Below are positions 1-64,000 of a stretch of DNA of 64,000 nucleotides, one piece after another. The position numbers were made by a program, and so were the translations under genes. Each line of letters starts with the position of its first letter. Positions within the stretch are counted from its first letter, which is position 1. The DNA lies in contig JBGAOA010000011.1 in assembly GCA_044222065.1 (NCBI GenBank), forward strand, positions 1,862-65,861, in the 5' to 3' direction. Source of the DNA: Candidatus Eiseniibacteriota bacterium. GTDB lineage: Bacteria > Eisenbacteria > RBG-16-71-46. The notes below the pieces were generated by a model. The model had not been told where the DNA came from, did no database searches, and saw only the letters and a list, made by a program, of their open reading frames with translations.

Positions 1-523
1 AGGAGTGGATCGAGGCGCCGTGCGCGGCGGCGTCGCGCGCGACCGCGATCGCGAGGCGCGCGTCGTCCATGACGACGTCCGAGTAGAGGCCGGCGCCGAG
101 CAGGCCCTGCGGTTCGAGCGTGGATTCGAGCTCGAGCGCCTCGCGGGCGCGCACCATGTGGTGCGGTGCGAGCGCGCGCGGTCCCGCGAGCCAGTCGTAG
201 AGCGAGAGCCCGAGCCGCAGCTTCCACGGCGCGACGCGCCCGCGCCGGACGAGCGGCACGAGGAAGCGGCACGGCCGCGCGAGCCCCGGCGCCATGCGCA
301 ACACCTCGCCGCGTTCCTCGAGCGACTCGCGCACGAGGGCGAACTCGCCGTGCTCGAGGTAGCGGAGCCCGCCGTGCAGCATGTGGCTCGAACGGCTGCT
401 CGTGCCGCCGGCGAGGTCGCCGCGCTCGATCACGACGACGGAGAAGCCGTTGCGCGCCGCGAGGCGCGCGACGCCGAGACCGGCGATGCCGCCTCCCACG
501 ATCACGATGTCGAGTGGCTGCAC
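1..523 (-). CDS. FAD-dependent glycerol-3-phosphate dehydrogenase-like oxidoreductase, N-terminal part (gene continues beyond window start)
   Basis: The minus-strand translation from GTG at 523 reads VQPLDIVIVGGGIAGLGVARLAARNGFSVVVIERGDLAGGTSSRSSHMLHGGLRYLEHGEFALVRESL, a GxGxxG Rossmann fold plus the SSRSS..HGGLRYLE motif typical of GlpA/GlpD. GGAGG sits 8 nt upstream of the GTG. The ORF is absent from the track because it runs off the window edge. Confidence 0.6.
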   Translation of the reverse strand, partial: MQPLDIVIVGGGIAGLGVARLAARNGFSVVVIERGDLAGGTSSRSSHMLHGGLRYLEHGEFALVRESLEERGEVLRMAPGLARPCRFLVPLVRRGRVAPWKLRLGLSLYDWLAGPRALAPHHMVRAREALELESTLEPQGLLGAGLYSDVVMDDARLAIAVARDAAAHGASIHS

Positions 524-743
524 CGCGGGCGCCTCCGTGCGCTTAGGGGTGACGATGCGCGCGGATCGCGGCGGGCGATCGGCGCGAAGGGCCGCAGACT
601 AGCACGCCGGCCGGGGCGTCCCGCGCGCCGCCGCCGCGTCGCGGCCGACGGGGGCGGCGCGCGCGTTTCCGTTCCGGCCCCGCATCTGTTAGCACTTCGC
701 GGCCCGCTCCGGGCTCGATGCGAACGCGAAACGGGAGGCGAGG

Positions 744-1361
744 ATGGGATTCTCTCTGTTTCCGCGCGAGGACGACTTCTTCGCGCTGTTCCGCAAGCAG
801 GCGGCACTCGTGCACACCGGCTGCGACGCGCTGCTCGAAATGGTCGAGCGCTACGACGACGTCGAAACGCGCACGCGCAAGCTGAAGGAGATCGAGCACC
901 AGGGCGACATCGTCACGCACGAGATTTTCGAGCGGCTCAACAAGACGTTCATCACGCCGCTCGAGCGCGACGACATCCACGCGCTCGCGAGCGGACTGGA
1001 CGACGTGCTCGACGCGGCGGAGGCGATCGGCAGCCGGTTCCTGCTCTTCAAGGTCGAGAAGGTGACGCCGGAGGCGCTCAAGCTCGCGCGCATCCTGAGC
1101 CAGTGCGGCGCGCAGATCGAACAGGCCGTCGGCCACCTGCAGGACTTCAAGGGGCTCATGGCGTTCACGATCGAGATCAACCGGCTCGAGAACGAAGCCG
1201 ACACGGTGTCGCGCGAAGCGGTCGCCGACCTGTTCTCGGGGCGGCACGACCTGCTCGACGTCATGCGCTGGAAGGAGCTGTACGGCCGGCTCGAAGGTGC
1301 GGCCGACCGCTGCGAGGACGTCGCGAACGCGATCGAGTCCATCGTGCTCAAGAGCCGCTGA
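744..1361 (+). CDS. DUF47 (PhoU-like) phosphate-transport accessory protein
   Basis: The 205-aa ORF resembles the YkaA/DUF47 partners of PitA. GGAGG lies 5 nt upstream of the ATG. It sits immediately upstream of pit. Confidence 0.8.
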   Translation: MGFSLFPREDDFFALFRKQAALVHTGCDALLEMVERYDDVETRTRKLKEIEHQGDIVTHEIFERLNKTFITPLERDDIHALASGLDDVLDAAEAIGSRFLLFKVEKVTPEALKLARILSQCGAQIEQAVGHLQDFKGLMAFTIEINRLENEADTVSREAVADLFSGRHDLLDVMRWKELYGRLEGAADRCEDVANAIESIVLKSR

Positions 1362-1370
1362 CCGCGTGCC

Positions 1371-2372
1371 ATGGAACCGACCCTCCTGCTGATCGTCGCG
1401 GTCGCGCTGTTCTTCGACTACAGCAACGGCTTCCACGACGCGGCGAACTCGATCGCGACCATCGTGAGCACGCGCGTGCTGTCGCCGCGCGCCGCGGTGA
1501 TCTGGGCGGCGTTCTTCAACTTCATCGCGTTCGCGGTGTTCGGCGTGCACGTCGCGAAGACGATCGCGAAGGGCATCGTGGATCCCGCGATCGTGACTCC
1601 GCCGATCGTGCTCGCGGCGCTGCTCGGCGCCGTGATCTGGAACCTGTTCACGTGGTGGATCGGCCTCCCGACCTCGTCGTCGCACGCGCTCATCGGTGGG
1701 TTCGTCGGCGCGGCGCTCGTCGCCGTCGGCCCGCAGGCCGTCGTGACGTCGGGCATCACGAAGGTCGCGATCTTCATCGTCGTCTCGCCGGTCGTCGGCC
1801 TCGTGCTCGGCTTCCTGCTCATGCTCGCGGTCGTGTGGATCTTCAGGCGCTGGAACCCGCGTGCGGTGGACCTGCTGTTCCGGCGGCTGCAGCTCGTGTC
1901 GGCCGCGGCGTTCAGCCTCGGGCACGGCTCGAACGACGCGCAGAAGACGGCCGGCATCATCACGGCGCTGCTGTTCTCGACCGGCCACCTCACGGGCGAG
2001 TTCCACGTGCCGTTCTGGGTGATCCTCGCGAGCTACGGCGCGATCGGCCTCGGCACGCTCTCCGGCGGGTGGCGCATCGTGAAGACGATGGGCATGAGCA
2101 TCACGAAGCTCCAGCCCGTCGGCGGCTTCTGCGCCGAGACGGCCGGCGCGCTCGCGTTGTTCGGCGCGAGCGCCGCGGGCATTCCCGTGTCCACGACGCA
2201 CACGATCACGGGCTCGATCGTGGGCGCGGGCGTCAGCGCGTCGCAGCGGCTGTCGGCGGTCAAGTGGGGCGTCGCGGGACGCATCGTGTGGGCGTGGGTG
2301 CTGACGATGCCGGCGGCCGCGATCGTCGCCGCGGTGTCGTGGTGGATCGTGCACCTCATCGGGCTGCGGTAG
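1371..2372 (+). CDS. pitA: inorganic phosphate transporter, PiT family
   Basis: The 333-aa protein carries the conserved N-terminal FDYSNGFHDAANSIAT motif and a C-terminal GSNDAQKT repeat, and is multi-TM. It starts 10 nt after the DUF47 stop. Confidence 0.85.
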   Translation: MEPTLLLIVAVALFFDYSNGFHDAANSIATIVSTRVLSPRAAVIWAAFFNFIAFAVFGVHVAKTIAKGIVDPAIVTPPIVLAALLGAVIWNLFTWWIGLPTSSSHALIGGFVGAALVAVGPQAVVTSGITKVAIFIVVSPVVGLVLGFLLMLAVVWIFRRWNPRAVDLLFRRLQLVSAAAFSLGHGSNDAQKTAGIITALLFSTGHLTGEFHVPFWVILASYGAIGLGTLSGGWRIVKTMGMSITKLQPVGGFCAETAGALALFGASAAGIPVSTTHTITGSIVGAGVSASQRLSAVKWGVAGRIVWAWVLTMPAAAIVAAVSWWIVHLIGLR

Positions 2373-2394
2373 GGACGAAAGGGAGGAGGCGGGG

Positions 2395-2790
2395 ATGAAT
2401 CCGATTCGCATGGCCGCGGTCGCGACGGTGACGGCGGCGCTGATCCTCTACACGGTCGGCACGGTGCTCGTGCAGCGCTCGCGCCGCTCGACGCCCGCGG
2501 CGCGCGGCTGGCTCACGTGCGGCCTCGCGTTCGACACGATCGCGACCGCGCTCATGGTGATCGCCGTCGGACGCTTCGCGATCACGCTGCACGGCGTGCT
2601 CGGCTGGTCGGCGCTCGCGTTCATGGCGGTGGACGTCACGCGGCTGTGGCGGCACGCCTCGGAGCACGGTACGGCGCCGCTCACGGCGGGGCTTCACCGC
2701 TACTCGCTCGTCGCCTACCTCTACTGGGTCGTGGCGTATTTCACGGGCGCGGCGCTCGTGATGATGGCGAAGCGCGGCGGCGGAGCCTAG
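2395..2790 (+). CDS. small hypothetical membrane protein
   Basis: The 131-aa protein has four predicted TM helices. A strong GGAGGAGG SD lies upstream of the ATG, directly after pit. Confidence 0.5.
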   Translation: MNPIRMAAVATVTAALILYTVGTVLVQRSRRSTPAARGWLTCGLAFDTIATALMVIAVGRFAITLHGVLGWSALAFMAVDVTRLWRHASEHGTAPLTAGLHRYSLVAYLYWVVAYFTGAALVMMAKRGGGA

Positions 2791-3689
2791 GCGTCGGTCT
2801 TCTTCGGCGCCTGGTTGAGCAGCCAGTCCCACGGGACGTAGCGGTTCGGGCGCTGGAGCTTCTGCGCCTCGATCGCGGCGCGCACCGGCTTCGGCGCGTA
2901 GCGCTTCACGAACGCCCAGGCGGCGACGTTTCCCCCGAAGTCGGCGGCGTACCAGCTGAAGAGCGTGCTGACGCCGACGCGCTTCGTCGCCGGGTCGAGC
3001 ACGAGGTGGCGCGGCAGCGCGAGCGCGTTGTGCGTCGCGAATTCGAGCTGGCGTTCGAGCGAATCGGCGCGGTAGGCGCGCGGCAGCAGCGGAGGGCATC
3101 CCATCGCGCCGCACACGAGCGCGAAGTGCACGCGCGGATCGAGCGTCGCGGGCGGCGTCTGGCCGGACGAGCGGTCGTAGCCGTCGAGGCAGAACGCGCG
3201 CTCGAAGTCGTCGAGCGAGTAGTTCACGCCCTCGACCTCGATCGTCTCGCCCTTGAAGAACAGCCCGGTGCGGAGGTGGATGTCCTGCACGCTCTTCCAG
3301 CGCAGCCGCCCGCGGCCGGGCACGAGCAGGTAGTCGGTGGCGTTCTCGAGCACGAGGAAGTTGTAGGTGTTGATCGCCCACGCGAGCCGCGTCGCGCGGT
3401 CCATGCGCGAGGGCGTCGCGGCGGCGAGCTGGCGGTGGATGCGCGCGAACGTCTCGGGCCGCGTGCGCACGTCGTAGAGGCGCTCGTAGTCGAAGCGCGT
3501 GTCGAGCGGCTCGCCGCGCTTCGAGACGACGACGAGGTAGTCGTCGAGCAGGCGCTGGTACTCGGGCACGTCGGGCACGACGAGCGCGGTGTCGGCGGCG
3601 GCGGCGCGCGCGGGGCGCGGCGCGCCGGCGCACGCGAGCACGACGGCGGCGGCGAGCGCGAGGTGCGGCGCGAACGATCGTGGCTTCAA
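2787..3689 (-). CDS. DUF547 domain secreted protein
   Basis: The 300-aa protein has a signal peptide (MKPRSFAPHLALAAAVVLACAGA) and DUF547-like conserved stretches (NTYNFLVL, HFALVCGAMGCPPL). Its TTG start overlaps the stop of the upstream Mo-oxidoreductase. Confidence 0.7.
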   Translation of the reverse strand: MKPRSFAPHLALAAAVVLACAGAPRPARAAAADTALVVPDVPEYQRLLDDYLVVVSKRGEPLDTRFDYERLYDVRTRPETFARIHRQLAAATPSRMDRATRLAWAINTYNFLVLENATDYLLVPGRGRLRWKSVQDIHLRTGLFFKGETIEVEGVNYSLDDFERAFCLDGYDRSSGQTPPATLDPRVHFALVCGAMGCPPLLPRAYRADSLERQLEFATHNALALPRHLVLDPATKRVGVSTLFSWYAADFGGNVAAWAFVKRYAPKPVRAAIEAQKLQRPNRYVPWDWLLNQAPKKTDA

Positions 3690-6034
3690 GAACGCTCTCC
3701 GGAGGCGGGATCGCGAACCGCGTCGCGCGTGAGCACGGGCGCGGGCTCGGGGATCGGTGCGAGGCGCGGCTCGACGCGCGCGGGGACTCCGGACGCGGCG
3801 AGGCCGGCGGGCTCGACGGTGACGAACGCATTGTAGTCGGGCTCGCCGGACACGGGGTCAAAGCGCCGTGAAATGAGCACGTTCGTCTCGGGCCAGTAGG
3901 CCTGCAGGTGTCGCGGTTTCATCGGGGCGATGCGCGCGATGCCGGTCCAGACGCCGACGTCGGAACGCAGCGTCACGGCGCCGCCGTCCTCGACGCCGAT
4001 CGCGCGCGCGTCGTCCGCGCACATCAGCACGTCCGAGCGCGACGGGCTGCCCATCAAGAAGTCGCGCGAGCCCCACGTGATGCTGTTGAACTGCTTCCCG
4101 CGCCGCGTCGTGAGCAGGAACCGGCCCGCGGGGATCACGGTCTCGGGGAGCCTCAGCGCCGTGAAGCGCGCGCGACCGCCCGGCATCTTCGTGAAGCCGT
4201 CCGTGAACAGATGCGCGCCGCCCCACTGCACCCACTGGCCCTCGCGCTCGAGCCGCTCGATGCCGGCGTAGAGGGGCATCGCGCGCGCGATCTCGTGGCG
4301 GATGTCGCGCGTGTCCTTCCACGGGAACGCGCGCGCGAGATCCGCTCGCGCGGCGAGCGCGACCTGCACGGGGATGCGCCACTCCGCGCGCGCTTCGGCG
4401 AAGCGCGGCCCGGGGATCTCGGGGGAGAAGCGGATGCGGCGCTCGGTGCTCGTCGCCGTGCCGCCGCCCTTCGTCTCGTAGCGCGTCTCGGCCGGCAGGA
4501 TCAGCACCGCGCGGCCGGGCAGCAGCGACGAGGTGTTGAGCACGATGTCCTGGTGGATGCGCAGCTTCACGTGCGAGAGCGCCTCCGCCATGTAGTCGCG
4601 GTCGGGCATCGTCTCGAGCAGGTTGCCGCCGAGCGAATAGAGCAGGTCCATCTCGCCGCGATGGGCGGCCTCGAGCATCTGCAGCGTGCGATGGCCGCGG
4701 TGCGTCGGCAGCGGCGCGCCCCACAGGTCCTCGAAGCGGCGCCGGTCGGGCTCGGCGTGGATCTCGTAGCCGCCGGGCAGCTTGTCGGGATCCACGCCGC
4801 ACTCGCCGCCGCCCTGCACGCCCGAGTGGCCGCGGATCGGCATCACGCCGCACTTTTCGCGGCCGAGGAAGCCGCGCGCGAGCGCGAGGTTCACGACCGC
4901 CTTCACGTTGTCCACGCCGAAGCGGTGCTGCGTGAGGCCCATGCTGTAGACGAGCACGCACGACTTCGCGTTCGCGAGTTCGCGCGCGAAGCGCAGCATG
5001 TCCTCGCGCGTCAGCCCCGAGTCGCGCTCGAGCGCTTTCCACTCGAGCGACTTCACGTGCGCGGCGGTCTCGGCGAAGCCGCTCGTGTGGCGCTCGACGT
5101 ACGCGCGGTCCACCCAGTCGTTCTCGACGAGGTGCCGCAGTGCGCCGTTCAGGAACGCGACGTCGCCGCCGACGGCGACCTGGAAGAAGTCGTCCATGAG
5201 CTTCGTGCCGAACACCGCGCTGCGCGTGTCGCTCGGCACCCAGTAGCGCTCGAGGCCGGGCTCCCGCATCGGATTCACGACGACGATGCGCGTGCCCTGG
5301 CGCTTCGCGTACGTGAGGTACTTCATCGTGACGGGCTGGTTGTTCGCGAGGTGCGAGCCCAGCACGACGACGAGGTCGCTGCCGATCATGTCCTGCAGCG
5401 AGCACGTCGGCGCCGGCACGCCGAGCGTGTCCTTGAGCCCCGACACACTCGCCGCGTGACACAGCCGCGCGCACAGGTCCACGTGATTCGAGCCCATCAA
5501 CCGCGCGACCTTCGTGAACGCGTAATAGGTCTCGTTCGTCGTGCCGCGCGAGGTGGCGAAGAAGCCGAGCCGCTCGCCCGGGACGCCGCGCAGCTCGTCG
5601 GCGACGATCGCGAGCGCCTCGTCCCAGCTCAACCGATGGAGCGGCCCGCCGTCGCCGCGGTGGATCATCGGGTACGGCACGCGTCCGAGCCGGTGGAGCT
5701 GCTCGTTCGTGAGCGCTCGCAGCGCGCCGACGTCACGCAGGCGCTCGTCCGGGATCGCGCCCATGGTGTTGAGCCTGAGCAAGCTCAGGCGCGTCTTGCA
5801 CAGGTGGTTGCCGTCGATGACGTCATCGCGCAGGCCCGGGGGCCCGAGCGAGCAGCCGTCGCACACGCCCTTCGTGAGGATGCGCCAGGCGTAGGGGAGG
5901 TTGTCGCGGTTCTCCCACGCGACCCACGCCATGCTGACGAAGGGGCGGGGACGCGGGTGGCGCTTGGGGCCGAACGGGATCAGGTCGCGGAGCCGGAAGC
6001 GGCCGCCGCTCGAGGTCATGGGTGTCGGTTCCAT
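3686..6034 (-). CDS. molybdopterin oxidoreductase alpha subunit, FdhF-like (YdeP/TIGR01701-type)
   Basis: Only the 820-aa extended ORF is in the track. An N-terminal Cys cluster (KGVCDGCSLGP..DGNHLCKTRL) and a molybdopterin-binding domain are present. The active-site position reads RLCHAASVSG, so Cys rather than Sec. The start is placed at ATG 6034 (MEPTPM...) by comparison with family N-termini; the upstream GTG at 6148 is judged an over-extension. Confidence 0.75.
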   Translation of the reverse strand: MEPTPMTSSGGRFRLRDLIPFGPKRHPRPRPFVSMAWVAWENRDNLPYAWRILTKGVCDGCSLGPPGLRDDVIDGNHLCKTRLSLLRLNTMGAIPDERLRDVGALRALTNEQLHRLGRVPYPMIHRGDGGPLHRLSWDEALAIVADELRGVPGERLGFFATSRGTTNETYYAFTKVARLMGSNHVDLCARLCHAASVSGLKDTLGVPAPTCSLQDMIGSDLVVVLGSHLANNQPVTMKYLTYAKRQGTRIVVVNPMREPGLERYWVPSDTRSAVFGTKLMDDFFQVAVGGDVAFLNGALRHLVENDWVDRAYVERHTSGFAETAAHVKSLEWKALERDSGLTREDMLRFARELANAKSCVLVYSMGLTQHRFGVDNVKAVVNLALARGFLGREKCGVMPIRGHSGVQGGGECGVDPDKLPGGYEIHAEPDRRRFEDLWGAPLPTHRGHRTLQMLEAAHRGEMDLLYSLGGNLLETMPDRDYMAEALSHVKLRIHQDIVLNTSSLLPGRAVLILPAETRYETKGGGTATSTERRIRFSPEIPGPRFAEARAEWRIPVQVALAARADLARAFPWKDTRDIRHEIARAMPLYAGIERLEREGQWVQWGGAHLFTDGFTKMPGGRARFTALRLPETVIPAGRFLLTTRRGKQFNSITWGSRDFLMGSPSRSDVLMCADDARAIGVEDGGAVTLRSDVGVWTGIARIAPMKPRHLQAYWPETNVLISRRFDPVSGEPDYNAFVTVEPAGLAASGVPARVEPRLAPIPEPAPVLTRDAVRDPASGERS

Positions 6035-6151
6035 GAGGGCGCGGAGGGTAGCACGGGCTTCCGAGAAGCCGGAGCTTGTCGGAGCAAGGCGTCGCGGAGA
6101 GAATGCCGCGGCCTTCGCGCCCCCGCCGGACTTCCCCGCGGAGGGCACGAT

Positions 6152-6412
6152 GTGCCCGAGATCTCGCGCTTCTTCGGAATCGTGATTCGGATGTACTTCT
6201 CAGACCATTTGCGACCGCACTTCCACGCACGCTACGCGGAGTTCGAGGCGCGCTTCGACATCGAGACGACGAGCCTGATTTCCGGTGAGCTGCCGCCGCG
6301 GGCGCTCGGACTCGTTGCGGAGTGGGCCAGCCGCCATCGTCCGGAGCTTCGTGAGAACTGGCGGCGGGGCCGCAAGCGAGTCCCGCTGATTCCCATCGCG
6401 CCGCTGGAGTGA
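6152..6412 (+). CDS. DUF4160 domain protein
   Basis: The sequence VPEISRFFGIVIRMYFSDHLRPHFHARYAEFEARFDIETTSLISGELPPRALGLVAEWASRHRPELRENW matches the DUF4160 consensus. Its GTG start at 6152 lies 6 nt after GGAGGG, inside a spurious long ORF in the track. Confidence 0.7.
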   Translation: MPEISRFFGIVIRMYFSDHLRPHFHARYAEFEARFDIETTSLISGELPPRALGLVAEWASRHRPELRENWRRGRKRVPLIPIAPLE

Positions 6413-6687
6413 ACGTGCAGCCACATGACGCCATCGAGATTCGAGTGATCGGATCGCACCGACTCTGGGTTCGGTTCGCCGACGGGGTGAGTGGCGAGGT
6501 GGACCTATCTCGCCGTCTTCGCTTCAGGGGCGTGTTCGAGCCGCTGCTCGATCCTGCGGAGTTCGCCCGCGTCGCAGTGAACGCCGAGGCAGGTTGTCTC
6601 GAGTGGCCGAACGGCGCGGACATCGACCCCGACGTGCTCTACTGGTGGGTGACCGGCATCAAGACCTTCGAGGGCGACGTCCCGTGA
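6409..6687 (+). CDS. DUF2442 domain protein
   Basis: The 92-aa protein contains FADGVSGEVDL...LEWPNGADIDPDVLY, matching DUF2442. It overlaps DUF4160 by GTGA. Confidence 0.7.
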   Translation: MNVQPHDAIEIRVIGSHRLWVRFADGVSGEVDLSRRLRFRGVFEPLLDPAEFARVAVNAEAGCLEWPNGADIDPDVLYWWVTGIKTFEGDVP

Positions 6688-7709
6688 ACTACCGCAATCT
6701 CGGCCACAGCGGCCTCAAGGTGTCGGAGATCTCGCTCGGCTCGTGGACCACCTACGGCGGATCGGTGGACGAATCGGAAGCGTTGAAGATCGTGCGTCGC
6801 GCGTTCGAGCTCGGCATCAACCTGTTCGACACCGCCGACGTGTACGTGCGCGGCGGCGCCGAGACCGTGCTCGGCCGCGCGCTGCGCGACCTGCCGCGCG
6901 AGCAGATCGTCATCGCGACCAAGTGCATGGGACGCGTGTGGGAGGGGCCGCTCGGCGCGGGGCTGTCGCGCAAGCACGTGTTCGATGCGCTCCACCAGAG
7001 CCTGCAGCGGCTGCAGACCGACTACGTGGACCTGTACCAGCTCCACGCGCCCGACCCGTCGACGCCGATCGAAGAGACGCTGCGGGCGCTCGACGACCTC
7101 GTCACGTCGGGCAAGGTGCGCTACGTCGGGTTCTCGAACTTCGACCACCACCCGAAGCTCGCGGCCCAGGCCGTGGCGTACCAGAAGGCGCACGACCTGG
7201 ACGCGTTCATCTCGAGTCAGCCGCGCTGGAATCTCGTGGACCGCCACGTCGAGAAGGAGCACGTCGCGTTCTGCCGCCGCCACGGCCTCGGGATGATCGT
7301 CTACTCGCCGCTCGCGCAGGGCGTGCTCACGAACAAGTACGCGGGCGGCGCGGTGCCCGAGGACAGCCGCGCGAAGACGAAGTTCGCGCACTTCCTCACG
7401 GCCGAGAAGGCGCTCACGCCCGAGAACGTCGCCGCCGCCGAGCGCCTTGCGGCCTGGGCCGCGAAGCGCGGACTGCCGGGCCCGGCGCCGGTCGCGATCG
7501 CGTGGGTGCTCTCGCGCCCCGAGGTCGCGAGCGCGATCGTCGGCGCCTCGCGCGTCGCGCAGCTCGAGGAGAACGTGAAGGCGTGCGAGCTGAAGCTCGG
7601 CGCGCCCGACTGGAGAGACCTCGAGACGGCGGTCGCGGGATCCGCCGCGAAGCGTCCGCCGCGCGCGAGGGTTTCCGTTCGCACGCGGCGGGCGGCGAAG
7701 AAGAAGTAG
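6684..7709 (+). CDS. aldo/keto reductase
   Basis: A GTG start gives (M)NYRNLGHSGLKVSEISLGSW, a typical AKR N-terminus. It overlaps the DUF2442 stop by GTGA. The listed 6594 start is an over-extension. Confidence 0.8.
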   Translation: MNYRNLGHSGLKVSEISLGSWTTYGGSVDESEALKIVRRAFELGINLFDTADVYVRGGAETVLGRALRDLPREQIVIATKCMGRVWEGPLGAGLSRKHVFDALHQSLQRLQTDYVDLYQLHAPDPSTPIEETLRALDDLVTSGKVRYVGFSNFDHHPKLAAQAVAYQKAHDLDAFISSQPRWNLVDRHVEKEHVAFCRRHGLGMIVYSPLAQGVLTNKYAGGAVPEDSRAKTKFAHFLTAEKALTPENVAAAERLAAWAAKRGLPGPAPVAIAWVLSRPEVASAIVGASRVAQLEENVKACELKLGAPDWRDLETAVAGSAAKRPPRARVSVRTRRAAKKK

Positions 7710-7736
7710 CGGGGCGCCCGGTCGGCGCGCCCGCCG

Positions 7737-8432
7737 TCAGCGCGTGTCGGGGTCGGGCGCGGGCAGCGTGCCCGCGGGCGGGACCTTCGCGGGATCGCCG
7801 CGCCACACGACGTAGGAGTAGATCGCCAGTCCGAGTGCGGTGGCGGCCATCACGGCGATCGCCGCCGCCTTCGCGCTCTCGATGCGGGCCGCGGCCATCG
7901 CCATGATGAGCAGACCGTCGGCCACGAACGCCCAGCCGCCCACCCGGTGCGTGCGCAGCCAGGACTCCTTGCTCGAAAGCGTCCACGGCGTGCGGATCCC
8001 GGCGAACCAGTTCGGCCGCAATTTGCCGAGCAGGTTTCCGATCACGACGCACAGCGCACCGACGGCGAGCAGCGTCACGGTCGGCAGCGCGACGAGTGTC
8101 CCGCGCGCTCCGATCACGAGGCACACCTGCGCGACCGCCACGACGAGCAGCACGAGGAGCCGGATCGTTCGGTACGCGCCGGCGAAGCTCTCGTAGTTCG
8201 CGCGGCCCGGATCCACGCGCGGCAGCACGAGCATCACGGCGTACAGCGCGAGCGCGGTCAGCGGCAGGGCGAGCAGGCCCTGCGCGCGGCCGGCGAATCC
8301 GTCCGGCTCGCCCGCGAGGTTCCAGTGAACGGCGAAGCGGTCGGGGACCGCGTTCCAGCTCGCGAGCGAATACGCGATCGTGCCCGCGAGAACGAGCCAC
8401 ATCGGCCATTCGGTGCGCCAGTCGGGCTTCAT
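7737..8432 (-). CDS. DUF1648/SdpI-family membrane protein
   Basis: The 231-aa protein has a DUF1648-like N-terminus (DRFAVHWNLAGEPDGFA) and an SdpI/YhfL-like TM core. It overlaps the upstream ArsR gene by 4 nt. Confidence 0.65.
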   Translation of the reverse strand: MKPDWRTEWPMWLVLAGTIAYSLASWNAVPDRFAVHWNLAGEPDGFAGRAQGLLALPLTALALYAVMLVLPRVDPGRANYESFAGAYRTIRLLVLLVVAVAQVCLVIGARGTLVALPTVTLLAVGALCVVIGNLLGKLRPNWFAGIRTPWTLSSKESWLRTHRVGGWAFVADGLLIMAMAAARIESAKAAAIAVMAATALGLAIYSYVVWRGDPAKVPPAGTLPAPDPDTR

Positions 8433-8713
8433 GACGATTTCCCCTTTCTGCGCTTGCCCGCCGCGAGCAGGTCGAGCACCGCCGCGACGGCTTCTTCGAA
8501 CGTGGAGAGCTGCAGGCTGTAGACGATCGTCGTGCCGCGCCGTTCCGAGACGATGAGCTTCGCGTGACGCAGCACGTTGAAGTGGCCGGACAACGTGGAC
8601 TTCGCGAGCGGGAAGCTCTCGGCCAGCTCGCCGGCCGTCATGTCCCTGCGCCTGAGGAGCCGCAGGATCTCGCGACGCGTCGGATCGCCGAGCGCGCGGA
8701 ACACCTCGTCCAT
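8429..8713 (-). CDS. ArsR/SmtB family transcriptional regulator (SdpR-like)
   Basis: The 94-aa protein has the LGDPTRREILRLL..MTAGELAE...KSTLSGHFNVLRHAKLI HTH signature. Confidence 0.8.
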   Translation of the reverse strand: MDEVFRALGDPTRREILRLLRRRDMTAGELAESFPLAKSTLSGHFNVLRHAKLIVSERRGTTIVYSLQLSTFEEAVAAVLDLLAAGKRRKGKSS

Positions 8714-8889
8714 TCGTCCTCCTTCGCTATTTCGCCAAACACCGAAATAAGATCGGCCGTTCGCTCCGAGCGGTCAAGCGAAATCTCGACGCCCCCCGGC
8801 GGCGGTCGCCGCCCACAACGAATCGGCCCGCCTGCACTCGCAGGCGGGCCGCTCGCGGCCGCGGAGGAGGCGCCGCGGCCGGGATACCG

Positions 8890-9897
8890 TTACCAGCGCG
8901 GGGGCTGGGCGAAGCCGAGTTCGCCGCGCTCGCGCTCCCACACCCGGTCGCGATTGCGTTCGCGAACCGGCACGATGCCGAGGGCGCGCAGGCCGCTCGA
9001 GTACTCGTAGCGCAGCGTGATGCGGTCGGTCGCGCCCGCCGCGGCGAGGAAGCGGGTCTGCTCGACGCGGTCCTGGCGGCGTTCGCCCCAGCCCGTGCCG
9101 GGCGCGGACTGCTCGGTCTGCGGCTGGCTGTTGTACGGCATCACGCCGCTCTTGCCCGGAGCCTGAGGCGCCGGCGCGACTTCACGGCGCGCTTCGTCGC
9201 GCGCTTCCCCGCTCGCATCGCCGCGCTCGCGCGCCATGCCGTCCTTGTCGTAGGGCTCGGGGCCGCCGTTGAAGCGCGGCAGCGTCCACGCGATCGGGCG
9301 CTGCTCACGGAAGGCGAGCACCCGGATCCAGCCCATGTCGCCGTTCGCCTGGCCGGTGCGCTCCGCGTACGAACGCTCCTCGTCCACGAACACGAACCGG
9401 CGGACTTCGTCGAGCGACGTGCGCCAGCCGCGGATCGTCGCGCTCTCGAACGGGTCGAGCACGTACATCGCCTCGCGGTTCGACAGGCTCGAGCGCTCGC
9501 CGTTCACGACGTTGAGGCCGTCCACGGCGATCAGCACGCCGACGCGCTCGCCAGTGTTGTTGCGCAGCTGGAGCGCGTAGTTGCGGCCCTTGAACGCCTG
9601 GAAGTAGCTGCGGTCCCACGCGCCGGCCTTGTGATAGAGCGGCGTCTCCGAGCCGCCGACGAGGACGCTCACGTCCACGAGCCGGCCGTCCACGTTCCAG
9701 TCGTAGTTCGACGAGCCGGGACGCCAGCGGACGTCGTCGGCGCGCGCCGCAGTGACGACGGCCGCGGTCGCGGCGGTCATCGTCGCGGCGAGCAGCAGCG
9801 CGCGCCACGCGGCGTGAAGGTGGTCGGAATTGAGGACGGCGGACTGGCCGCGATGGCGGGCCTCGGACGGGATCACTCGGCTGCGGTTCATGGTCAC
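8890..9897 (-). CDS. hypothetical secreted protein
   Basis: The 335-aa protein has a signal-peptide-like stretch (AWRALLLAATMTAATAAVVTAARA) and a varied, non-Arg-rich composition rich in W/Y/N/F. No family was recognised. Confidence 0.45.
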   Translation of the reverse strand: MTMNRSRVIPSEARHRGQSAVLNSDHLHAAWRALLLAATMTAATAAVVTAARADDVRWRPGSSNYDWNVDGRLVDVSVLVGGSETPLYHKAGAWDRSYFQAFKGRNYALQLRNNTGERVGVLIAVDGLNVVNGERSSLSNREAMYVLDPFESATIRGWRTSLDEVRRFVFVDEERSYAERTGQANGDMGWIRVLAFREQRPIAWTLPRFNGGPEPYDKDGMARERGDASGEARDEARREVAPAPQAPGKSGVMPYNSQPQTEQSAPGTGWGERRQDRVEQTRFLAAAGATDRITLRYEYSSGLRALGIVPVRERNRDRVWERERGELGFAQPPRW

Positions 9898-10174
9898 TCC
9901 TCCTGTGGGCTGTGCGCCTGATGGCCAGGGTCAGCACGAAGTACGCCGGGAGGGGTGTGCTATTCCTGCGGGAACTTTCCCGGGCGGAACGCATTGAAAA
10001 GGGCACGAACGACGCGAAATCGCCGCGGGGAAGGCATGGGCCCCCGTGGCGGTTTCGCCACAGGCGCGAGCCCGCCGGGGTCGATTTGTCCGTTCGAAGT
10101 CACGTCGCGTCCTCGGACGTGCGACGATGCCCCGCGCCCGACCGACACCGCGTCACCTCACCGAGGAGAACCGC

Positions 10175-11035
10175 ATGACCCGCTTCCCGCTCGCTCGAAT
10201 CCGCTTCGTGCTGCTCGCGGCGGTGGCCGCGGCCGCGCTCGCCGTCGCCGCGCCCGCCCGCGCCGACATCGCGCTCGGGGCCAGTGCGCCCGACTTCACG
10301 AAGAACTCCCTCGCGCACGGCCCGGTCTCGCTCTCGAACTACTCGGGCAAGGTCGTCGTGCTGTTCCTCATGGGCTATGCCTGACCCTTCTGCCTCACCG
10401 ACGGTCCGTCGGTGCAGCAGGACGTCCAGAACTACTACGCGACCCGCAATCCGGGTGAGGTGCAGGTGATCGGCGTGGACCTTTGGAACGGCTCGTTCGG
10501 ACAGCTGACGGGATTCCGCAACCAGACCGGTGTGACGTTTCCGCTGCTGCTGCTCGGTGCGACCGCGACGGGCGGGAACGTACAGACGCTCTACGGCACG
10601 TACGACAACTACGTCGTGATCAGCAAGCAGGGAAAGGTGCGCTACCACGCCGCGCTGACCTGGCCGCACGGTGACCGCTACCACCTCGACGAGATCCGCG
10701 GCGCGGTGGACACGCTCGTCACGCCGACCGCCGGTGTCGAAGAGGGCTTCAGCCTCGAGCGCGGCGGCCTGCGCGTGAGTCCGAATCCGTTCCGCACGTC
10801 GACGTCCGTGGAATTCGCGGCGCCCGCAGGCGCGGCGGCCGACGGCGACGTCGCGGTGCTCGACCTGCAGGGCCGCCGCGTCGCGACGCTGTGGCGCGGA
10901 CCGGTCGGGCAGGGCGGCGTGCGCGTGAGCTGGAGCGGCGCGACCGACGCGGGACACGCCGCGCCCGGCGTGTACCTCGTGCGCGCGCGCATCGGCGATC
11001 GCGTGTGGCGGCGTCGCGTGGTGATGTTCCGGTGA
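10175..11035 (+). CDS. candidate selenoprotein: secreted thioredoxin-fold (TlpA/redoxin-like) protein with UxxC motif and C-terminal Por_Secre_tail/FlgD-Ig-like domain
   Basis: ATG 10175 (MTRFPLARIRFVLLAAVAAA.., signal peptide) has GAGGAG 6 nt upstream. Reading through the in-frame TGA at 10382-10384 gives ...GKVVVLFLMGYA-U-PFCLTDGPSVQQDVQNYY..GEVQVIGVDLW. This aligns with redoxin ...VVLLNFWASWCGPC..., so the TGA falls exactly on the first Cys of CxxC. The two track ORFs 10046..10384 and 10412..11035 are in the same frame and separated only by this TGA. Confidence 0.6.
10382..10384 (+). other. in-frame UGA, putative selenocysteine codon
   Basis: This is the only stop interrupting the thioredoxin fold. 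It sits at the position of the nucleophilic Cys in the family. Confidence 0.55.
10396..10414 (+). promoter_or_regulatory. putative bacterial SECIS hairpin
   Basis: The sequence CACCGAC-GGUCC-GUCGGUG forms a 7-bp stem with a 5-nt apical loop containing GU. It begins 11 nt after the UGA, the spacing seen in E. coli fdhF. Confidence 0.5.
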
Positions 11036-11577
11036 GGCGCACGCTCGACGCGCTCGCGCTCGTCGCGGCGGCAGTGTTCCTCGCGTCTCCGATCGGCGCG
11101 CAGGCGCCGGCCGTTCCGGGACGCGGCGTCGCGCCCGCGTTCGAGGCGCGGTCCGTCGCGGGCGAGCGCATCGCGCTCGGCGAACTCGCGGCGAAAGGCC
11201 CCGTCGTGCTCGACTTCTGGGCCACGTGGTGCAAGCCGTGCCTCATGTCGCTGCCCGAACTCGAGCGGCTCGCCGCGAAGCACCGCGCGGACGGCGTCAC
11301 CGTGGTCGCGATCTCGATCGACGGGCCGCGCAACCAGGCCAAGGTGCGCGCGTTCGCGAACAAGCTCGGTCTCACGATGCCGATCGTCGTGGACCGCGAC
11401 GAGAGCCTTCAGTCGGCCTACCAGGTGAAGGCGGTGCCGACGACGTTCCTGATCGGGCGCGACGGCCGCATCGCGTGGTCGCGTCAGGGCTACCTGCCGG
11501 GCGACGCCGACGCGCTCGAGCGCGAACTCGCCCGCACGCTCGCCGCGGCCGCGCCCGCAGCCGGGACGACGCCGTGA
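11032..11577 (+). CDS. TlpA-family thiol:disulfide oxidoreductase
   Basis: A GTG start overlaps the upstream stop by GTGA. A signal peptide is followed by the VVLDFWATWCKPC redoxin motif. Confidence 0.75.
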   Translation: MRRTLDALALVAAAVFLASPIGAQAPAVPGRGVAPAFEARSVAGERIALGELAAKGPVVLDFWATWCKPCLMSLPELERLAAKHRADGVTVVAISIDGPRNQAKVRAFANKLGLTMPIVVDRDESLQSAYQVKAVPTTFLIGRDGRIAWSRQGYLPGDADALERELARTLAAAAPAAGTTP

Positions 11578-13136
11578 GCCGCGCGTTCCGGGCCGCGGCG
11601 CTCGCCGGCGTCGCGGCGGCGTTGGCGTGTGCGTGCTCGTCCGGGGCACGCGCCGGGGCGACGGGCTTCGAGGCCGCGCCCGCGCGCGTCTCGGTCACGA
11701 ACCTCGTCGAGGCGCAGTTCGGGAACGACCCGTTCGCCTCGTTCCTCGGCCAGCCGGAGAACGCGACGAGCACGTACGACCAGCTCTCGGCCGAAGTCGC
11801 GTGGGGCGGGTTGCTGTTCGGCTTCCGGCACGAGTCGCTCGACGACAGCCAGGACGAGGCCAGCGCGCGCGAGTTCACGCAGCGCTACGCCGAAGTGCGC
11901 GCGGACGGATTGCGCGTGCGCGCGGGCGACTTCTACTCGATCCTCGGCCGCGGGCTCACGTTCCGGGCGTTCGAGCTGCCGGGCGTCGTACTGCAGGATC
12001 CCGGCTCGCGCGCGCGGCGCTCGTTCTCGCGCGAGCGCGACGGCGTGCTGGCCGAAGGCGCGTGGGGGCCCGCGAGCGTGCGCGCGCTCAGCTCGAGCGA
12101 CGACGACGGCACGATCTCGGGCGGCGAATTCGCCGCGGACGTCTGGCGCGGCAGCCGCGCGGGCGTCACGTACGTGCGCACGACGAACGCGGGCGCGACG
12201 CTGAGCCGCGAGGCGGGCTCGGGGTTCCTCGAGCTCGACCCGTTCGCCCTCGCGGGCCTCTCGGCGGTCGCGCTGCCCGTATACGCGGAGTACGCGCAGC
12301 TCGACCGCTCGTTCGGCGAGTTCTTCGAACTTCGCACCGGCGACCGCGTGCCGCACGCGCTGTACGTCTCGACCGAACTCGTCGCGGGGCCGTTCGCGGC
12401 GTCGGTCGAGTGGAAGGACTACCGCGACTTCCGGCTCGGCACGAACGATCCGCCGTCGCTCGTGCGCGAGCACGCCTACGCGCTGCCGAACCGCGCGACG
12501 CACGTGCTCAACGCCGAGAGCGAACACGGCGTCCAGGCCGAGCTGTCGTGGGGCGCCCGCGGCTGGGGCGCGCTCACGCTGAACCACAGCCGCTCGGCCG
12601 GAACGCCCGCGGGCTCCGAACTGCGCTTCGAAGAGAACTATGCCGAGCTGCACGTCGCCCCCGAGCGCGTGGCGTGGCTCGAAGGGACCGCGTTCTTCGA
12701 CCGCGGCTTCGACACGTTCGCGTCGATTCGCGAGCGCGAGATCTACGGCGCGAGCGCGACCGTGCGCGCGTTCGGGCCGTGGTCGGCGACGCTCGACCTC
12801 GAGCGGCTCGACGCCGAGCGCCGCAACCTGTTCGCGCCGAACGAGGGCTGGACCGATCTCTACGCGAGCGTGCAGCTCGCGCGCGCGTCGTGGGGCAGCA
12901 TCGCGTGGCTGTGGCAGCGCACGACCGATCCGCTCGAGGAGGAGCCCGATCTCTTCGGCGGGACCGTGGACCCGCGCACGTATCGCGCGGTCACCGCCTC
13001 GGCCGTCCTCGGGCGCGCCCACACGCTGCAGCTGTTCGTCGGCGAACGCCGCGGCGGACCCGCGTGCACGGCCGGCACCTGCTACGAGGTGCAGCCGTTC
13101 GAGGGCGCGGAACTGCGGCTCGTCTCGCGCTTCTGA
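11574..13136 (+). CDS. hypothetical outer-membrane/secreted protein (beta-barrel-like)
   Basis: A GTG start overlaps the TlpA stop by GTGA. The signal peptide reads VSRAFRAAALAGVAAALACACSS. The protein has alternating aromatic/polar composition and ends ..ELRLVSRF. It lies inside a spurious long ORF in the track. Confidence 0.55.
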   Translation: MSRAFRAAALAGVAAALACACSSGARAGATGFEAAPARVSVTNLVEAQFGNDPFASFLGQPENATSTYDQLSAEVAWGGLLFGFRHESLDDSQDEASAREFTQRYAEVRADGLRVRAGDFYSILGRGLTFRAFELPGVVLQDPGSRARRSFSRERDGVLAEGAWGPASVRALSSSDDDGTISGGEFAADVWRGSRAGVTYVRTTNAGATLSREAGSGFLELDPFALAGLSAVALPVYAEYAQLDRSFGEFFELRTGDRVPHALYVSTELVAGPFAASVEWKDYRDFRLGTNDPPSLVREHAYALPNRATHVLNAESEHGVQAELSWGARGWGALTLNHSRSAGTPAGSELRFEENYAELHVAPERVAWLEGTAFFDRGFDTFASIREREIYGASATVRAFGPWSATLDLERLDAERRNLFAPNEGWTDLYASVQLARASWGSIAWLWQRTTDPLEEEPDLFGGTVDPRTYRAVTASAVLGRAHTLQLFVGERRGGPACTAGTCYEVQPFEGAELRLVSRF

Positions 13137-13190
13137 GCGGTCCGCCCGCTCGCGTTTCCCTTCCCGCGCGGCCCGGGGTATTCCTCCGCG

Positions 13191-14561
13191 ATGGTCCGAG
13201 AATTCATCCCGACATCGAGCGACCTGCGCGCGCTTGTGCGCCTCGCGATCCCGATCATCACGGTGCAGGTCGGGCTCATGTTCATGGGCGTGGTGGACAC
13301 GATCGTGGTGGGCCACGTCTCCGCGCGCGAACTCGCGGCCGCCTCGCTCGGCAACCTGTACGTGTTCGGGCTCGCCGTGTTCGCGATGGGCACGCTGTGG
13401 GCGCTCGATCCGATCGTCTCGCAGGCGATGGGTGCCAGGGACCACGACGCGGCCGCGCTCGGCATCCAGCGCGGCGTGGTGCTCGCGGCCTCGATCGGCG
13501 TCGTGATGACGCTGCTGTGCCTGCCGGCGCCCGCCGTCTTCCGGTTCCTGCGCCAGCCGCCGGACGTGATCCCGCGAGCGGCGGGCTTCGTGTGGATGTC
13601 GGCGCCCGGCATGATCGTGCTGCTGCTGTTCGTCACGCTGCGCCAGAGCCTGCAGGCGATGAAGCACACGCGCGCGATCGTCACGACCATCGTGTTCGGG
13701 AACGTGCTCAACCTGGCGCTCAACTTCGTGCTCGTGTTCGGCCGCTTCGGGGTGCCGCCGATGGGCGCGCCGGGGTCCGCACTCTCGAGCACGATCGGAC
13801 GCTGGTGCATGCTCGCGCTGCTGCTCGTGCTGTCGCGGCGCGAACTCGGCCCGATGCTGCGGCCGTTCCGTCGCGAGGCGCTCGCGCGAGGGCCGCTCCG
13901 CGACACGCTCGCGATCGGGCTTCCGATCGGCATCCAGGCGTCGGTCGAGTTCACGACGTTCGCCTCGATCAGCGTGTTCGCCGGCTGGTTCGGCGCCGAG
14001 GCGATCGGCGGGCACCAGGTCGCGATCAACCTCGCCTCGCTCACGTTCATGGTGCCGGCCGGCATCGGCAGCGCGGCGTCGGTGCTCGTCGGCCACGCGA
14101 TCGGCGAAGGGGACGCGCCGCACGCGCGACGGGTCGCCTCGAGCGCGCTGCTGTTCGGCGCGGGCTTCATGTCGCTCACCGCGGTCGTGTTCCTCGTCGC
14201 GCCCGGCGTGTTCGCGCACCTCTATACGTCGGTGCCGGGTGTGCTCGCGATCGCGATCGCGCTGATTCCCATCGCCGGCGTGTTCCAGGTGTTCGACGGG
14301 CTGCAGGTCGTGGCGTCGGGCGTGCTGCGCGGCGCGGGCGACACGCGCGCCGCCATGATCTCGAACGTGCTCGGCTTCTGGCTCATCGGGATGCCCGTGA
14401 GCCTCGGACTCGGATTCGGCGCCAGGATGGGCGTGGTCGGATTGTGGTGGGGCTTCGTCGCGGGACTCGCCGCCGTCGCGACGTTCCTCGTCCTGCGCGT
14501 GCGCTTCCGGCTCGCGGGCGAGCTCGCCCGGATCCCGGTGCGGTCCACGGGGGAGCACTGA
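13191..14561 (+). CDS. MATE family efflux transporter
   Basis: The 456-aa protein has 12 TM segments and typical MATE motifs. Confidence 0.85.
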   Translation: MVREFIPTSSDLRALVRLAIPIITVQVGLMFMGVVDTIVVGHVSARELAAASLGNLYVFGLAVFAMGTLWALDPIVSQAMGARDHDAAALGIQRGVVLAASIGVVMTLLCLPAPAVFRFLRQPPDVIPRAAGFVWMSAPGMIVLLLFVTLRQSLQAMKHTRAIVTTIVFGNVLNLALNFVLVFGRFGVPPMGAPGSALSSTIGRWCMLALLLVLSRRELGPMLRPFRREALARGPLRDTLAIGLPIGIQASVEFTTFASISVFAGWFGAEAIGGHQVAINLASLTFMVPAGIGSAASVLVGHAIGEGDAPHARRVASSALLFGAGFMSLTAVVFLVAPGVFAHLYTSVPGVLAIAIALIPIAGVFQVFDGLQVVASGVLRGAGDTRAAMISNVLGFWLIGMPVSLGLGFGARMGVVGLWWGFVAGLAAVATFLVLRVRFRLAGELARIPVRSTGEH

Positions 14562-14650
14562 TCGCACGAAGAAAAGCGGGACGTCCGTACGCTCGTGGTG
14601 TAGAAACCTCGAACGCACGCCCCGGGGGCGGGCGAGAGGAGGCACAGCTC

Positions 14651-15034
14651 GTGAGAATCGTTCTCGACCGAACACTCGGTTTCGCGCTGCCGACGGTGGC
14701 GATCGTCACCGCGCTGCATCTCCAGAAGCTCGCAACCTGGGGCGAGGCGCTCGACGGCGTCGTCTCGGGGCTGACGTTCGCCGTGCTCTTCGGGCTCGGG
14801 ACGGCGGTTGCGGAGTTCCCCGCTCGCGCCCGTCCGCCGTTCGACGTGCGCGAGCGGCCGCTGCTCTCGGGGCTCATCGCCGGGCTGATCCTCTGGTCAC
14901 TCCAGTTCGCGTTCTGGTCGGTGCCGGCCACGGCCCCGCTGCGGACCATCGCCTTCCCGATCCAGTGCGCGACCATGGCCGCGGCCGGCGCCGTAACGAG
15001 CGGGCTCGCGCGCCGGCGCCTGAACCGAGCCTGA
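14651..15034 (+). CDS. hypothetical small membrane protein
   Basis: The GTG start has GAGGAGG upstream. The 127-aa protein has four hydrophobic segments. It is embedded in spurious long ORFs. Confidence 0.4.
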   Translation: MRIVLDRTLGFALPTVAIVTALHLQKLATWGEALDGVVSGLTFAVLFGLGTAVAEFPARARPPFDVRERPLLSGLIAGLILWSLQFAFWSVPATAPLRTIAFPIQCATMAAAGAVTSGLARRRLNRA

Positions 15035-15065
15035 TCGCCCCATCCACGAGGGGAGGCCGCGCCGC

Positions 15066-15650
15066 GTGCACAAGGGCAGGCTCGAAGCGTTCAGCGACGG
15101 CGTGATCGCGATCGTGATCACGATCATGGTTCTCGAGATGCACGTGCCTCACGGCGCCGACCTCGCTTCGCTGCGGCCGCTCGTTCCGGTGTTCTCGAGC
15201 TACGTCCTGAGCTTCGTGTTCGTCGCGATCTACTGGAACAACCACCACCACCTGCTGCAGGCGGCGAAGCACGTGGACGGCCGCGTGCTGTGGAGCAACA
15301 TGGCGCTGCTGTTCTGGCTCACGCTGTTCCCGTTCACGACGAACTGGATGGGTGAGACGCACTTCGCGCCGCTGCCGGTGTTCGCGTACGGCGCCGTGCT
15401 GCTCGCGGCCGCGCTCTCCTACACGGCGCTCGTCCGCTCGCTGATCGCGGTGCACGGCCGGGACTCGACGCTCGCGCGCGCGATCGGCGACGACCGCAAG
15501 GGCTGGATCTCGGTCGCGGCCTACGTGCTCGCACTCGGGGTCGCGTTCGTGAACGCGTGGGTGTCGTGCGCGCTGTTCGTGTTCGTCGCGATCCTGTGGC
15601 TGATTCCGGATCGCCGGATCGAGCGCGCGCTGCCGCGCGCGGAGCACTGA
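15066..15650 (+). CDS. TMEM175-family potassium channel (DUF1211)
   Basis: The RLEAFSDGVIAIVITIMVLE signature is present, and the protein is 194 aa. Confidence 0.8.
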   Translation: MHKGRLEAFSDGVIAIVITIMVLEMHVPHGADLASLRPLVPVFSSYVLSFVFVAIYWNNHHHLLQAAKHVDGRVLWSNMALLFWLTLFPFTTNWMGETHFAPLPVFAYGAVLLAAALSYTALVRSLIAVHGRDSTLARAIGDDRKGWISVAAYVLALGVAFVNAWVSCALFVFVAILWLIPDRRIERALPRAEH

Positions 15651-15816
15651 GCCGCCGGCGCCGGCTCCGCAGTTGCGCGGCGGGCCCGCCGCATCGCATT
15701 CTCCGCCGCGTCGCGCCGGCCCACTCGCGAGTTCCACGGCCGCGCGCGCGTACGCCGGTGTCCGACACCACTGGCTCCAACCGACTCCACGGGAACGATG
15801 GGAGGGGCGGCGGGCC

Positions 15817-16992
15817 ATGGAACATCACCTCACCGAAGAGCAGCGCAGCATCCGCGACCTCGCGCGCACGATCGCCGAGGAACGCGTGAAGCCGGTGCGC
15901 GCGAAGTACGACGAAGAGAACGTCTTCCCCTGGGACATCGTCCAGGAGCTCGCGAAGACCGACCTCTTCCGCGTGTTCATTCCGGTCGAGTACGACGGAC
16001 TCGTCGAGTCGCCCTCGATGGGCGTGACGAACATGTGCCTCGTCACCGAGGAACTGTCGAAGGCGTGCGCCGGGATCGCGCTCGCGTTCGCGGGCACCGC
16101 GCTCGGCACGTTCCCGATCCTGCTCCACGGTTCCGAGGAGCAGAAGAAGAAGTACCTGCCCGACATCGCGGCGGGGAAGAAGCTCGCCGCCTTCGGTCTC
16201 ACCGAGCCGATGGCCGGCTCGGACGCGAGCGCGCAGCGCACGACCGCGCGGCGCGACGGCGACGAGTACGTCTTGAACGGCACGAAGGTCTTCATCACGA
16301 ACGGCGGCGAGGCCGACGTCTACACGACGGTCGCGCTCACGAATCCCGAGAAGGGCGCGCGCGGCGCGTCGTGCTTCATCGTCGAGAAGGGCACGCCGGG
16401 ATTCACGTTCGGCAAGAAGGAAACGAAGATGGGCATTCACGCGTCCGTGACGCGCGAACTCATCTTCGACGGCGCGCGCGTGCCGAAGGAGAACCTGCTC
16501 GGCCGCGAAGGCATGGGCTTCCTCGTCGCGATGAAGACGTTCGACATCTCGCGGCCCGGCGTCGGCGCTCAGGCGCTCGGCATCGCCGAGGGCGCGCTCG
16601 AAGAGACGCTCAAGTACGCGCACCATCGCCACCAATTCGGGCAGAGCATCATGAACTTCCAGGGCCTGCAGTGGATGCTCGCCGACATGGCGACCCAGAT
16701 CGAGGCGGCGAAGGCGCTCATCTACTCGCTCGCCGCGCGCATCGACTCGGGCGACACGAAGGACATCGGCCACCTGTCGGCGATGTGCAAGGTGCTCGCG
16801 AGCGACGTCGCGATGAAAGTCACGACCGACGCCGTGCAGATCTTCGGCGGCTACGGCTACATGACCGACTATCCGGTCGAGAAGATGATGCGCGACGCCA
16901 AGATCACGCAGATCTACGAGGGCACGAACCAGATCCAGCGGAACGTGATCGGCTCGTGGCTCGCGAAGGAAGCGGGGCGGCTCGCGGGCTGA
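15817..16992 (+). CDS. acyl-CoA dehydrogenase
   Basis: Translation from ATG 15817 gives MEHHLTEEQRSIRDLART.. The C-terminus has the YEGTNQIQR motif. The listed 15673 start is an over-extension. Confidence 0.85.
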   Translation: MEHHLTEEQRSIRDLARTIAEERVKPVRAKYDEENVFPWDIVQELAKTDLFRVFIPVEYDGLVESPSMGVTNMCLVTEELSKACAGIALAFAGTALGTFPILLHGSEEQKKKYLPDIAAGKKLAAFGLTEPMAGSDASAQRTTARRDGDEYVLNGTKVFITNGGEADVYTTVALTNPEKGARGASCFIVEKGTPGFTFGKKETKMGIHASVTRELIFDGARVPKENLLGREGMGFLVAMKTFDISRPGVGAQALGIAEGALEETLKYAHHRHQFGQSIMNFQGLQWMLADMATQIEAAKALIYSLAARIDSGDTKDIGHLSAMCKVLASDVAMKVTTDAVQIFGGYGYMTDYPVEKMMRDAKITQIYEGTNQIQRNVIGSWLAKEAGRLAG

Positions 16993-17012
16993 CCCCGGAC
17001 CCCGGAATGCGA

Positions 17013-17045
17013 GAGCCCCGTCGCGCGGAAGGCGCGGCGGGGCTC
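17013..17045. terminator. GC-rich hairpin between convergent genes
   Basis: GAGCCCCGUCGCGCG-GGAAG-GCGCGGCGGGGCUC forms a 15-bp stem and is followed by UCUGUCGUU. Confidence 0.45.
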
Positions 17046-17064
17046 TGTCGTTCGACGTCGCGCG

Positions 17065-17514
17065 TTACTTGCCGCTCGAGAGTCGCATCGAGATCACGCC
17101 GCTCGAACCGTTGCCGGCGATGCAATACCTCGCCTGCGCGCTGTCGGCGTAGGCGACGATGCCCTGAACGGCGCTGAGCGGCGTGAGCGCCGGCGAGTAG
17201 GTCGGCTCGTCCACCCACGAGAGCCCGTCGCCCACGCGTCCGTCGAACGGATTGTGGAACGTCGCTCCGAGGCTCGGGAGCTTCGCCGCGACCCGCAAGG
17301 CGTCGTCGGCGTACCAGCCGTCGGCCTCGATGCCGTAGTCCTCGGCGGCGAGCTGGAACGTGTGCATGTTCTCGCGCGTCGCGGCTTCCTTCGCGCGATT
17401 GCGCATCGCGATGAAATTCGGCATCGCGATGGCCGCGAGCACCCCGATGATCACGATGACGATCATCAGCTCGATCAGGGTGAAGCCCTCGGCGTGCGGG
17501 CGGTGCGAGCGCAT
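17065..17514 (-). CDS. type IV pilin/pseudopilin (prepilin N-terminal methylation motif)
   Basis: ATG 17514 gives MRSHRPHAEG/FTLIELMIVIVIIGVLAAIAMPNF, the class III signal. Confidence 0.7.
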   Translation of the reverse strand: MRSHRPHAEGFTLIELMIVIVIIGVLAAIAMPNFIAMRNRAKEAATRENMHTFQLAAEDYGIEADGWYADDALRVAAKLPSLGATFHNPFDGRVGDGLSWVDEPTYSPALTPLSAVQGIVAYADSAQARYCIAGNGSSGVISMRLSSGK

Positions 17515-17764
17515 GCGCCGGGTATCGGCCGCCGGAGCGACTCCCTGCACCCGAAGTCTCGCGGGCAGGCCGGCCGAAGGGCCCGTCGCGGGCGTTGGCG
17601 GCAACGCGAGCCGCGCCCCCGACCCGGCGCCCGAGCCGGTCGCGTCACCCTCGATGCGCGGCGGTTTGCGCTTGGATTGCGCCGAGCGTCCCTCTAGCGT
17701 CGCGGCGTCGGCAGTGCCTCCAGAGTCCACGCCCGGATCCGGTCTCGAACCCGCGGAGGTCGTC

Positions 17765-20197
17765 ATGAGCCCGCTGCGCCGTTCCCCGTTCTTGCTCGCA
17801 CTCGGAGTGTCGCTGTTCTCGGCGGTCGGCCCGGCGCGCGAGGCGCGAGCGTCCTGGCCGCACGACCCGAGCGATTTCGTCGCCCTCGCACCGGCCCTCG
17901 GCGACACCTACCTGTTCGGATTCCGAGAGGCCGTGTCGGACGGGCAGGGTGGCGTCATCGCCGTGTACGACGTGATCGGGACTACCTGGGACGTCTATGC
18001 GCAACGCGTGGACGCCTCGGGGAACCGGTTGTGGGGCGCTTCCGGAGTCGCCGCGGCCTCCGGGCCCGGCAATCAGGACCAGTCCGTCGCGATCTCGGAC
18101 GGGCAGGGCGGGATCATCTTCGCCTGGGCGGACGACCGCGCGGGCGCCGCGAACACCGACATCTACGCGCAACGCGTGAACGCGAACGGCGTCCCCCTGT
18201 GGGGCACGGGTGGTGTGGCCGTCTGCACGCAGGCGGGAAATCAGACGGAGCCCGCGATCTGCTCGGATGGCCTCGGCGGAGTCGTCGTCACCTGGACGGA
18301 CGCGCGAGTGGGCCCGACGGACATCTACGCTCGCTTCGTCAACCAGGCGGGAGTGGCGCAGGGCGCCGCCGCGGGCATCACGATCTGCACGGCCGCGAGT
18401 GGGCAGGTCCACCCTCGCATCGTGCCGAGCTTCGGCACCGACTACATCGTCGTCTGGCAGGACGGACGTTCGGACGGTGGCGACATCTACGCGCAGAAGT
18501 TCTCGACGAACACCGGAACCGTGGCGTGGGCCGCGAACGGCGTCGCGATGTGCACCGCATTGAACACGCAGGAGTTCCCCGAGATCTGTCGCGACGGTCA
18601 GAACGGCGCCGTGGCGGTGTGGTGGGACTTCCGGAGCGCGACCACGATCTACGCGCAGCGCATCAGCTCGTCCGGAACGACGCAATACGCGGCGAACGGC
18701 ATCCAGCTCGGGCCCGCGGCGGGTTCCACCTCCGCGCAGATCGTCGAGGACGGCGAGGGCGGCGCGATCGTGGCCTGGACGGACTTCCGCTCCGTGCCGG
18801 GCGACATCTACGCGCAGCGGATCGAGTTGATGACGGGCCTCACGCAATGGACCTCGGGTGGAGCGATCGTGTGCACCGCGCTCGGCCAGCAGGCCGCCCC
18901 GAGCGTGGCGCCGGACGGCCGCGGCGGCGCGTACGTCGTGTGGCAAGACACGCGCTCCGGCGTGACGGGCCTCTACGGGCAGCACCTCGAGGGCTCCTTC
19001 GGCGCCAGGTTCTGGACGCAGAACGGCGTGCCGATCGCGACGGGATCCGACTACAGCGCGAATCAGACGCTCGTCAGCCGCGGTCCCGAGGGCGTGTTCG
19101 TCGCATTCTTCCGATTCGGCGTCGGGCCGTCGACCGCGGCCCTGCAGCGCGTCGACGGCTGGGGCTACCTCGGCGCGGAGCCCGCACTCGTTTCGGTGCG
19201 CGACGTCCCGAACGACCAGGGCGGTAAGGTCGTGGTCTCGTGGAACGCGAGCCCGCTCGACACCGATCCGCTCCTCTACTCGATCTACGAGTACCGGATC
19301 TTCCGCGCGGTTCCGACGACCGCGCTCGCGGTCGCGCTCCGCGAGCGCGGAAGCGCGCCGGCGGCGGCGTGGACGCCGGGCGCTGCGCCGCCACGCGCGC
19401 CGCTGCTCGCGCATCCGGAGCGGAACGGGACGTTCTCCTACTGGGAGTACGTCGCGACGACGCCCGCGAATCACCTCGACACGTACAGCCTCGTCGCTCC
19501 GACGGCCTCGGACTCGGTCGCGGGGTCGAATCCGCTGACGAGCTTCATGGTGCAGGCCCGCGGCAACGGGGTGGAGTTCTGGAATTCGAATCCCGACTCG
19601 GGCTACAGCGTGGACGATCTGGCGCCCGCGATGCCCGCGCCGTTCGCGGGCGCCTACTCGGCGGGCGCGACGGTGCTCGCGTGGGGCCCGAACGGGGAGT
19701 CCGACCTGGCCTACTACCGCCTCTACCGTGGCCACGGCGTCGGATTCGTTCCCGGCCCGGCGAACTTCGTCGCGGACCTTTCGACGACGAGCTTCACGGA
19801 CTCGCCCGGATCGGCCTACCTCTACAAGCTCGTCGCCGTGGATCTCCACGGAAACGTGTCTCCGCCCGCGCTCGCGATTCCCGGCGGAACGCTGCCCGTC
19901 GAGGACGTTGCGCCGAGCGTGGACTTCCTCGCACCCGCGGCTCCGACACCACTGCGCACAGCGTCGGCGACCCTGCGCTTCGGTATGGAGCGGGCAGGGC
20001 ACGCCCGGCTCGAGCTTTTCGACGCGCTCGGACGCCGCGTGCGAACGCTCTTCGATGCCGAGGCCGCGGCGGGCGAGCACCGCGTCGTGCTCGAGCGCGT
20101 GGGGCGCGACGGAATTCCGCTCTCGCCCGGGCTGTATCTCGCGCGGCTCGAGACGGCCCGGTTCCGCGCGACGCGGCGCATCGTGGTCGTGGACTAG
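17765..20197 (+). CDS. secreted tandem-repeat (about 54 aa x7) protein with C-terminal sorting/Ig-like domain
   Basis: ATG 17765 has GGAGG 6 nt upstream and is followed by a signal peptide. The repeat consensus is DG.GG..V.W.D.R.G..DIYAQR....G...W...GV..... Confidence 0.65.
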   Translation: MSPLRRSPFLLALGVSLFSAVGPAREARASWPHDPSDFVALAPALGDTYLFGFREAVSDGQGGVIAVYDVIGTTWDVYAQRVDASGNRLWGASGVAAASGPGNQDQSVAISDGQGGIIFAWADDRAGAANTDIYAQRVNANGVPLWGTGGVAVCTQAGNQTEPAICSDGLGGVVVTWTDARVGPTDIYARFVNQAGVAQGAAAGITICTAASGQVHPRIVPSFGTDYIVVWQDGRSDGGDIYAQKFSTNTGTVAWAANGVAMCTALNTQEFPEICRDGQNGAVAVWWDFRSATTIYAQRISSSGTTQYAANGIQLGPAAGSTSAQIVEDGEGGAIVAWTDFRSVPGDIYAQRIELMTGLTQWTSGGAIVCTALGQQAAPSVAPDGRGGAYVVWQDTRSGVTGLYGQHLEGSFGARFWTQNGVPIATGSDYSANQTLVSRGPEGVFVAFFRFGVGPSTAALQRVDGWGYLGAEPALVSVRDVPNDQGGKVVVSWNASPLDTDPLLYSIYEYRIFRAVPTTALAVALRERGSAPAAAWTPGAAPPRAPLLAHPERNGTFSYWEYVATTPANHLDTYSLVAPTASDSVAGSNPLTSFMVQARGNGVEFWNSNPDSGYSVDDLAPAMPAPFAGAYSAGATVLAWGPNGESDLAYYRLYRGHGVGFVPGPANFVADLSTTSFTDSPGSAYLYKLVAVDLHGNVSPPALAIPGGTLPVEDVAPSVDFLAPAAPTPLRTASATLRFGMERAGHARLELFDALGRRVRTLFDAEAAAGEHRVVLERVGRDGIPLSPGLYLARLETARFRATRRIVVVD
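17927..19115 (+). repeat. about 162-nt coding tandem repeats (7 copies, degenerate)
   Basis: DIYAQR-anchored units recur every 52-56 aa. Confidence 0.55.
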
Positions 20198-20211
20198 CGG
20201 ACCGAGGCGGA

Positions 20212-20239
20212 GGAAGCGGCGCGGCCGCCCGCCGTCGCG
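20212..20239. terminator. perfect 12-bp GC hairpin between convergent genes
   Basis: The hairpin is GCGGCCGCCCGC-cguc-GCGGGCGGCCGC. Confidence 0.4.
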
Positions 20240-20269
20240 GGCGGCCGCGGCCGTTGGGCGACGATCGAA

Positions 20270-20782
20270 CTACGCCGCGAGTTCGGAGCCGCCGAGTTCC
20301 GTCGACTGGCTCGCGACGCGAAGCGCGTCCATGACGAGTCCGTCCAGGTCGAGGTCGAGCATGATGTCCTCGTCGCTCGCGCGCTCGTTCGGATGGAACT
20401 CGAACGCGCCCTCGCGCCACAGCAGCACGCGGCACAGGATGCGCCGCTGCACTTCGAGCACGGCCGCCCGCAGCCGTTCGGGCTCGATGATGCCGTTCTC
20501 GACGAGCAGCCTTCCGATCGGCGAGCCGGGCTGGTCCTGCTGCACGGCGGCGGTCAGCTCGATCGCCTCGGGGCGAATGTCGCCGCCGCTCACGAGCACG
20601 TCGCCCACGCGCACGTGCACGGCGTTCGTGAGCGCGAAGCCCGAGCGTCCGTCCACGAGGTAGAGGTCGGCGCGCTCCTCGCCGTGGACGAATTCGAGTC
20701 GTCCCGTCGCGCGCACCGACTGGAGCAGGCGCAGCACGCGAATCGGCATGAAGAGCGACAGCGAGCCGGACAACGCGTTCAT
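20270..20782 (-). CDS. DUF4388 domain protein
   Basis: ATG 20782 gives MNALSGSLSLFMPIRVLRLLQSVRATGRLEF.., a DUF4388-like N-terminus. The listed 645-aa ORF is an Arg-rich over-extension. Confidence 0.6.
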   Translation of the reverse strand: MNALSGSLSLFMPIRVLRLLQSVRATGRLEFVHGEERADLYLVDGRSGFALTNAVHVRVGDVLVSGGDIRPEAIELTAAVQQDQPGSPIGRLLVENGIIEPERLRAAVLEVQRRILCRVLLWREGAFEFHPNERASDEDIMLDLDLDGLVMDALRVASQSTELGGSELAA

Positions 20783-20931
20783 TCGAGCCTCCGGGAAGGG
20801 GTTTCCGCGGAGTATCGGCGCGGGGACGCCGCGGCCTGAGTCCCGCACCTCCGGTGGCCGCGGACGCCGCGCCGGCCGGGCGCGCGAACGCCCCGGCGGG
20901 GGATCCGCCGGGGCGCTCGCGAACCGTCCGA

Positions 20932-22362
20932 TCAGCCCTGCGGCTTCATGGCGCCGCCGGCTTTCTGGAGCGCCGGAAGCTCGCGCGCGTCGCGCGTGTG
21001 GTCCACGTAGGTCCGGTAGGTGGCGAAGTCGAAATCCGGGCTCGACTTCGCGTCGTGGCAGCCGCGGCACGTCGCTTCGGAGACGGCCGCCGTCGCGTTC
21101 GAGAACGCGTCGTGCTCCGTGCCCATGCCGTGGCAGCTCTCGCACTGCACGTTCGCCAGCTGCGGCGACTCCGTGCCGCTCGTGAAGCCGCCCGCCTGCC
21201 GGAACCCGACGACGTGGCAGCTCACGCACTCGGCGGACGCGTCCTTCTTCGTGCTCACGAGCGACGCCCACGCGTTCGCGTGCGCGGTCGTCTTCCACTG
21301 CTCCGCCTCCTTCGCGTGGCAGCGCGCGCACATCGCGTCGCCCACGTAGTGCTCGCGGTCGAGCGAGGAGTGCTCGAGCGCCTTCTCGCGATCCTCCTTG
21401 AGGCGCTCGTTCTCCTTCGCCTTCACCTGCGCGTTGATCGCGTCCTCGAACGACTTCACGTCGCGGAGCACGTCCTCCTTCTCGCCGACCTCGGGGCTCA
21501 GGATGAACGTCTCGGCCTCGCTCGCCGTGGGCTTGCCGGCGCCGTCCACCGTGAGGATCGCGCGTCCGATGTACTGGCCCTGCTCGCCGCCGTAGACGGT
21601 GAGCGTGTTCTTGACGACGCGTCCGCGAGGCAGCAGCGGCACGTTGCGGCCGGCGATCAGCAGGTCCACGCCGTCCACCGCCGTCACGAGGTCCTCGGAC
21701 TCGACCTTGCCGAGCTGAGACACGAGCACGACGACGGAAGCGCCGGCCTTGCGGGCGGCGGCGACCGCCTCGCGCGTCGCGGGCAGCGGGTCGCGCGTCT
21801 CGAGTCCGTCGCGCGACGGTCCGAGATCCACCTTGTCGCTCAGCACGCCGACGACGCCGACCTTCACGTTGCCGACCTGGCGGAGGACGAACGGCGCGAG
21901 CGCGGGTTTCTTCGACTGGCGGTCGTACAGGTTCGCGCACACGAGCTGCAGGCCCGAAGCCCTCGCGTTGTCGCGCAGGAAGTCGATGCCGAACTTGAGA
22001 TCGCGGTCGCCGACGCCCGCGACCTCGACGCCGACGCGGCGGAATCCGTCCATCATGAAGCGCGCGGTCTTGCGGTAGACGCTGTCGGCCATCTCGGGGA
22101 AGTAGCCGCCCGCGTCCACCTGGAGCACCTGCCCGTACTCGGAGCGGATGCTGTCGGCGTAGCTGCCGAGGCGGGAGAGCCCGCCTTTCGGAATGTGGCA
22201 GCCGCACGGGCTGGTCTTGCCCTTCACGTCGGTGGTGGACAGGACGACGAGCTTGTCGGGCGCGAGCACCGGGGCTTTCGCGCTGCGGGCGCCGGCGGGA
22301 ACGCTGAGGAGCGCGATCGCGACGAAGGCGAGGGCGCGCGAGACGGTCGAACGAGAGAACAT
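20932..22362 (-). CDS. tetraheme c-type cytochrome with N-terminal degenerate 5'-nucleotidase-like domain
   Basis: ATG 22362 is followed by a signal peptide. Four CxxCH motifs are present (CARCH, CVSCH, CESCH, CRGCH). The N-terminal 300 aa are collinear with the 5'-NT metallophosphatase fold but lack the metal ligands. Confidence 0.75.
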   Translation of the reverse strand: MFSRSTVSRALAFVAIALLSVPAGARSAKAPVLAPDKLVVLSTTDVKGKTSPCGCHIPKGGLSRLGSYADSIRSEYGQVLQVDAGGYFPEMADSVYRKTARFMMDGFRRVGVEVAGVGDRDLKFGIDFLRDNARASGLQLVCANLYDRQSKKPALAPFVLRQVGNVKVGVVGVLSDKVDLGPSRDGLETRDPLPATREAVAAARKAGASVVVLVSQLGKVESEDLVTAVDGVDLLIAGRNVPLLPRGRVVKNTLTVYGGEQGQYIGRAILTVDGAGKPTASEAETFILSPEVGEKEDVLRDVKSFEDAINAQVKAKENERLKEDREKALEHSSLDREHYVGDAMCARCHAKEAEQWKTTAHANAWASLVSTKKDASAECVSCHVVGFRQAGGFTSGTESPQLANVQCESCHGMGTEHDAFSNATAAVSEATCRGCHDAKSSPDFDFATYRTYVDHTRDARELPALQKAGGAMKPQG

Positions 22363-22599
22363 GCGGAACCTCGTGCGGTGAGTGGGTGCGGGGAACGACG
22401 CCGGCTCCGCGGGGAACGGAGCGTGCGGGTTCGCGAGTTGGACGGCCCGGCCGGAGCGAGCGTTGGGTCTCCGGCGGGGGAAACCCGGCCGGCTCAGTCC
22501 GGGCGCAGGGACGGGAGGGCGGACACGCCGCCCCGGGGGCGGCGGCCTCAACCGTATTCGGTGCGCGAGAAGGCCGGGCGAGCGGGCGTCACGGCGCGG

Positions 22600-23376
22600 T
22601 TACATTCCCAGGATGTGCCAGCCGGCATCCACGTACAGCGTCGTGCCGGTGATGCCGCTCGAAAGGTCCGAGAGCAGGAACAGGCCGGCCGTGCCGACCT
22701 CCTCCTTCGTGATGTTGCGCTCGAGCGGCGCCGCGCCCGAGTGCTCCTTCAGCATGTCGGTGAAGCCGCGGATGCCGCGCGCGGCGAGCGTGCTCACCGG
22801 TCCCGCGGACAGCGCGTTCACGCGGATCTTCTTCGGCCCGAGCTCGTAGGCCATCTGCCGCGTCGCCTGCTCGAGCACCGCCTTCGCGCTGCCCATCACG
22901 TTGTAGTTCGGCACCGCGCGGTTCGCGGCGAGGTAGGAGAGCGTGATCACGCTCGCCCCGTGCTTCTCGAGCAACGGCAGCGTGCGGTTCACGACGTTCA
23001 CGAACGAGTAGGCGCTCACGTCGAGCGCGAGCTGGAAGCCCTCGCGCGGCGTCGCGACGAAGCTGCCCTCGAGGTCCTCCTTGCGCGCGAACGCGATGCC
23101 GTGCACGAGGTATTCGAGCGAGCCCCAGCGGCCGGCGAGCTTCTTCGCGACCTCGTCGATCTCGTAGTCCTTCGTCACGTCGCACTCGGCCGCGAAGGCG
23201 TGCGGCAGCGTCGCCGCGAGTTCCTCGACCGACGACTTGAGCCGTTCGCTCGCGTACGTGAGGCAGAGGTGCGCGCCTGCCTTCGACAGGCACTCCGCGA
23301 TCGCCCAGGACAGGCTGCGGTGGTTCGCCACTCCCATCACGAGCGCGTGCTTGCCGCGCATGTCGATGTGGTACAT
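22600..23376 (-). CDS. fabI: enoyl-[acyl-carrier-protein] reductase (NADH)
   Basis: The 258-aa protein has the typical FabI N-terminus and the YxxMxxxK region. Confidence 0.85.
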   Translation of the reverse strand: MYHIDMRGKHALVMGVANHRSLSWAIAECLSKAGAHLCLTYASERLKSSVEELAATLPHAFAAECDVTKDYEIDEVAKKLAGRWGSLEYLVHGIAFARKEDLEGSFVATPREGFQLALDVSAYSFVNVVNRTLPLLEKHGASVITLSYLAANRAVPNYNVMGSAKAVLEQATRQMAYELGPKKIRVNALSAGPVSTLAARGIRGFTDMLKEHSGAAPLERNITKEEVGTAGLFLLSDLSSGITGTTLYVDAGWHILGM

Positions 23377-23422
23377 CGGTCCTCCTCCGCGGGCGGAGCG
23401 AGCCGTCCCGCGCTGCCGGCCC

Positions 23423-25402
23423 TCAGGCCACGCGCTTCTGCTCCCAGACGCGGATCGGCAGGATGATCACCTGCACGCCCGCGAACTGGAGGCGGCGCTG
23501 GATCGAGAACGCGGTCTCGTGGTGCAGCGACCGCGTGAACAGATTCTCCTTCTGGAACACGAGCTGGCCCGCGAACACGACCGAGCGCCGGAACTCCTTC
23601 ACGAGGTCGAGCACCATGTGGTCGAGCTCCTCGATGAGGTCGGTGCCGAGCGTGTAGCGGTATTCCGCGTAGTAGCCCATGCGCTGCGCGAGGTGCACGT
23701 ATTTCTCGAGGTCGCCGCGCACCTTCTCTTCGAGCGCGTTCACGTCGGCGGCGCCCTTGAACTGCCCCGAGTCGACGAGTCCGACGGAACAGAACACGAA
23801 GTTCTTGAAGTGCTTCGGGAACATGCGCTGGACGCTGAGCAGCGTGTGGATCCCGAGGCCCGCGTACGACTCGACGAGCACGATCGCCGTCGGCCCCTCG
23901 GGTGCGAGGTCCGGCTGCTCGCGCGGCTCGGGCAGCGGCAGGTTCGTCAGCACCTCGTCGAGGCTCGACAGCATGCGGCGCACGCTGCGGTAGTGCGAGC
24001 GCACGATGAAGCAGAACGTCACGAGCAACGCGGTCGCGACGAGCGTGACCCAGCCGCCCTCGCGGAACTTCACGACCGACGTCACGACCAGGATGCCGCC
24101 GGTGACGAGCGTGCCGAGCGCCGCGACGAACATCGCGCGCCGCCAGTGCGCGAGGCGCTGCCGCTCGTTCCACCAGTGCCGCACCATGCCCGCCTGCGTG
24201 AGCGTGAACGTCAGGAACACGTTGATCGAGTACATGACGACCAGGATCTTCACGGCGCCCTGCGTGTAGAGCAGCGTGAGCATCGCGGCGATGCTCATCG
24301 TGAGCACGCCGTTCTGGGTCACGAGGCGCTCGGACAGGTGCGCGAAGCGCTTCGGCACCCACTGGTCCACCGCCATCGCGGCGAGCGTGCGCGGACCCGC
24401 CACGAAGCCGGTCTGGGCGGCGATGAACAGCAGCGCGCCCTCGGACAGCAGCGTGAACACGACGAACGCGTGTCCGAACTGGATGCCGCCGATGGACCAG
24501 CCGCCCGCGAGCGACTCCCACAGCACGGCGTTGAGCGTCTTGCCCGGTTCGTGCGAGACGGCGTGCAGCAGGTAGCACAGCATGATGCCGCCGGCCGTGA
24601 AGGCGAGCGAGATCGCCATGTAGAGCATCGTGCGCTTGCCCGTCTCGGCGCGCGGCTCGCGCAGGATGTCCGTGCTGTTCGAGACCGCCTCGATTCCGGT
24701 GAACGTTCCGCCGCCGAGCGAGAACGCCTTGAGGAACACGGCTGCGACCCCGAGCAGGCCCAGTTCGCCGATCGCCGAGCGCGTGTCCGCCATCGTGTCC
24801 GCGGCGAGGTGGTTCATCACCGCAGCCTTCGACAGCACGCCGAAGAGGATCAGGCCGACGTGCGTCAGCATGAAGATCACGAAGATCGGCAACAGCACGG
24901 TCACCGATTCCTTCACGCCGCGCAGGTTCAGCGACGTCAGGCCGAGCACCATCAGGAACTTCGCCGGCAGCAGCAGGGGCAGCCACGTCTCGGGGAGGAA
25001 CGAGAAGATCGTGTCGCACCCCGAGGCGACCGAGATCGCGATCGTCAGCACGTAGTCGATCGCGAGTGCCGCGCCCGACACGACGCCCGGCGTCGTGCCG
25101 AGCAGCTTCGTGCCGACGAGGTAGCCGCCGCCGCCGCTCGGGAACAACTCCACGATCTGGCTGTAGGACGCCGAGATCAGGAACACCGTCGCGACCATCG
25201 CGAGCGCGACGTAGAGCGCGAGGTGGGTGTGCGACCCGAGCGAGACGAACGCCTCTTCGGGGCCGTACGAGGCGGACGACAATCCGTCCGAGCCCAGGCC
25301 GACCCACGCGAAGACCGCGATGAGTGCGAGGCTGTGGTGAATGCGCGGGTCGAGTAAATTCTTCGGGCCTCCCAGGAGGAGGCCCTTCAATCGGTCGATC
25401 AC
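23423..25402 (-). CDS. APC-superfamily permease with C-terminal cytoplasmic domain
   Basis: The 659-aa protein has a 12-TM APC core followed by about 200 aa of soluble domain. Confidence 0.8.
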   Translation of the reverse strand: MIDRLKGLLLGGPKNLLDPRIHHSLALIAVFAWVGLGSDGLSSASYGPEEAFVSLGSHTHLALYVALAMVATVFLISASYSQIVELFPSGGGGYLVGTKLLGTTPGVVSGAALAIDYVLTIAISVASGCDTIFSFLPETWLPLLLPAKFLMVLGLTSLNLRGVKESVTVLLPIFVIFMLTHVGLILFGVLSKAAVMNHLAADTMADTRSAIGELGLLGVAAVFLKAFSLGGGTFTGIEAVSNSTDILREPRAETGKRTMLYMAISLAFTAGGIMLCYLLHAVSHEPGKTLNAVLWESLAGGWSIGGIQFGHAFVVFTLLSEGALLFIAAQTGFVAGPRTLAAMAVDQWVPKRFAHLSERLVTQNGVLTMSIAAMLTLLYTQGAVKILVVMYSINVFLTFTLTQAGMVRHWWNERQRLAHWRRAMFVAALGTLVTGGILVVTSVVKFREGGWVTLVATALLVTFCFIVRSHYRSVRRMLSSLDEVLTNLPLPEPREQPDLAPEGPTAIVLVESYAGLGIHTLLSVQRMFPKHFKNFVFCSVGLVDSGQFKGAADVNALEEKVRGDLEKYVHLAQRMGYYAEYRYTLGTDLIEELDHMVLDLVKEFRRSVVFAGQLVFQKENLFTRSLHHETAFSIQRRLQFAGVQVIILPIRVWEQKRVA

Positions 25403-25420
25403 CGGGGGAATCTAGGGTTT

Positions 25421-27031
25421 GTGCGAGCGACGAATCAAGCCCACCCCACGCGCCCGAAACCCGTGGCGCGCGTGACGTTCTGCCTGCTCGCCTGCGCGCT
25501 GCTCGCGGGCGACGCCGGACCCGTGCCGAGCCGCGTCCCGGCGGCGACCGCGTCGGCGGCCGCCGAGAGCGGGCGCGTGCCGCCCTTCGTCCTGTTCGGC
25601 TGGGTGAGCCCGCCGGTCGCGCGCACTTCGCAGGCGCGGCTGCTCGAGTACGCCGGCTGCGGGCTCGACCTCGCGATGCCGGCGTGGCTCGACTCCGGGC
25701 GATTCGAAGCGAACGCCGCGCGCTGCGCGTGGGCCGACACGGCCGGCGTCGCTTGCCTCGAGTGGGACGCGCGGCTCGAGCGCGCGCAGCCGGGATTCCC
25801 CTCGGCCGATTCCGTCTTCGCCGCCGTCGTCGCCGACTATCGGACGCGGCCGGGCTTCTTCGGCTGGTACTTCTCGGACGAACCGCTCGAAGCCGAGTTC
25901 CCGCTGCTCGCCTACTACTTCGCCAAGCTGCGCGCGCTCGATCCCGCGCATCCGAGCTTCAACAACCTGCTGCCGGCTTATGCGATGAGCGGTCACGAAG
26001 CGTGGCTCGCCTACGCCCGTCGCTACTGCGACGAGGTGAAGCCCGCGATCCTGTGCAACGACCACTACGACTTCCTCGAGGGCGAAGACCGCGGCCTGTT
26101 CGTTCAGAACCTCGCGGGACTGCGCGCCGTCTCGCGCGAGTACGGGATTCCGTTCTGGACCGTCGTGCAGCTCATTCCGCACGGCACGTATCGCCCGCTC
26201 TCGGCGGGCGAGCTCGAATGGCAGTGCTCGATGGCGCTCGCGTACGGCGCGCGCGGCATCGGCTACTTCACGTACTGGACGCCCGATCCGGATCCGGTGT
26301 GGAACTGGCAGAGCGGCATCCTCACGAACGACGGCGAACGCACCGCGTGGTACGACGTGCTCGCGAACTGGAATCCGATCGTGCGCCGCGCGGGGGAGAC
26401 GCTCGCGCCGCTCACGTGGCTCGCGACGGTGCACGCGGGCTCGCTTCCGATCGGCGCCACGCCGTTCGCGGCCGACGCGCTCGTGTGCGGCGTCGAAGGC
26501 CGCGCGGCGATCGGCTGGTTCGCCGACGCGGCCGGCGTGCGCCACGCGCTCGTCGCGAACGCCGACTCGCTCGCCTCGCGCACGGTGACGCTCGCGCTCG
26601 CCGCCGGCGCGCGGGTCGAAGCGTTCGATGCCGCGAGCGGTGCGTGGCACGCGGCGGCGCTCGACGGCGGCGCGAACGCGCCGCGGCTCGCGCTGCCGCT
26701 CGGCGCGGGCGAGTTCGCGCTCGTGCGCTTCCCCGGCTCGGAAGACGGCGGCCTCGCGGCGGGCGCGCCGCCCGTGCTGCGCGCGTGGCCGTCGCCCGCG
26801 CGCCGAAGCGTCACGTTCGCGGTCGAGCGCGCGACCCGGGGCGCGCGTCTCGAAGTGCTCGATGCCGGCGGACGGCGCGTGTGGGGACGCGACCTCGGAT
26901 CGGGGTTCACCTCGATCGCGTGGGACGGCGAGCGGGACGGCGGCGGCGCCGCGCCCCACGGCCTCTACTTCGTGCGGGTCGAGGACGCGAACGGCGTCGC
27001 CGCGCGGCGCCTCGTGTGGCTCGGGCGATGA
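25421..27031 (+). CDS. secreted putative glycoside-hydrolase-like protein with C-terminal sorting/Ig-like domain
   Basis: GTG start, signal peptide, TIM-barrel-like WYFSDEP motif, and a C-terminal tail (LEVLDAGGRRVW...GLYFVRV). The exact start is uncertain. Confidence 0.6.
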   Translation: MRATNQAHPTRPKPVARVTFCLLACALLAGDAGPVPSRVPAATASAAAESGRVPPFVLFGWVSPPVARTSQARLLEYAGCGLDLAMPAWLDSGRFEANAARCAWADTAGVACLEWDARLERAQPGFPSADSVFAAVVADYRTRPGFFGWYFSDEPLEAEFPLLAYYFAKLRALDPAHPSFNNLLPAYAMSGHEAWLAYARRYCDEVKPAILCNDHYDFLEGEDRGLFVQNLAGLRAVSREYGIPFWTVVQLIPHGTYRPLSAGELEWQCSMALAYGARGIGYFTYWTPDPDPVWNWQSGILTNDGERTAWYDVLANWNPIVRRAGETLAPLTWLATVHAGSLPIGATPFAADALVCGVEGRAAIGWFADAAGVRHALVANADSLASRTVTLALAAGARVEAFDAASGAWHAAALDGGANAPRLALPLGAGEFALVRFPGSEDGGLAAGAPPVLRAWPSPARRSVTFAVERATRGARLEVLDAGGRRVWGRDLGSGFTSIAWDGERDGGGAAPHGLYFVRVEDANGVAARRLVWLGR

Positions 27032-27735
27032 GCGCTGCGCGCGATTCGCGAGCGCCGCGCGCGCTCGCGGCGCTCGAACGCGCGATCACGACCTGCGAGG
27101 CGTGCCCGCGCCTGCGCCGCTGGTGCGAGCGCGTCGCGCGTGAGCGCAAGCGCGAGTTCGCGGACTTCGAGTACTGGGGCCGTCCGGTGCCGGGCTTCGG
27201 CGATCCGCGCGCGCGGCTGCTCGTGGTCGGCCTCGCGCCCGCCGCGCACGGCGGCAACCGCACCGGCCGCGTGTTCACGGGCGACTCGAGCGGCGACTGG
27301 CTCTACGAAGCGCTTCACCGCTTCGGCTTCGCGAACCAGCCGGAGTCGCGCGCGCGCGGCGATGGCCTCGCGCTGCGCGACGCGTGGGTGACCGCCGCGG
27401 GTCGCTGCGCGCCGCCGCAGAACAAACCGGCGTCCGCCGAACTCGAGCGCTGCCGCCCGTTCCTCGCGGGCGAACTCCGGCTGCTCGAGAGCGTCCGCGT
27501 CGTGGTGACGCTCGGACACATCGCGCACGAGGGCTGGCTCAAGGCGTCGGGCGCGTGGGCCGCGCTCCCGCCGCGCGAGCGGCCGCGATTCGCGCACGGG
27601 GCCGAATGCGAAGTCGCGGGCCGCACGCTGATCGCCTCGTACCACCCGAGCCGACAGAACACGAACACCGGCCGGCTCACGCGCGCGATGTGGCACGCGG
27701 TGTTCGCCCGCGCGCGCGCGCGGCTCGGCGGCTGA
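27028..27735 (+). CDS. uracil-DNA glycosylase family 4
   Basis: An ATGA overlap joins it to the upstream gene. Motifs include CEACPRL..., GRPVPGFG and GDSSG. Confidence 0.8.
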   Translation: MSAARDSRAPRALAALERAITTCEACPRLRRWCERVARERKREFADFEYWGRPVPGFGDPRARLLVVGLAPAAHGGNRTGRVFTGDSSGDWLYEALHRFGFANQPESRARGDGLALRDAWVTAAGRCAPPQNKPASAELERCRPFLAGELRLLESVRVVVTLGHIAHEGWLKASGAWAALPPRERPRFAHGAECEVAGRTLIASYHPSRQNTNTGRLTRAMWHAVFARARARLGG

Positions 27736-27870
27736 CGCTCCGGCGTCGTTCTCGAGCGCTACGCGGCGCAGGATCGCCGGCGACTCGCGCGTGACGAACG
27801 CCGGCTTCGCGCATTGACGGGGGGATTCTCCCTCGCCGCCGCCCGTCTCCTCTCGATCGGAGCTCTCTCC

Positions 27871-28494
27871 ATGCGCGCCACGCTCGTCCCTGCGTTCGCA
27901 CTCGTCTTCGCCGTGACCCTCGCCGCTTCCGTCGTACTCGCTCAGACGGCGCCGCTCGACGGCGCGGCGCCGGGGCGGCTCGTCAGCTTCGGACTCGGCG
28001 GCGGGGTGTCCGTGCCGGTGAGCGACGCGGGGGATGCATTCAAGAACGGCTTCGCCGGTCAGGGCTTCGTGCGCTTCAACCTGCGCCAGCTGCCGGTCGC
28101 GCCGCGCCTCGACTTCACGTTCTCGCGCTTCGACCTCGACGCGGTGCAGATCTCGACGCCCGGCGTCGCGCCGACCGGCACCGGGCAACTGCTCGCCGGA
28201 CTCGGCAGCCTGCAGCTGCCGCTCGTGCGGTCGGGCGCGATCCGTCCGTACCTCGTCGCCGGCGTCGGCGCGTACCGCCTCGAGACCGAAGTGGACGCGA
28301 GCGGCGCGTACGCGGGCGACTCCGAGTCGAGCACGCGCTTCGGCGTCAACGGCGGCGCGGGCGTGCTGTTCCGCTTCGGTTCGGCCGTGAGCGGCTACGT
28401 CGAGGGTCGCGTGGACAACGTGTTCACCGAGAAGGGCGTCATCGACTCGGACCAGATCCAGGTCGTGCCGGTGACGTTCGGACTCGTGTTCTAG
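27871..28494 (+). CDS. outer-membrane beta-barrel protein (OmpA-like barrel domain)
   Basis: ATG 27871 is followed by a signal peptide. The beta-strand periodicity ends in FGLVF. Confidence 0.65.
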   Translation: MRATLVPAFALVFAVTLAASVVLAQTAPLDGAAPGRLVSFGLGGGVSVPVSDAGDAFKNGFAGQGFVRFNLRQLPVAPRLDFTFSRFDLDAVQISTPGVAPTGTGQLLAGLGSLQLPLVRSGAIRPYLVAGVGAYRLETEVDASGAYAGDSESSTRFGVNGGAGVLFRFGSAVSGYVEGRVDNVFTEKGVIDSDQIQVVPVTFGLVF

Positions 28495-28527
28495 CCGCGC
28501 CGCGCGCGCATCTCCCGCAGGACCGCT

Positions 28528-29424
28528 CTACGGCAGTCGCGCGACGCGCACGGTCTCGAGGCGTTCCTCGGACTCGAGTCGAACGAAGAAGAGCCCCGCG
28601 GGCACCCGCGTCCCGGCCGCGTCGCGACCGTCCCAGTCGACCGAGTGCGTTCCGCTCGTGGCGACGTCGTCGAACAGCCGGCGGAGCCTTCGTCCGGCGG
28701 CGTCGAGCACCGTCACGCGTACCCGGCCCGGTGACGTCGTCCCGAACTCGAGCCGGCTCGCGGAAGCCCCGCGCGCGGGATTCGAGGACGCGAGCCGCAG
28801 CCGGGACGCGAGTGCCGTGCTCGCGGGCGCGTCCAGGTTCGGCGATTCGAGCACGAGCGAGAGGTCGTCCTGGCCGCCGTCCGAACTCGCGCCGAAGCTG
28901 CGGCTCGCGAGCAGGTGAATCCGGGCGCTGCGGGTTCCGACGGGAAGCACGCGCTGATCCTGGATCTGCAGCCACGTGTTGAACGGTGCGAAGAGCGTCG
29001 TGCCGAACGAAGCGAGGGCAGAGGAAGCGTTCCGGTACTCGACGGTGAGCCCGCCGACGTCGTTCACGCCGGACGCTTCGTTCGAGCGACCCCATCCCGA
29101 GAAGTGCGCCGTGACGGCCCCGGCGTCGATCAACGACGCGTACGCATCGAGCGCCACGTCCTGCACGAGTTCGTGCGTGTACCCGCCGGAGGGCCCCGCG
29201 ACACCTCCCCAGAAGCAGAACGCTCCCGAGTGCGAGGCGCTCGAGACGTTGTACCCGTGGCCCAGGACGTCGACCCAGTCGGACGTGTTCCCGGTTTCGG
29301 CATCGCCGTTCCGGATCAGGTTGGGCGTGAGGCCGGCTCGGGCCGCGGGAACGGGCGCGAGCAGGAGCATGACAGCGAGGAGCGGGAGCGAGGCGCGGAC
29401 AGGTGCCGCGGACGACCGAGTCAT
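28528..29424 (-). CDS. secreted carbohydrate-binding-like protein with C-terminal sorting/Ig-like domain
   Basis: ATG 29424 has GGAGG 6 nt upstream and is followed by a signal peptide. The C-terminal tail reads RVRVTVLDAAGRRLRRLF..GLFFVRL. Confidence 0.6.
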   Translation of the reverse strand: MTRSSAAPVRASLPLLAVMLLLAPVPAARAGLTPNLIRNGDAETGNTSDWVDVLGHGYNVSSASHSGAFCFWGGVAGPSGGYTHELVQDVALDAYASLIDAGAVTAHFSGWGRSNEASGVNDVGGLTVEYRNASSALASFGTTLFAPFNTWLQIQDQRVLPVGTRSARIHLLASRSFGASSDGGQDDLSLVLESPNLDAPASTALASRLRLASSNPARGASASRLEFGTTSPGRVRVTVLDAAGRRLRRLFDDVATSGTHSVDWDGRDAAGTRVPAGLFFVRLESEERLETVRVARLP

Positions 29425-29606
29425 GAAAGGCCTCCACGAGGAGAGAACGACGCGTGCGGAACCCGTTGGACGGGCGGTGCTCCGTCGGACGAGGTCGCCC
29501 GCGAGAGCGGCGCCGAAGCGCGTATGAAAACGATAACGTTCGAGGGGGCATTTTCCGAACGGGGAGGCGACGCGCGCGGCGCCGCGCGCGGGCGTTCGGC
29601 GACGCT

Positions 29607-29960
29607 TCAGCCGCCTGCCGCGGCCCCCGTCTCGGTCGGCATGCCGGCGGCCACCCAGCCGGTGACGCCCGCCGACAGCACCTTCACGTTGCGGAAGCCG
29701 AAGCCCTTCGCGCGGCGCGCCGCGTTCGGCGCCTTCCGGCACAACGGGCCCGAGCAGTAGAAGACGAGCAGCGCGTCCGGATCGGCGCCGAGGTCGGCGG
29801 CCGCGAACCCCTGCGCGTCCAGGTGACGCGCGCCCGGCACGCGACGTTCGAGCCAGCGAGACTCGGCGTTGACGTCGAACACGGCGACCGCTTCGCGACC
29901 GAGCAGCGCGTGCAGGTCACGCGGCGAGATCTCGGCGAGTCCCATCAGGCGCGCGATCAC
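29607..29960 (-). CDS. rhodanese-domain sulfurtransferase
   Basis: The 117-aa protein carries the active-site loop FYCSGPLCRKA. Confidence 0.7.
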   Translation of the reverse strand: MIARLMGLAEISPRDLHALLGREAVAVFDVNAESRWLERRVPGARHLDAQGFAAADLGADPDALLVFYCSGPLCRKAPNAARRAKGFGFRNVKVLSAGVTGWVAAGMPTETGAAAGG

Positions 29961-29961
29961 C

Positions 29962-30396
29962 CTACGCGTCCTTGCCGGCGCCGGACGACGCGAGCAGCGA
30001 TGCGCGCACGGCGACGAGCACGATCGCGAGCGGCATCAGCACGAACGTTGCGGCGGTCGCCATCGGAACCGGGAGCAGCACCCACGCGAGTCCGAACACG
30101 AGTCCGGCGAGCACCCACGTCCAGCCCGCGAAGCGGTAGAACGCCTGCGCGTTCGCGCGGCGCGTCACGCGCAGCGGGATGCGCTTCGGGATCGAGTTCC
30201 CGGTGAGCACGATGAACGCGGCGAGCAGGATCATGAGCGAGCGGTCGGAGAAGTCGCCGCTCCGCATCCAGCCGGCGCGCGTCGCGAGCTTCACCGAGAG
30301 CGGAATCGCGAGCAAGAGTGCGGCGATCGTGATCGCAACGCGAAGGTCGTCGCGGACTCGGCCGCCGGCGGGGGCGGGGACGTTCGAAGCGGTCAT
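29962..30396 (-). CDS. SdpI/YhfL-like small membrane protein
   Basis: The 144-aa, four-TM protein sits immediately downstream of ArsR with a 4-nt overlap. Confidence 0.5.
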   Translation of the reverse strand: MTASNVPAPAGGRVRDDLRVAITIAALLLAIPLSVKLATRAGWMRSGDFSDRSLMILLAAFIVLTGNSIPKRIPLRVTRRANAQAFYRFAGWTWVLAGLVFGLAWVLLPVPMATAATFVLMPLAIVLVAVRASLLASSGAGKDA

Positions 30397-30728
30397 GTCG
30401 TTCCTCGGAGCGAACGCCGGACCGCGTTCGCGGCCGGCGCGCCGCGGCGTGCGCGGCGGGGGGCGGGGGACTGCAGGCCCACCGTGCTCGCGAACGCGAG
30501 CAGCGCGTCCTCGAGCACCGAGATCTGGAGCTGATAGAGGATCGTGCGCCCGCGCTTTTCGGACGCGAGCAAGTCGGCCTCGACGAGCACCGCGAAGTGG
30601 GCGGACATCGTGGCCTTGGAGACGTCGAAGTGTTCGGCGAGTTCGCCCGCCGACATAGGACCACCGCGCAGGAGCTGCAGCACGCGGCGGCGCGTGGGGT
30701 CGGAGAGGGCCTTGAAGACGCGGTTCAC
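30393..30728 (-). CDS. ArsR/SmtB family transcriptional regulator
   Basis: The LSDPTRRRVLQLL..MSAGELAEHFDVSKATMSAHFAVL HTH motif is present. Confidence 0.8.
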   Translation of the reverse strand: MNRVFKALSDPTRRRVLQLLRGGPMSAGELAEHFDVSKATMSAHFAVLVEADLLASEKRGRTILYQLQISVLEDALLAFASTVGLQSPAPRRARRGAPAANAVRRSLRGTT

Positions 30729-30757
30729 GGGCAGATGTTTAGCTAATCATCGAAATA

Positions 30758-30955
30758 TTGTCGAGGACTTTCGCACGCGAGCGACACGCGGACTCGTTGG
30801 AGGTCGTCACTCGCCGAGCGCGCACGGCGGGCGTCCAGGCGGTGCGCTGGGACGGCCTCGGCGCCGACGGCGCGCGCGTCCGGCCGGGGCTCTGCGTCGT
30901 GCGCGTCCGCGCGGGCGGCCGCGACGCCCTGCGGTCGGTCGTCCAGCTCGACTGA
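30758..30955 (+). pseudogene. orphan fragment of a C-terminal sorting/Ig-like domain (gene remnant)
   Basis: The 65-aa stretch ..VQAVRWDGLGADGARVRPGLCVVRVRAGGRDA.. matches the window's tail-domain family but has no upstream mature domain. An AT-rich patch (30736-30767) lies just 5'. Confidence 0.4.
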
Positions 30956-31139
30956 GCGGGCCGCGCGCCGGGCCGATCCCGGTGCGCGCGAGGCGCCTCG
31001 CGTGGCGGCATCGCCAGGCGTGTCGTCGTTCCGCCGCGGGGCGCGCTCGGCGCGCGGCGGAAATCGCGCGCACGAGAAGGCACACGCCGGTGGCATCCGC
31101 CTTGTTAGCTCCCCACGCTCCCCCGAATCGAGGTGTCGC

Positions 31140-31931
31140 ATGCGTCCGGCCGCGCTCGTGATCCTGGCCCTCCTGCTCACCGGCTGCATGACCGTGCCCG
31201 TCTACCGCCTGACCTCCTTCGATCCGGGTGCGCGCTGGTCGCACGGCCGCCAGTGGGTCGTCCACGACTCGGGCGGGGTTTCGGTCGAGGTGTCCTACGA
31301 CCGCTGCTGGAGCCAGTACGTCCTCTTCCACGTCGTGGTGACGAACTTCACGGACACGATGCTGCGTGTGGACCCCGCGCAATTCACGTACGAGGTTGCG
31401 GGCGAGCGCGAGCACGCGAAGCGGAGGTCGCGACGGTACCCCGCCGTGGACCCGGAGGAGGCGATCCACCGCCTCGACCAGCTCGCCGCCTCGCAGCAGG
31501 GCGCTCACGCGACGTTCGGGTTCCTCGGCCTGCTCTCGGGCGCGGCCGACCTCGTGAACGACATCGCGGAGTCGGGGAAGCGCACCGAGGAAGAGCAGCG
31601 GCAGGACGACGCCGAGGACGCCGAGCGCGAAGCGCTCCGGCAGGATGAGCAGTCCGAGTTCGAGTCGCGCATGTATTCGCTCGAGCAGGAGCGCGACCGC
31701 TGGGCGACGAGCGCGCTGCGCAAGACCGACCTCGCCCCGGGCGAATCCGTCGGCGGCAAGCTGCTGCTGGCCGCCGCTCCCGTGCAGCGCGAGGTGGACA
31801 CGATCGACTACGCGCGCCGCACAGGCGGACGGAAGGAGTGGGAGAAGAAGCCGCCGGCCGCACGGCTCTCGCTCTTCACCCCCGCGCACCTCGGCGGCGA
31901 GCGCCTGGAGTTCAGCGTCATCGGTTGGTGA
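31140..31931 (+). CDS. hypothetical lipoprotein
   Basis: ATG 31140 has GAGG 6 nt upstream. MRPAALVILALLLTGC provides a lipobox, and an acidic coiled region follows. Confidence 0.55.
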   Translation: MRPAALVILALLLTGCMTVPVYRLTSFDPGARWSHGRQWVVHDSGGVSVEVSYDRCWSQYVLFHVVVTNFTDTMLRVDPAQFTYEVAGEREHAKRRSRRYPAVDPEEAIHRLDQLAASQQGAHATFGFLGLLSGAADLVNDIAESGKRTEEEQRQDDAEDAEREALRQDEQSEFESRMYSLEQERDRWATSALRKTDLAPGESVGGKLLLAAAPVQREVDTIDYARRTGGRKEWEKKPPAARLSLFTPAHLGGERLEFSVIGW

Positions 31932-32077
31932 GCGCGTTCGCGTCGCCGCCGGGTCGCGCTTCGAAAACTCGGCGCCGCGAGATTTCGAACCCGAGAGGGC
32001 CGTTCGTCGCTGCGATCCGTTTCGGGGCCGCGATTCTCGCGCCTCGAGCAATCCCGAGATCTTGCGCTCGATGAACG

Positions 32078-32254
32078 AGGATCCGCACGACGAAATCGAC
32101 ATCCCGCCGGGCCTTCTTCGCACACGCCGGCTCGAGCGACCCGTCGCTCGAGCTCTACGAAGGCTACTGCCACGACCTGCTGCGCGACGTCGGCCGGGAG
32201 CAGGTGCTCGCGGACGTCACGGACTGGATCGAGGCGCGGATCGAGCGGGCCTGA
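32078..32254 (+). pseudogene. 3' fragment of an alpha/beta-hydrolase (lysophospholipase-like) gene
   Basis: ..SDPSLELYEGYCHDLLRDVGREQVLADVTDWIEARIERA* looks like the C-terminal helix and catalytic His region of an MGL-like hydrolase. There is no upstream ORF in frame. Confidence 0.35.
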
Positions 32255-32255
32255 G

Positions 32256-34343
32256 TCAGCGCCGCACGATCAGCTTCTGCTGCTTCCGGGACCCGGCGGC
32301 CTCGAGCCGCGCGAAGTACACGCCCGCGGGTGCCGCGACTCCGGCGGCGTCGCGCGCGTCCCAGCGCGCGGCGTGTTCGCCGGGATCCAGGACGCGCTCG
32401 ACGAGCGTCGCGACGCGCCGGCCCGTCACGTCCACGATCGAAAGCCGCACGCCGGTCGCGATCGGGAGCGCGAAGCGCAGCGTCGCGCCGTCCGCTCCGA
32501 ACGGATTCGGGGCCGGTGACGCGAGCGTGACGCCGTTGGGCGCATTCGCCTCGAGCGGCGCGTCCACGAGACAGCCCTGGAGCGCGGCGCGGATCTCCTC
32601 GCGGAACATCTCGCGGCACGCGTTCGCGACGCGTATCGCGGCGCCGTTCTGATCGAGCGCGAGATTCACGAACGCGCCGAAGCCGTACTCGACGCCCCCC
32701 GAGACTCCGCACTGCGGGAGGCGCGCCCAGCCCGCGCGCGCGAAGTAACCGCGCCCCGGATCGTTCGGAAACGGATCGAGCCCGTAGCCGCCCGGCTTGT
32801 AGCGCACCGCGATGCCGCTCTGGAACGCCGCGAGCACGCCCGGAGACAAGCCGAGCGAAGCGCCTTCCTCGGCGGCGATGTCCCGCAGATGCGTCTCCAT
32901 GCTGGAACCGGGTCCGGCCATGTAGCTGAACAGCGTGTCGCGCCACTGGGGCGAGATCGCGCTCGCGCGGGCGATGTTCTCGTAGATGCGGCACATGTCG
33001 GCCGGCGTGAAGCGGCCGGGGCTCACGACGGCCTCTTCGCCGCACCCGATCGTGTGGCCGACCGCCGAATTCAACACCCCGCCCCACGTCGCGGCCGTTG
33101 CGTTGATCGAGTCCATGCCGAAGTGCGAGCGGACGAACTGCGTCGCCGCGTTGTCCGAGTTCATCATCATGAGCCAGACGACCTTCCGCAGCGGCAGGTA
33201 CAGGTACGGACTGCCGCCCGTGGGGCAGCTGCTCCCGGTCGCGATGTAGCCGTTGCCCACGAAGTACGGGTCGTCGAGTCCGTCCAGGCCCTGCTGCACG
33301 CGGCGCATCACGTGCAGCTCGTGGAAGATCTTGAGCGCGCTCGCCGGTTCGCTCTCGTAGTCGTCGTTCAGACCGCCGACGACCGCGCCGTTCACGCGCT
33401 TGAGCTGGAAGCCCGTCACGCCGTCCGACCCGTATCCGAGCACGTCCCCGATGCGCTGCACGAAGCCGCTCTCGTTGTTGGTCAGCGTGACCGCGTAGCG
33501 CGTCTGCACGGTCAGGCCGACGAGCACGTTGTACGCCTCGAGGTCCCCGATGCGCGCCCCGTATTGCGCGCACAGCCCGTCGAGCGCGCTCGCGGGCTGG
33601 TCGAAGAACCACCACTGGCGCGCCGCCCACGTGCCCGTGTTCGGCACGAGGATCGCGTTGAAGCGCCGCGAGCCGCTCTCGAGATAGGTCTCGACCGAGT
33701 AGAGCCGCGCGTTGTTCGACGACTGGAACGCGTTGAGGCTCGCTTCGGTCTCGCCGAGGAGCCACCACCAGCCCGTCGCCTCCGCGCCGGTGTTCCGGAC
33801 CATGAGGCACGTGTAGAGCCGCGTGCCGCTGACGACGTAGGTCTCGAGGTCGATCAGGCGCGCGTCGTTCTGGTTGAGCAGCGTTCCGATCTCGGCCGCC
33901 GTCTTGTCCACGTAGAACCACGTGTCGCGCTGGTACGGGCCGGTGTTGCCCACCATCACGCCGGCGAAGCGCACGGCGCCGGAAACGAGGTAACGCTCGA
34001 CGTCGATCAGGCGCGCCTGGTTCGCGGTGACGGCCGCGCGCAGCTGCGCCTCGGTCTGGTGGTAGGCCCACGACGTGCCGTTCTCGAAGTTCGCGTTCGA
34101 GTTCTCGACGAGCACGGCCGCGAACTCGGGAGGATCGGCCTGCTCGACCTCGAGGTCGTGCAGGCGCTTCGTCGAGTGCACCCCGAGGAAGTAGGCGAGC
34201 GCGGCCGGAGTGAGACCGGTCGCGTGCGCGGAAGACGTGATCGCCTCCGTGCGACGGGCATCGCCCGCGACGGCCGAGCCGGCGACGCAAAGGGCGCAGA
34301 TCGCCAGTGCCGTCAACGATGTCAGGTTCGAAGTCCGCGACAT
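32256..34343 (-). CDS. secreted protein: 51-aa tandem repeats + class A beta-lactamase-like serine-hydrolase domain + C-terminal sorting/Ig-like domain
   Basis: ATG 34343 has GGAGG upstream and is followed by a signal peptide. The motifs SALK .. 61 aa .. SDN .. KPG have class A spacing. The C-terminal tail reads RLSIVDVTGRRVATL..GVYFARL. Confidence 0.6.
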   Translation of the reverse strand: MSRTSNLTSLTALAICALCVAGSAVAGDARRTEAITSSAHATGLTPAALAYFLGVHSTKRLHDLEVEQADPPEFAAVLVENSNANFENGTSWAYHQTEAQLRAAVTANQARLIDVERYLVSGAVRFAGVMVGNTGPYQRDTWFYVDKTAAEIGTLLNQNDARLIDLETYVVSGTRLYTCLMVRNTGAEATGWWWLLGETEASLNAFQSSNNARLYSVETYLESGSRRFNAILVPNTGTWAARQWWFFDQPASALDGLCAQYGARIGDLEAYNVLVGLTVQTRYAVTLTNNESGFVQRIGDVLGYGSDGVTGFQLKRVNGAVVGGLNDDYESEPASALKIFHELHVMRRVQQGLDGLDDPYFVGNGYIATGSSCPTGGSPYLYLPLRKVVWLMMMNSDNAATQFVRSHFGMDSINATAATWGGVLNSAVGHTIGCGEEAVVSPGRFTPADMCRIYENIARASAISPQWRDTLFSYMAGPGSSMETHLRDIAAEEGASLGLSPGVLAAFQSGIAVRYKPGGYGLDPFPNDPGRGYFARAGWARLPQCGVSGGVEYGFGAFVNLALDQNGAAIRVANACREMFREEIRAALQGCLVDAPLEANAPNGVTLASPAPNPFGADGATLRFALPIATGVRLSIVDVTGRRVATLVERVLDPGEHAARWDARDAAGVAAPAGVYFARLEAAGSRKQQKLIVRR
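33474..34172 (-). repeat. about 153-nt coding tandem repeats (about 4.5 copies)
   Basis: ARLIDxExY..SG.R......V.NTG units recur every 51 aa. Confidence 0.5.
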
Positions 34344-34661
34344 GAGCCCTCCTCGGGACGAGTTCCGAGGGAGTAGTCCCTGAAATCGACGAGGAGGGGA
34401 CACCCGCGGACGGCCGCGGGCTTCGACAAATCGCCGCCACCACCCTCAAGGAATCAGGCGAGGCGGCGATGATTGCGAGGGTCGGCCGGGGACCCGGTGC
34501 CGTGGAGGGGTCTCCCTCCGCCATGCCCGCCGCGGAGGCCGTGCGGCCCGCATGCACCGAGGCGCGAGGCGCCCCCCGGACGTTCGCGTCCGGAGAACCG
34601 CCGCATTCCCTCGGACGCGCCCACTTTCGGCCTCGGGATCGGCGGCATCACGGAGGTCGAG

Positions 34662-36413
<1,752 letters not shown>

Positions 36414-36744
36414 CCGAGCGGTCGAGCCGGCGCGGACATCGAAACGACCCTGGCGCGGACGGCCCTCACGCATGCGTGTCGCCTGGCTCCGCCCGCATCG
36501 CCGCGCTTGACGCCGCGCTCGAGTCACCCGCCCGACGCCGCGTCGGGCGGCCACGCGCCGATCCGCTGTCGCGACGCCACGATCTTGCCGAGGCGGAGAG
36601 GGACAGTTCCGAGACAGTTCGGTGAACAGAGAGGGCGGCAAGCCGCCGGAAGATCCTGCGGCCTCATGGAGGAAGCCGGCGTCCCCAACGGGATTCGAAT
36701 CCCTTGACTCCGCTCGCATCGCCGCTCACATTGCGTCTCGACAT

Positions 36745-36945
36745 CTTCCGGGTGCCCACGCTCGGTGGGGAAAAGGGAAGGGGGTGCGAATCCCCCACGG
36801 TCCCGCCACTGTGAAGGGCGAGGGAGCCTCAGAACGTCACGGATCGCGACGCGATCCGGAAGACGAGGTTCCCCGGGGACGCGACGCCGCGCATCGCGCG
36901 TGACGCCGCGCCCCACGCCCCAAGTCAGGAAACCTGCCCGGAAGC
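36745..36945 (+). promoter_or_regulatory. cobalamin (B12) riboswitch
   Basis: In correct order the element contains GGUGCC, GGGAA-AGGGAAGG, GGUGCGAAUCC, CCCGCCACUGU (36795-36812) and the B12 box GUCAGGAAACCUGCC (36924-36938). It sits upstream of a TonB-dependent receptor. Confidence 0.7.
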
Positions 36946-36993
36946 CATTCGCCCGACGCGCCTCGACGAACGCGCGTGCGGAGTGGCGTCTCT

Positions 36994-37032
36994 GCCCTTC
37001 TCCGTGCGCACCCGTCCGGCGGAAGGGCTTTT
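36994..37032 (+). terminator. riboswitch expression-platform terminator-like hairpin
   Basis: GCCCUUC...GAAGGGC forms a stem followed by UUUU, 23 nt before the receptor ATG. Confidence 0.45.
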
Positions 37033-37054
37033 CGATTGAGGCGCGAGAGACGCC

Positions 37055-39082
37055 ATGATCGTTCCGCTGCTTCTGAGCCTCGCGCTCGCCGCCGCACCCG
37101 CGGACACGGCGAGCCGATGCGAACCCGTCCTCACCCTTCCCGAGCAGCGCGTGAACGACACGCGCTCCCCCTCGCTCGCCGAACGACGCGTGCCAACGGG
37201 CTTCGTCGCGAGCCTGCGCCCCGCCGACCGCACGCAGGCGCTGCAGTCGTTCAGCGACGTGTTCGCCGACGTCACCGGCGCGCGCATCGTCCAGTACGGC
37301 GGGCTCGGCGCGTTCGCGACCGTGTCGCTGCGCGGCGCGCCGCCCGGCCAGGTGAGCGTGTACCTCGACGGCACGCCGATGAACTCCGCGGCCTCGAGCG
37401 TCGTGAACCTCGCCGACCTGCCGATCGCGCCGATCGAGCGCGTCGAGGTCTATCGCGGTTCGAGCCCGCTCTCGCTCGGCGGTGCGGCGCCGGGCGGAGC
37501 GATCCAGCTCGTGTCGCTGTCGCGGCCCGAAGTGCGCGAGCTCAAGCTCACGCGCGGCTCGTTCGGTTCGTGGGAGGGCCGTGCGAGCGCGGGCGCGCGC
37601 CGCGGCGCGTTCGAAGGCGTGCTGCACGCGGGCTACCTCGGCTCGAACGGCGACTACGCCTACGACGACGACAACGGCACGCCGTTGAACGCCGCCGACG
37701 ACAGCGTGAGCACGCGCGCGAACAACCGGCTCGATGCCGTGAACGCGCTCGCGAGCGTGGCGTGGAATCCGGCGGGGCCATTGCGCGCGGTGCTGCGCCA
37801 GCACCTGTTCCGGCGCGCGGGCGGCGTCGCGGGGCTCGGCGCGGTGCCGGCGCGTCACGCGCGACTCGAGTCGCGGCGCACGCTCACGCAGTTCGAGGTG
37901 CACGACCGCGGCGGCGCGTGGCGGCCGCGGCTCGCGCTGCGCGGCTCGCTCGGCCGCGAACGCGGCGACTTCGACGACGCGATCGGCGAACTCGGGCTCG
38001 GACGCCATGACGCGACGCAGCGCTTCGCGAGCGAGCAAGGGGCGCTCGAGGCCGAGTGGCCGACGCTCCCGCGCGGCGTGCTGCTCGAAGGCGCGCTCTC
38101 GGCGCGGAACGAGCGCGCCGACGTCGGCGACCGCGCCGACGGCGCGCCGGATGCGCCGCGCAGCCGGCGCTCGACGCGCTCGGGCGTGGCCGGCGTGCGG
38201 CTGCGCCCGCTCGGCGACCACGTGCTGCTGCGTGCGGCGCGGCGCTGGGACCGCGTCGAGGACCGGCTCAACGTCGCGGGCTTCGGCGGGGCGATCGCGA
38301 CGACGCACGCGGCGCGCACGCTCGATTCGCCGCAGCTCGGCGCGGCCGTGCGCCCGTTCGAGTCGTTCGAACTGCGCGCGAACTGGGCGCGCGCGAGCCG
38401 GCCGCCGGACTTCGCCGAGCTGTTCGGCAACCAGGGCAGCGTGCTCGGGAACGCGAATCTGAAGGAGGAGCGGAGCGAGAACTGGGATGCGGGGGCGCGT
38501 CTCGCGACGCGCTCCGCGCCCGGCGCGCGCCGCTTCGGCGCGAGCGCCGAGTTCGCGCACTTCGTCTCGCACGCGCGCGACCTCATCCTGTACGTGCGCA
38601 ATTCGCAAAGCAGCGTGAAGGCGCAGAACGTCTCGGCGGCGCGCATCGAGGGCGACGAGCTGACGCTCACGCTCGACACGCCCTGGACGCTCGCCGCGAG
38701 CGCGCACGCGACGCGCGAGGACGCGCGCGACACGGGCCCGGTGCCGTCCTGGAGCGGCAAGCGACTGCCGCAGCGCCCGGGTCTCGAGGCCGGCGCGCGC
38801 ATCGAATGGCGCCCGGCGCCGTTCCGGCTCGCCGCCGACGTCCACTACCTCGGCGACGACTACCTCGACCGTTTCAACCGCTACCGCGAGACGAGCCGCA
38901 CGCTCGTCGGCGCGTCGCTGCGCTGGTCGCCGCCGTCCTCGCCGTTCGAGCTGACGCTCGAGGGCAAGAACCTCGGCGACGTGCGCGCCGCCGACGTCGG
39001 CGGCTTCCCGCTTCCCGGCCGCAGCCTGTGGATCGCGGCCGGATACCGACACGACGCGGCGTCGCGCCGCGAGGAGAACTGA
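37055..39082 (+). CDS. TonB-dependent receptor (BtuB-like, B12 riboswitch-controlled)
   Basis: The 675-aa protein has a signal peptide, a plug domain and a barrel. It ends in an aromatic-rich C-terminus. Confidence 0.8.
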   Translation: MIVPLLLSLALAAAPADTASRCEPVLTLPEQRVNDTRSPSLAERRVPTGFVASLRPADRTQALQSFSDVFADVTGARIVQYGGLGAFATVSLRGAPPGQVSVYLDGTPMNSAASSVVNLADLPIAPIERVEVYRGSSPLSLGGAAPGGAIQLVSLSRPEVRELKLTRGSFGSWEGRASAGARRGAFEGVLHAGYLGSNGDYAYDDDNGTPLNAADDSVSTRANNRLDAVNALASVAWNPAGPLRAVLRQHLFRRAGGVAGLGAVPARHARLESRRTLTQFEVHDRGGAWRPRLALRGSLGRERGDFDDAIGELGLGRHDATQRFASEQGALEAEWPTLPRGVLLEGALSARNERADVGDRADGAPDAPRSRRSTRSGVAGVRLRPLGDHVLLRAARRWDRVEDRLNVAGFGGAIATTHAARTLDSPQLGAAVRPFESFELRANWARASRPPDFAELFGNQGSVLGNANLKEERSENWDAGARLATRSAPGARRFGASAEFAHFVSHARDLILYVRNSQSSVKAQNVSAARIEGDELTLTLDTPWTLAASAHATREDARDTGPVPSWSGKRLPQRPGLEAGARIEWRPAPFRLAADVHYLGDDYLDRFNRYRETSRTLVGASLRWSPPSSPFELTLEGKNLGDVRAADVGGFPLPGRSLWIAAGYRHDAASRREEN

Positions 39083-39083
39083 C

Positions 39084-40490
39084 ATGCTTCGTGCCCGACT
39101 CCGGTTTCTCCTCGCGTGCGCGGCGCTCGTCGCGCCTTCCGTCACTCCGTCGCGCGCCGCCGAAACGAAGGCGTTCGTCGCGTGCAGCGACTTCTCGACC
39201 GGCTCGCTCGACGTCGTGAACCTCGGCACGCGCGCCGTGTCGCGGGACGTGGAGCCGATCCACTCCGACGCGCGGCTGCGCTTCTTCGGCGGCGAGCTGT
39301 ACGTGATCAACCGCTTCGGCCAGGACAACGTGCAGGTCGTGAACCCGGCGACGAACCAGACCGTGCGGCAGTTCTCGACGGGGAACGGGTCGAATCCCTA
39401 CGACCTCGCGTTCGTCTCGGCGACCAGGGCTTACGTGACGCGCTACGACCGCGCCTCGATCCTGATCGTGAACCCGCAAACGGGGGCGGAACTCGGCACG
39501 ATCGATCTCGCGGCGTTCGCCGACGCGGACGGACTGCCCGAGATGGACCACGCCGTGCGCGTGGACGACCGCGTGTTCGTGTCGCTGCAGCGCCTGAATC
39601 GCAGCGCCGGCTACGCGCCGACCGATTCGAGCCTCGTCGTCGTGATCGACGCGGACGCCGACACGGTGCTCGACGCCGACCCGGCGCACGCCGGCAAGCA
39701 GGCGATCCGGCTCGCGGCGAAGAACCCGGTGACGGCGTTCGCGTTCGACGCCGCGAGCGCCCGCCTCCTCGTCGGCTGCGCCGGGGTCTACGGCGCGACG
39801 GACGGCGCGGTCGTCGCGCTCGATCCCGTGCACCTGACGAGCCTCGGCACGGTCGCGACCGAGGCGAACCTGGGCGGGGACCTCGGCGACCTCGCCTGGT
39901 GGTCGGCGACGCGCTCGTACGCGATCGTGAGCGACGCCGCGTTCAACACGAAGCTCGTCGCGTGGAATCCGACGACCGGGCTCTCGCTCGGCGCGATCGC
40001 GAGCCCGTCGGGGTTCGTGCTCGCCGACGTCGAGCTGAACGACCGGGGCGAGCTGTACCTGTGCAACGACGATTTCGTGCTCGGCGGCGTGTCCGTGTAC
40101 GCCGCCGCGACCGGCGCGCTGCTCGCGGGTCCGCTGCCGATGAGCCTGCCGCCGCAGGCGGTGACGTTCGATGCGCCGAGCGGAATCGTCGTCGGCGCCG
40201 AGGAGCGTTTCCCCTCGTTCGCGTTCGCGCCGCCGTCGCCGAACCCGGCGCGTTCGAGCATCGCGTTCGCGCTCACGCTGCCGGAGGCGGGCGATCTCGC
40301 GCTCGAGATCGCGGACGTCGCCGGGCGCCGCGTCGCGACGCTGGCGCGCGGCACCGCAACCGCTGGGACGCATCACTTCGAGTGGAACTTGAAGTGCGAA
40401 GGCGGCGGCTCGGCGCCCTCGGGCGTCTACTTCGCGTGCGCCGCGATCGGCCGCGAGCGCGTGACGCGCCGGCTCGTCGTCGTGCGCTGA
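39084..40490 (+). CDS. secreted beta-propeller-like protein with C-terminal sorting/Ig-like domain
   Basis: It starts 2 nt after the receptor stop. A signal peptide is followed by YncE-like repeats. The C-terminal tail reads LALEIADVAGRRVATL...GVYFACA. Confidence 0.65.
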   Translation: MLRARLRFLLACAALVAPSVTPSRAAETKAFVACSDFSTGSLDVVNLGTRAVSRDVEPIHSDARLRFFGGELYVINRFGQDNVQVVNPATNQTVRQFSTGNGSNPYDLAFVSATRAYVTRYDRASILIVNPQTGAELGTIDLAAFADADGLPEMDHAVRVDDRVFVSLQRLNRSAGYAPTDSSLVVVIDADADTVLDADPAHAGKQAIRLAAKNPVTAFAFDAASARLLVGCAGVYGATDGAVVALDPVHLTSLGTVATEANLGGDLGDLAWWSATRSYAIVSDAAFNTKLVAWNPTTGLSLGAIASPSGFVLADVELNDRGELYLCNDDFVLGGVSVYAAATGALLAGPLPMSLPPQAVTFDAPSGIVVGAEERFPSFAFAPPSPNPARSSIAFALTLPEAGDLALEIADVAGRRVATLARGTATAGTHHFEWNLKCEGGGSAPSGVYFACAAIGRERVTRRLVVVR

Positions 40491-40790
40491 GCCGTCGAAC
40501 GCGCGAGCGCGAGTGCGATCCGAGCCGCGAAAATCACGCTCGGAACCGTCGTTCGCGCTTGCGCCTCGCCCGCTCCGCGGTTAGATTGCGCGCGCTGCTC
40601 GGCGGAAACGGCCCCCACGCCGTCGTCCGCCATCTCCCAGGGCACGCAACCGGGTCAGCGACGGATCGCACCGGATCCCCGCGAAGCCCGTTCCCCAGCT
40701 CTCCAGACATCGAAGCAGGCCGCCGCGCTCGACATCTCGCGCTCGTGGACCCGACTCGTCCGCGCGCCACACCGGGGCTTGGGAGGGACA

Positions 40791-41453
40791 ATGGTTTTTT
40801 CGCGGCTAGGGATAGTCGCCACCGCGATCGCCGGCATCACGCTGCTGGGGTTCGCACCGTCGGCTCACGCCGCCGACGTCACATTGATCTGGACCGCGCC
40901 CGGGGACGACGGCTACACCGGAATCGCGACCTCGTACGATCTGCGTTATTCCACGACGCCGATCAACGACGGGAATTTCGCGTTCGCCTCCCGTGTGATG
41001 AACGCCCCGTCGCCGAGGCAGCCGGGCAGCCTGCAGTTCCACATCGTTCAGGGTCTGCAGGCGAACCTCGACTACTTCTTCGCGCTCAAGACGTGCGACG
41101 AGCGCGGGAACTGGTCGGCGATCTCGAACATCGCCGTCCACACGGGCGAGAAGCTCGCGAGCGAGGACTCCGTCCTCCAGCTCGCCGTGAGTCCGCCGAG
41201 CCCGAACCCCGCGCGCTTCGACGTCCGCTTCGAGATCACGCTGCCCACCGAAGCCGAGGTGGACGTGCGCGTGTTCGACATCACCGGTCGTGAATTGAGC
41301 CGCGTCGCCTCCGGCGTCTACGACGCCGGGCGCGCGCAGGTGAGCTGGAACCTCCTGGATCGGACGGGTCGTCGCGTGGCGCCCGGCGTCTATCTGGTCC
41401 GGGCCCGGCTGGGAGGCGAGTCCTTCTCGAGGAGGGTTCTCGTCACGAATTAG
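40791..41453 (+). CDS. secreted FN3-like protein with C-terminal sorting/Ig-like domain
   Basis: ATG 40791 follows GGAGG and a signal peptide. The C-terminal tail reads VDVRVFDITGRELSRV..GVYLVRARLGG. Confidence 0.6.
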   Translation: MVFSRLGIVATAIAGITLLGFAPSAHAADVTLIWTAPGDDGYTGIATSYDLRYSTTPINDGNFAFASRVMNAPSPRQPGSLQFHIVQGLQANLDYFFALKTCDERGNWSAISNIAVHTGEKLASEDSVLQLAVSPPSPNPARFDVRFEITLPTEAEVDVRVFDITGRELSRVASGVYDAGRAQVSWNLLDRTGRRVAPGVYLVRARLGGESFSRRVLVTN

Positions 41454-41572
41454 CGTCGTCGGCGCCGCAGGGAGGCGGCGCCACGCGACGCGTTTGCGCG
41501 CGCGCGTCGCCGGTTCGTAGGCTGCGCGCGGCGCGCACCGGGACGACCCTCGGGCGCGCGGAGACCTGCACC

Positions 41573-42979
41573 GTGCCCCGCACCCCGGCCGCGATCCTCG
41601 CGGTCCTTTGCGCTGCCGTCGTCGCTGTCGTCGCGATCACGACCGCTTTCGCCGACGGCCCGCTCGATACGACGAGCGTGTATCCGCCGCCCGCTCCGCG
41701 CGTCGCCGCGCCCGCAGCACCCGCCGACACCGGGCTCGCCGACTCGCTCGCCGCCGCGCCCGCGGGACCGCGCGACTACGTCGGCGAGCTGCGCGCGAAC
41801 TTCACGCCCGCGAACCGGACCTACGCGCGCATCCGCCAGACGCTCTCGTTCGCGGCGCCGCTGTACGCGCTGTTCGTGGCCGCCGTGCTGCTGTTCTCGG
41901 GCGGTTCGGCGCGCATCCGCGCGCGCATCGAGGGGCTCGTCCAGAGCGGCTACGTGCGCGCGATGCTCTACGTGACGCTCTACTTCGTCACCGTCACGGT
42001 GCTGTCGCTGCCGTTCGACGTCTACCGCGACTGGGCGCTCGAGCGGCAGTTCGGGCTCTCGACGCAGAGCTTCGGCGCGTGGGTCACGGATCACGGCAAG
42101 TCGCTCGCGTACCTGATCGTCCTCTATGGAATCGTGCCGGTCGTGTGGGGTGCGCTCGCCGTCGTGCGGCGTTCTCCGCGCTTCGCCTGGGCGTGGCTCG
42201 GCGTGCTCGGGCTGCCGCTCTCGATCGCGCTCGTGTGGCTCGCGCCGCTCTTCGTGGACCCGGCGTTCAACCGCTTCACGCCGCTCGAGGACTATGACCT
42301 GCGCGTCGGCCTGCGCGATCTCACGGCGCGCGCGGGCATCGCGGGCGCGCAGACGTTCCAGGTGGACAAGAGCCGCCAGACGAAGAAGGTGAACGCGTAC
42401 GTCACCGGCTTCGGCGGTTCGCACCGCGTCGTGCTGTGGGACACGCTGATCCGCCAGATGAAGCGCGACGAGGTGCTGTTCGTCTCGGCGCACGAGATCG
42501 GCCACTACCGGCTCGGGCACGTGTTCAAGGGCATCCTGCTCAGTTCGGCGGGATCGCTCGCGTTCCTGCTCGTGTACTTCGCGCTCGCGCGCGCCTCGCT
42601 CGGGCGCTGGGGCTCGGATTGGGGCGTGCGCGGGCTCGACGACCTCGCCGCGCTGCCGCTCCACTTCGCGCTGCTCGGCGCGCTGACGTTCGCCACCGCG
42701 CCGATCACGAACGCCGTCTCGCGCTCGATGGAGCACGACGCCGACGTCTACGCCCTCGAGATCACGCGCGACAACGACGCCGGCGCGCGCACGTTCCTCG
42801 CGCTTGCGCGCGAGAACCGCTCCGATCCCGATCCGGCGCCGCTCGCGCGCTGGTTCCTGTGGACCCACCCGCCGCTCCTGGACCGCGTGCGTTTCGCGAT
42901 CGCGTACCGGCCGTGGGAGGAGGGGAAGCCGAACCGGCTCTACCGCGGGCCCGAGGCGGGAGCGGTCGCGGGGCGCTGA
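41573..42979 (+). CDS. M48-family zinc metallopeptidase (Ste24/HtpX-like)
   Basis: The HEIGHYRLGH zinc-binding motif is present and the protein is multi-TM. Confidence 0.8.
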   Translation: MPRTPAAILAVLCAAVVAVVAITTAFADGPLDTTSVYPPPAPRVAAPAAPADTGLADSLAAAPAGPRDYVGELRANFTPANRTYARIRQTLSFAAPLYALFVAAVLLFSGGSARIRARIEGLVQSGYVRAMLYVTLYFVTVTVLSLPFDVYRDWALERQFGLSTQSFGAWVTDHGKSLAYLIVLYGIVPVVWGALAVVRRSPRFAWAWLGVLGLPLSIALVWLAPLFVDPAFNRFTPLEDYDLRVGLRDLTARAGIAGAQTFQVDKSRQTKKVNAYVTGFGGSHRVVLWDTLIRQMKRDEVLFVSAHEIGHYRLGHVFKGILLSSAGSLAFLLVYFALARASLGRWGSDWGVRGLDDLAALPLHFALLGALTFATAPITNAVSRSMEHDADVYALEITRDNDAGARTFLALARENRSDPDPAPLARWFLWTHPPLLDRVRFAIAYRPWEEGKPNRLYRGPEAGAVAGR

Positions 42980-42983
42980 GCCC

Positions 42984-44861
42984 TCAGCGCGCGCCGGTCG
43001 CGATGCGCGTCACGGCGCGCTCGCCGGCGACGCGTGCGACGAGCCGCGAGGCCGGGACGCGGTGCGAGAAGCGCGGCGCGTGCTCCGAGCGCTCGAGCGT
43101 CCAGCCCGCGACGCCCTCGGCTTCGAACGTCGCGCGCGAGCCGCCGGTCGCGACGACCGCCCGCGCGCCGTCGGTCTCGACGCTCGCACCCGGCGCGAGC
43201 GGGAAGACGAGCCGCGGGTCGCGGCCGCGCACGCGGTCCTCGATCGTCACGACGCCGTCCGCGACGCCGACCGAGCGCGCGTGCGTCTCGCCCGTGCGCC
43301 ATGTGCAGCGCCAGCCGTCGCCCTCGGGTGCGACGCTCGCGCGGCGGCCCCACAGGAACGGCCCGAGGCTCTCGCTCTGGTCGCGGCCGCCGAAGTTCAC
43401 GGTCGCGTGCGAGGCCGTGGCGCGCGTGCGCGCCCGCGCGTCGTCGTCGTCGTGATAGGCGAGCGTTCCCGGATCCACGACGACGCCATCCGCGCCGCGG
43501 AACACGGTGACGGCGAGCGCGTCCGCGTGGCCGTGCGCGGCGAGGGCGCCGAGCCCGAGCGGTCCGTGGTCGAACGTCACGTGCAGCCCGCGCTCGCGCC
43601 ACACCGTCCAGCCGCCGGCCGGGAACTCGTGACGGCCGTCGGCCGCGGCGCGCGCCGTCCGCGCGGCGTCGCATCGCAGCAGCTCCGCGTACGCGCGCGC
43701 GCCGTCCGAGAGCGCGTCCTCGCCGAGCCACGCGGCGAGCGCGTTGCCGACGAGGTCGAGCCGCGAGGCGGCGTGGCTCGCGAGCAGCACGCGCCCGTCG
43801 TCCTCGTCGCCGACCTGCGGCGCGGAACCGTCCGCGAGCCGGATCGCGCGCGCGAATTCGAGCGACGCCCGGAGGCGCCGCCGCGTCGAGTCACCGGCGC
43901 GGTGTCCCGCGCGATCGAGCGCCGTGAACGCGAGCAGCAGCAGCTCCCAGACGAACGGCAGGTAGCCGAACGCCTGCTCGGCGTTGACGCCGTCCGCGTG
44001 GAACTGCGCCTCGACTTCCGCCTCGAGCGCACCGAGCGCGGCGCGGGCGAGCCGTTTGGAGCCGCGCAAGCCCGGCAGCAGCGCGGCCGCGATCGCGACG
44101 CTCGCGTCCTCGGCAAGAAGGTGGTTGTTCGCGCTCGAGCCGACGCTGCGGTGCGCGCGGCACCAGAGCGCCTGCTGGGCCGCGAGCCCGAGCGCGGGCT
44201 CGAGCGCGTCGCGCACGTCGTCCGGCTCGGCGAGCGACAGCGTCGCGAGCGTGTTCGCGACGCGGATCGCCATCTCGATGCCGCTCGTCTGGTGGAGCCC
44301 GTGGCCGAGCGGGTTGCGGCGCGCGAAGTCCTCGAGCAGGCGCGCGGCGCGGCGCGCGAGCGCGCGGTCGCCGCTCGCACGCGCGGCGAGCGCGAGGTCG
44401 GGCACGAACGTGAGCCGCCCGAGTTCCCACGTGAACTTCGCGCCGCCTGCCGCACCGGCGCGGCGGTAGTCGATCGCGCGGCTCGGCGCATCGGGCCACG
44501 ACGCTCCCGAGAGCGGATTGCGGTTCCAGTCGGGCGGATCGGCGAGCGTCACGCGGTGCCCGAACAGCGACCATTCGCCGCGCTCGAACGCGCGCGCGGC
44601 TGCGACGACGGATTCGAGTTCGCCGGCGTCGGCGGGCGGCGCGAGCCAGCCGCCGAGCCGCGCGAGGTCGAAGCCGAGCGACGCGTCGCGCCGGTCGCGC
44701 CGGGTGCTGCAGCGCCCGCTTCGGCGGGCGTCCACTTCGACCACGCCGGGGGCGCGAGGCGGTCGCGCGCGGCGACGCGCGCGCGGTGCGCGAGCTCGGA
44801 CGGCGTCATCGCGCGGAGCCGCCGGAGCTTCCAGCCGAGGCCGCTCACGCGCGCGCTCCAT
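42984..44861 (-). CDS. heparinase II/III-like protein (possible frameshift near N-terminus)
   Basis: The body has heparinase II/III features (DPPDWNRNPL, alpha/alpha toroid region). The family N-terminal motif (GWKLRRLRAMTPSELAHRARVA) lies in a different frame starting at GTG 44848, which overlaps the upstream glycosyltransferase stop by GTGA. Confidence 0.5.
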   Translation of the reverse strand: MERARERPRLEAPAAPRDDAVRARAPRARRRARPPRAPGVVEVDARRSGRCSTRRDRRDASLGFDLARLGGWLAPPADAGELESVVAAARAFERGEWSLFGHRVTLADPPDWNRNPLSGASWPDAPSRAIDYRRAGAAGGAKFTWELGRLTFVPDLALAARASGDRALARRAARLLEDFARRNPLGHGLHQTSGIEMAIRVANTLATLSLAEPDDVRDALEPALGLAAQQALWCRAHRSVGSSANNHLLAEDASVAIAAALLPGLRGSKRLARAALGALEAEVEAQFHADGVNAEQAFGYLPFVWELLLLAFTALDRAGHRAGDSTRRRLRASLEFARAIRLADGSAPQVGDEDDGRVLLASHAASRLDLVGNALAAWLGEDALSDGARAYAELLRCDAARTARAAADGRHEFPAGGWTVWRERGLHVTFDHGPLGLGALAAHGHADALAVTVFRGADGVVVDPGTLAYHDDDDARARTRATASHATVNFGGRDQSESLGPFLWGRRASVAPEGDGWRCTWRTGETHARSVGVADGVVTIEDRVRGRDPRLVFPLAPGASVETDGARAVVATGGSRATFEAEGVAGWTLERSEHAPRFSHRVPASRLVARVAGERAVTRIATGAR

Positions 44862-46029
44862 CGCGCGCCGCCAGCTCCGCGCGCACGGCGTCCGCGACGA
44901 GCCCGGCCACGCGGTCGGGGTGGAAGGCCGCGACGTCTTCGCGCAGCTGGCGCCCGAGCCGGACGCGCCGCTCGGGATCGCGCGCGAGCGCGGCAAGCGC
45001 GGCGGTGAGCCCGTCCACGTCGCCGGGCTCGACGATCAGTCCGTTCGAGCCGTCGCGCACGAGATCGGTGATCGCGCCGACCGGCGTCGTCACCACGGGG
45101 AGCGCGAACGCGCCCGCTTCGTAGAGCACGGCCGGGATGCCCTCGTTGTAGCTCGGGAGCGCGAACACGTCGGCGTCGTCGAACTCGCGGTAGAGCGGCT
45201 CGCCCGTGAGCGGGCCCGTGAAGCGCGCGCGTTCGCCGAGCCCGAGTTCGTCGCGCAGCGCGTGCGCCGCTTCGGTCTCGCCCGCGAGCTGCGCGGGTCC
45301 GACGAACGTGCACGTCACCTCGACGCCCGAATCCGCGAGCCGGCGCAGCGCCTTCAGCAGGTCGAGCACGCCCTTGCGGCGGCCGAGCTGGCCCACGTAC
45401 AGCACGCGCATCGGACCCGGCGGACGCACGCCGCGCGGCGTGCGCGCGCCGCGCTCGACGACCTCGCGACGAAACGTCGAGGGGCACACGTCCACGGGCA
45501 TCGCGACGCCGTAGTCGCGGAACAGCGCGCGCCAGCGTTCGCCGAGCACGAGCAAGCGGTGGAACCGGGCGAGCCCGCCGCGCACGAGTCGCTCGTCGCG
45601 GCCGGTGCGCTTCAGCACGTCGGGGATGTCGCCCGCGTGCTGGTGGCCGATCACGCGCGCGCCCGAGCGGCGCGCGATCCAGCCGAGCGCGAGGTCGCGC
45701 AGCGCGCCGGACCACGTGCCGGCGATCGGGATGTACACGACGTCGGGCCGCACGCGCGCGAGCGACGCGGCGAGGCGCGCGAAGTGGACCGCGGCCCACG
45801 CGAAGTTGCCCGCATCGAAGACGCCCTGCGTGGACTTCGGACGGCGCTTCGTCGTGTCGCAGTGGAAGACCGCGAACTCATCGAGCGCGTGCGACTCGAG
45901 GATCGCCTGCGTGAACGTCTCGACGCCGCCGATCGGCGGCGGCAGCGGCCCGACGATCAACAGCCGCGCCTTGCGGCCCGGGGCGGCGTTCGAGGTTTCG
46001 ATTGCGTTGCTCCGCGCCCTAGGCTCCAT
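44845..46029 (-). CDS. GT4-family glycosyltransferase
   Basis: ATG 46029 gives ..KARLLIVGPLPPPIGGVETF.. The C-terminus has the EX7E-type motif (PSYNEGIPAVLYEA). Confidence 0.8.
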   Translation of the reverse strand: MEPRARSNAIETSNAAPGRKARLLIVGPLPPPIGGVETFTQAILESHALDEFAVFHCDTTKRRPKSTQGVFDAGNFAWAAVHFARLAASLARVRPDVVYIPIAGTWSGALRDLALGWIARRSGARVIGHQHAGDIPDVLKRTGRDERLVRGGLARFHRLLVLGERWRALFRDYGVAMPVDVCPSTFRREVVERGARTPRGVRPPGPMRVLYVGQLGRRKGVLDLLKALRRLADSGVEVTCTFVGPAQLAGETEAAHALRDELGLGERARFTGPLTGEPLYREFDDADVFALPSYNEGIPAVLYEAGAFALPVVTTPVGAITDLVRDGSNGLIVEPGDVDGLTAALAALARDPERRVRLGRQLREDVAAFHPDRVAGLVADAVRAELAARDGARA

Positions 46030-46141
46030 TCGAAGACTCGAGTGCAAGGCGGCGAGGGAGTGAGGAACGACGTGTATCCGCAGGATACTCCGCAGTGACG
46101 AACGACCGAGCCAACGCAGCAATCGAGTCTTCGAATGGGGC

Positions 46142-47299
46142 CTAACGCAGCGCGCGCTCGAGGAACAGACCAAGCGACTGGAGAACGCTCGAAGGGCTCA
46201 GGCTGTGGATGCCGTTCGGGAACAGCTTCGACTCGACCGGCGCGCCGGCCTTCTCGAGCGCCGCGAGGAACCGGCGCGCCTCCTCCGCCGGCACGTCGCG
46301 GTCGCGCTCGCCGTGGAGCACGAGGACGCGCGCCTTGATCGCGGGCACGCGCGCCGCGGGGGAGGCGTCCTTCCAGGCGCTCGTGTCGTGGCCGGCGCCG
46401 GCGAGCAGTGCGGTCCGCAGCGCGGGCGACCACGCCGCGCGCGCGGACGGCGAGAGGTCGTACGCGCCGCTGATCAGGGCGACGGCGCTCACGCGCGGAT
46501 CGTCGGCCGCGAGATTCAGCGCCGGCACGGCGCCGAGGCTCTGACCGAGCACGCCCATGCGCTTCGGGTCGACGTGCGGCGAGGCCGCGAGGCGGTCGAG
46601 TCCCGCGCGCGTCGCGGCGCGCACCGCCGGTCCCGCGAACGCGCGCGAACCGGCCGAGGTTCCGAAGCCGGGAAGGCTCATGCACACGACCGTCGTGCCG
46701 CGCCCGGCGAGCAGCTGAGCGAGTCGCAGCATGCGGCGCGCGCTCGAGCCCTCGGGGTGGATGAGAAGGAGGCCCGGGCCCTTCTCCATGCCGCCCGCCG
46801 CGATCTCGACGACTTCGACCGCGCCAGACTTGGAAGCGACGGATTCGGACGGATTCGCCGCCTGGAACTCGCCCGGCGCGGTCTCGACCTGCGCCGTGAC
46901 GACGTCCTCGGTGCCGTCGGCCGAATGCGTGTGCAGCCGGAACGTGAGCCGCATGCGATCGCAGTCCGCGGGACGGAAATAGGAGAGCTGCATGTCGGCA
47001 TTCGCCTCGACGGACGAGTTCGCGGCGACGAGCGCGTGCAGGTCGTCCACGATCACACGCGGCAGCGCCGGGTCTCCCGGCGTGAGGTCCTCGGCCGTGC
47101 ACACGAGGCTGTCGAGGTAAAGGCCCGAGCCGCGCCGGTTCGCGATCGTGAGATTCGCCGTCCACTGGAGTTGCTCGTCGGCGACGACGGGCGAGGGCTC
47201 GATCGTGAGCAGCGGCTTCGTCGCGTCGTCGGCCGTCGCGCGTCCGTGGGACAGGGCGAGCGTCGCGCAGGCGATCAGGAGGAACGGGACTCGGCGCAT
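46142..47299 (-). CDS. secreted alpha/beta hydrolase (S9/DLH-like)
   Basis: ATG 47299 is followed by a signal peptide. The GQSLG nucleophile elbow is present. Confidence 0.7.
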   Translation of the reverse strand: MRRVPFLLIACATLALSHGRATADDATKPLLTIEPSPVVADEQLQWTANLTIANRRGSGLYLDSLVCTAEDLTPGDPALPRVIVDDLHALVAANSSVEANADMQLSYFRPADCDRMRLTFRLHTHSADGTEDVVTAQVETAPGEFQAANPSESVASKSGAVEVVEIAAGGMEKGPGLLLIHPEGSSARRMLRLAQLLAGRGTTVVCMSLPGFGTSAGSRAFAGPAVRAATRAGLDRLAASPHVDPKRMGVLGQSLGAVPALNLAADDPRVSAVALISGAYDLSPSARAAWSPALRTALLAGAGHDTSAWKDASPAARVPAIKARVLVLHGERDRDVPAEEARRFLAALEKAGAPVESKLFPNGIHSLSPSSVLQSLGLFLERALR

Positions 47300-47343
47300 G
47301 TCGGGGGCTCTCGATCGGGAGGGTCGGGGAACGAGCGGCGGCG

Positions 47344-48120
47344 ATGGTAGCATGCGGTTCCCGCCGTGCGCGTCACGGTCTCTTGAACTCTCGCCCCCGG
47401 AACGCACCGTTGACGACACCCGCCGCCGGACTCGTGTGGCTGTTCGACGTGGATGGAACCCTGCTCACCACCGACGGCGCCGCGCGGGAGGCGTTCTCGC
47501 GCGCCATGCACCGCGCGTTCGGAGTGGACGACGACCTGAAGAGCGTGGCGTTCGCGGGCCGCACGGACCCGCTGATCCTCGCCGACATCCTCGCGAAGCA
47601 CGGTCTCGAATGCCCCGACCTCGGGCGCTTCTGGCCGCTCGTGTTCGAGGAGATGGCGGTCGTGCTGCGCGCCGATCGCGGGCGGCTGCTCCCGGGAGTC
47701 CCCGGCATCCTCGACGCGCTCGAGCACGATCCCGGCGGCGTGCTCGCGCTGCTGACGGGCAACACCGGTCGCATGGCGGACGTGAAGCTCGGGCACTTCG
47801 GCGTGCGCGGACGCTTCCGATTCGGCGCGTTCGGCGACGAGGCCGAGGACCGCAACGCGCTCGCGCGGATCGCCGTCGCGCGCTCGCGCGACGGCTACGG
47901 CGTGGCGCCGCACCGGTGCATCGTGATCGGCGACACCGAGCACGACATCGCCTGCGCGCGTGCGGCCGGCGCGTGGGCCGTGGCGGTCGCGACCGGCGTG
48001 CGCTCGCGCGACGAACTCGCCGCCCGCGATCCGGACCTGCTGCTCGACGACCTCACGGACGCGGCGCCGATTCGGGCGCTCGCGGCGCGCGCGCTCGCCG
48101 ACGAGCGGCCCGGGACCTAG
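47344..48120 (+). CDS. HAD-family hydrolase
   Basis: DVDGTLL motif I is present along with GDTEHD. The start may instead be TTG 47410. Confidence 0.7.
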   Translation: MVACGSRRARHGLLNSRPRNAPLTTPAAGLVWLFDVDGTLLTTDGAAREAFSRAMHRAFGVDDDLKSVAFAGRTDPLILADILAKHGLECPDLGRFWPLVFEEMAVVLRADRGRLLPGVPGILDALEHDPGGVLALLTGNTGRMADVKLGHFGVRGRFRFGAFGDEAEDRNALARIAVARSRDGYGVAPHRCIVIGDTEHDIACARAAGAWAVAVATGVRSRDELAARDPDLLLDDLTDAAPIRALAARALADERPGT

Positions 48121-48734
48121 TTCGAGCCGTCGAAGCCCGACTGCGCGCGCCGCATCATCTCGAGCGCCTCGTCGAGCCCCGTCGCGACCGGCGCGTCGGG
48201 CAGCGCCGTGCGCAGCGCCTCGACCGGCCGGTAGAGCACCGGGAAGTCGCACGCGCGCAGGATCGAGAGGTCGTTCAGGCTGTCGCCCATCGCGGCGACG
48301 CGGAAGCCCGCCGCCTGGAACCCCGACACGAGCCGTTCCTTCTGGCCGCGGATGCGCAGCTTGAAGCCGCGAATGCGGCCGTCGGCGTCGAGCTCGAAGC
48401 GGTTCGCGAACAGGTTGCAGCCGCCGAGTCGCTCGATCAGCGGATCCGCGAACTCGTGGAACGTGTCCGAGATCACGATCACCTGTCCCAGCGGGCGCAG
48501 GCGGGCGAGGAACTCGCGCGCCCCGAGGTACGGCTCGACCGTGTGCGCGACGTCCTGGAGCTGCCGGAGCGTGAGCCCCGCGCGCGCGCAGCCCGCCACG
48601 CGCCGGCGCATCAGCTCCTCGAAATCGGCGAGGTCCCGGGTCGTGAGTCCGAGTTCCGGAACGCCGAAGTGATCGGAGAGCCGGGACCAGATCTCGGGCG
48701 CGAGCACGCCTTCCAGGTCGATCGAGAACACCAT
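48117..48734 (-). CDS. thrH: phosphoserine phosphatase/homoserine phosphotransferase ThrH-like (HAD)
   Basis: MVFSIDLEGVLAPEIW.. is collinear with Pseudomonas ThrH along its whole length. Confidence 0.75.
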   Translation of the reverse strand: MVFSIDLEGVLAPEIWSRLSDHFGVPELGLTTRDLADFEELMRRRVAGCARAGLTLRQLQDVAHTVEPYLGAREFLARLRPLGQVIVISDTFHEFADPLIERLGGCNLFANRFELDADGRIRGFKLRIRGQKERLVSGFQAAGFRVAAMGDSLNDLSILRACDFPVLYRPVEALRTALPDAPVATGLDEALEMMRRAQSGFDGSN

Positions 48735-48817
48735 GGGCCGCGCATCCTAGCAGGCCCGGCGTGGCCGGAGCGGCCCGCGCGCTCGCCGGCGGGGGAGTGC
48801 TTCCGAATAATCTCAAG

Positions 48818-48846
48818 TTGACTGGCCAAAGAGCCGAATGTATTCT
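48818..48846 (+). promoter_or_regulatory. sigma70-like promoter candidate (TTGACT-17-TATTCT)
   Basis: It lies in an AT-richer island directly upstream of lrp. Confidence 0.35.
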
Positions 48847-48852
48847 CGTCAC

Positions 48853-49350
48853 ATGGTTATGTCACCGAAGATTACTCACGAACTCGATACGGTGGATCGC
48901 AAGATCCTCGCGCTCGTTCAGCGCGACGGCGCGATGTCGCAGGCCGACATCGGCAAGCGCGTCGGCCTGTCGCTCGCGGCCGTGAACGAGCGCATCAAGA
49001 AGCTCGAGCGCGCGAAGGTCATCCGGCGCTGGACCGCGCTCGTGGACGCCGAGGCGGTGGGGGCGACGGTGACGGCGTTCATCGAGGTCTTCATCGAACA
49101 TCCGAAGCTCGAGAGCGCGTTCGTCGCGCGCATGGCGAAGCTCGACGAGGTGCTCGAGCTGCACCACGTGACCGGCGAGTTCTCGATCCTGCTCAAGATC
49201 CGCGTGCGCGACATGCAGGCGCTCAAGGAACTTCTGCTCAACCAACTGAACGCTCAGGAAGGCGTTCGTCAGACTCGGACCGTCATGGTGCTCTCGACCC
49301 ACAAGGAAGAGAGCTTCGTGGCGACGACGGCGAAAGGAGACACGGCATGA
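48853..49350 (+). CDS. lrp: Lrp/AsnC family transcriptional regulator
   Basis: An HTH (ILALVQRDGAMSQADIGKRVGLSLAAVNERIKKL) is joined to a RAM domain. The start is at 48853 or 48859, since the predicted promoter would exclude ATG 48838. Confidence 0.75.
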   Translation: MVMSPKITHELDTVDRKILALVQRDGAMSQADIGKRVGLSLAAVNERIKKLERAKVIRRWTALVDAEAVGATVTAFIEVFIEHPKLESAFVARMAKLDEVLELHHVTGEFSILLKIRVRDMQALKELLLNQLNAQEGVRQTRTVMVLSTHKEESFVATTAKGDTA

Positions 49351-50696
49351 CCCTCGCGAATCGGCACATTGCCGCGGCGGACGTGCACGCCACCCTCGGC
49401 CGCCACATGCTGGCGGATGGTTACGACATCGTCCTCGACCTGGAGAAGAGCCAGGGTCGGCGGCTCTACGACGCGAAGTCGGGACGCACCTTCCTCGACC
49501 TGTTCTCGTTCTTCGCGACGCTGCCGGTGGGCTTCAACCACCCGCGGCTGAAGGACGAATCGTTCCTCGCGAAGCTCACGCGCGCCGCACTCGTCAATCC
49601 GACGAACTCGGACATCTACACGAGCGAGATGGCGGAGTTCGTGGACACGTTCGGCCGCGTCGGCAAGCCCGACTACCTGCCGCACCTGTTCCTCATCGCC
49701 GGCGGCACGCTCGGCGTCGAGAACGCGATCAAGGCCGCGATGGACTGGAAGGTGCGCCGCAACATGCGCAAGGGCCTGCGCGAGGAGCGCGGCCATCAGG
49801 TGCTGCACTTCCGCCAGGCGTTCCACGGACGCTCGGGCTACACGCTGTCCATGACGAACACGGCCGACCCGAAGAAGCACCAGTACTACGCGAAGTTCGA
49901 CTGGCCGCGCGTGTCGAACCCGGCGCTGCGCTTCCCCGTGGACGCGGCCGAACTCGAGCGCGTGAGGAAGGCCGAGAACGAGTCGCTCGACGAGATCAAG
50001 AACGCGTTCGTCACGCGCAGGGACGACATCGCGTGCATCCTCCTCGAGCCGATCCAGGCCGAGGGCGGCGACAACCACTTCCGCCCCGAGTTCCTCGCGG
50101 CGCTGAAGACGGTCGCGCACGAGAACGACGCGCTGCTCGTGTTCGACGAAGTGCAGACGGGCGTCGGCATCACGGGCCGGTTCTGGGCGCACCAGCACTC
50201 GGACGTGCGGCCGGACCTCGTTGCGTTCGGCAAGAAGATGCAGGTGTGCGGCATGCTCGCGGGCGGCCGGCTCGACGAAGAGCCCGAGAACGTGTTCAAG
50301 GTGTCGAGCCGCATCAACTCGACGTGGGGCGGCAACCTCGTGGACATGGTCCGCTGCGAGCGCTACCTGCAGATCATCGAGGACGAGCGACTCATGCAGA
50401 ACGCCGCGACGGTCGGCGCGCACCTGCTGAAGGGGCTGCAGGCGCTGCAGGCCGAGCGGCCCGACGTGCTGAGCAACGCGCGCGGCGCCGGTCTGATGTG
50501 CGCGATCGACTTCGCCGACGGCGCGCTGCGCGACCGCGTCGCCGACAAGGCGTACGACCTCGGCGCGATCATCCTGTCGTGCGGCACGAAGAGCCTGCGC
50601 TTCCGCCCCGTGCTCGACATCACCGCCGCCGAGGTGGACGAGGGACTCGCGCTCATCCGCAAGGCGGTGGACGCGGCGTACGCGAAGACGGCCTGA
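49347..50696 (+). CDS. lat: L-lysine 6-aminotransferase (class III aminotransferase)
   Basis: An ATGA overlap joins it to lrp. The N-terminus (HMLADGYDIVLDLEKSQG) and overall collinearity match Lat. Confidence 0.8.
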   Translation: MTLANRHIAAADVHATLGRHMLADGYDIVLDLEKSQGRRLYDAKSGRTFLDLFSFFATLPVGFNHPRLKDESFLAKLTRAALVNPTNSDIYTSEMAEFVDTFGRVGKPDYLPHLFLIAGGTLGVENAIKAAMDWKVRRNMRKGLREERGHQVLHFRQAFHGRSGYTLSMTNTADPKKHQYYAKFDWPRVSNPALRFPVDAAELERVRKAENESLDEIKNAFVTRRDDIACILLEPIQAEGGDNHFRPEFLAALKTVAHENDALLVFDEVQTGVGITGRFWAHQHSDVRPDLVAFGKKMQVCGMLAGGRLDEEPENVFKVSSRINSTWGGNLVDMVRCERYLQIIEDERLMQNAATVGAHLLKGLQALQAERPDVLSNARGAGLMCAIDFADGALRDRVADKAYDLGAIILSCGTKSLRFRPVLDITAAEVDEGLALIRKAVDAAYAKTA

Positions 50697-50774
50697 GGCG
50701 GTTCCGAGCAGTTCGCGCGCGGGGCGGGCCGACGGTCCGCCCCGCGCCGTTGTTGTAAGCTGCCGCGCCCGCCC

Positions 50775-52169
50775 ATGACCACCGCTCCCGAGAAGAAGAA
50801 GTTCCGCGAGTCCGCGGTCATCGTGCTCGTGCGAGGCGAAGGCGCAGACCTCGAAGTGTTCTGGGTCCGCCGCAGCGACGAAGTCGCCGTGCAGCCGGGC
50901 TTCTTCGCGTTCCTCGGCGGAAAGGTGGACCCGGGCGATGCCGACCTGCCGCTCGAAGGGCTCGCCGACGACGTGACGCGCGCGGCGTGCGCGTGCGCGA
51001 TTCGCGAGGCGTTCGAAGAGGCGGGGGTGCTCGTCGGGCTCGCCGCGCCGTGCGATCCGGCCGCGCTGCCCGCGGCGCGCGCCGAACTCGTCGAAGGGCG
51101 CGCGACGTTCGCGGAACTCGCCGCGCGCCACGCCTGGACGTTCGACGCCTCGCGGCTCGACTTCGCGGGGCGCTGGCAGACGCCGCCGTTCGCGCAGGTG
51201 CGCTTCGACGCGCTCTACTTCCTCGCGCACGTGCCGGACGGCCAGTCGCCGCACGTGACGCCGGGCGAACTCGCGTTCGGCGAGTGGGTGCGGCCCGCGG
51301 CCGCGATCGAACGCTGGCGGACGGGCGACGTCACGTTCGTGGCGCCGATCCTGTGGACGCTCCGCGCGCTCGCCGATCCCGCCCCGGGCCTCGCGGCGCG
51401 GCTCGCGAGCGCGCCCGAGCGCGCGCGCACGCCCGCGCCGCGCATCGAGATGAAGTGGGGCGTCGTGCTGCACCCGATGAAGACGCGTCCGCTGCCACCC
51501 GCGGACCACACGAACGCGTACTTCATCGGCGATCGCGAGGTCGCGCTCGTGGATCCCGGCAGTGCGGACGCCGAAGAGCTGGCGAAGCTGTTCGCCGTCG
51601 CGGACGCGCTCGCGGCCGACGGCCGCCGCGTGAAGTGGATCGTCGCGACGCACCACCATCCGGACCACGTCGCGGGGCTCGAGGCGTGCCGCGCGCACGG
51701 GCCGTGGCGCCTCGTCGCGCTCCACACGCCCGGGCACACGCGCGACAGCCTGTCGCTCTACGACCCGCGCACGCGCGCGCTGTGGTGCGGCGACCTGATC
51801 CCGGGCGGCGCGGGCACGGTGATCGTGGATCCGCCCGACGGGGACATGCGCGACTACCTCGATTCGCTCGAAGCGCTGCTCGCGCGCCCGCTCGACGTGC
51901 TGTTCCCGGGCCACGGCACGCCGCAGGGCGCGGTGCACCGCCGCGTGCGCGCGTTGATCCGCCACCGGCTCGAGCGCGAGGCGAAGGTCGCGGCGGCGCT
52001 CGGTGACGCGCCGCGCACCGCCGCGGAGCTGCTGCCGGCCGTGTACGACGACGTGAAGCCCGAGCTGTGGATCTACGCCGGACGTTCGCTCGTCGCGCAC
52101 CTCGAGAAACTCGAAGCCGACCGCGCCGCCGTGCGCGAAGGCGGCGGCTGGCGCCGGGCGCGCGCGTGA
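50775..52169 (+). CDS. NUDIX hydrolase - MBL-fold metallohydrolase fusion protein
   Basis: The N-terminal NUDIX box (REAFEEAGV) is followed by THHHPDH and later His/Asp ligands. Confidence 0.7.
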   Translation: MTTAPEKKKFRESAVIVLVRGEGADLEVFWVRRSDEVAVQPGFFAFLGGKVDPGDADLPLEGLADDVTRAACACAIREAFEEAGVLVGLAAPCDPAALPAARAELVEGRATFAELAARHAWTFDASRLDFAGRWQTPPFAQVRFDALYFLAHVPDGQSPHVTPGELAFGEWVRPAAAIERWRTGDVTFVAPILWTLRALADPAPGLAARLASAPERARTPAPRIEMKWGVVLHPMKTRPLPPADHTNAYFIGDREVALVDPGSADAEELAKLFAVADALAADGRRVKWIVATHHHPDHVAGLEACRAHGPWRLVALHTPGHTRDSLSLYDPRTRALWCGDLIPGGAGTVIVDPPDGDMRDYLDSLEALLARPLDVLFPGHGTPQGAVHRRVRALIRHRLEREAKVAAALGDAPRTAAELLPAVYDDVKPELWIYAGRSLVAHLEKLEADRAAVREGGGWRRARA

Positions 52170-53014
52170 ACTTCGCGCTGCTCCTCGGCGTGCTGTCGTC
52201 GGTGCTGTTCGGCGCCGGGGACTACGCCGGCGGACGCGCCGCGCGGCACGACAGCGCGCCGCTCGTCACCGCGTTCTCGGGTCTCGCCGCCGTGCTCGTG
52301 CTGCTCGTCGGACTGCCGTTCGTGCCCGGCACGCCGTCCGCCGCCGATCTCGCGTGGGCCGCGGGCGCCGGCGTGTGCGGCGCGGGCGGCGCGACGCTCA
52401 TCTACCGCTCGCTCGCGATGGGCCCCGCGAGCGTCGCCTCGCCGACGTTCTGCATCATCGGGCTCACGACGCCGGTGCTGTTCGGCATCCTGATCGGCGA
52501 GCGGCCGTCGGCGATCGCGTGGGTCGGCGTCGCGCTCGCGGCGGTCTCGCTCGTGCCGCTCGCGTGGGGCGGCGGCGAGCAGGCGCCCGCCGATCGCGCG
52601 CACGTGCGCCGCACGTTCGCGGTCGCGGCGGCCGCGGGCGGCGTCATCGGCGGCTTCCTGATCTGCGTCGCGCGCATCGGCGCGGGCGCCGGCCTGTGGC
52701 CGCTCGTCGTCGGCCGCCTCACGTCCATCACGATCCTCGGCGCGGGGCTCGTGCTCGCGCGCCGTCCGCTCGTGCCGGTCGCGGCCGCACGCCGTCCGGC
52801 GCTCGTCGCGGGCGCGCTCGATTCGAGCGCGAACCTGCTCTACTGGTTCGGCGTGCAGGGCGCGCCGATCGCGCTCATGGCGGCGCTCGTGTCGCTCGCG
52901 CCCGCGACCACGGTGCTGCTGTCGCGCGCGCTGCTCGGCGAGCGCTGGAGCTCGGCGCAGAAGTTCGGCCTCGCGCTCGCGCTCTTCGCCGGCGTGCTGA
53001 TCGCGTACCGCTGA
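52166..53014 (+). CDS. EamA/DMT family transporter
   Basis: A GTG start overlaps the upstream stop by GTGA, and the protein is 10-TM. The listed 52067 start is an over-extension. Confidence 0.75.
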   Translation: MNFALLLGVLSSVLFGAGDYAGGRAARHDSAPLVTAFSGLAAVLVLLVGLPFVPGTPSAADLAWAAGAGVCGAGGATLIYRSLAMGPASVASPTFCIIGLTTPVLFGILIGERPSAIAWVGVALAAVSLVPLAWGGGEQAPADRAHVRRTFAVAAAAGGVIGGFLICVARIGAGAGLWPLVVGRLTSITILGAGLVLARRPLVPVAAARRPALVAGALDSSANLLYWFGVQGAPIALMAALVSLAPATTVLLSRALLGERWSSAQKFGLALALFAGVLIAYR

Positions 53015-53096
53015 CGCGGCGCCCGCGCCGGAGCGCATCGCGCCGCGGGCGGGCGTGCTACCGTCGCCGCGGGCTCGCCGAACCCGGAGGCGCGTC

Positions 53097-53792
53097 ATGC
53101 CACAGACGCCGCACGTCGAGAAGCACTTCACCGCGGGCGAGAGCGTCCGCGACGTCGTCATCGGAATGTCGGACGGGCTCACCGTGCCGTTCGCGCTCGC
53201 CGCGGGACTCTCGGGAGCGATCGCGAACACGCGGCTCGTGGTGACCGCGGGCCTGGCCGAGATCGCCGCCGGCTCGATCGCGATGGGGCTCGGCGGCTAC
53301 CTCGCCGCGCGCAGCGATGCCGAGCACTACGCCAACGAGCGCCGTCGCGAAGAACTCGAGGTGCGCGAGAAGGCGCAGGCCGAGCGCGACGAAGTCTCGG
53401 GGGTGTTCCGCGGCTACGGGCTCACGGACGAGCAGATCGCGCCGGTGCTCACGGCGTTCGAGGCGAATCCGCGCGCGTGGGTGGACTTCATGATGCGTTT
53501 CGAGCTCGGACTCGAGGCGCCCGACCCGAAGCGCGCGATCGTGAGCGCGTTCACGATCGCGGGCGCGTACGTCGTCGGCGGTCTCGTACCGCTCGCGCCC
53601 TACTTCTTCAATGCCTCGCCGCAGCGCGCGCTCGGTGCGTCGGTGGCGTTCACGCTCGCCGCACTCGCCGTGTTCGGCGGCTTCAAGGGGCACTTCACCG
53701 GGGCGCCGCCGGCGCGGAGCGCCGCGCAGACCACGCTCGTCGGCGGGATTGCGGCGGCCGCGGCGTTCGGGCTCGCGAAGCTGTTCGGCTGA
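53097..53792 (+). CDS. VIT1/CCC1 family iron/manganese transporter
   Basis: ATG 53097 has GGAGG 6 nt upstream. The VIT-family layout is present, with an acidic cytoplasmic helix. Confidence 0.8.
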   Translation: MPQTPHVEKHFTAGESVRDVVIGMSDGLTVPFALAAGLSGAIANTRLVVTAGLAEIAAGSIAMGLGGYLAARSDAEHYANERRREELEVREKAQAERDEVSGVFRGYGLTDEQIAPVLTAFEANPRAWVDFMMRFELGLEAPDPKRAIVSAFTIAGAYVVGGLVPLAPYFFNASPQRALGASVAFTLAALAVFGGFKGHFTGAPPARSAAQTTLVGGIAAAAAFGLAKLFG

Positions 53793-54010
53793 GCCGCGGC
53801 CATCACCACGCGTCGCCCGGCGGCTCGTCGCCTCCCGGGACTTCGCGGGCTCGGCTCGAGCGGGCGTCATCGCCGTTGCGACTCGGCCCCGGGCGTCGTT
53901 TCGTGTTCGCAAACCGGTTCCGACTCGTTTGGCGATTCCCGCCCATGGCGCGTTGACCCGCCGGAGCGGCGTGACTAGCTTCGCTCGCTCGTCCAGCGGA
54001 AGGAGGCTTC

Positions 54011-55225
54011 GTGTCGCGCATCGTCGCCCTCGCGGGGGCCGTCATCGTCTTCGCATCGCTCGTCATCGCCGTCCGACAGGCCGGCGCCATTCCCGTGTTC
54101 GCGCGCCGTTACGGCGCGAGCTGTGAGCGCTGTCACGCGCCGTTCCCGAAGCTCACGGCAGCGGGGGAGGGTTTCGCCGCGCACGGCTTCCGCCGGCGGG
54201 CCGGAGAGACGCCGCCCGACACGATCGGGACGAGCGATCCACTGCTCGTGCTCGGCGCCGAGTTCCCGCTCGCGATTCGCTTCGACATGAACGTACAGCT
54301 CGTGAACGACGACGAGGATGGGTCGCGCACCGACTTCCAGGCGCCGTGGGTGTTGAAGGTGCTTTCGAGCGCGCCGCTGTCGAAGTCGCTGTCGTACTAC
54401 TTCTACTTCCTGATGTCCGAGCACGGCGAGGTCGAGGGCGTGGAGGACGCGTACGTGCACTGGGACGACGTCGGCGGTCGGCCGTTCGATCTCGTCGTCG
54501 GGCAGTTCCAGGTGAGCGATCCGCTCTTCAAGCGCGAGCTGCGTCTGCCGTTCGAGGACTATGCGATCTACGGCGCGCGAATCGGCGCGCTCGCGACGAA
54601 CCTCACGTACGACCGCGGCTTGATGGCCGCCTTGACGCACGGCCGCGCCTCGTTCGTCGGTGAGATCGTGAACGGCAACGGCAAGGAGGCGCCCGAGGGC
54701 CGCGCGACGCTCGACGACGACGCGCCCAAGAACGTCGCGGCGCGCGTGTCGCTCGACGCGGTGCCCGAGCGCTTCCGCATCGGAGGCTTCGCGTACTCCG
54801 GCCGGCAGGACGGCGAATCCGCAGGCGGCGATCGTGTGCGCGCGGAGGTCTGGTACGCCGGGCTCGACGCGACGTGGCGCGGCGGTCCGTGGGAGCTGAA
54901 CGCGCAGTGGCTCCATCGCGCGGACCGGCGTCCGACCTTCACGCCGGGCGAACCCGACGCCGCGACCGACGGCGGATTCGTCGAGGCGCTGTGGATTCCC
55001 GAGGACGCGCGCTGGTACGGCTACGGTCTCTGGAACCGCGTGGATTGCGACCATGCGCTGCTCGCGGGCGGGGAAGAAGGCGACGCCGCGTCGTCGCGGC
55101 TCCAGTCGTTCGCCGCGGGCGCAGGCTATCTCGTGCAGCGCAACGTGCGGCTTCAGGGCGAAGCCGCGTGGGACACGGAAGCCGAGCGCTTCCGCGCGAC
55201 GCTCACGCTGTCCGCGGCGTACTGA
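54011..55225 (+). CDS. outer-membrane beta-barrel protein carrying an N-terminal CxxCH heme-binding motif
   Basis: The GTG start follows AGGAGG and a signal peptide. CERCH sits 18 aa into the mature protein. The beta-barrel-like C-terminus ends ..LTLSAAY. Confidence 0.6.
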   Translation: MSRIVALAGAVIVFASLVIAVRQAGAIPVFARRYGASCERCHAPFPKLTAAGEGFAAHGFRRRAGETPPDTIGTSDPLLVLGAEFPLAIRFDMNVQLVNDDEDGSRTDFQAPWVLKVLSSAPLSKSLSYYFYFLMSEHGEVEGVEDAYVHWDDVGGRPFDLVVGQFQVSDPLFKRELRLPFEDYAIYGARIGALATNLTYDRGLMAALTHGRASFVGEIVNGNGKEAPEGRATLDDDAPKNVAARVSLDAVPERFRIGGFAYSGRQDGESAGGDRVRAEVWYAGLDATWRGGPWELNAQWLHRADRRPTFTPGEPDAATDGGFVEALWIPEDARWYGYGLWNRVDCDHALLAGGEEGDAASSRLQSFAAGAGYLVQRNVRLQGEAAWDTEAERFRATLTLSAAY

Positions 55226-55643
55226 CGACGCGAGATCGGGCGCGCGCGACACGCGGCTGTCCGAAAGTCGGGACGAGCCGGCGACCGCGGCGGCCGCTCA
55301 CGCGGTCCCGGCGCACGATCCCGCCCTCGATTCGAATTCCGGCACGTCCGGGACCGCAACCCACGAGACGAATTGTCTGCGGAGCGACGGGCTCAGCAGC
55401 ATAGACTTGTCGCGCGAAGCAGGATCGTCCGTTCGTTTCCGCGAGTGACGAGTTCGCTCTCATCCGCGCGGGCGCTCGAGAGAACGCGCGACCTGCGACG
55501 TCACTTCGCGAGGAAGGTCAGGGCCGGCAAAGCGCCGGCATCGCCGCAGGGCTCCGAACTCGTTCACCGCCTCGACGCCGGCCTGTGCCGGGCATCACCT
55601 GCGGTTCGGCGTCGTTCGGGTGCCTCGACCGTGGAGGTACGCC

Positions 55644-56486
55644 ATGCCTGGACCTCGTCCGCCGTTCGCCGACCGAATCCGGTCGTTCTTCCGTCCGCAT
55701 CTCCGGCTCTCGATCGCGTCGTGCTTCGCGGCCCTGTCGCTCGTGCGGGCGGCTGGAGCAGAATCCGTCGACTTCGACACGTACCCCGGCGGCGCCGCGG
55801 TCCCGCCCGGCGCGACGATCGGAGATCAGTGGAAGAGCCTGGGCGTCATCTTCTCCGACGCGGTCGGTGGCGCCGTCGGCGCCTCCAACAACTCGTGCTC
55901 CCTCACCGCGCCCAACCACGCCTACGCCGCCACGATCGTCGCGCGATTCGTGGATCCCGTGTCGGGTGCGCAGGCCCTCACCAGCTACGCGGGCACCGCT
56001 CAGGACAATTGCTGGGTTCCCGGTGAGGGCATCGCGATGCGGGCCTACGGTCTCGGCGGCGATCTGCTCGGCAGCATCTTCAATTCCGGCGGAGGCCACT
56101 TCGAGGCCTTCAGTTACCCCACCGCCGTCATCGCTCGACTCGAGATGGACTGCATTCTGCAGGGGATCGACAACTTCGTCTTCAACGCGACGACGCTCGT
56201 GGACGTCGCGGGTCGGCCGAACGCATTTCGGTTGGAGCCGCTTCATAACCCTTCGCTCCGCGGCCGGGTGAACGTGTCCTTCTCGCTGCCGGCGCCGACC
56301 GCGGCCCGACTGGAACTGCTCGACGTGAACGGGCGTCTCCTCACGTCGCGCGCAGTGGAATCGCTGGGAGCGGGCGGGCACACCGTGGATCTGGCGGCGG
56401 GCCTCGGCCTGCCGCCGGGACTCTATCTGGTGCGTCTCCGGCAGGGCGCGGACGCGCGCGTGGCGCGCGTCGTGGTGCTCGACTAG
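55644..56486 (+). CDS. secreted protein with C-terminal sorting/Ig-like domain
   Basis: ATG 55644 has GGAGG 6 nt upstream and is followed by a signal peptide. The C-terminal tail reads RLELLDVNGRLLTS..GLYLVRLRQG. Confidence 0.6.
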   Translation: MPGPRPPFADRIRSFFRPHLRLSIASCFAALSLVRAAGAESVDFDTYPGGAAVPPGATIGDQWKSLGVIFSDAVGGAVGASNNSCSLTAPNHAYAATIVARFVDPVSGAQALTSYAGTAQDNCWVPGEGIAMRAYGLGGDLLGSIFNSGGGHFEAFSYPTAVIARLEMDCILQGIDNFVFNATTLVDVAGRPNAFRLEPLHNPSLRGRVNVSFSLPAPTAARLELLDVNGRLLTSRAVESLGAGGHTVDLAAGLGLPPGLYLVRLRQGADARVARVVVLD

Positions 56487-56701
56487 TCCGCGCTGCGGCG
56501 AAGGCCCGGGCGGCGACCCCGGGGTGTCACGCTCACGAGGGGCGGGGCAGTGAGCATCCCCGTCTCATGCAGTGCCGTCCTGGGCGCCGGAGCATCCGTG
56601 AGGGCGCGGGTGGATGTCGCGGTTGCGGTGACGTGCTCCCCAACTCGGACGCGACCACGGCCATCCGCCGTCCGCCGAAGCGGGGAACTCCAGCTCCTCG
56701 A

Positions 56702-57541
56702 CTACCGCGCCTTTCGCTTGCCGTGATGCAGCTGCGCTTCGCGCTTCCTCGCCCAGGCGTCCATCCAGATCACGAACTTTCGCGGCGGCGGAATCGCGAA
56801 GTCGCGTGCGGTCGCCACGCGACCCTCGAGCAGCAGGTCCTTGGGCTGGTGATAGGTGCCGAACACCCAGTCGGCGATCGGCAGCGAGAAGAAGCCTGAA
56901 ATGGCCTCGTTGCACGAGATGTTGGCGTGATGCATGTGATGGAAGCCATACAGCTTGCGCCAGAGCGGCCCGAAGCGAGGGTGCTCCGTCGCGTGTTTCC
57001 ACCAGTCGTACGGACGATGCTCGATTGCGTGCAGGATCTCGTACAGGCACATGGACCAGGTGATCGCCGCGTAGCCACCCATGAGCACCGGCGCGTGCGG
57101 GATCAGAAACTGGACGCCGACCAACAGCGGCGTGAACACGACCCAGAATGCCACGATCGCGTAGGGCGGGAACGCCGAGTCGATGAACTGCGCCTCCTCG
57201 ACGATCGGGTAGCGGTTGAGCACGTAGCGATCCGAGCCTTCGGAGACCTGCTGCAGTCGGATCGGCGTCAGCCCGTGATGACTGCGATGGCCTCGCGCGA
57301 AGTAGAGCAGCCACGGGGTGGTGACCGAATGGAGCACGTAACGGTGGAAACCCCATTCGAAGAAGCACAGGAAGAGGTGGACCGCCAGGAACGAGACCAG
57401 CAATGCGGGCCAGCCCGCCTCGAACTGATTCGCCCACACACCGGGGAGCAGGAAGCGGAACGCGAGCAGCAGCAATCCGTACTGCGCGAGCGCCTGGATG
57501 CTGAACCACGCGATGGAGAACTTCTTCTGAACTCGGCTCAT
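56702..57541 (-). CDS. fatty acid hydroxylase/sterol desaturase superfamily membrane protein
   Basis: Histidine boxes HRYVLH, HRSHH and HHMHH are present, along with TM segments. Confidence 0.75.
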   Translation of the reverse strand: MSRVQKKFSIAWFSIQALAQYGLLLLAFRFLLPGVWANQFEAGWPALLVSFLAVHLFLCFFEWGFHRYVLHSVTTPWLLYFARGHRSHHGLTPIRLQQVSEGSDRYVLNRYPIVEEAQFIDSAFPPYAIVAFWVVFTPLLVGVQFLIPHAPVLMGGYAAITWSMCLYEILHAIEHRPYDWWKHATEHPRFGPLWRKLYGFHHMHHANISCNEAISGFFSLPIADWVFGTYHQPKDLLLEGRVATARDFAIPPPRKFVIWMDAWARKREAQLHHGKRKAR

Positions 57542-58097
57542 GGTCGTCCATGGTTCGGGGGCGCCGGCACAACTCGAGCGAAACGTCGCCGACTCAAAGG
57601 GCTCTGGGGTCGGCCGGCCCTGACGTGAGGTGTCGTAACGGGGGCGAGGGTGCCCGCGCGCTCCGGCGGCGTCAATCGAGTCGGCCGGTTCGTACGCGCT
57701 CGCGGCGGTGCTGGCGGGTGTCGGCGTGGCTCGAAGCGTGATTGGCCGCGGGCAGTTCGCGTCGCGCGCCGGCGAGGTCGGGGCGAGGCGGAAGCTCGCC
57801 CCGCGCCACGGGGCGGCTTGCAGGAAGCCGGCCGCAGCGGGCGAGCGGTAACCCGCTCAACCCGCAGAGGCTGGCATCTTGATGTACGTCAGCATTGAGG
57901 AGCAGATCTGACGCACCCCGCGTGCACAGGGCACCCCGACACGAATTCGATGACGACGCGACTCCGAAGATGGTTCACTCTCCGGTGAGGGATCCCCGAG
58001 CGGCGCTTGCGGTGCGCCTTTGTGCTCGAGCGTGAGCGGTGTCTACTTCTGCTCAGGCAATTCGCTGGACCCGCCTGAACGACTTTGGGGAGGAACC

Positions 58098-58478
58098 ATG
58101 CACTGTCCCGAATGCGGGCAAGAGTACACCCAGGGCGTCAGCGTGTGCCCCGAATGCGACGTCGCTCTCACGACCATTCCCCCGGAGGCTCCACAGGAGC
58201 CGAGCGCCGAGTGGGTGGAACTCGAGACCATACTCGAGACGAGCGATCCAGCTCGCCTCGTGGTCGCTCGCTCCTTGCTCGAAGCGGAAGGAATACCGTG
58301 CTTCACTCGAGGGGAGTTGCTTCAGGAGTTTCTGGGGTGGGGACGCATGCCCTCGGGATTCAACCTCATTACGGGCCCGGTGCAACTCCAGGTGAGGGGA
58401 GACCGAAGCGTCGAAGCGCGCGAGTTGCTGGACGCCGCTTTTCTCGAGCCGCCTGAGGACGAGCCGACGGAAGGCTGA
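58098..58478 (+). CDS. DUF2007 domain protein with N-terminal zinc ribbon
   Basis: ATG 58098 follows GGAGG. The sequence begins MHCPECGQEY..CPECD. Confidence 0.6.
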   Translation: MHCPECGQEYTQGVSVCPECDVALTTIPPEAPQEPSAEWVELETILETSDPARLVVARSLLEAEGIPCFTRGELLQEFLGWGRMPSGFNLITGPVQLQVRGDRSVEARELLDAAFLEPPEDEPTEG

Positions 58479-58725
58479 TCCAATCCGCGGCTTCAGCCGG
58501 GATCCGCAGGGTGGCGCAGTGGTTTCTCGAATTGGAACCGGGCCCCTACGGGATTCGAACGCGCCTCGCGCCCGCGTCGCGCGAGCCCCGATCCGTAGTG
58601 ACCCGTCCCGCGCATTCGTCGCCTCCTTCGCCGCTCCCGGCGCGGCGCGAATCGCCACCTCGTCGCGCGCGGCGTACAGTGCGCGCGTTTCCGCACGCGA
58701 TTCCCCACCGCCGAGGGTTTCCCCG

Positions 58726-60723
58726 ATGACGCGCCGATCGCTGTTCGCCGCCGCGGCACTCGCGCTCGCGTGCGCGTGCGCGCCCGCCGCCGCACCCGCC
58801 GCGCTTCCGCCGCTCCTGCCGCGCACGCTGTTGTTCGGCGAGGCCGAGTCCGACTTCGCTTCGATGTCCTCGGACGGCCGCTGGCTGTGCTGGGCGAAGC
58901 GCGACACCGCCGGGATCGTGAACCTGTGGGTGCGCGGCCTCGATCGCGACACGAGCTGGCAGGTCACGAACGACCGCCGGCGCGGCACGCACTTCGGCGT
59001 GTGGACGTGCGACTCGAAGCGGCTCTTGTACCTCGAGGACGGCGACGGTGACGAGAACGACCACGTCTTCGCCGCCGACGTCGCGACCGGCCGCGTGCGC
59101 GACCTGACGCCGTTCGTCGGCGCGCGCGCCGAGGGCATCCACCTCGATCCGCGCGTGCCGGGCGCGATGGTCGTGGGGCTCAACGTGCGCGACCCGCGCG
59201 TGTTCGACGTGTACCGCGTGGACTTCGAAACCGGCGCCGTGACGCTCGAGGCCGAGAACCCCGGCGACGTGCTCGAGTGGACGACCGATCCCGAGCTACG
59301 CGTGCGCGGTGCGACGGCGTTGCGCAAGGTCGACGCGGCGACCGTGCTGCGCGTGCGAGATCGCGCGGACGGTCCGTGGCGCGACCTCGCGACGTGGCCG
59401 TTCGAGCAGGCGGGCTTCGATCGCGCGCAGAAGATCGTCGCGTTCCTGGACCCGCGCACGCTGCTCGTGCAGATGTGGGCCGGCGGGAACACGTCGCGGC
59501 TCGTCACGATGAGCGCCGACGACGGCCGGGTGATCGAGACGCTCGTCGGCGATCCGCGCGGCGACCTGTGGATGTTCGGCGGCGGCGGAACGGACGAGCC
59601 GGTCGTGATGCTGTCGCGCGACCGCTCGCGCGTGCTCGCCGCCGGCGTCAACTACCTGAAGCCCGAGTGGCGCGTGCTCGACCCGTCGGTGAAGCCGGAC
59701 TTCGACGCGATCTCCGCCGCGGTGAAGGGCGACGCGTGGGTGCCGCAGCAGGTGTCGGCCGACGGCCGCCGCTGGCTCATCAACGTGTTCGGCGCGACGA
59801 ATCCCGGGCGATACGCGTTGTGGGAGCGCGACGCGAAGCGGCTCGTGCCGCTGTTCTCGGCGCGGCCCGAACTCGAGGCCGCCACGCTCGCCGCGGTCGA
59901 GCCGCTCACGATCCGGGCGCGCGACGGCCGTGCGATCCCGTGCTACCTCGCGCTGCCGACGGGCGTGCCCGCGAAGAAGCTGCCGCTCGTCGCGTACATC
60001 CACGGCGGGCCGTGGTTCCGCGACCAGTGGACGTGGGACCCGCTCGTGCAGCTCTACGCGAACCGCGGCTACGCGGTGCTGCAGGTCCAGTTTCGCGGCT
60101 CGACCGGATTCGGACTCGATCACCTGCTCGCGGGCAAGCTCGAGTTCGGGCGCGGCAAGGTGCTCGGCGACGTCGTGGACGCAGTGGAGGCACTCGTCGC
60201 GCGCGGCACGGCGGACCCGAAGCGGCTCGCGATCATGGGCGCCTCGTTCGGCGGTTACGCGACGCTCGGCTGCCTCGCGTTCCACCCGGACGTTTTCGCG
60301 TGCGGCGTGGACATGGTCGGGCCGTCCGACGTCGGCGCGCTGTTCGCGACGTTCCCGCCCTACTGGGGCCCGCGGAAGCAACGCTGGATGAACTGGATGG
60401 GCGACGTCGAGCACGACGCCGAACTGAACCGCGCGATCTCGCCGCTCTACCACGCCGACGCGATGAAGGCGCCGCTCCTCATCGGCCACGGCGCGAACGA
60501 TCCGCGCGTGAAGCTGTTCGCCTCGGAGACGATCGCGAAGGCGCTGCGCGATCGCGGCGTGGACGTCGCGTTCATCGTGTACCCGGACGAAGGGCACGGA
60601 TTCGGGCGCGCCGAGAACAACCTCGACTTCTTCGGCCGCGTCGAGGAGTTCCTCGCGAAGCACCTCGGCGGCCGCGCCGAGCCGTGGCGCGAGGTGCCGG
60701 GCTCGTCGGCCGAACTGCGCTGA
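58726..60723 (+). CDS. S9 family peptidase (prolyl oligopeptidase/acylaminoacyl-peptidase type)
   Basis: ATG 58726 is followed by a signal peptide. A beta-propeller N-terminal region precedes GASFGGY, the catalytic Ser elbow. Confidence 0.8.
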   Translation: MTRRSLFAAAALALACACAPAAAPAALPPLLPRTLLFGEAESDFASMSSDGRWLCWAKRDTAGIVNLWVRGLDRDTSWQVTNDRRRGTHFGVWTCDSKRLLYLEDGDGDENDHVFAADVATGRVRDLTPFVGARAEGIHLDPRVPGAMVVGLNVRDPRVFDVYRVDFETGAVTLEAENPGDVLEWTTDPELRVRGATALRKVDAATVLRVRDRADGPWRDLATWPFEQAGFDRAQKIVAFLDPRTLLVQMWAGGNTSRLVTMSADDGRVIETLVGDPRGDLWMFGGGGTDEPVVMLSRDRSRVLAAGVNYLKPEWRVLDPSVKPDFDAISAAVKGDAWVPQQVSADGRRWLINVFGATNPGRYALWERDAKRLVPLFSARPELEAATLAAVEPLTIRARDGRAIPCYLALPTGVPAKKLPLVAYIHGGPWFRDQWTWDPLVQLYANRGYAVLQVQFRGSTGFGLDHLLAGKLEFGRGKVLGDVVDAVEALVARGTADPKRLAIMGASFGGYATLGCLAFHPDVFACGVDMVGPSDVGALFATFPPYWGPRKQRWMNWMGDVEHDAELNRAISPLYHADAMKAPLLIGHGANDPRVKLFASETIAKALRDRGVDVAFIVYPDEGHGFGRAENNLDFFGRVEEFLAKHLGGRAEPWREVPGSSAELR

Positions 60724-61604
60724 TGGCGGACGGCGAGCCGCTGCGCGTCGGACTCGCGGGCGCGGGGCCGTGGGCGGCGAAGGCGCACGCGCCGATGCTC
60801 GCCGCGGGGCCCGGGACGCGGCTCGCGGGCGTGTGGTCGCGCACGCCCGAAGCGGCGCGCGCGCTCGCGGACGCGCACGGCAGCGCGGCGGTCGAGTCGT
60901 GCGACGCGCGGCTCGAGCGCTCGGACGCGATCGCGTTCGCCGTGCCGCCCGACGTGCAGGCGCGGCTCGGCGTCGTGGCCGCGCGCGCGGGGAAGGCGCT
61001 GCTGCTCGACAAGCCGCTCGCGCTCGCGCTCGACCCCGGGCGCGAACTCGCGCGCGCGGTCGAGGCATCCGGCGTCGTCACGCAGCTGATGCTCACGCAT
61101 CGCTACCGGAGCGGCGTCGCGCGCTTCGTCGAAGAGGCGCGCGCGTTCCAGGCGCTCGGCGCGCGCGCCGCGTTCCTGTCGGGCGCGTTCGTGCGCGGGC
61201 CCTACGCCGGCGGCTGGCGGCTCGAGTACGGCGCGCTGCACGACCTGGGGCCGCACGCGCTCGACCTGCTCGAAGCGGCCCTCGGTCCGATCGCGCACGT
61301 CGCGGGGCGCGGCGATCCGCGCCGCTGGGTGACGCTCGTGTGCGAGCACGAGGGCGGGGCCGTCAGCGAACTCGCGCTCTCGGGCGTGATGCGGCTGCCG
61401 CAGACGGTGTTCCGGATCGAGCTCTTCGCCGCCGACCGCACGCTCGAGTTCGACGCCGTCGCGGCGTCGGCGGAGTCGCCGTGGGAGGAGGCGCGGCGCA
61501 CGTTCGTCGAAGCGGTGCGCACCGGGCGCTCGCCCGAGTGGGACGTGCGCCGGGGCCTGAGGCTGCAGGAGTTGATCGCGCGCGCCGAGCAGGCGATTCG
61601 CTAG
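60723..61604 (+). CDS. Gfo/Idh/MocA family oxidoreductase
   Basis: An ATGA overlap joins it to the peptidase. A Rossmann N-terminus (RVGLAGAGPWAAKAH) is present. Confidence 0.75.
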   Translation: MADGEPLRVGLAGAGPWAAKAHAPMLAAGPGTRLAGVWSRTPEAARALADAHGSAAVESCDARLERSDAIAFAVPPDVQARLGVVAARAGKALLLDKPLALALDPGRELARAVEASGVVTQLMLTHRYRSGVARFVEEARAFQALGARAAFLSGAFVRGPYAGGWRLEYGALHDLGPHALDLLEAALGPIAHVAGRGDPRRWVTLVCEHEGGAVSELALSGVMRLPQTVFRIELFAADRTLEFDAVAASAESPWEEARRTFVEAVRTGRSPEWDVRRGLRLQELIARAEQAIR

Positions 61605-61696
61605 TCGGCGGGACGCCGCCGCTCGCGCGCCGCCAGGCCTCGCGATCTTGCACTCCCCGGACGTGCGGGAGAGACGCCACCGCTAGACTCCTCCGC

Positions 61697-62551
61697 GTGA
61701 TCTCGCGCCGTCGGTTCCTCCGCCTCGGCGCCGTGGCGGCCGCGACGGCGCTCGGCGCGAACTACCTCACGCGCACCGAGACCCGGAGGCTCCAGGTCAC
61801 GCGCCGCACGCTCCCCGTGCCCGGACTGCCCGATCCACTCGTGGGGCGCACGCTCGTCCAGCTCTCAGACCTTCACATCGGCGGCTGGATGGACGACGGC
61901 TACATCGCCCGCACGTTCGAGCGCGTACGCGCGATGCGCCCCGACTTCGTCGCCTACACGGGCGACCAGGCCACGTTCCTCGGCAAGCGCGATCCGCGGC
62001 CGCGCATCGAGCGGCTCTTCCGCCGCGCGCCGCACGGCGCCATCGCCACCGTCGCCGTGCTCGGCAACCACGACTACGGCCACGGCCGGCTCTATTCGCA
62101 GTATCTCGACCGCAACGCCGACGACGTGACGTCGTTGCTCGAAGCCGCGGGCGTGACCGTGCTGCGCAATCGGCACGTCGAAGCGGAGGGACTCGCGTTC
62201 GTCGGCCTCGACGACCTGTGGAGCGGCCGGCTCGACGTCGCGGCGGCGCTCGCGCCGCTTCCGCCCGAGCGTCCCGCGATCCATCTGTGCCACAACCCCG
62301 ATGGCGCGGACCTTCCGGGCTGGAGCGGCCGCCGCGGCTGGGTGCTCGCGGGTCACACGCACGGCGGGCAGGTGAAGCTGCCCGGGCTGCCGCCGCCGAT
62401 CCGCAACGTGAGCAATCCGCGCTACCTCGCGGGTGAAGCCGTCATCGCGGAAGGACGACGCATGTACATCTCGCGCGGCGTCGGCTACGTCGCGCCCGTG
62501 CGCTTCCGCGTGCCGCCCGAGCTGCCCGTGTTCACGCTCGTGCGCGCGTAG
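61697..62551 (+). CDS. Tat-secreted calcineurin-like metallophosphoesterase
   Basis: The GTG start is followed by the twin-arginine motif SRRRFLRLGAVAAATA. Motifs include GDQA, GNHDY and GHTHGG. Confidence 0.7.
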   Translation: MISRRRFLRLGAVAAATALGANYLTRTETRRLQVTRRTLPVPGLPDPLVGRTLVQLSDLHIGGWMDDGYIARTFERVRAMRPDFVAYTGDQATFLGKRDPRPRIERLFRRAPHGAIATVAVLGNHDYGHGRLYSQYLDRNADDVTSLLEAAGVTVLRNRHVEAEGLAFVGLDDLWSGRLDVAAALAPLPPERPAIHLCHNPDGADLPGWSGRRGWVLAGHTHGGQVKLPGLPPPIRNVSNPRYLAGEAVIAEGRRMYISRGVGYVAPVRFRVPPELPVFTLVRA

Positions 62552-62675
62552 CGCGCACCGCTCACGCTGCCGGGCGTGTGGGACGGACTACTCGCCGAGC
62601 GACTCGAGGTCGCCGGTCGCGCGCGGCCGGCCCAGTCGCGCGAGTGCGAACGCGCCGACGATCAGGTAGCGCGCC

Positions 62676-62891
62676 TCAGCGTCGGACAACGCGTGCAACA
62701 GATCGACAAAGTCCCGGTTCAAACGGGCGCCCCTCCGTGTGCTCCCATAGCTGGACGCTCAGCGTCCACGCGAGATTTACGCGCTCGTCCGGACCGAGCG
62801 ATTCCCAGTAGGCCCGGTCGGCCGCCTCGCTTTCGGCGCCGAGAGCGACCTTGCGGATCGTGATGTTGCGCGTGCGCGGAGCGTCGTTCAT
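62676..62891 (-). CDS. hypothetical small protein
   Basis: The 71-aa ORF has non-Arg-rich composition but no recognised family. It overlaps spurious plus-strand ORFs. Confidence 0.25.
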   Translation of the reverse strand: MNDAPRTRNITIRKVALGAESEAADRAYWESLGPDERVNLAWTLSVQLWEHTEGRPFEPGLCRSVARVVRR

Positions 62892-62913
62892 GCGCGGGAG
62901 GATAGCACGCGAA

Positions 62914-64000
62914 TCAGCGCTCGTCGGCCGCGAGCGGCTCGCCCGCGCGCTCCTTCGCGAGGCGTTCGAGGCTGCGATCGGCGACGCACCACGCGTGCAG
63001 CCGCTCCATCGCCCAGTGGAACTCGCCGTTCCTCCGCAGCCCCGTCGCGATGCAGTCGCCGTAGCAGCGCGCGGCGCCCTTCAGGTCGCCCTTCGCCTCG
63101 CGCGCGAGGCCGAGGTAGTAGAACGCCTCGCACGCCGACTTGCCGTCGGTGATCGTCGCGCGCGCGTCCGACTCGCTCGCCGCGCCGACGAGGTAGCGCG
63201 TCAACACGCGGTAGCGGTGGTCGCCCGGCGTGCGCAGCCACTCGTCGAGCGCCGCGCGCCACGCCGCATTGCGCGAGCCGTCGCGTACGTAGCTCGCCGC
63301 GCGCACGAGCCACACGCCCTCGCGCGCGCCCGCCCGCTCCGGCACCGGCACCGACCACAGCAGGTCGTCGAAGCCGCGCGAGTAGGCGCTGAGCGCCGCG
63401 TAGCCGCGATCGTCGTCGGTCTTGAGCCGCAGCTTCTCTCGCAGCCACGCGTCGGCGGCGTCGCGGCCCTTCAGCCGGCGCAGGAAGTCGGCGGCGTAGA
63501 GGCGGTCGAGCATCAGCAGGTAGTCGGTCGCGATCGTGTCCTCTTCGGCTTCGTGTTCGGGCTCGTGCGACTGCACGTAGAAGGCGGTCGCGAGGTCGCC
63601 GCGCAGCGAGAGCCCGATCGCGAGTTCGCGCAGCGTGCGGTCGCGGGGGAGCGTGAGCGCGAAGAGCGCGTCGGCGGCGCGCCGCCGCGCCGCGGGATCG
63701 GGCAGCGACGCGCACATCGCGCGCGACAGTCCGTCGCGCCAGAGCCCTGGCGTCCACGGCGCGATCGTCGCGCTCGACAGCACGTCCGTCACGCGCTCGA
63801 GCTTGTCGTGACGCCAGCACAGCTCGACCACCGTCTCGATCGCCGCCGGTTGGTCGGGGTAGCGCTGCCACGTGCGCACGGCCGCATCGAGCGCCTCGTC
63901 GTGCCGGCCGAGCCGGTCGAGCGCGCGCGCCTGCACGTCGCGCGCGCCGAACTGCCAGCTCTCGACGACGGGCGCGATGGTCTGGAGCGCGCGCGCCGCG
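62914..64000 (-). CDS. TPR-like helical repeat protein (5' end beyond window)
   Basis: The frame stays open through to coordinate 64000 with no stop, so the listed 63936 start is probably internal. Confidence 0.5.
   Translation of the reverse strand, partial: AARALQTIAPVVESWQFGARDVQARALDRLGRHDEALDAAVRTWQRYPDQPAAIETVVELCWRHDKLERVTDVLSSATIAPWTPGLWRDGLSRAMCASLPDPAARRRAADALFALTLPRDRTLRELAIGLSLRGDLATAFYVQSHEPEHEAEEDTIATDYLLMLDRLYAADFLRRLKGRDAADAWLREKLRLKTDDDRGYAALSAYSRGFDDLLWSVPVPERAGAREGVWLVRAASYVRDGSRNAAWRAALDEWLRTPGDHRYRVLTRYLVGAASESDARATITDGKSACEAFYYLGLAREAKGDLKGAARCYGDCIATGLRRNGEFHWAMERLHAWCVADRSLERLAKERAGEPLAADER

Follow-up and report, generated by a model that had tools for sequence, protein, structure and literature searches.

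Positions 10175-11035 of the window (the whole 64-kb stretch of DNA analyzed here) very probably hold a genuine but mis-annotated selenoprotein gene, in which an in-frame TGA is decoded as selenocysteine (Sec). This predicted gene, on the forward strand as are all features below unless stated otherwise, has 286 codons and its own terminator TGA (11033-11035), and encodes a signal peptide, a redoxin domain, a linker and a C-terminal sorting domain. The split of the locus by a single TGA, as given in the preliminary description, was borne out: the two open reading frames (ORFs; 10046-10384 and 10412-11035) lie in the same frame, with one TGA (10382-10384) between them. The true start is likely ATG 10175, and a Shine-Dalgarno-like GAGGAG (10163-10168) can be seen directly in the sequence 6 nt 5' of this ATG.

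The in-frame UGA corresponds to residue 70 and is the first position of a U-P-F-C motif (10382-10393). Read-through had been proposed to restore a redoxin fold, and the Pfam AhpC-TSA/Redoxin match is indeed continuous over codon 70 (residues 35-157; E-values of 1e-11 and 7e-10, with each score exceeding its gathering threshold). Full-length homologues with Cys at this site (276-290 aa) are 44-60% identical to the read-through product along its entire length. From the combined evidence we infer that this UGA most likely specifies Sec, well ahead of any other residue.

Homologues carry either TGA or a cysteine codon at the active site

Matches from a search of 5.8 billion proteins fell into two populations, one of full-length proteins (276-290 aa), and a larger one of ~206-208 aa that spans the C-terminal 72% alone and starts at M/V-QQDI or M-[NT]-DGPS. 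In every full-length homologue, the column of the TGA is occupied by Cys (GY-x-C-P-x-C). We compared 62 related loci at the DNA level, from 32 GTDB species genomes (nearly all Candidatus Eisenbacteria) and 30 JGI metagenomes; where the active-site codon could be located among these, it was TGA in 40, TGC in 11 and TGT in three. Ten further TGA-type paralogues came from looser searches, which brings the overall ratio to ~50 TGA vs. ~15 TGC/TGT, with nearly all of the family derived from Candidatus Eisenbacteria metagenome-assembled genomes (MAGs) and soil metagenomes. Orthologues thus have either an ordinary Cys codon or a TGA accompanied by the conserved hairpin described below, which is the pattern that the preliminary description had named as a check.

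Sequence on both sides of the TGA evolves as coding DNA. Over the 60 nt 5' of the TGA, entropy in the TGA-type genes is 0.89, 0.44, and 0.97 at codon positions one, two and three, a coding-type pattern which indicates that the N-terminal part is translated within the same protein; 3' of the TGA the values are 0.83, 0.56, and 1.03, and Cys-type genes show the same pattern. Several loci carry tandem paralogues, with three TGA-type copies in one (L016), two in another (L019), and a mixture of Cys and Sec forms in two more (L021 and L045). The Cys forms are dispersed among the Sec forms in a neighbor-joining tree, which implies repeated switching between Sec and Cys. Eisenbacteria DNA totaling 566 kb was also scanned for genes combining a TGA with a bacterial SECIS (bSECIS) element, which returned only more paralogues of this redoxin family, the remaining candidates being rejected as out-of-frame shadow ORFs or true stops.

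A SECIS-type hairpin is conserved downstream of the TGA

The hairpin with a GU-containing loop that had been reported 11 nt 3' of the TGA was confirmed at 10396-10414 (CACCGAC/GGUCC/GUCGGUG), where it forms a SECIS upper stem-loop with a 7-8 bp stem and an apical loop GGUCC (or GUC). RNAfold predicts an 8-bp stem of -11.6 kcal/mol nested in a longer helix; this possible extended (lower) helix (10388-10422) is part of the minimum free energy structure, and remains doubtful as a component of the element, with ~60-70% of it paired among homologues. Considered as a single sequence, the hairpin region is modestly unusual (fold z-score -2.98 vs. shuffles), and its 15-nt core (up to two mismatches allowed) occurs at the frequency expected by chance in the 70% G+C DNA of the window. 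Taken by itself the hairpin thus does not rise far above chance, and it is the homologues that provide the argument for it.

Codon third positions +17, +20, +23, +26, and +29 are invariant among 38 distinct sequences of the TGA type, while the same positions in Cys-type genes that encode the identical DGPSV peptide have entropies of 0.95-1.79 bits. Mean third-position entropy within the hairpin is 0.15 bits in TGA forms vs. 1.04 bits in Cys forms, and the third positions just outside it are variable in both sets alike. Base pairing also covaries in an alignment of 35 sequences: the outermost stem pair (15-33) is C-G in 27 and G-C in seven, the swap from C-G to G-C consisting of two synonymous changes (Leu CUC/CUG and Val GUG/GUC), another stem pair goes from C-G to A-U in one sequence, and a third alternates between G-U and A-U. 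The observed covariation values were reached by none of 500 shuffles and by no register slide.

Rfam SECIS families gave no match in 10300-10500, even at E ≤ 10, and the Rfam matches that did appear in this interval (msiK, P17, SpR20) were dismissed as chance. Rfam SECIS models miss most bacterial SECIS elements. The published bSECIS model considers four properties, namely the stem, a loop beginning with G-U or G-G, the distance from the UGA to the loop, and the folding energy (PMC13188914), and the hairpin agrees with it on all four (8 bp; loop GUC/GGUCC; UGA-loop distance 18-19 nt; -11.6 kcal/mol), as do 37 of the 38 TGA-type sequences. Of the SECIS models suggested at the outset for comparison, the generic bacterial one thus fits the element, and no curated Rfam SECIS family does. 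The composite pattern TGA-N14-CGACGGTCNGTCG occurs once per locus in 41 related loci, and always at the active-site codon.

The likeness in spacing and loop to the E. coli fdhF SECIS (UGA codon 140), also proposed beforehand, held on direct comparison: the two share the same register, with the hairpin starting at nt 15 counted from the U of the UGA and GGUC at nt 22-25. The elements differ in that the E. coli minihelix has a bulged U and a folding energy of -4.2 kcal/mol, whereas the stem here is a perfect, G+C-rich one of 7-8 bp without a bulge (-11.6 kcal/mol), and in that the lower helix of the Eisenbacteria element is poorly conserved. By analogy with fdhF, UGA 10382 would be decoded as Sec during translation, with the mRNA hairpin at 10396-10414, whose GGUC loop lies 19 nt 3' of the UGA, recruiting SelB-GTP-Sec-tRNA(Sec) to the ribosome.

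The product is predicted to be an exported thioredoxin-fold protein

By inspection, residues 1-30 (10175-10264) form a predicted Sec-type signal peptide (MTRFPLARIRFVLLAAVAAAALAVAAPARA, followed by D) with a basic n-region, a hydrophobic core and an A-x-A cleavage site (cleavage between AAPARA and D). Residues 35-159 (10277-10651) form a thioredoxin-fold redoxin domain (AhpC-TSA/Redoxin), as identified from Pfam (PF00578, 45 bits vs. a cut-off of 26; PF08534, 39.4 vs. 26.6), from profile matches to PDB entries, and from an AlphaFold2 model and its Foldseek matches. The PDB profile matches include 2ls5, 3kcm, and ResA (3c71/1st9), whose W-C-x-x-C aligns with the C-P-x-C of the family; this profile alignment with ResA/TlpA places the TGA at the first Cys of the CxxC motif, where it had been assigned from the sequence of the window. 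The same family profile aligns at its C-terminus with FlgD Ig-like domains.

The AlphaFold2 model was built for P0002, the closest natural Cys homologue, rather than for the window protein itself (mean pLDDT 88.2). In this model, a strand (52-58) precedes a CxxC (62-65) located at the N-terminus of a helix (63-83), a separate C-terminal beta-sandwich occupies residues 189-274, and the region equivalent to the signal peptide is modeled as a helix at the N-terminus, after which confidence is low for a stretch. The site equivalent to the TGA lies between beta1 and alpha1, with pLDDT > 90. Foldseek matched the P0002 model to 2ls5 and ResA with TM-scores of 0.84-0.87 (target-normalized) and rmsd ~2.3 Å.

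Broadly speaking, ResA/TlpA/DsbE proteins (1st9, 1su9, 3c71; B. thetaiotaomicron 2ls5; Geobacter 3kcm) are the best profile and structural matches, and, as predicted for the Eisenbacteria protein, they are exported and have their CxxC at the N-terminus of helix alpha1. The Eisenbacteria protein differs from them in having Sec for Cys (as predicted here), an extra C-terminal sorting domain, and a family-specific conserved block (VRYHAAL-WPHGNRYHLNEIR). It also falls outside the curated ResA subfamily, though its fold is ResA-like (NF002854, 34.8 bits vs. a cut-off of 170). An invariant D144 aligns opposite the conserved Pro (VPET) of 3kcm, with moderate posterior probability at this point of the profile alignment.

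The C-terminal beta-sandwich (residues 201-283; 10775-11023) is a T9SS type A sorting/FlgD Ig-like domain, matched by NCBIfam TIGR04183 at the extreme C-terminus (residues 201-283; 27.3 bits vs. a cut-off of 23) and by Pfam FlgD_ig (residues 211-271; 27.3 vs. 27). Both the signal peptide and a C-terminal domain common to other proteins of the window had been noted from the sequence, and both were recovered, the former by inspection and the latter at the end of at least eight other ORFs. None of the T9SS machinery (SprA/Sov, PorU, PorV, GldKLMN) was found among the genes of the window. Export across the outer membrane is predicted from a single feature, the sorting-domain match; by way of this T9SS-type domain the product would end up on the cell surface or be released into the medium.

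As a whole, the proposed product would combine a Sec-type signal peptide with a ResA/TlpA-like thioredoxin fold that presents U-P-F-C at the N-terminus of helix alpha1, Sec taking the place of the nucleophilic first Cys of CxxC. The selenolate would then likely attack a disulfide, sulfenate or peroxide of the substrate and pair with Cys73 as a selenenylsulfide, to be reduced again perhaps through the periplasmic TlpA-like protein that appears to be co-transcribed.

The gene neighborhood is conserved

Immediately downstream of the redoxin gene are a TlpA/ResA-like thiol-disulfide oxidoreductase whose WCKPC motif is an ordinary one (11032-11577; AhpC-TSA 89.5 bits, Redoxin 79 bits, Thioredoxin_8; ResA-like in NCBIfam) and a DUF6029 protein (11574-13136; partial match to Pfam PF19494, 48 bits). 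Start and stop codons overlap as GTGA at 11032-11035 and 11574-11577, an arrangement by which each of these two genes is predicted to be translationally coupled to the gene that precedes it. The DUF6029 protein ends in ...LVSRF and is probably an outer-membrane beta-barrel, as suggested by what looks like a C-terminal Phe signature. Upstream, and divergently transcribed (- strand), is a gene for a conserved 335-aa protein (8890-9897) that has no Pfam match. Roughly half of the loci have a homologue of it (47-61% identity) in the same upstream, opposite-strand location. Most loci with enough flanking sequence, Sec-type and Cys-type alike, keep the gene order of divergent 335-aa protein, redoxin, TlpA-like (WCKPC) and DUF6029. 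The coupled operon with a WCKPC-type TlpA paralogue and an outer-membrane protein, as sketched in the preliminary description, thus agrees both with the overlaps present and with the conserved gene order.

Genes for the Sec machinery were sought in the 64-kb window and in the flanks of related loci (566 kb). Queries with E. coli SelA, SelB, and SelD gave no tblastn match to selA, selB or selD at 1e-3 in these sequences, and neither ARAGORN nor Rfam detected a tRNA-Sec in them. A 95-nt "tRNA-Arg(ccg)" call (38087-38181) is a false positive, being located inside a TonB-receptor gene and having no Rfam support. A molybdopterin oxidoreductase (3686-6148, - strand) was considered as a second selenoprotein and rejected, as it has Cys at the site equivalent to the Sec of FdhF. 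Otherwise, the genes of the window are those of an ordinary chromosome.

Alternative readings of the TGA

The comparative evidence points to hairpin-dependent, site-specific recoding without by itself identifying the residue, which leaves room for a reading in which the UGA is recoded via SECIS and SelB to Cys or another residue, e.g., by a Cys-charged tRNA-Sec-like tRNA. Cys-charged "recoding" tRNAs of this kind, tRNA(ReC), have been suggested to exist in a small number of bacteria, and the Sec biosynthesis genes missing from the window and the 566 kb of flanks also fit such a scheme. We consider it improbable, as the site is that of the nucleophilic Cys of CxxC, a classic position for Sec, and the register of the SECIS equals that of a bona fide Sec element. 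Recoding to Cys would moreover be pointless where TGC and TGT forms exist, and Cys-recoding systems are, to our knowledge, very rare. Alternatively, the TGA could be a true stop that yields two products, a 69-aa peptide and a 207-aa protein from GTG 10412, or the hairpin could merely stimulate low-level near-cognate read-through. The gene-caller annotation matches the two-product arrangement, and GTG 10412 does lie within the hairpin. Such a stop would, however, break the thioredoxin fold after beta1 and before alpha1 and do away with the active site, and the nine codons from TGA to GTG (PFCLTDGPS) show conservation at the protein level and homology to the Cys forms. The restart codons are not conserved, with gene calls starting at varying positions, and the constraint on the RNA goes with the presence of the TGA, so that this reading appears very improbable.

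The locus might also be a pseudogene, or the TGA a TGC or TGT codon misread in sequencing or assembly; in principle this would require little, since one A-to-C or A-to-T change gives Cys and MAG assemblies do have errors. The preliminary description had singled out support for the TGA in the reads for checking, and at the level of assemblies such support proved solid: the redoxin gene including its TGA is present in four independent SRA assemblies with an identical TGA, three of which show no mismatch along the 861 bp. In addition, the ~50 TGA-type homologues, at 45-60% protein identity, have intact frames and coding-type substitutions on both sides of the codon. UGA has also been reassigned in a few bacterial lineages (e.g., PMC13462651), and a genome-wide reassignment to Trp or Gly in this lineage would equally make the codon sense. 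But TGA is the commonest stop of the window, terminating 27 of the 42 called genes, including the redoxin gene itself and the next one, and the Cys-type homologues all have Cys at this column, never Trp or Gly. Agreement among the four assemblies, together with the use of TGA as an ordinary stop, serves to exclude sequencing error and codon reassignment, and we attach next to no probability to either of these readings, pseudogene included. Decoding of this TGA as Sec in a single full-length gene is the reading that we adopt in what follows.

Relation to known selenoproteins

Thioredoxin-fold selenoproteins with a UxxC motif are among the commonest bacterial types, and have been catalogued since 2004-2008. 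They include a Prx-like thiol:disulfide oxidoreductase (PF00578 UxxC), a Redoxin family protein (PF08534 UxxC; represented in a review by HEU0032618.1), a UGC-containing TlpA, and GOS Prx-like 1-3, and NCBIfam curates redoxin-type selenoprotein models (ResA-like WAxxUGC, PrxU and TsoB). Periplasmic selenoenzymes are already known. The Eisenbacteria redoxin resembles these UxxC redoxin selenoproteins in its thioredoxin fold, in the (predicted) replacement of the first CxxC Cys by Sec, in the existence of paired Sec and Cys homologues, and in a bSECIS element directly downstream within the coding region, and it differs from them by its T9SS sorting domain and by an apparent confinement to Candidatus Eisenbacteria.

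At the level of sequence, however, the family stands apart. Eight published sequences of GOS Prx-like 1, 2, and 3 score -1 to 18 bits on the HMM of the Eisenbacteria family, compared to 200-460 for its members; the TlpA paralogue of the window, at 20.5 bits, is above these GOS Prx-like sequences. The motif is GY-x-U-P-[FY]-C here, as opposed to W-U-P-x-C, F-T-U-G-x-C and W-U-G-x-C in the GOS Prx-like families, and Sec forms outnumber Cys forms ~3:1 in the Eisenbacteria family, whereas the GOS families hold many more Cys forms. The NCBIfam PrxU model (NF040737) scores 21.4 bits on the redoxin protein against a cut-off of 270, and WAxxUGC (NF041054) and TsoB (NF045694) gave no match to it. That no NCBIfam selenoprotein cut-off was reached and that the GOS scores were low suggests that the Eisenbacteria redoxin is a separate clade of a known class, as judged against the eight GOS sequences and the NCBIfam models.

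A precedent for the architecture exists in P. gingivalis HBP35, a characterized Cys-type T9SS cargo in which, as here, a domain with a thioredoxin motif is joined to a C-terminal domain, the latter directing secretion by the Por/T9SS system and attachment to the cell surface (PMC2907840, PMC3120885). Unlike the Eisenbacteria protein, HBP35 is a Cys protein of the Bacteroidota and binds haem, and the precedent is one of architecture by description, with no homology implied. The suggestion in the preliminary description that a surface-exposed selenoprotein of this architecture had not been described stands in part: novelty appears to lie in the clade and phylum and in the pairing of Sec with a T9SS tail, but UxxC redoxin selenoproteins are long catalogued and HBP35 anticipates the domain arrangement. 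Our literature search returned no report of a T9SS-tailed selenoprotein or of Sec use in Eisenbacteria, although such an absence is no proof.

It is tempting to speculate that several of these features belong together. The redoxin would then be the first selenoprotein to be a T9SS cargo, with a selenolate at the cell surface or outside the cell, and the first evidence that UGA is used as Sec in Eisenbacteria (Eiseniibacteriota). In this family Sec is in the majority (~3:1) and would probably be ancestral, with up to three tandem Sec paralogues in some genomes, and selection would favor selenium at an oxidizing, extracytoplasmic site for its resistance to irreversible over-oxidation. We regard this joint reading as possible, though less likely than not, and put it forward tentatively.

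The understanding of Sec decoding and of thiol-redox catalysis is unchanged by these results. Selenium dependence is implied in a phylum that is widespread and uncultured in soil and groundwater and, if the T9SS tail is functional, the protein would be a natural selenoenzyme exported past the outer membrane. As a deeply sampled Sec/Cys family with a near-invariant, E. coli-like SECIS, it should be useful for training SECIS and selenoprotein predictors. The reading also corrects a systematic mis-annotation, as dozens of public Eisenbacteria gene calls for the family divide it in the same manner, giving a fragment of 69 aa plus a protein of 207 aa labeled "hypothetical / FlgD Ig-like / T9SS sorting domain".

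Family-specific residues and paralogues of the redoxin

The product of the redoxin gene (10175-11035, + strand) appears to differ from ResA/TlpA-type proteins in having an invariant Asp at residue 144 where these carry a conserved cis-Pro, a placement made at moderate confidence by profile alignment to 3kcm. Beyond Asp144 lies a family-specific, near-invariant, His/Arg-rich stretch (VRYHAAL-WPHGNRYHLNEIR, residues 155-175; with Asp144, nt about 10604-10699), which may have a part in forming the active site or in binding of a metal or a substrate.

Among the related loci fetched for comparison, redoxin paralogues occur in tandem at L016 (copies at 3056, 4095 and 5075), L019 (10157 and 11165), L021, L045 and L032, with up to three consecutive copies carrying TGA at the active-site codon. 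Cys-type and Sec-type copies are adjacent in some genomes: at L021, a TGC copy (739) adjoins a TGA copy (1723), and at L045 a TGT copy (10184) adjoins a TGA copy (11135), while both L032 copies (2496 and 3476) have TGC. A second paralogue clade carries the variant motifs GCT-U-P-x-C and DYT-U-E-F-C.

Typical TGA-type genes were also found on two short contigs (3.4-3.5 kb) labelled as other phyla, namely Candidatus Limnocylindria (L013) and Planctomycetota (L014). L013 is near-identical to the Eisenbacteria locus L010 and L014 to L003, and this similarity suggests that the contigs were mis-binned, not that the genes were transferred horizontally.

Sorting-domain proteins and other genes of the window

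The C-terminal FlgD-Ig/T9SS-type sorting domain of the redoxin product also ends at least eight further ORFs of the window (family-derived HMM, E 1e-7 to 1e-24), located on the + strand at 17339-20194, 25358-27028, 30743-30952, 38955-40487, 40491-41450 and 55449-56483 and on the - strand at 28531-29916 and 32259-34445, and including a beta-lactamase-family protein. This suggests that the organism has a large CTD-sorted secretome.

The same domain ends the products of two genes (39084-40490 and 40779-41453, +) that follow a TonB-dependent receptor gene (37055-39082, +), itself immediately 3' of a cobalamin riboswitch (36733-36955, +; Rfam RF00174, 89.8 bits). Together they probably make up an operon for uptake under B12 control, with accessory proteins exposed at the surface. 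Within the receptor coding region, ARAGORN called a 95-nt "tRNA-Arg(ccg)" (38087-38181, -) that lacks Rfam tRNA support; in G+C-rich DNA such a call is almost certainly spurious, and this one is ruled out as a tRNA-Sec.

The window's one classic candidate for a second selenoprotein, an FdhF/YdeP-type molybdopterin oxidoreductase (3686-6148, -), has Cys (CARLCHAASVSGL) at the position of the E. coli FdhF Sec (CARVUHGPSV), and is thus a Cys form. The 539-aa product of 20932-22551 (-) contains multihaem cytochrome c554/c3-type domains, a hint that the organism has a capacity for extracytoplasmic electron transfer. Finally, two ArsR/HTH_20-family regulator genes (8429-8713 and 30393-30728, both -) each overlap a downstream membrane-protein gene (7737-8432 and 29962-30396, respectively, both -), and these pairs look like repeated small modules; the 7737-8432 product is SdpI/DUF1648-like.

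Follow-up and report, generated by a model that had tools for sequence, protein, structure and literature searches.

A cobalamin riboswitch-linked transporter and BtuG-like propeller in Candidatus Eisenbacteria: a putative corrinoid capture pair

Does the gene pair that follows a cobalamin riboswitch in this Candidatus Eisenbacteria genome, coding for a TonB-dependent transporter and a secreted beta-propeller protein, serve to capture vitamin B12 at the cell surface, and how would the propeller be held there? Few microbes produce B12 and most require it, so that the ability to scavenge it shapes microbial communities, and BtuG is the tightest bacterial B12 binder known. From BLASTP searches of gut genomes, this protein was reported to be confined to Bacteroidetes (PMC6143338). 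A sequence-only reading of the window, that is, of the whole 64-kb stretch of DNA analysed here, had likened the propeller protein to BtuG by analogy and had proposed an anchor in its C-terminal tail instead of a lipid. The analysis that followed suggests that the locus most likely encodes a B12-repressed corrinoid capture pair of the BtuB/BtuG type, in which the propeller is probably tethered by a C-terminal sorting domain and not by a lipid.

Riboswitch, leader and transporter

The aptamer (36733..36955; this and all features below lie on the + strand) aligned with the full Rfam model of the cobalamin riboswitch (RF00174, positions 1-189 of 189) at a covariance-model score of 89.8 bits (gathering score 31.5, E=1.6e-22), and scanning the 64-kb window with Rfam gave no match besides RF00174. 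The sequence-only reading had called a B12 riboswitch and had made this call dependent on a significant covariance-model match, which was obtained, and its placement of the B12 box, GTCAGGAAACCTGCC, at 36924-36938 was exact.

The start codon of the transporter lies 100 nt beyond the aptamer end, and the leader in between was compared across 23 Eisenbacteria sequences. A first hairpin, immediately 3' of the aptamer (36956..36977), is an RNAalifold consensus helix in which 4 pairs are retained despite changes on both sides. Further downstream, folding and leader comparison recovered the GC-rich stem and UUUU run that had been pointed out at 36994-37032: a terminator-like hairpin at 36994-37028 with 14 bp, 10 of them G-C pairs, at -19.7 kcal/mol, with TTTT at 37029-37032 of the DNA. 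A strict terminator scan did not list this hairpin, as its loop is too long and only 4 T follow. Equivalent hairpins, differing in sequence, were found across the 23 leaders (median -23.4 kcal/mol), 20 of which have at least 4 U within the 9-nt tail after the hairpin. The start codon itself is contained in a nearly invariant block, CGAUUGAGGCGCGnGnGACGCC(A/G)UGAUCG (37033..37061), which was delimited by the invariant columns of the 23-leader alignment. Two structures were predicted for this block, a local start-codon helix of CGAUU with GAUCG, and an alternative long-range helix with 36985-36993 in the minimum free energy fold (-37.2 kcal/mol, z=-2.2). An antiterminator was sought in the leader and none could be demonstrated, a point against the explanation favoured here.

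As modelled, the conserved hairpin and its U tract, along with the start-codon helix, point to ligand-dependent control of expression by the riboswitch. Since the hairpin resembles a terminator and the start codon would also lie in a conserved helix, transcription attenuation may not be the sole mechanism. High cellular cobalamin would bind the leader RNA, which would then refold and turn expression off by premature termination at the hairpin and U tract, by burial of the start codon in the conserved helix, or by both.

The first gene of the pair (37055..39082) codes for a TonB-dependent outer-membrane transporter of 675 aa and putative corrinoid importer, in which both the plug (PF07715, E=2e-16) and the 22-strand barrel (TonB_dep_Rec_b-barrel, PF00593, E=6e-32) were found. 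Its top PDB sequence match was E. coli BtuB (E=3e-16), with B. thetaiotaomicron BtuB1 and BtuB2 lower in the same match list. As in E. coli btuB, a cobalamin riboswitch is placed over a TonB-dependent outer-membrane transporter, but the match to E. coli BtuB covers mostly the plug domain only, and the NCBIfam BtuB cut-offs were missed by far (91.5 bits vs 599.7 for TIGR01779, and 77.2 vs 836 for NF007926). A siderophore-receptor model scored slightly above the BtuB models, and this, like the missed cut-offs, counts against the preferred explanation. E. coli BtuB also differs in that it is not known to have a propeller partner, while here the transporter stop codon (39080-39082) is separated by a gap of only 1 nt from the start of the propeller ORF at 39084. 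Given this gap, and given that 77 of 80 related loci have the transporter gene directly 5' of that for the propeller, the two genes are very likely co-transcribed.

The propeller and its relatives

The second gene (39084..40490) codes for a secreted protein of 468 aa, which consists of a signal peptide (residues 1-25, 39084..39158, with cleavage after SRA judged by eye), a seven-bladed beta-propeller as putative corrinoid-binding domain (residues ~26-364, 39159..40175) and a C-terminal domain (CTD). The AF2 model of this protein had a mean pLDDT of 91, and when it was compared with solved structures using Foldseek, ranks 2-14 were all taken by BtuG1-3, most of them cobalamin-bound. The matches to BtuG (8bai, 8bmy, 8bmz, 8okv, 8p97, 3dsm) reached E ~1e-15 and TM 0.76-0.81 at an rmsd of 3.3-3.8 A, whereas YncE was five orders of magnitude worse (E ~1e-10, TM 0.65), and XusB (~3e-9, TM 0.65) and NirF/NirN followed at E ~1e-9. 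Profile comparisons pointed in the same direction. In an hmmsearch of PDB sequences, the family profile matched every BtuG (E=1.2e-4 to 2.8e-4) and no other propeller, neither YncE nor XusB; hhalign of this profile against 12 BtuG sequences gave 96.6% probability (E=5e-10, 302 columns), and a 72-sequence multi-phylum profile raised this to 98.1% (E=9.5e-14). BtuG and the window protein are no more than 13-16% identical in sequence, which has to be counted against the preferred explanation and leaves no match at the BLASTP level. The window propeller is nevertheless a distant homologue of BtuG, which is its nearest family by both structure and profile, so that what had been put forward as an analogy to a corrinoid binder held up in the structure comparison.

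The likeness extends to gene order. BtuG1/BT1490, BtuG2/BT1954 and BtuG3/BT2095, the partners of BtuB1-3, are likewise seven-bladed propellers of ~340 residues, with genes directly after that of a TonB-dependent transporter and downstream of a cobalamin riboswitch, and btuFCD-like genes are found at related loci of the window protein, too. E. coli YncE (COG3391), by which the protein had been described from its sequence and which is also the JGI label of several relatives, has the same seven-bladed YVTN-type fold, but it is a weaker structural match than BtuG and gave no profile match, and YncE is not known to be tied to riboswitches or transporter operons.

Relatives of the propeller are encoded in 244 species-representative genomes, from which 80 loci in Eisenbacteria, Latescibacterota, Gemmatimonadota, Krumholzibacteriota and Handelsmanbacteria were taken for comparison. 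Besides the 77 loci with the transporter directly upstream of the propeller gene, one locus (L055) showed the two in reversed order. A riboswitch was found upstream in 11/11 loci using Rfam, and in 68 of the 69 loci having upstream sequence using nhmmer; in two loci (L082 and L055) it lies immediately 5' of the propeller gene with no transporter between. On the 3' side, 30 loci have a gene for a PduO-type cobalamin adenosyltransferase, and 26 loci also have BtuF-, BtuC- and BtuD-like genes. The linkage of riboswitch, transporter and propeller is thus conserved, and in other phyla it is set within full B12 uptake operons. The window itself has no BtuFCD genes and no gene for a B12-dependent enzyme, a point against the preferred explanation. 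Clustering of the propellers at 50% identity resulted in >2,000 clusters, and the existing annotations of the relatives read hypothetical, YncE-like, BamB-like or FlgD-domain.

Anchor, location and ligand

The CTD is a predicted Ig-like sorting domain (residues 386-468, 40239..40490), with the match to FlgD_ig and the T9SS type A CTD at residues 386-466. It scored 30.6 bits for PF13860 (cut-off 27) and a marginal 23.4 bits for TIGR04183 (cut-off 23), and stayed below the cut-off for the Pfam T9SS tail PF18962 (17.7 vs 27). The family profile also matched the CTDs of PorU (E=4e-5) and PorZ. Like the type A CTDs of P. gingivalis PorU, PorZ and RgpB, it is a C-terminal, Ig-like beta-sandwich ~80 residues long; it differs from them in its marginal score and in coming from a lineage outside Bacteroidota. 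The T9SS has been documented mainly in Bacteroidota and only suggested for some other FCB phyla (PMC11285876), and no T9SS component is encoded in the 64-kb window; together with the low tail scores, this counts against the preferred explanation. Five proteins of the window carry a tail of this CTD type.

At the N-terminus, BtuG has a lipobox Cys and a lipoprotein export signal, whereas the window protein starts with a type I signal peptide and is without a lipobox, as its Cys12 follows a too-short h-region and is not conserved. Conversely, BtuG2 and BtuG3 are without the T9SS-type Ig-like domain. Propeller relatives across phyla mostly combine a type I signal peptide with a CTD and have no conserved Cys, and the CTD is conserved across phyla in the family. 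L031 and at least 22 database representatives have a lipobox and lack a CTD while sharing the riboswitch and transporter context, and in the L031 lipoprotein variant the Cys is not followed by an acidic export motif. A C-terminal tail anchor instead of a lipid, as had been proposed, fits the lack of a conserved lipobox together with the conserved CTD, and the natural relatives with a lipobox and without a CTD are what a swap of anchors would produce.

An unlikely alternative to such an anchored lid is that the propeller binds corrinoids but is released as a haemophore-like, diffusible scavenger that returns B12 to the transporter. Homology and genomic context are equally compatible with both, many T9SS cargo proteins of Flavobacteria are released and not anchored, and propeller and CTD are separated by a low-confidence linker of ~20 residues (~365-385, with a pLDDT of 61 in block 371-380). 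Bacteroides BtuG is also reported on shed vesicles (PMC11080852). However, the lipobox-bearing relatives without a CTD are encoded at the same place in the operon, which argues for the need of a tether, and BtuG and BtuB form a stable lidded complex in which BtuG acts at the outer face of the transporter (PMC10404256).

The outer-face position of this homologue also makes it rather improbable that the propeller is a periplasmic corrinoid-binding protein which takes B12 from the transporter, with an Ig-like domain that is no secretion signal here. The lack of T9SS machinery in the 64-kb window, the PF18962 score below cut-off, the absence of a BtuF-like gene from the Eisenbacteria locus and the missing acidic export motif of the L031 variant would all agree with a periplasmic protein. 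On the other hand, the tail has homologues in genuine T9SS CTDs (those of PorU and PorZ), its presence on five window proteins is as a general export tag would predict, and 26 loci have, beside the propeller gene, a distinct one for a BtuF-like periplasmic binding protein, so that the two are not redundant.

As for the ligand, residues that are at least 95% conserved were enriched in the A-B and C-D loops of the propeller (27% vs 8%, Fisher p=0.006), the same loops to which the BtuG2 ligand contacts map, and judging from this alignment the conserved loop face corresponds to the BtuG2 corrinoid pocket face. None of the nine polar contacts of BtuG2 (E55, G56, Q93, N107, S131, R133/135, W149, S195 and Q219), and none of its hydrogen-bonding residues, was identical in the window protein, with blades 1-2 aligning ambiguously. 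With the same uncertainty in blades 1-2, ~5-7 contact positions, polar and aromatic, appeared chemically similar: the aligned replacements from BtuG2 to the window protein are S131 to N104, W149 to Y121, W194 to Y177, S195 to T180 and Q219 to N214, and the prolines beside aligned contacts are retained (P132/P105 and P220/P215).

The missing identities could mean that the propeller does not bind corrinoids, and is an accessory that helps the transporter with another substrate (such as cobalt, a metallophore or a different tetrapyrrole), or a generic partner of YncE/XusB type which merely shares the BtuG fold. Related propellers in the Foldseek list do take other ligands (ferrichrome for XusB, haem d1 for NirF/NirN), the transporter scores on siderophore-receptor models match those on BtuB models, and cobalamin riboswitches are known to control cobalt transporters, too. 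This is a slim prospect all the same, since BtuG is the closest family by both measures, the conserved face is also that of the BtuG2 pocket, the propeller gene is placed between the transporter and adenosyltransferase-btuFCD-like genes in 26-30 loci and remains riboswitch-controlled where no transporter gene is adjacent, and BtuG1 itself has only ~60% of its contacts in common with BtuG2 (bioRxiv 10.1101/2024.02.16.580637).

For the anchored capture pair favoured here, I infer the following course of events. The two genes would form a B12-repressed operon for corrinoid uptake across the outer membrane, and both would be expressed when B12 is scarce. The transporter would be inserted in the outer membrane, and the propeller would be exported via its signal peptide, most likely then reaching the cell surface and being retained there by its T9SS-type CTD. 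As in BtuG, it would bind corrinoids on the conserved loop face and pass them to the transporter, on which it probably sits as a lid. A similar arrangement is known from XusB-XusA and SusCD-type lidded transporters, where the lid on the TonB-dependent transporter is a surface protein that takes up the ligand first. XusB is a beta-propeller as well and is among the structural matches, but it falls behind BtuG in structural similarity and its sequence is missed by the family profile, and XusB-XusA differs in its xenosiderophore ligand and in being regulated by iron rather than by a B12 riboswitch.

A BtuG-like family beyond Bacteroidetes

The presence of this family in Eisenbacteria, Latescibacterota, Gemmatimonadota and allies differs from the reported restriction of BtuG to Bacteroidetes (PMC6143338), and in the paper collection searched no listed paper names BtuG together with Gemmatimonadota, Latescibacterota or Eisenbacteria. 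A BtuG-like capture system, differently anchored, would thus also be present in little-studied bacteria of soil and groundwater. I lean slightly towards a broader view, in which BtuG-type capture is not an invention of Bacteroidetes but an ancient, widespread module of uncultured phyla of soil, groundwater and sediment. Here, the riboswitch-transporter-propeller core would have stayed fixed as the tether changed between a lipid at the N-terminus and a T9SS-type domain at the C-terminus, and the forms of Eisenbacteria and Latescibacterota would be a second, divergent class of very tight B12 binders with other pocket residues.

Recognising the riboswitch-linked BtuG-like family gives a putative function to a large unannotated protein family, and would identify the uncultured phyla Eisenbacteria, Latescibacterota, Gemmatimonadota and allies as specialised in scavenging corrinoids. 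The family also offers divergent putative binding pockets for comparison with BtuG2, and lets two ways of tethering a surface capture protein, by a lipid or by a C-terminal sorting domain, be compared as in a natural experiment.

A distant BtuG homologue beside a TonB-dependent transporter

The locus lies in a window of 71% G+C and comprises a transporter gene (37055-39082, + strand), whose 675-aa product carries Plug and TonB-dependent beta-barrel domains, and a propeller ORF (39084-40490, +) that begins one base past the receptor stop codon. Calling genes by third-position GC identified a PAS histidine kinase (34473-36413, +) as the actual upstream neighbour, and the same criterion ruled out a 757-aa minus-strand ORF (34446-36719) as a gene. 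ARAGORN reported a 95-nt tRNA-Arg(ccg) on the opposite strand inside the transporter coding region (38087-38181, -), which is probably a false positive of GC-rich sequence. No further B12 genes were found within the 64-kb window besides this locus. Five sizeable genes with coding-type GC3 (17360-20197, +; 54011-55225, +; 55620-56486, +; 56702-57541, -; 62914-63936, -), one of them encoding 945 aa, gave no Pfam match at E<=1e-4.

Conventional searches said little about the propeller protein. Its propeller part belonged to no Pfam family, with DUF6923 remaining sub-threshold at E=0.05, and single-sequence phmmer against the PDB returned FlgD only, via the tail; the C-terminus matched FlgD_ig (30.6 bits) and T9SS type A TIGR04183 (23.4 bits, cut-off 23) weakly. 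An AlphaFold2 model built with 38 homologues was confident (mean pLDDT 91): behind the signal peptide comes a seven-bladed propeller (residues about 29-362), which a low-confidence linker joins to a C-terminal beta-sandwich. When solved structures were searched with this model, the first rank went to an archaeal S-layer protein with a YVTN propeller and a PKD domain, covering both model domains, while ranks 2-14 were all Bacteroides BtuG, most with bound cobalamin (3DSM, 8BAI, 8BMY, 8BMZ, 8BN0, 8OKV, 8BMX chain D, 8P97 chain B), with E values near 1e-15, TM scores of 0.76-0.81, and an rmsd of 3.3-3.8 A. For E. coli YncE the values were only E about 1e-10 and TM 0.65. The sequence-only reading had described a YncE-like propeller with a sorting tail and had drawn an analogy to BtuG; the propeller, the C-terminal Ig-like domain (CTD), and the analogy held up in the model, while the likeness to YncE gave way to the far better BtuG matches.

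Profile comparisons agreed with the structural ranking. In a search of the PDB, the family profile matched every BtuG sequence at E about 1e-4 over residues 102-213 and none of the other propellers, and its tail part hit the CTDs of PorU and PorZ, both T9SS proteins. Aligning the family with twelve Bacteroides BtuG sequences (supplement of Wexler et al. 2018, PMC6143338) using hhalign gave 96.6% probability, E=5e-10, over 302 columns, and a 72-sequence multi-phylum profile raised this to 98.1% and E=9.5e-14. Taken together, the structure, profile, and hhalign matches mark the propeller protein as a true, if distant, BtuG homologue. BtuG has been reported as exclusively Bacteroidetes, from BLASTP against gut genomes (PMC6143338); among the papers listed in the library searched, none names it in connection with Eisenbacteria, Latescibacterota, or Gemmatimonadota, and I found no BtuG annotation on homologues, window proteins, or lipoprotein-type relatives, cluster look-ups included.

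Conserved linkage and leader RNA

Scanning the genome collection with the single propeller protein gave no match, and an alignment-based scan, with one genome per species, gave 244 relatives; homologues carried the label Candidatus Eisenbacteria. The best 80 of the 244 were studied as loci, and came from Eisenbacteria, Latescibacterota, Gemmatimonadota, Krumholzibacteriota, Handelsmanbacteria, and a few otherwise-labelled contigs. In 77 of these 80 loci the gene immediately before the propeller gene encoded a homologue of the window transporter; two others were cut by contig ends, and in the third (L055) the order was reversed and the riboswitch lay directly before the propeller gene. Rfam detected a cobalamin riboswitch in all 11 diverse loci searched; with an nhmmer profile made from their aptamers, one was found in 68 of the 69 loci whose upstream sequence was long enough. 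In 30 loci, from Latescibacterota and relatives, a PduO-type cobalamin adenosyltransferase gene directly followed the propeller gene, and in 26 of these BtuF-like, BtuC-like, and BtuD-like genes came next, completing an operon for B12 uptake and salvage; many of the 30 are at least 90% identical and therefore represent few independent lineages. Latescibacterota transporters (L043, 3678-5975, and others) have an N-terminal carboxypeptidase-regulatory-like domain of ~100 aa, like SusC-type transporters, which accounts for the constant 303 nt that separate the riboswitch from the part of the gene homologous to the window transporter.

Downstream of the propeller gene, about 20 Eisenbacteria loci share a syntenic M48/CAAX-type membrane metalloprotease gene (41573-42979, + in the window), with or without an intervening fn3 gene. 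In the window the latter (40791-41453, +) starts 300 nt past the propeller gene, has its own Shine-Dalgarno-like GGGAGGG, and encodes a 220-aa secreted protein with an fn3-like domain and, like the propeller protein, a FlgD_ig/T9SS-type tail. In about 12 Eisenbacteria loci a homologue occupies the same position, flanked by the propeller gene and the M48 peptidase gene; the gene is duplicated in loci L019, L025, and L035 and absent in L005, L007, and L031. Comparison of the fn3 protein with known B12 binders revealed no similarity.

The riboswitch placed upstream of the receptor in the sequence-only reading is real: RF00174, the sole Rfam family detected across the window, matched over its full model at 36733-36955 (+) with 89.8 bits (gathering score 31.5; E=1.6e-22), and the B12 box was correctly located at 36924-36938. 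A GC stem with a U tract before the receptor ATG had also been noted as consistent with an attenuation platform. A generic strict scan of 36400-41700 returned neither a + strand terminator nor a sigma-70 promoter, and the terminator-like hairpin (36994-37028, +; 14 bp, GC-rich, with UUUU at 37029-37032) was recognised only through a targeted comparison of 23 Eisenbacteria leaders that have a common start-codon motif; the search motif anchored one of them (L018) poorly. The equivalent hairpins differ in sequence, with a median of -23.4 kcal/mol and 14 bp and a U-rich tail directly after (at least 4 U in 9 nt in 20/23 leaders), and a smaller hairpin directly 3' of the aptamer shows compensatory changes.

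All 23 leaders have the transporter start codon inside a nearly invariant 29-nt block, CGAUUGAGGCGCGnGnGACGCC(A/G)UGAUCG (37033-37061), which can pair either in a local helix or with an upstream GGCGUC segment (36985-36993) enclosing the terminator-like hairpin. Since hairpin and U tail are kept, premature termination is plausible, and the pairing options of the start-codon block suggest translational control besides, or in place of, termination, so that start-codon masking is an equally possible switching mode. A simple antiterminator, with the 3' strand of aptamer P1 annealed to the hairpin's 5' strand, was not supported: across 22 leaders such duplexes were no better than shuffled ones (mean -9.2 vs -8.0 kcal/mol, Wilcoxon p=0.22), and that of the window leader was worse than its own shuffles.

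Two anchors and a candidate binding face

Searching 1.84 billion proteins with the propeller domain alone yielded 2,172 cluster representatives at E<=1e-3 and 1,365 at E<=1e-10. Among complete proteins in the top 150 representatives, 23 have the window layout (CTD, no lipobox), three more combine a CTD with a match to a loose lipobox pattern, at least 22 have the BtuG layout (a lipobox, often an acidic stretch after the Cys, and an end right after the propeller), and 13 have extra N-terminal domains. Lipoprotein-type members occur in the same contexts as CTD-type ones: behind riboswitch and transporter (L081), in the same order followed by BtuF-like, ABC ATPase, and FecCD permease genes (L085), behind a transporter (L087), or alone with a riboswitch and without an adjacent transporter (L082, 4721-6098, next gene thiC). 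Within Eisenbacteria, the proteins of L031 (5860-6999) and L033 (about 5900-6939) have a lipobox, LAGC, in place of the type I signal peptide, and that of L031 stops right after the propeller without a CTD, a natural anchor swap inside the same phylum.

Judged from these layouts, lipid and CTD anchors stand in for one another around a single conserved core, an argument for the CTD tail as the tether. Two of the main rival readings are a released, haemophore-like binder and a binder that stays in the periplasm. The window protein resembles BtuG in fold, homology, and context but lacks the lipoprotein signature, and the proposal that a C-terminal tail replaces the lipid anchor fits this interchange. 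FlgD_ig-type CTDs end five unrelated secreted proteins in the 64 kb (10412-11035, 25421-27031, 32256-34403, 39084-40490, 40791-41453), so this domain resembles a sorting tag used across the Eisenbacteria lineage; a literature search on T9SS in this phylum found nothing useful.

BtuG2 makes polar contacts through E55, G56, Q93, N107, S131, R135, W149, S195, and Q219 (bioRxiv 10.1101/2024.02.16.580637; R135 of that paper is R133 by count of the sequence used here). None of the aligned window residues is identical, and blades 1-2 align ambiguously, but four contacts have conserved, chemically similar substitutes (S131 to N104, W149 to Y121, S195 to T180, Q219 to N214), the hydrophobic contact W194 aligns to Y177, and prolines adjacent to contact positions are retained. 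In the A-B and C-D loops, 27% of residues reach at least 95% conservation between phyla, about three times the density of the other loops (8%; Fisher p=0.006). Because the BtuG2 contacts fall in the same loops, this pattern supports a ligand site on the face homologous to that of BtuG2, and does not by itself prove a corrinoid as the ligand. The third main rival, a transporter partner that does not bind corrinoids, would be compatible with the lack of identical contacts; BtuG1 and BtuG2 themselves have only about 60% of contacts in common (bioRxiv 10.1101/2024.02.16.580637).

Proposed role in corrinoid uptake

By analogy, the window system would work like the Bacteroides BtuB-BtuG pair, in which BtuG passes corrinoids to BtuB (PMC10404256). 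At low B12 the leader would permit expression, the transporter would enter the outer membrane, and the propeller would be exported; its T9SS-type tail would direct it to the cell surface, where it would be retained and may form a lid. Its conserved face would capture corrinoids and hand them over to the transporter, and at high B12 the riboswitch would turn off both genes. The finding is a solid extension of the BtuB-BtuG system rather than a new principle.
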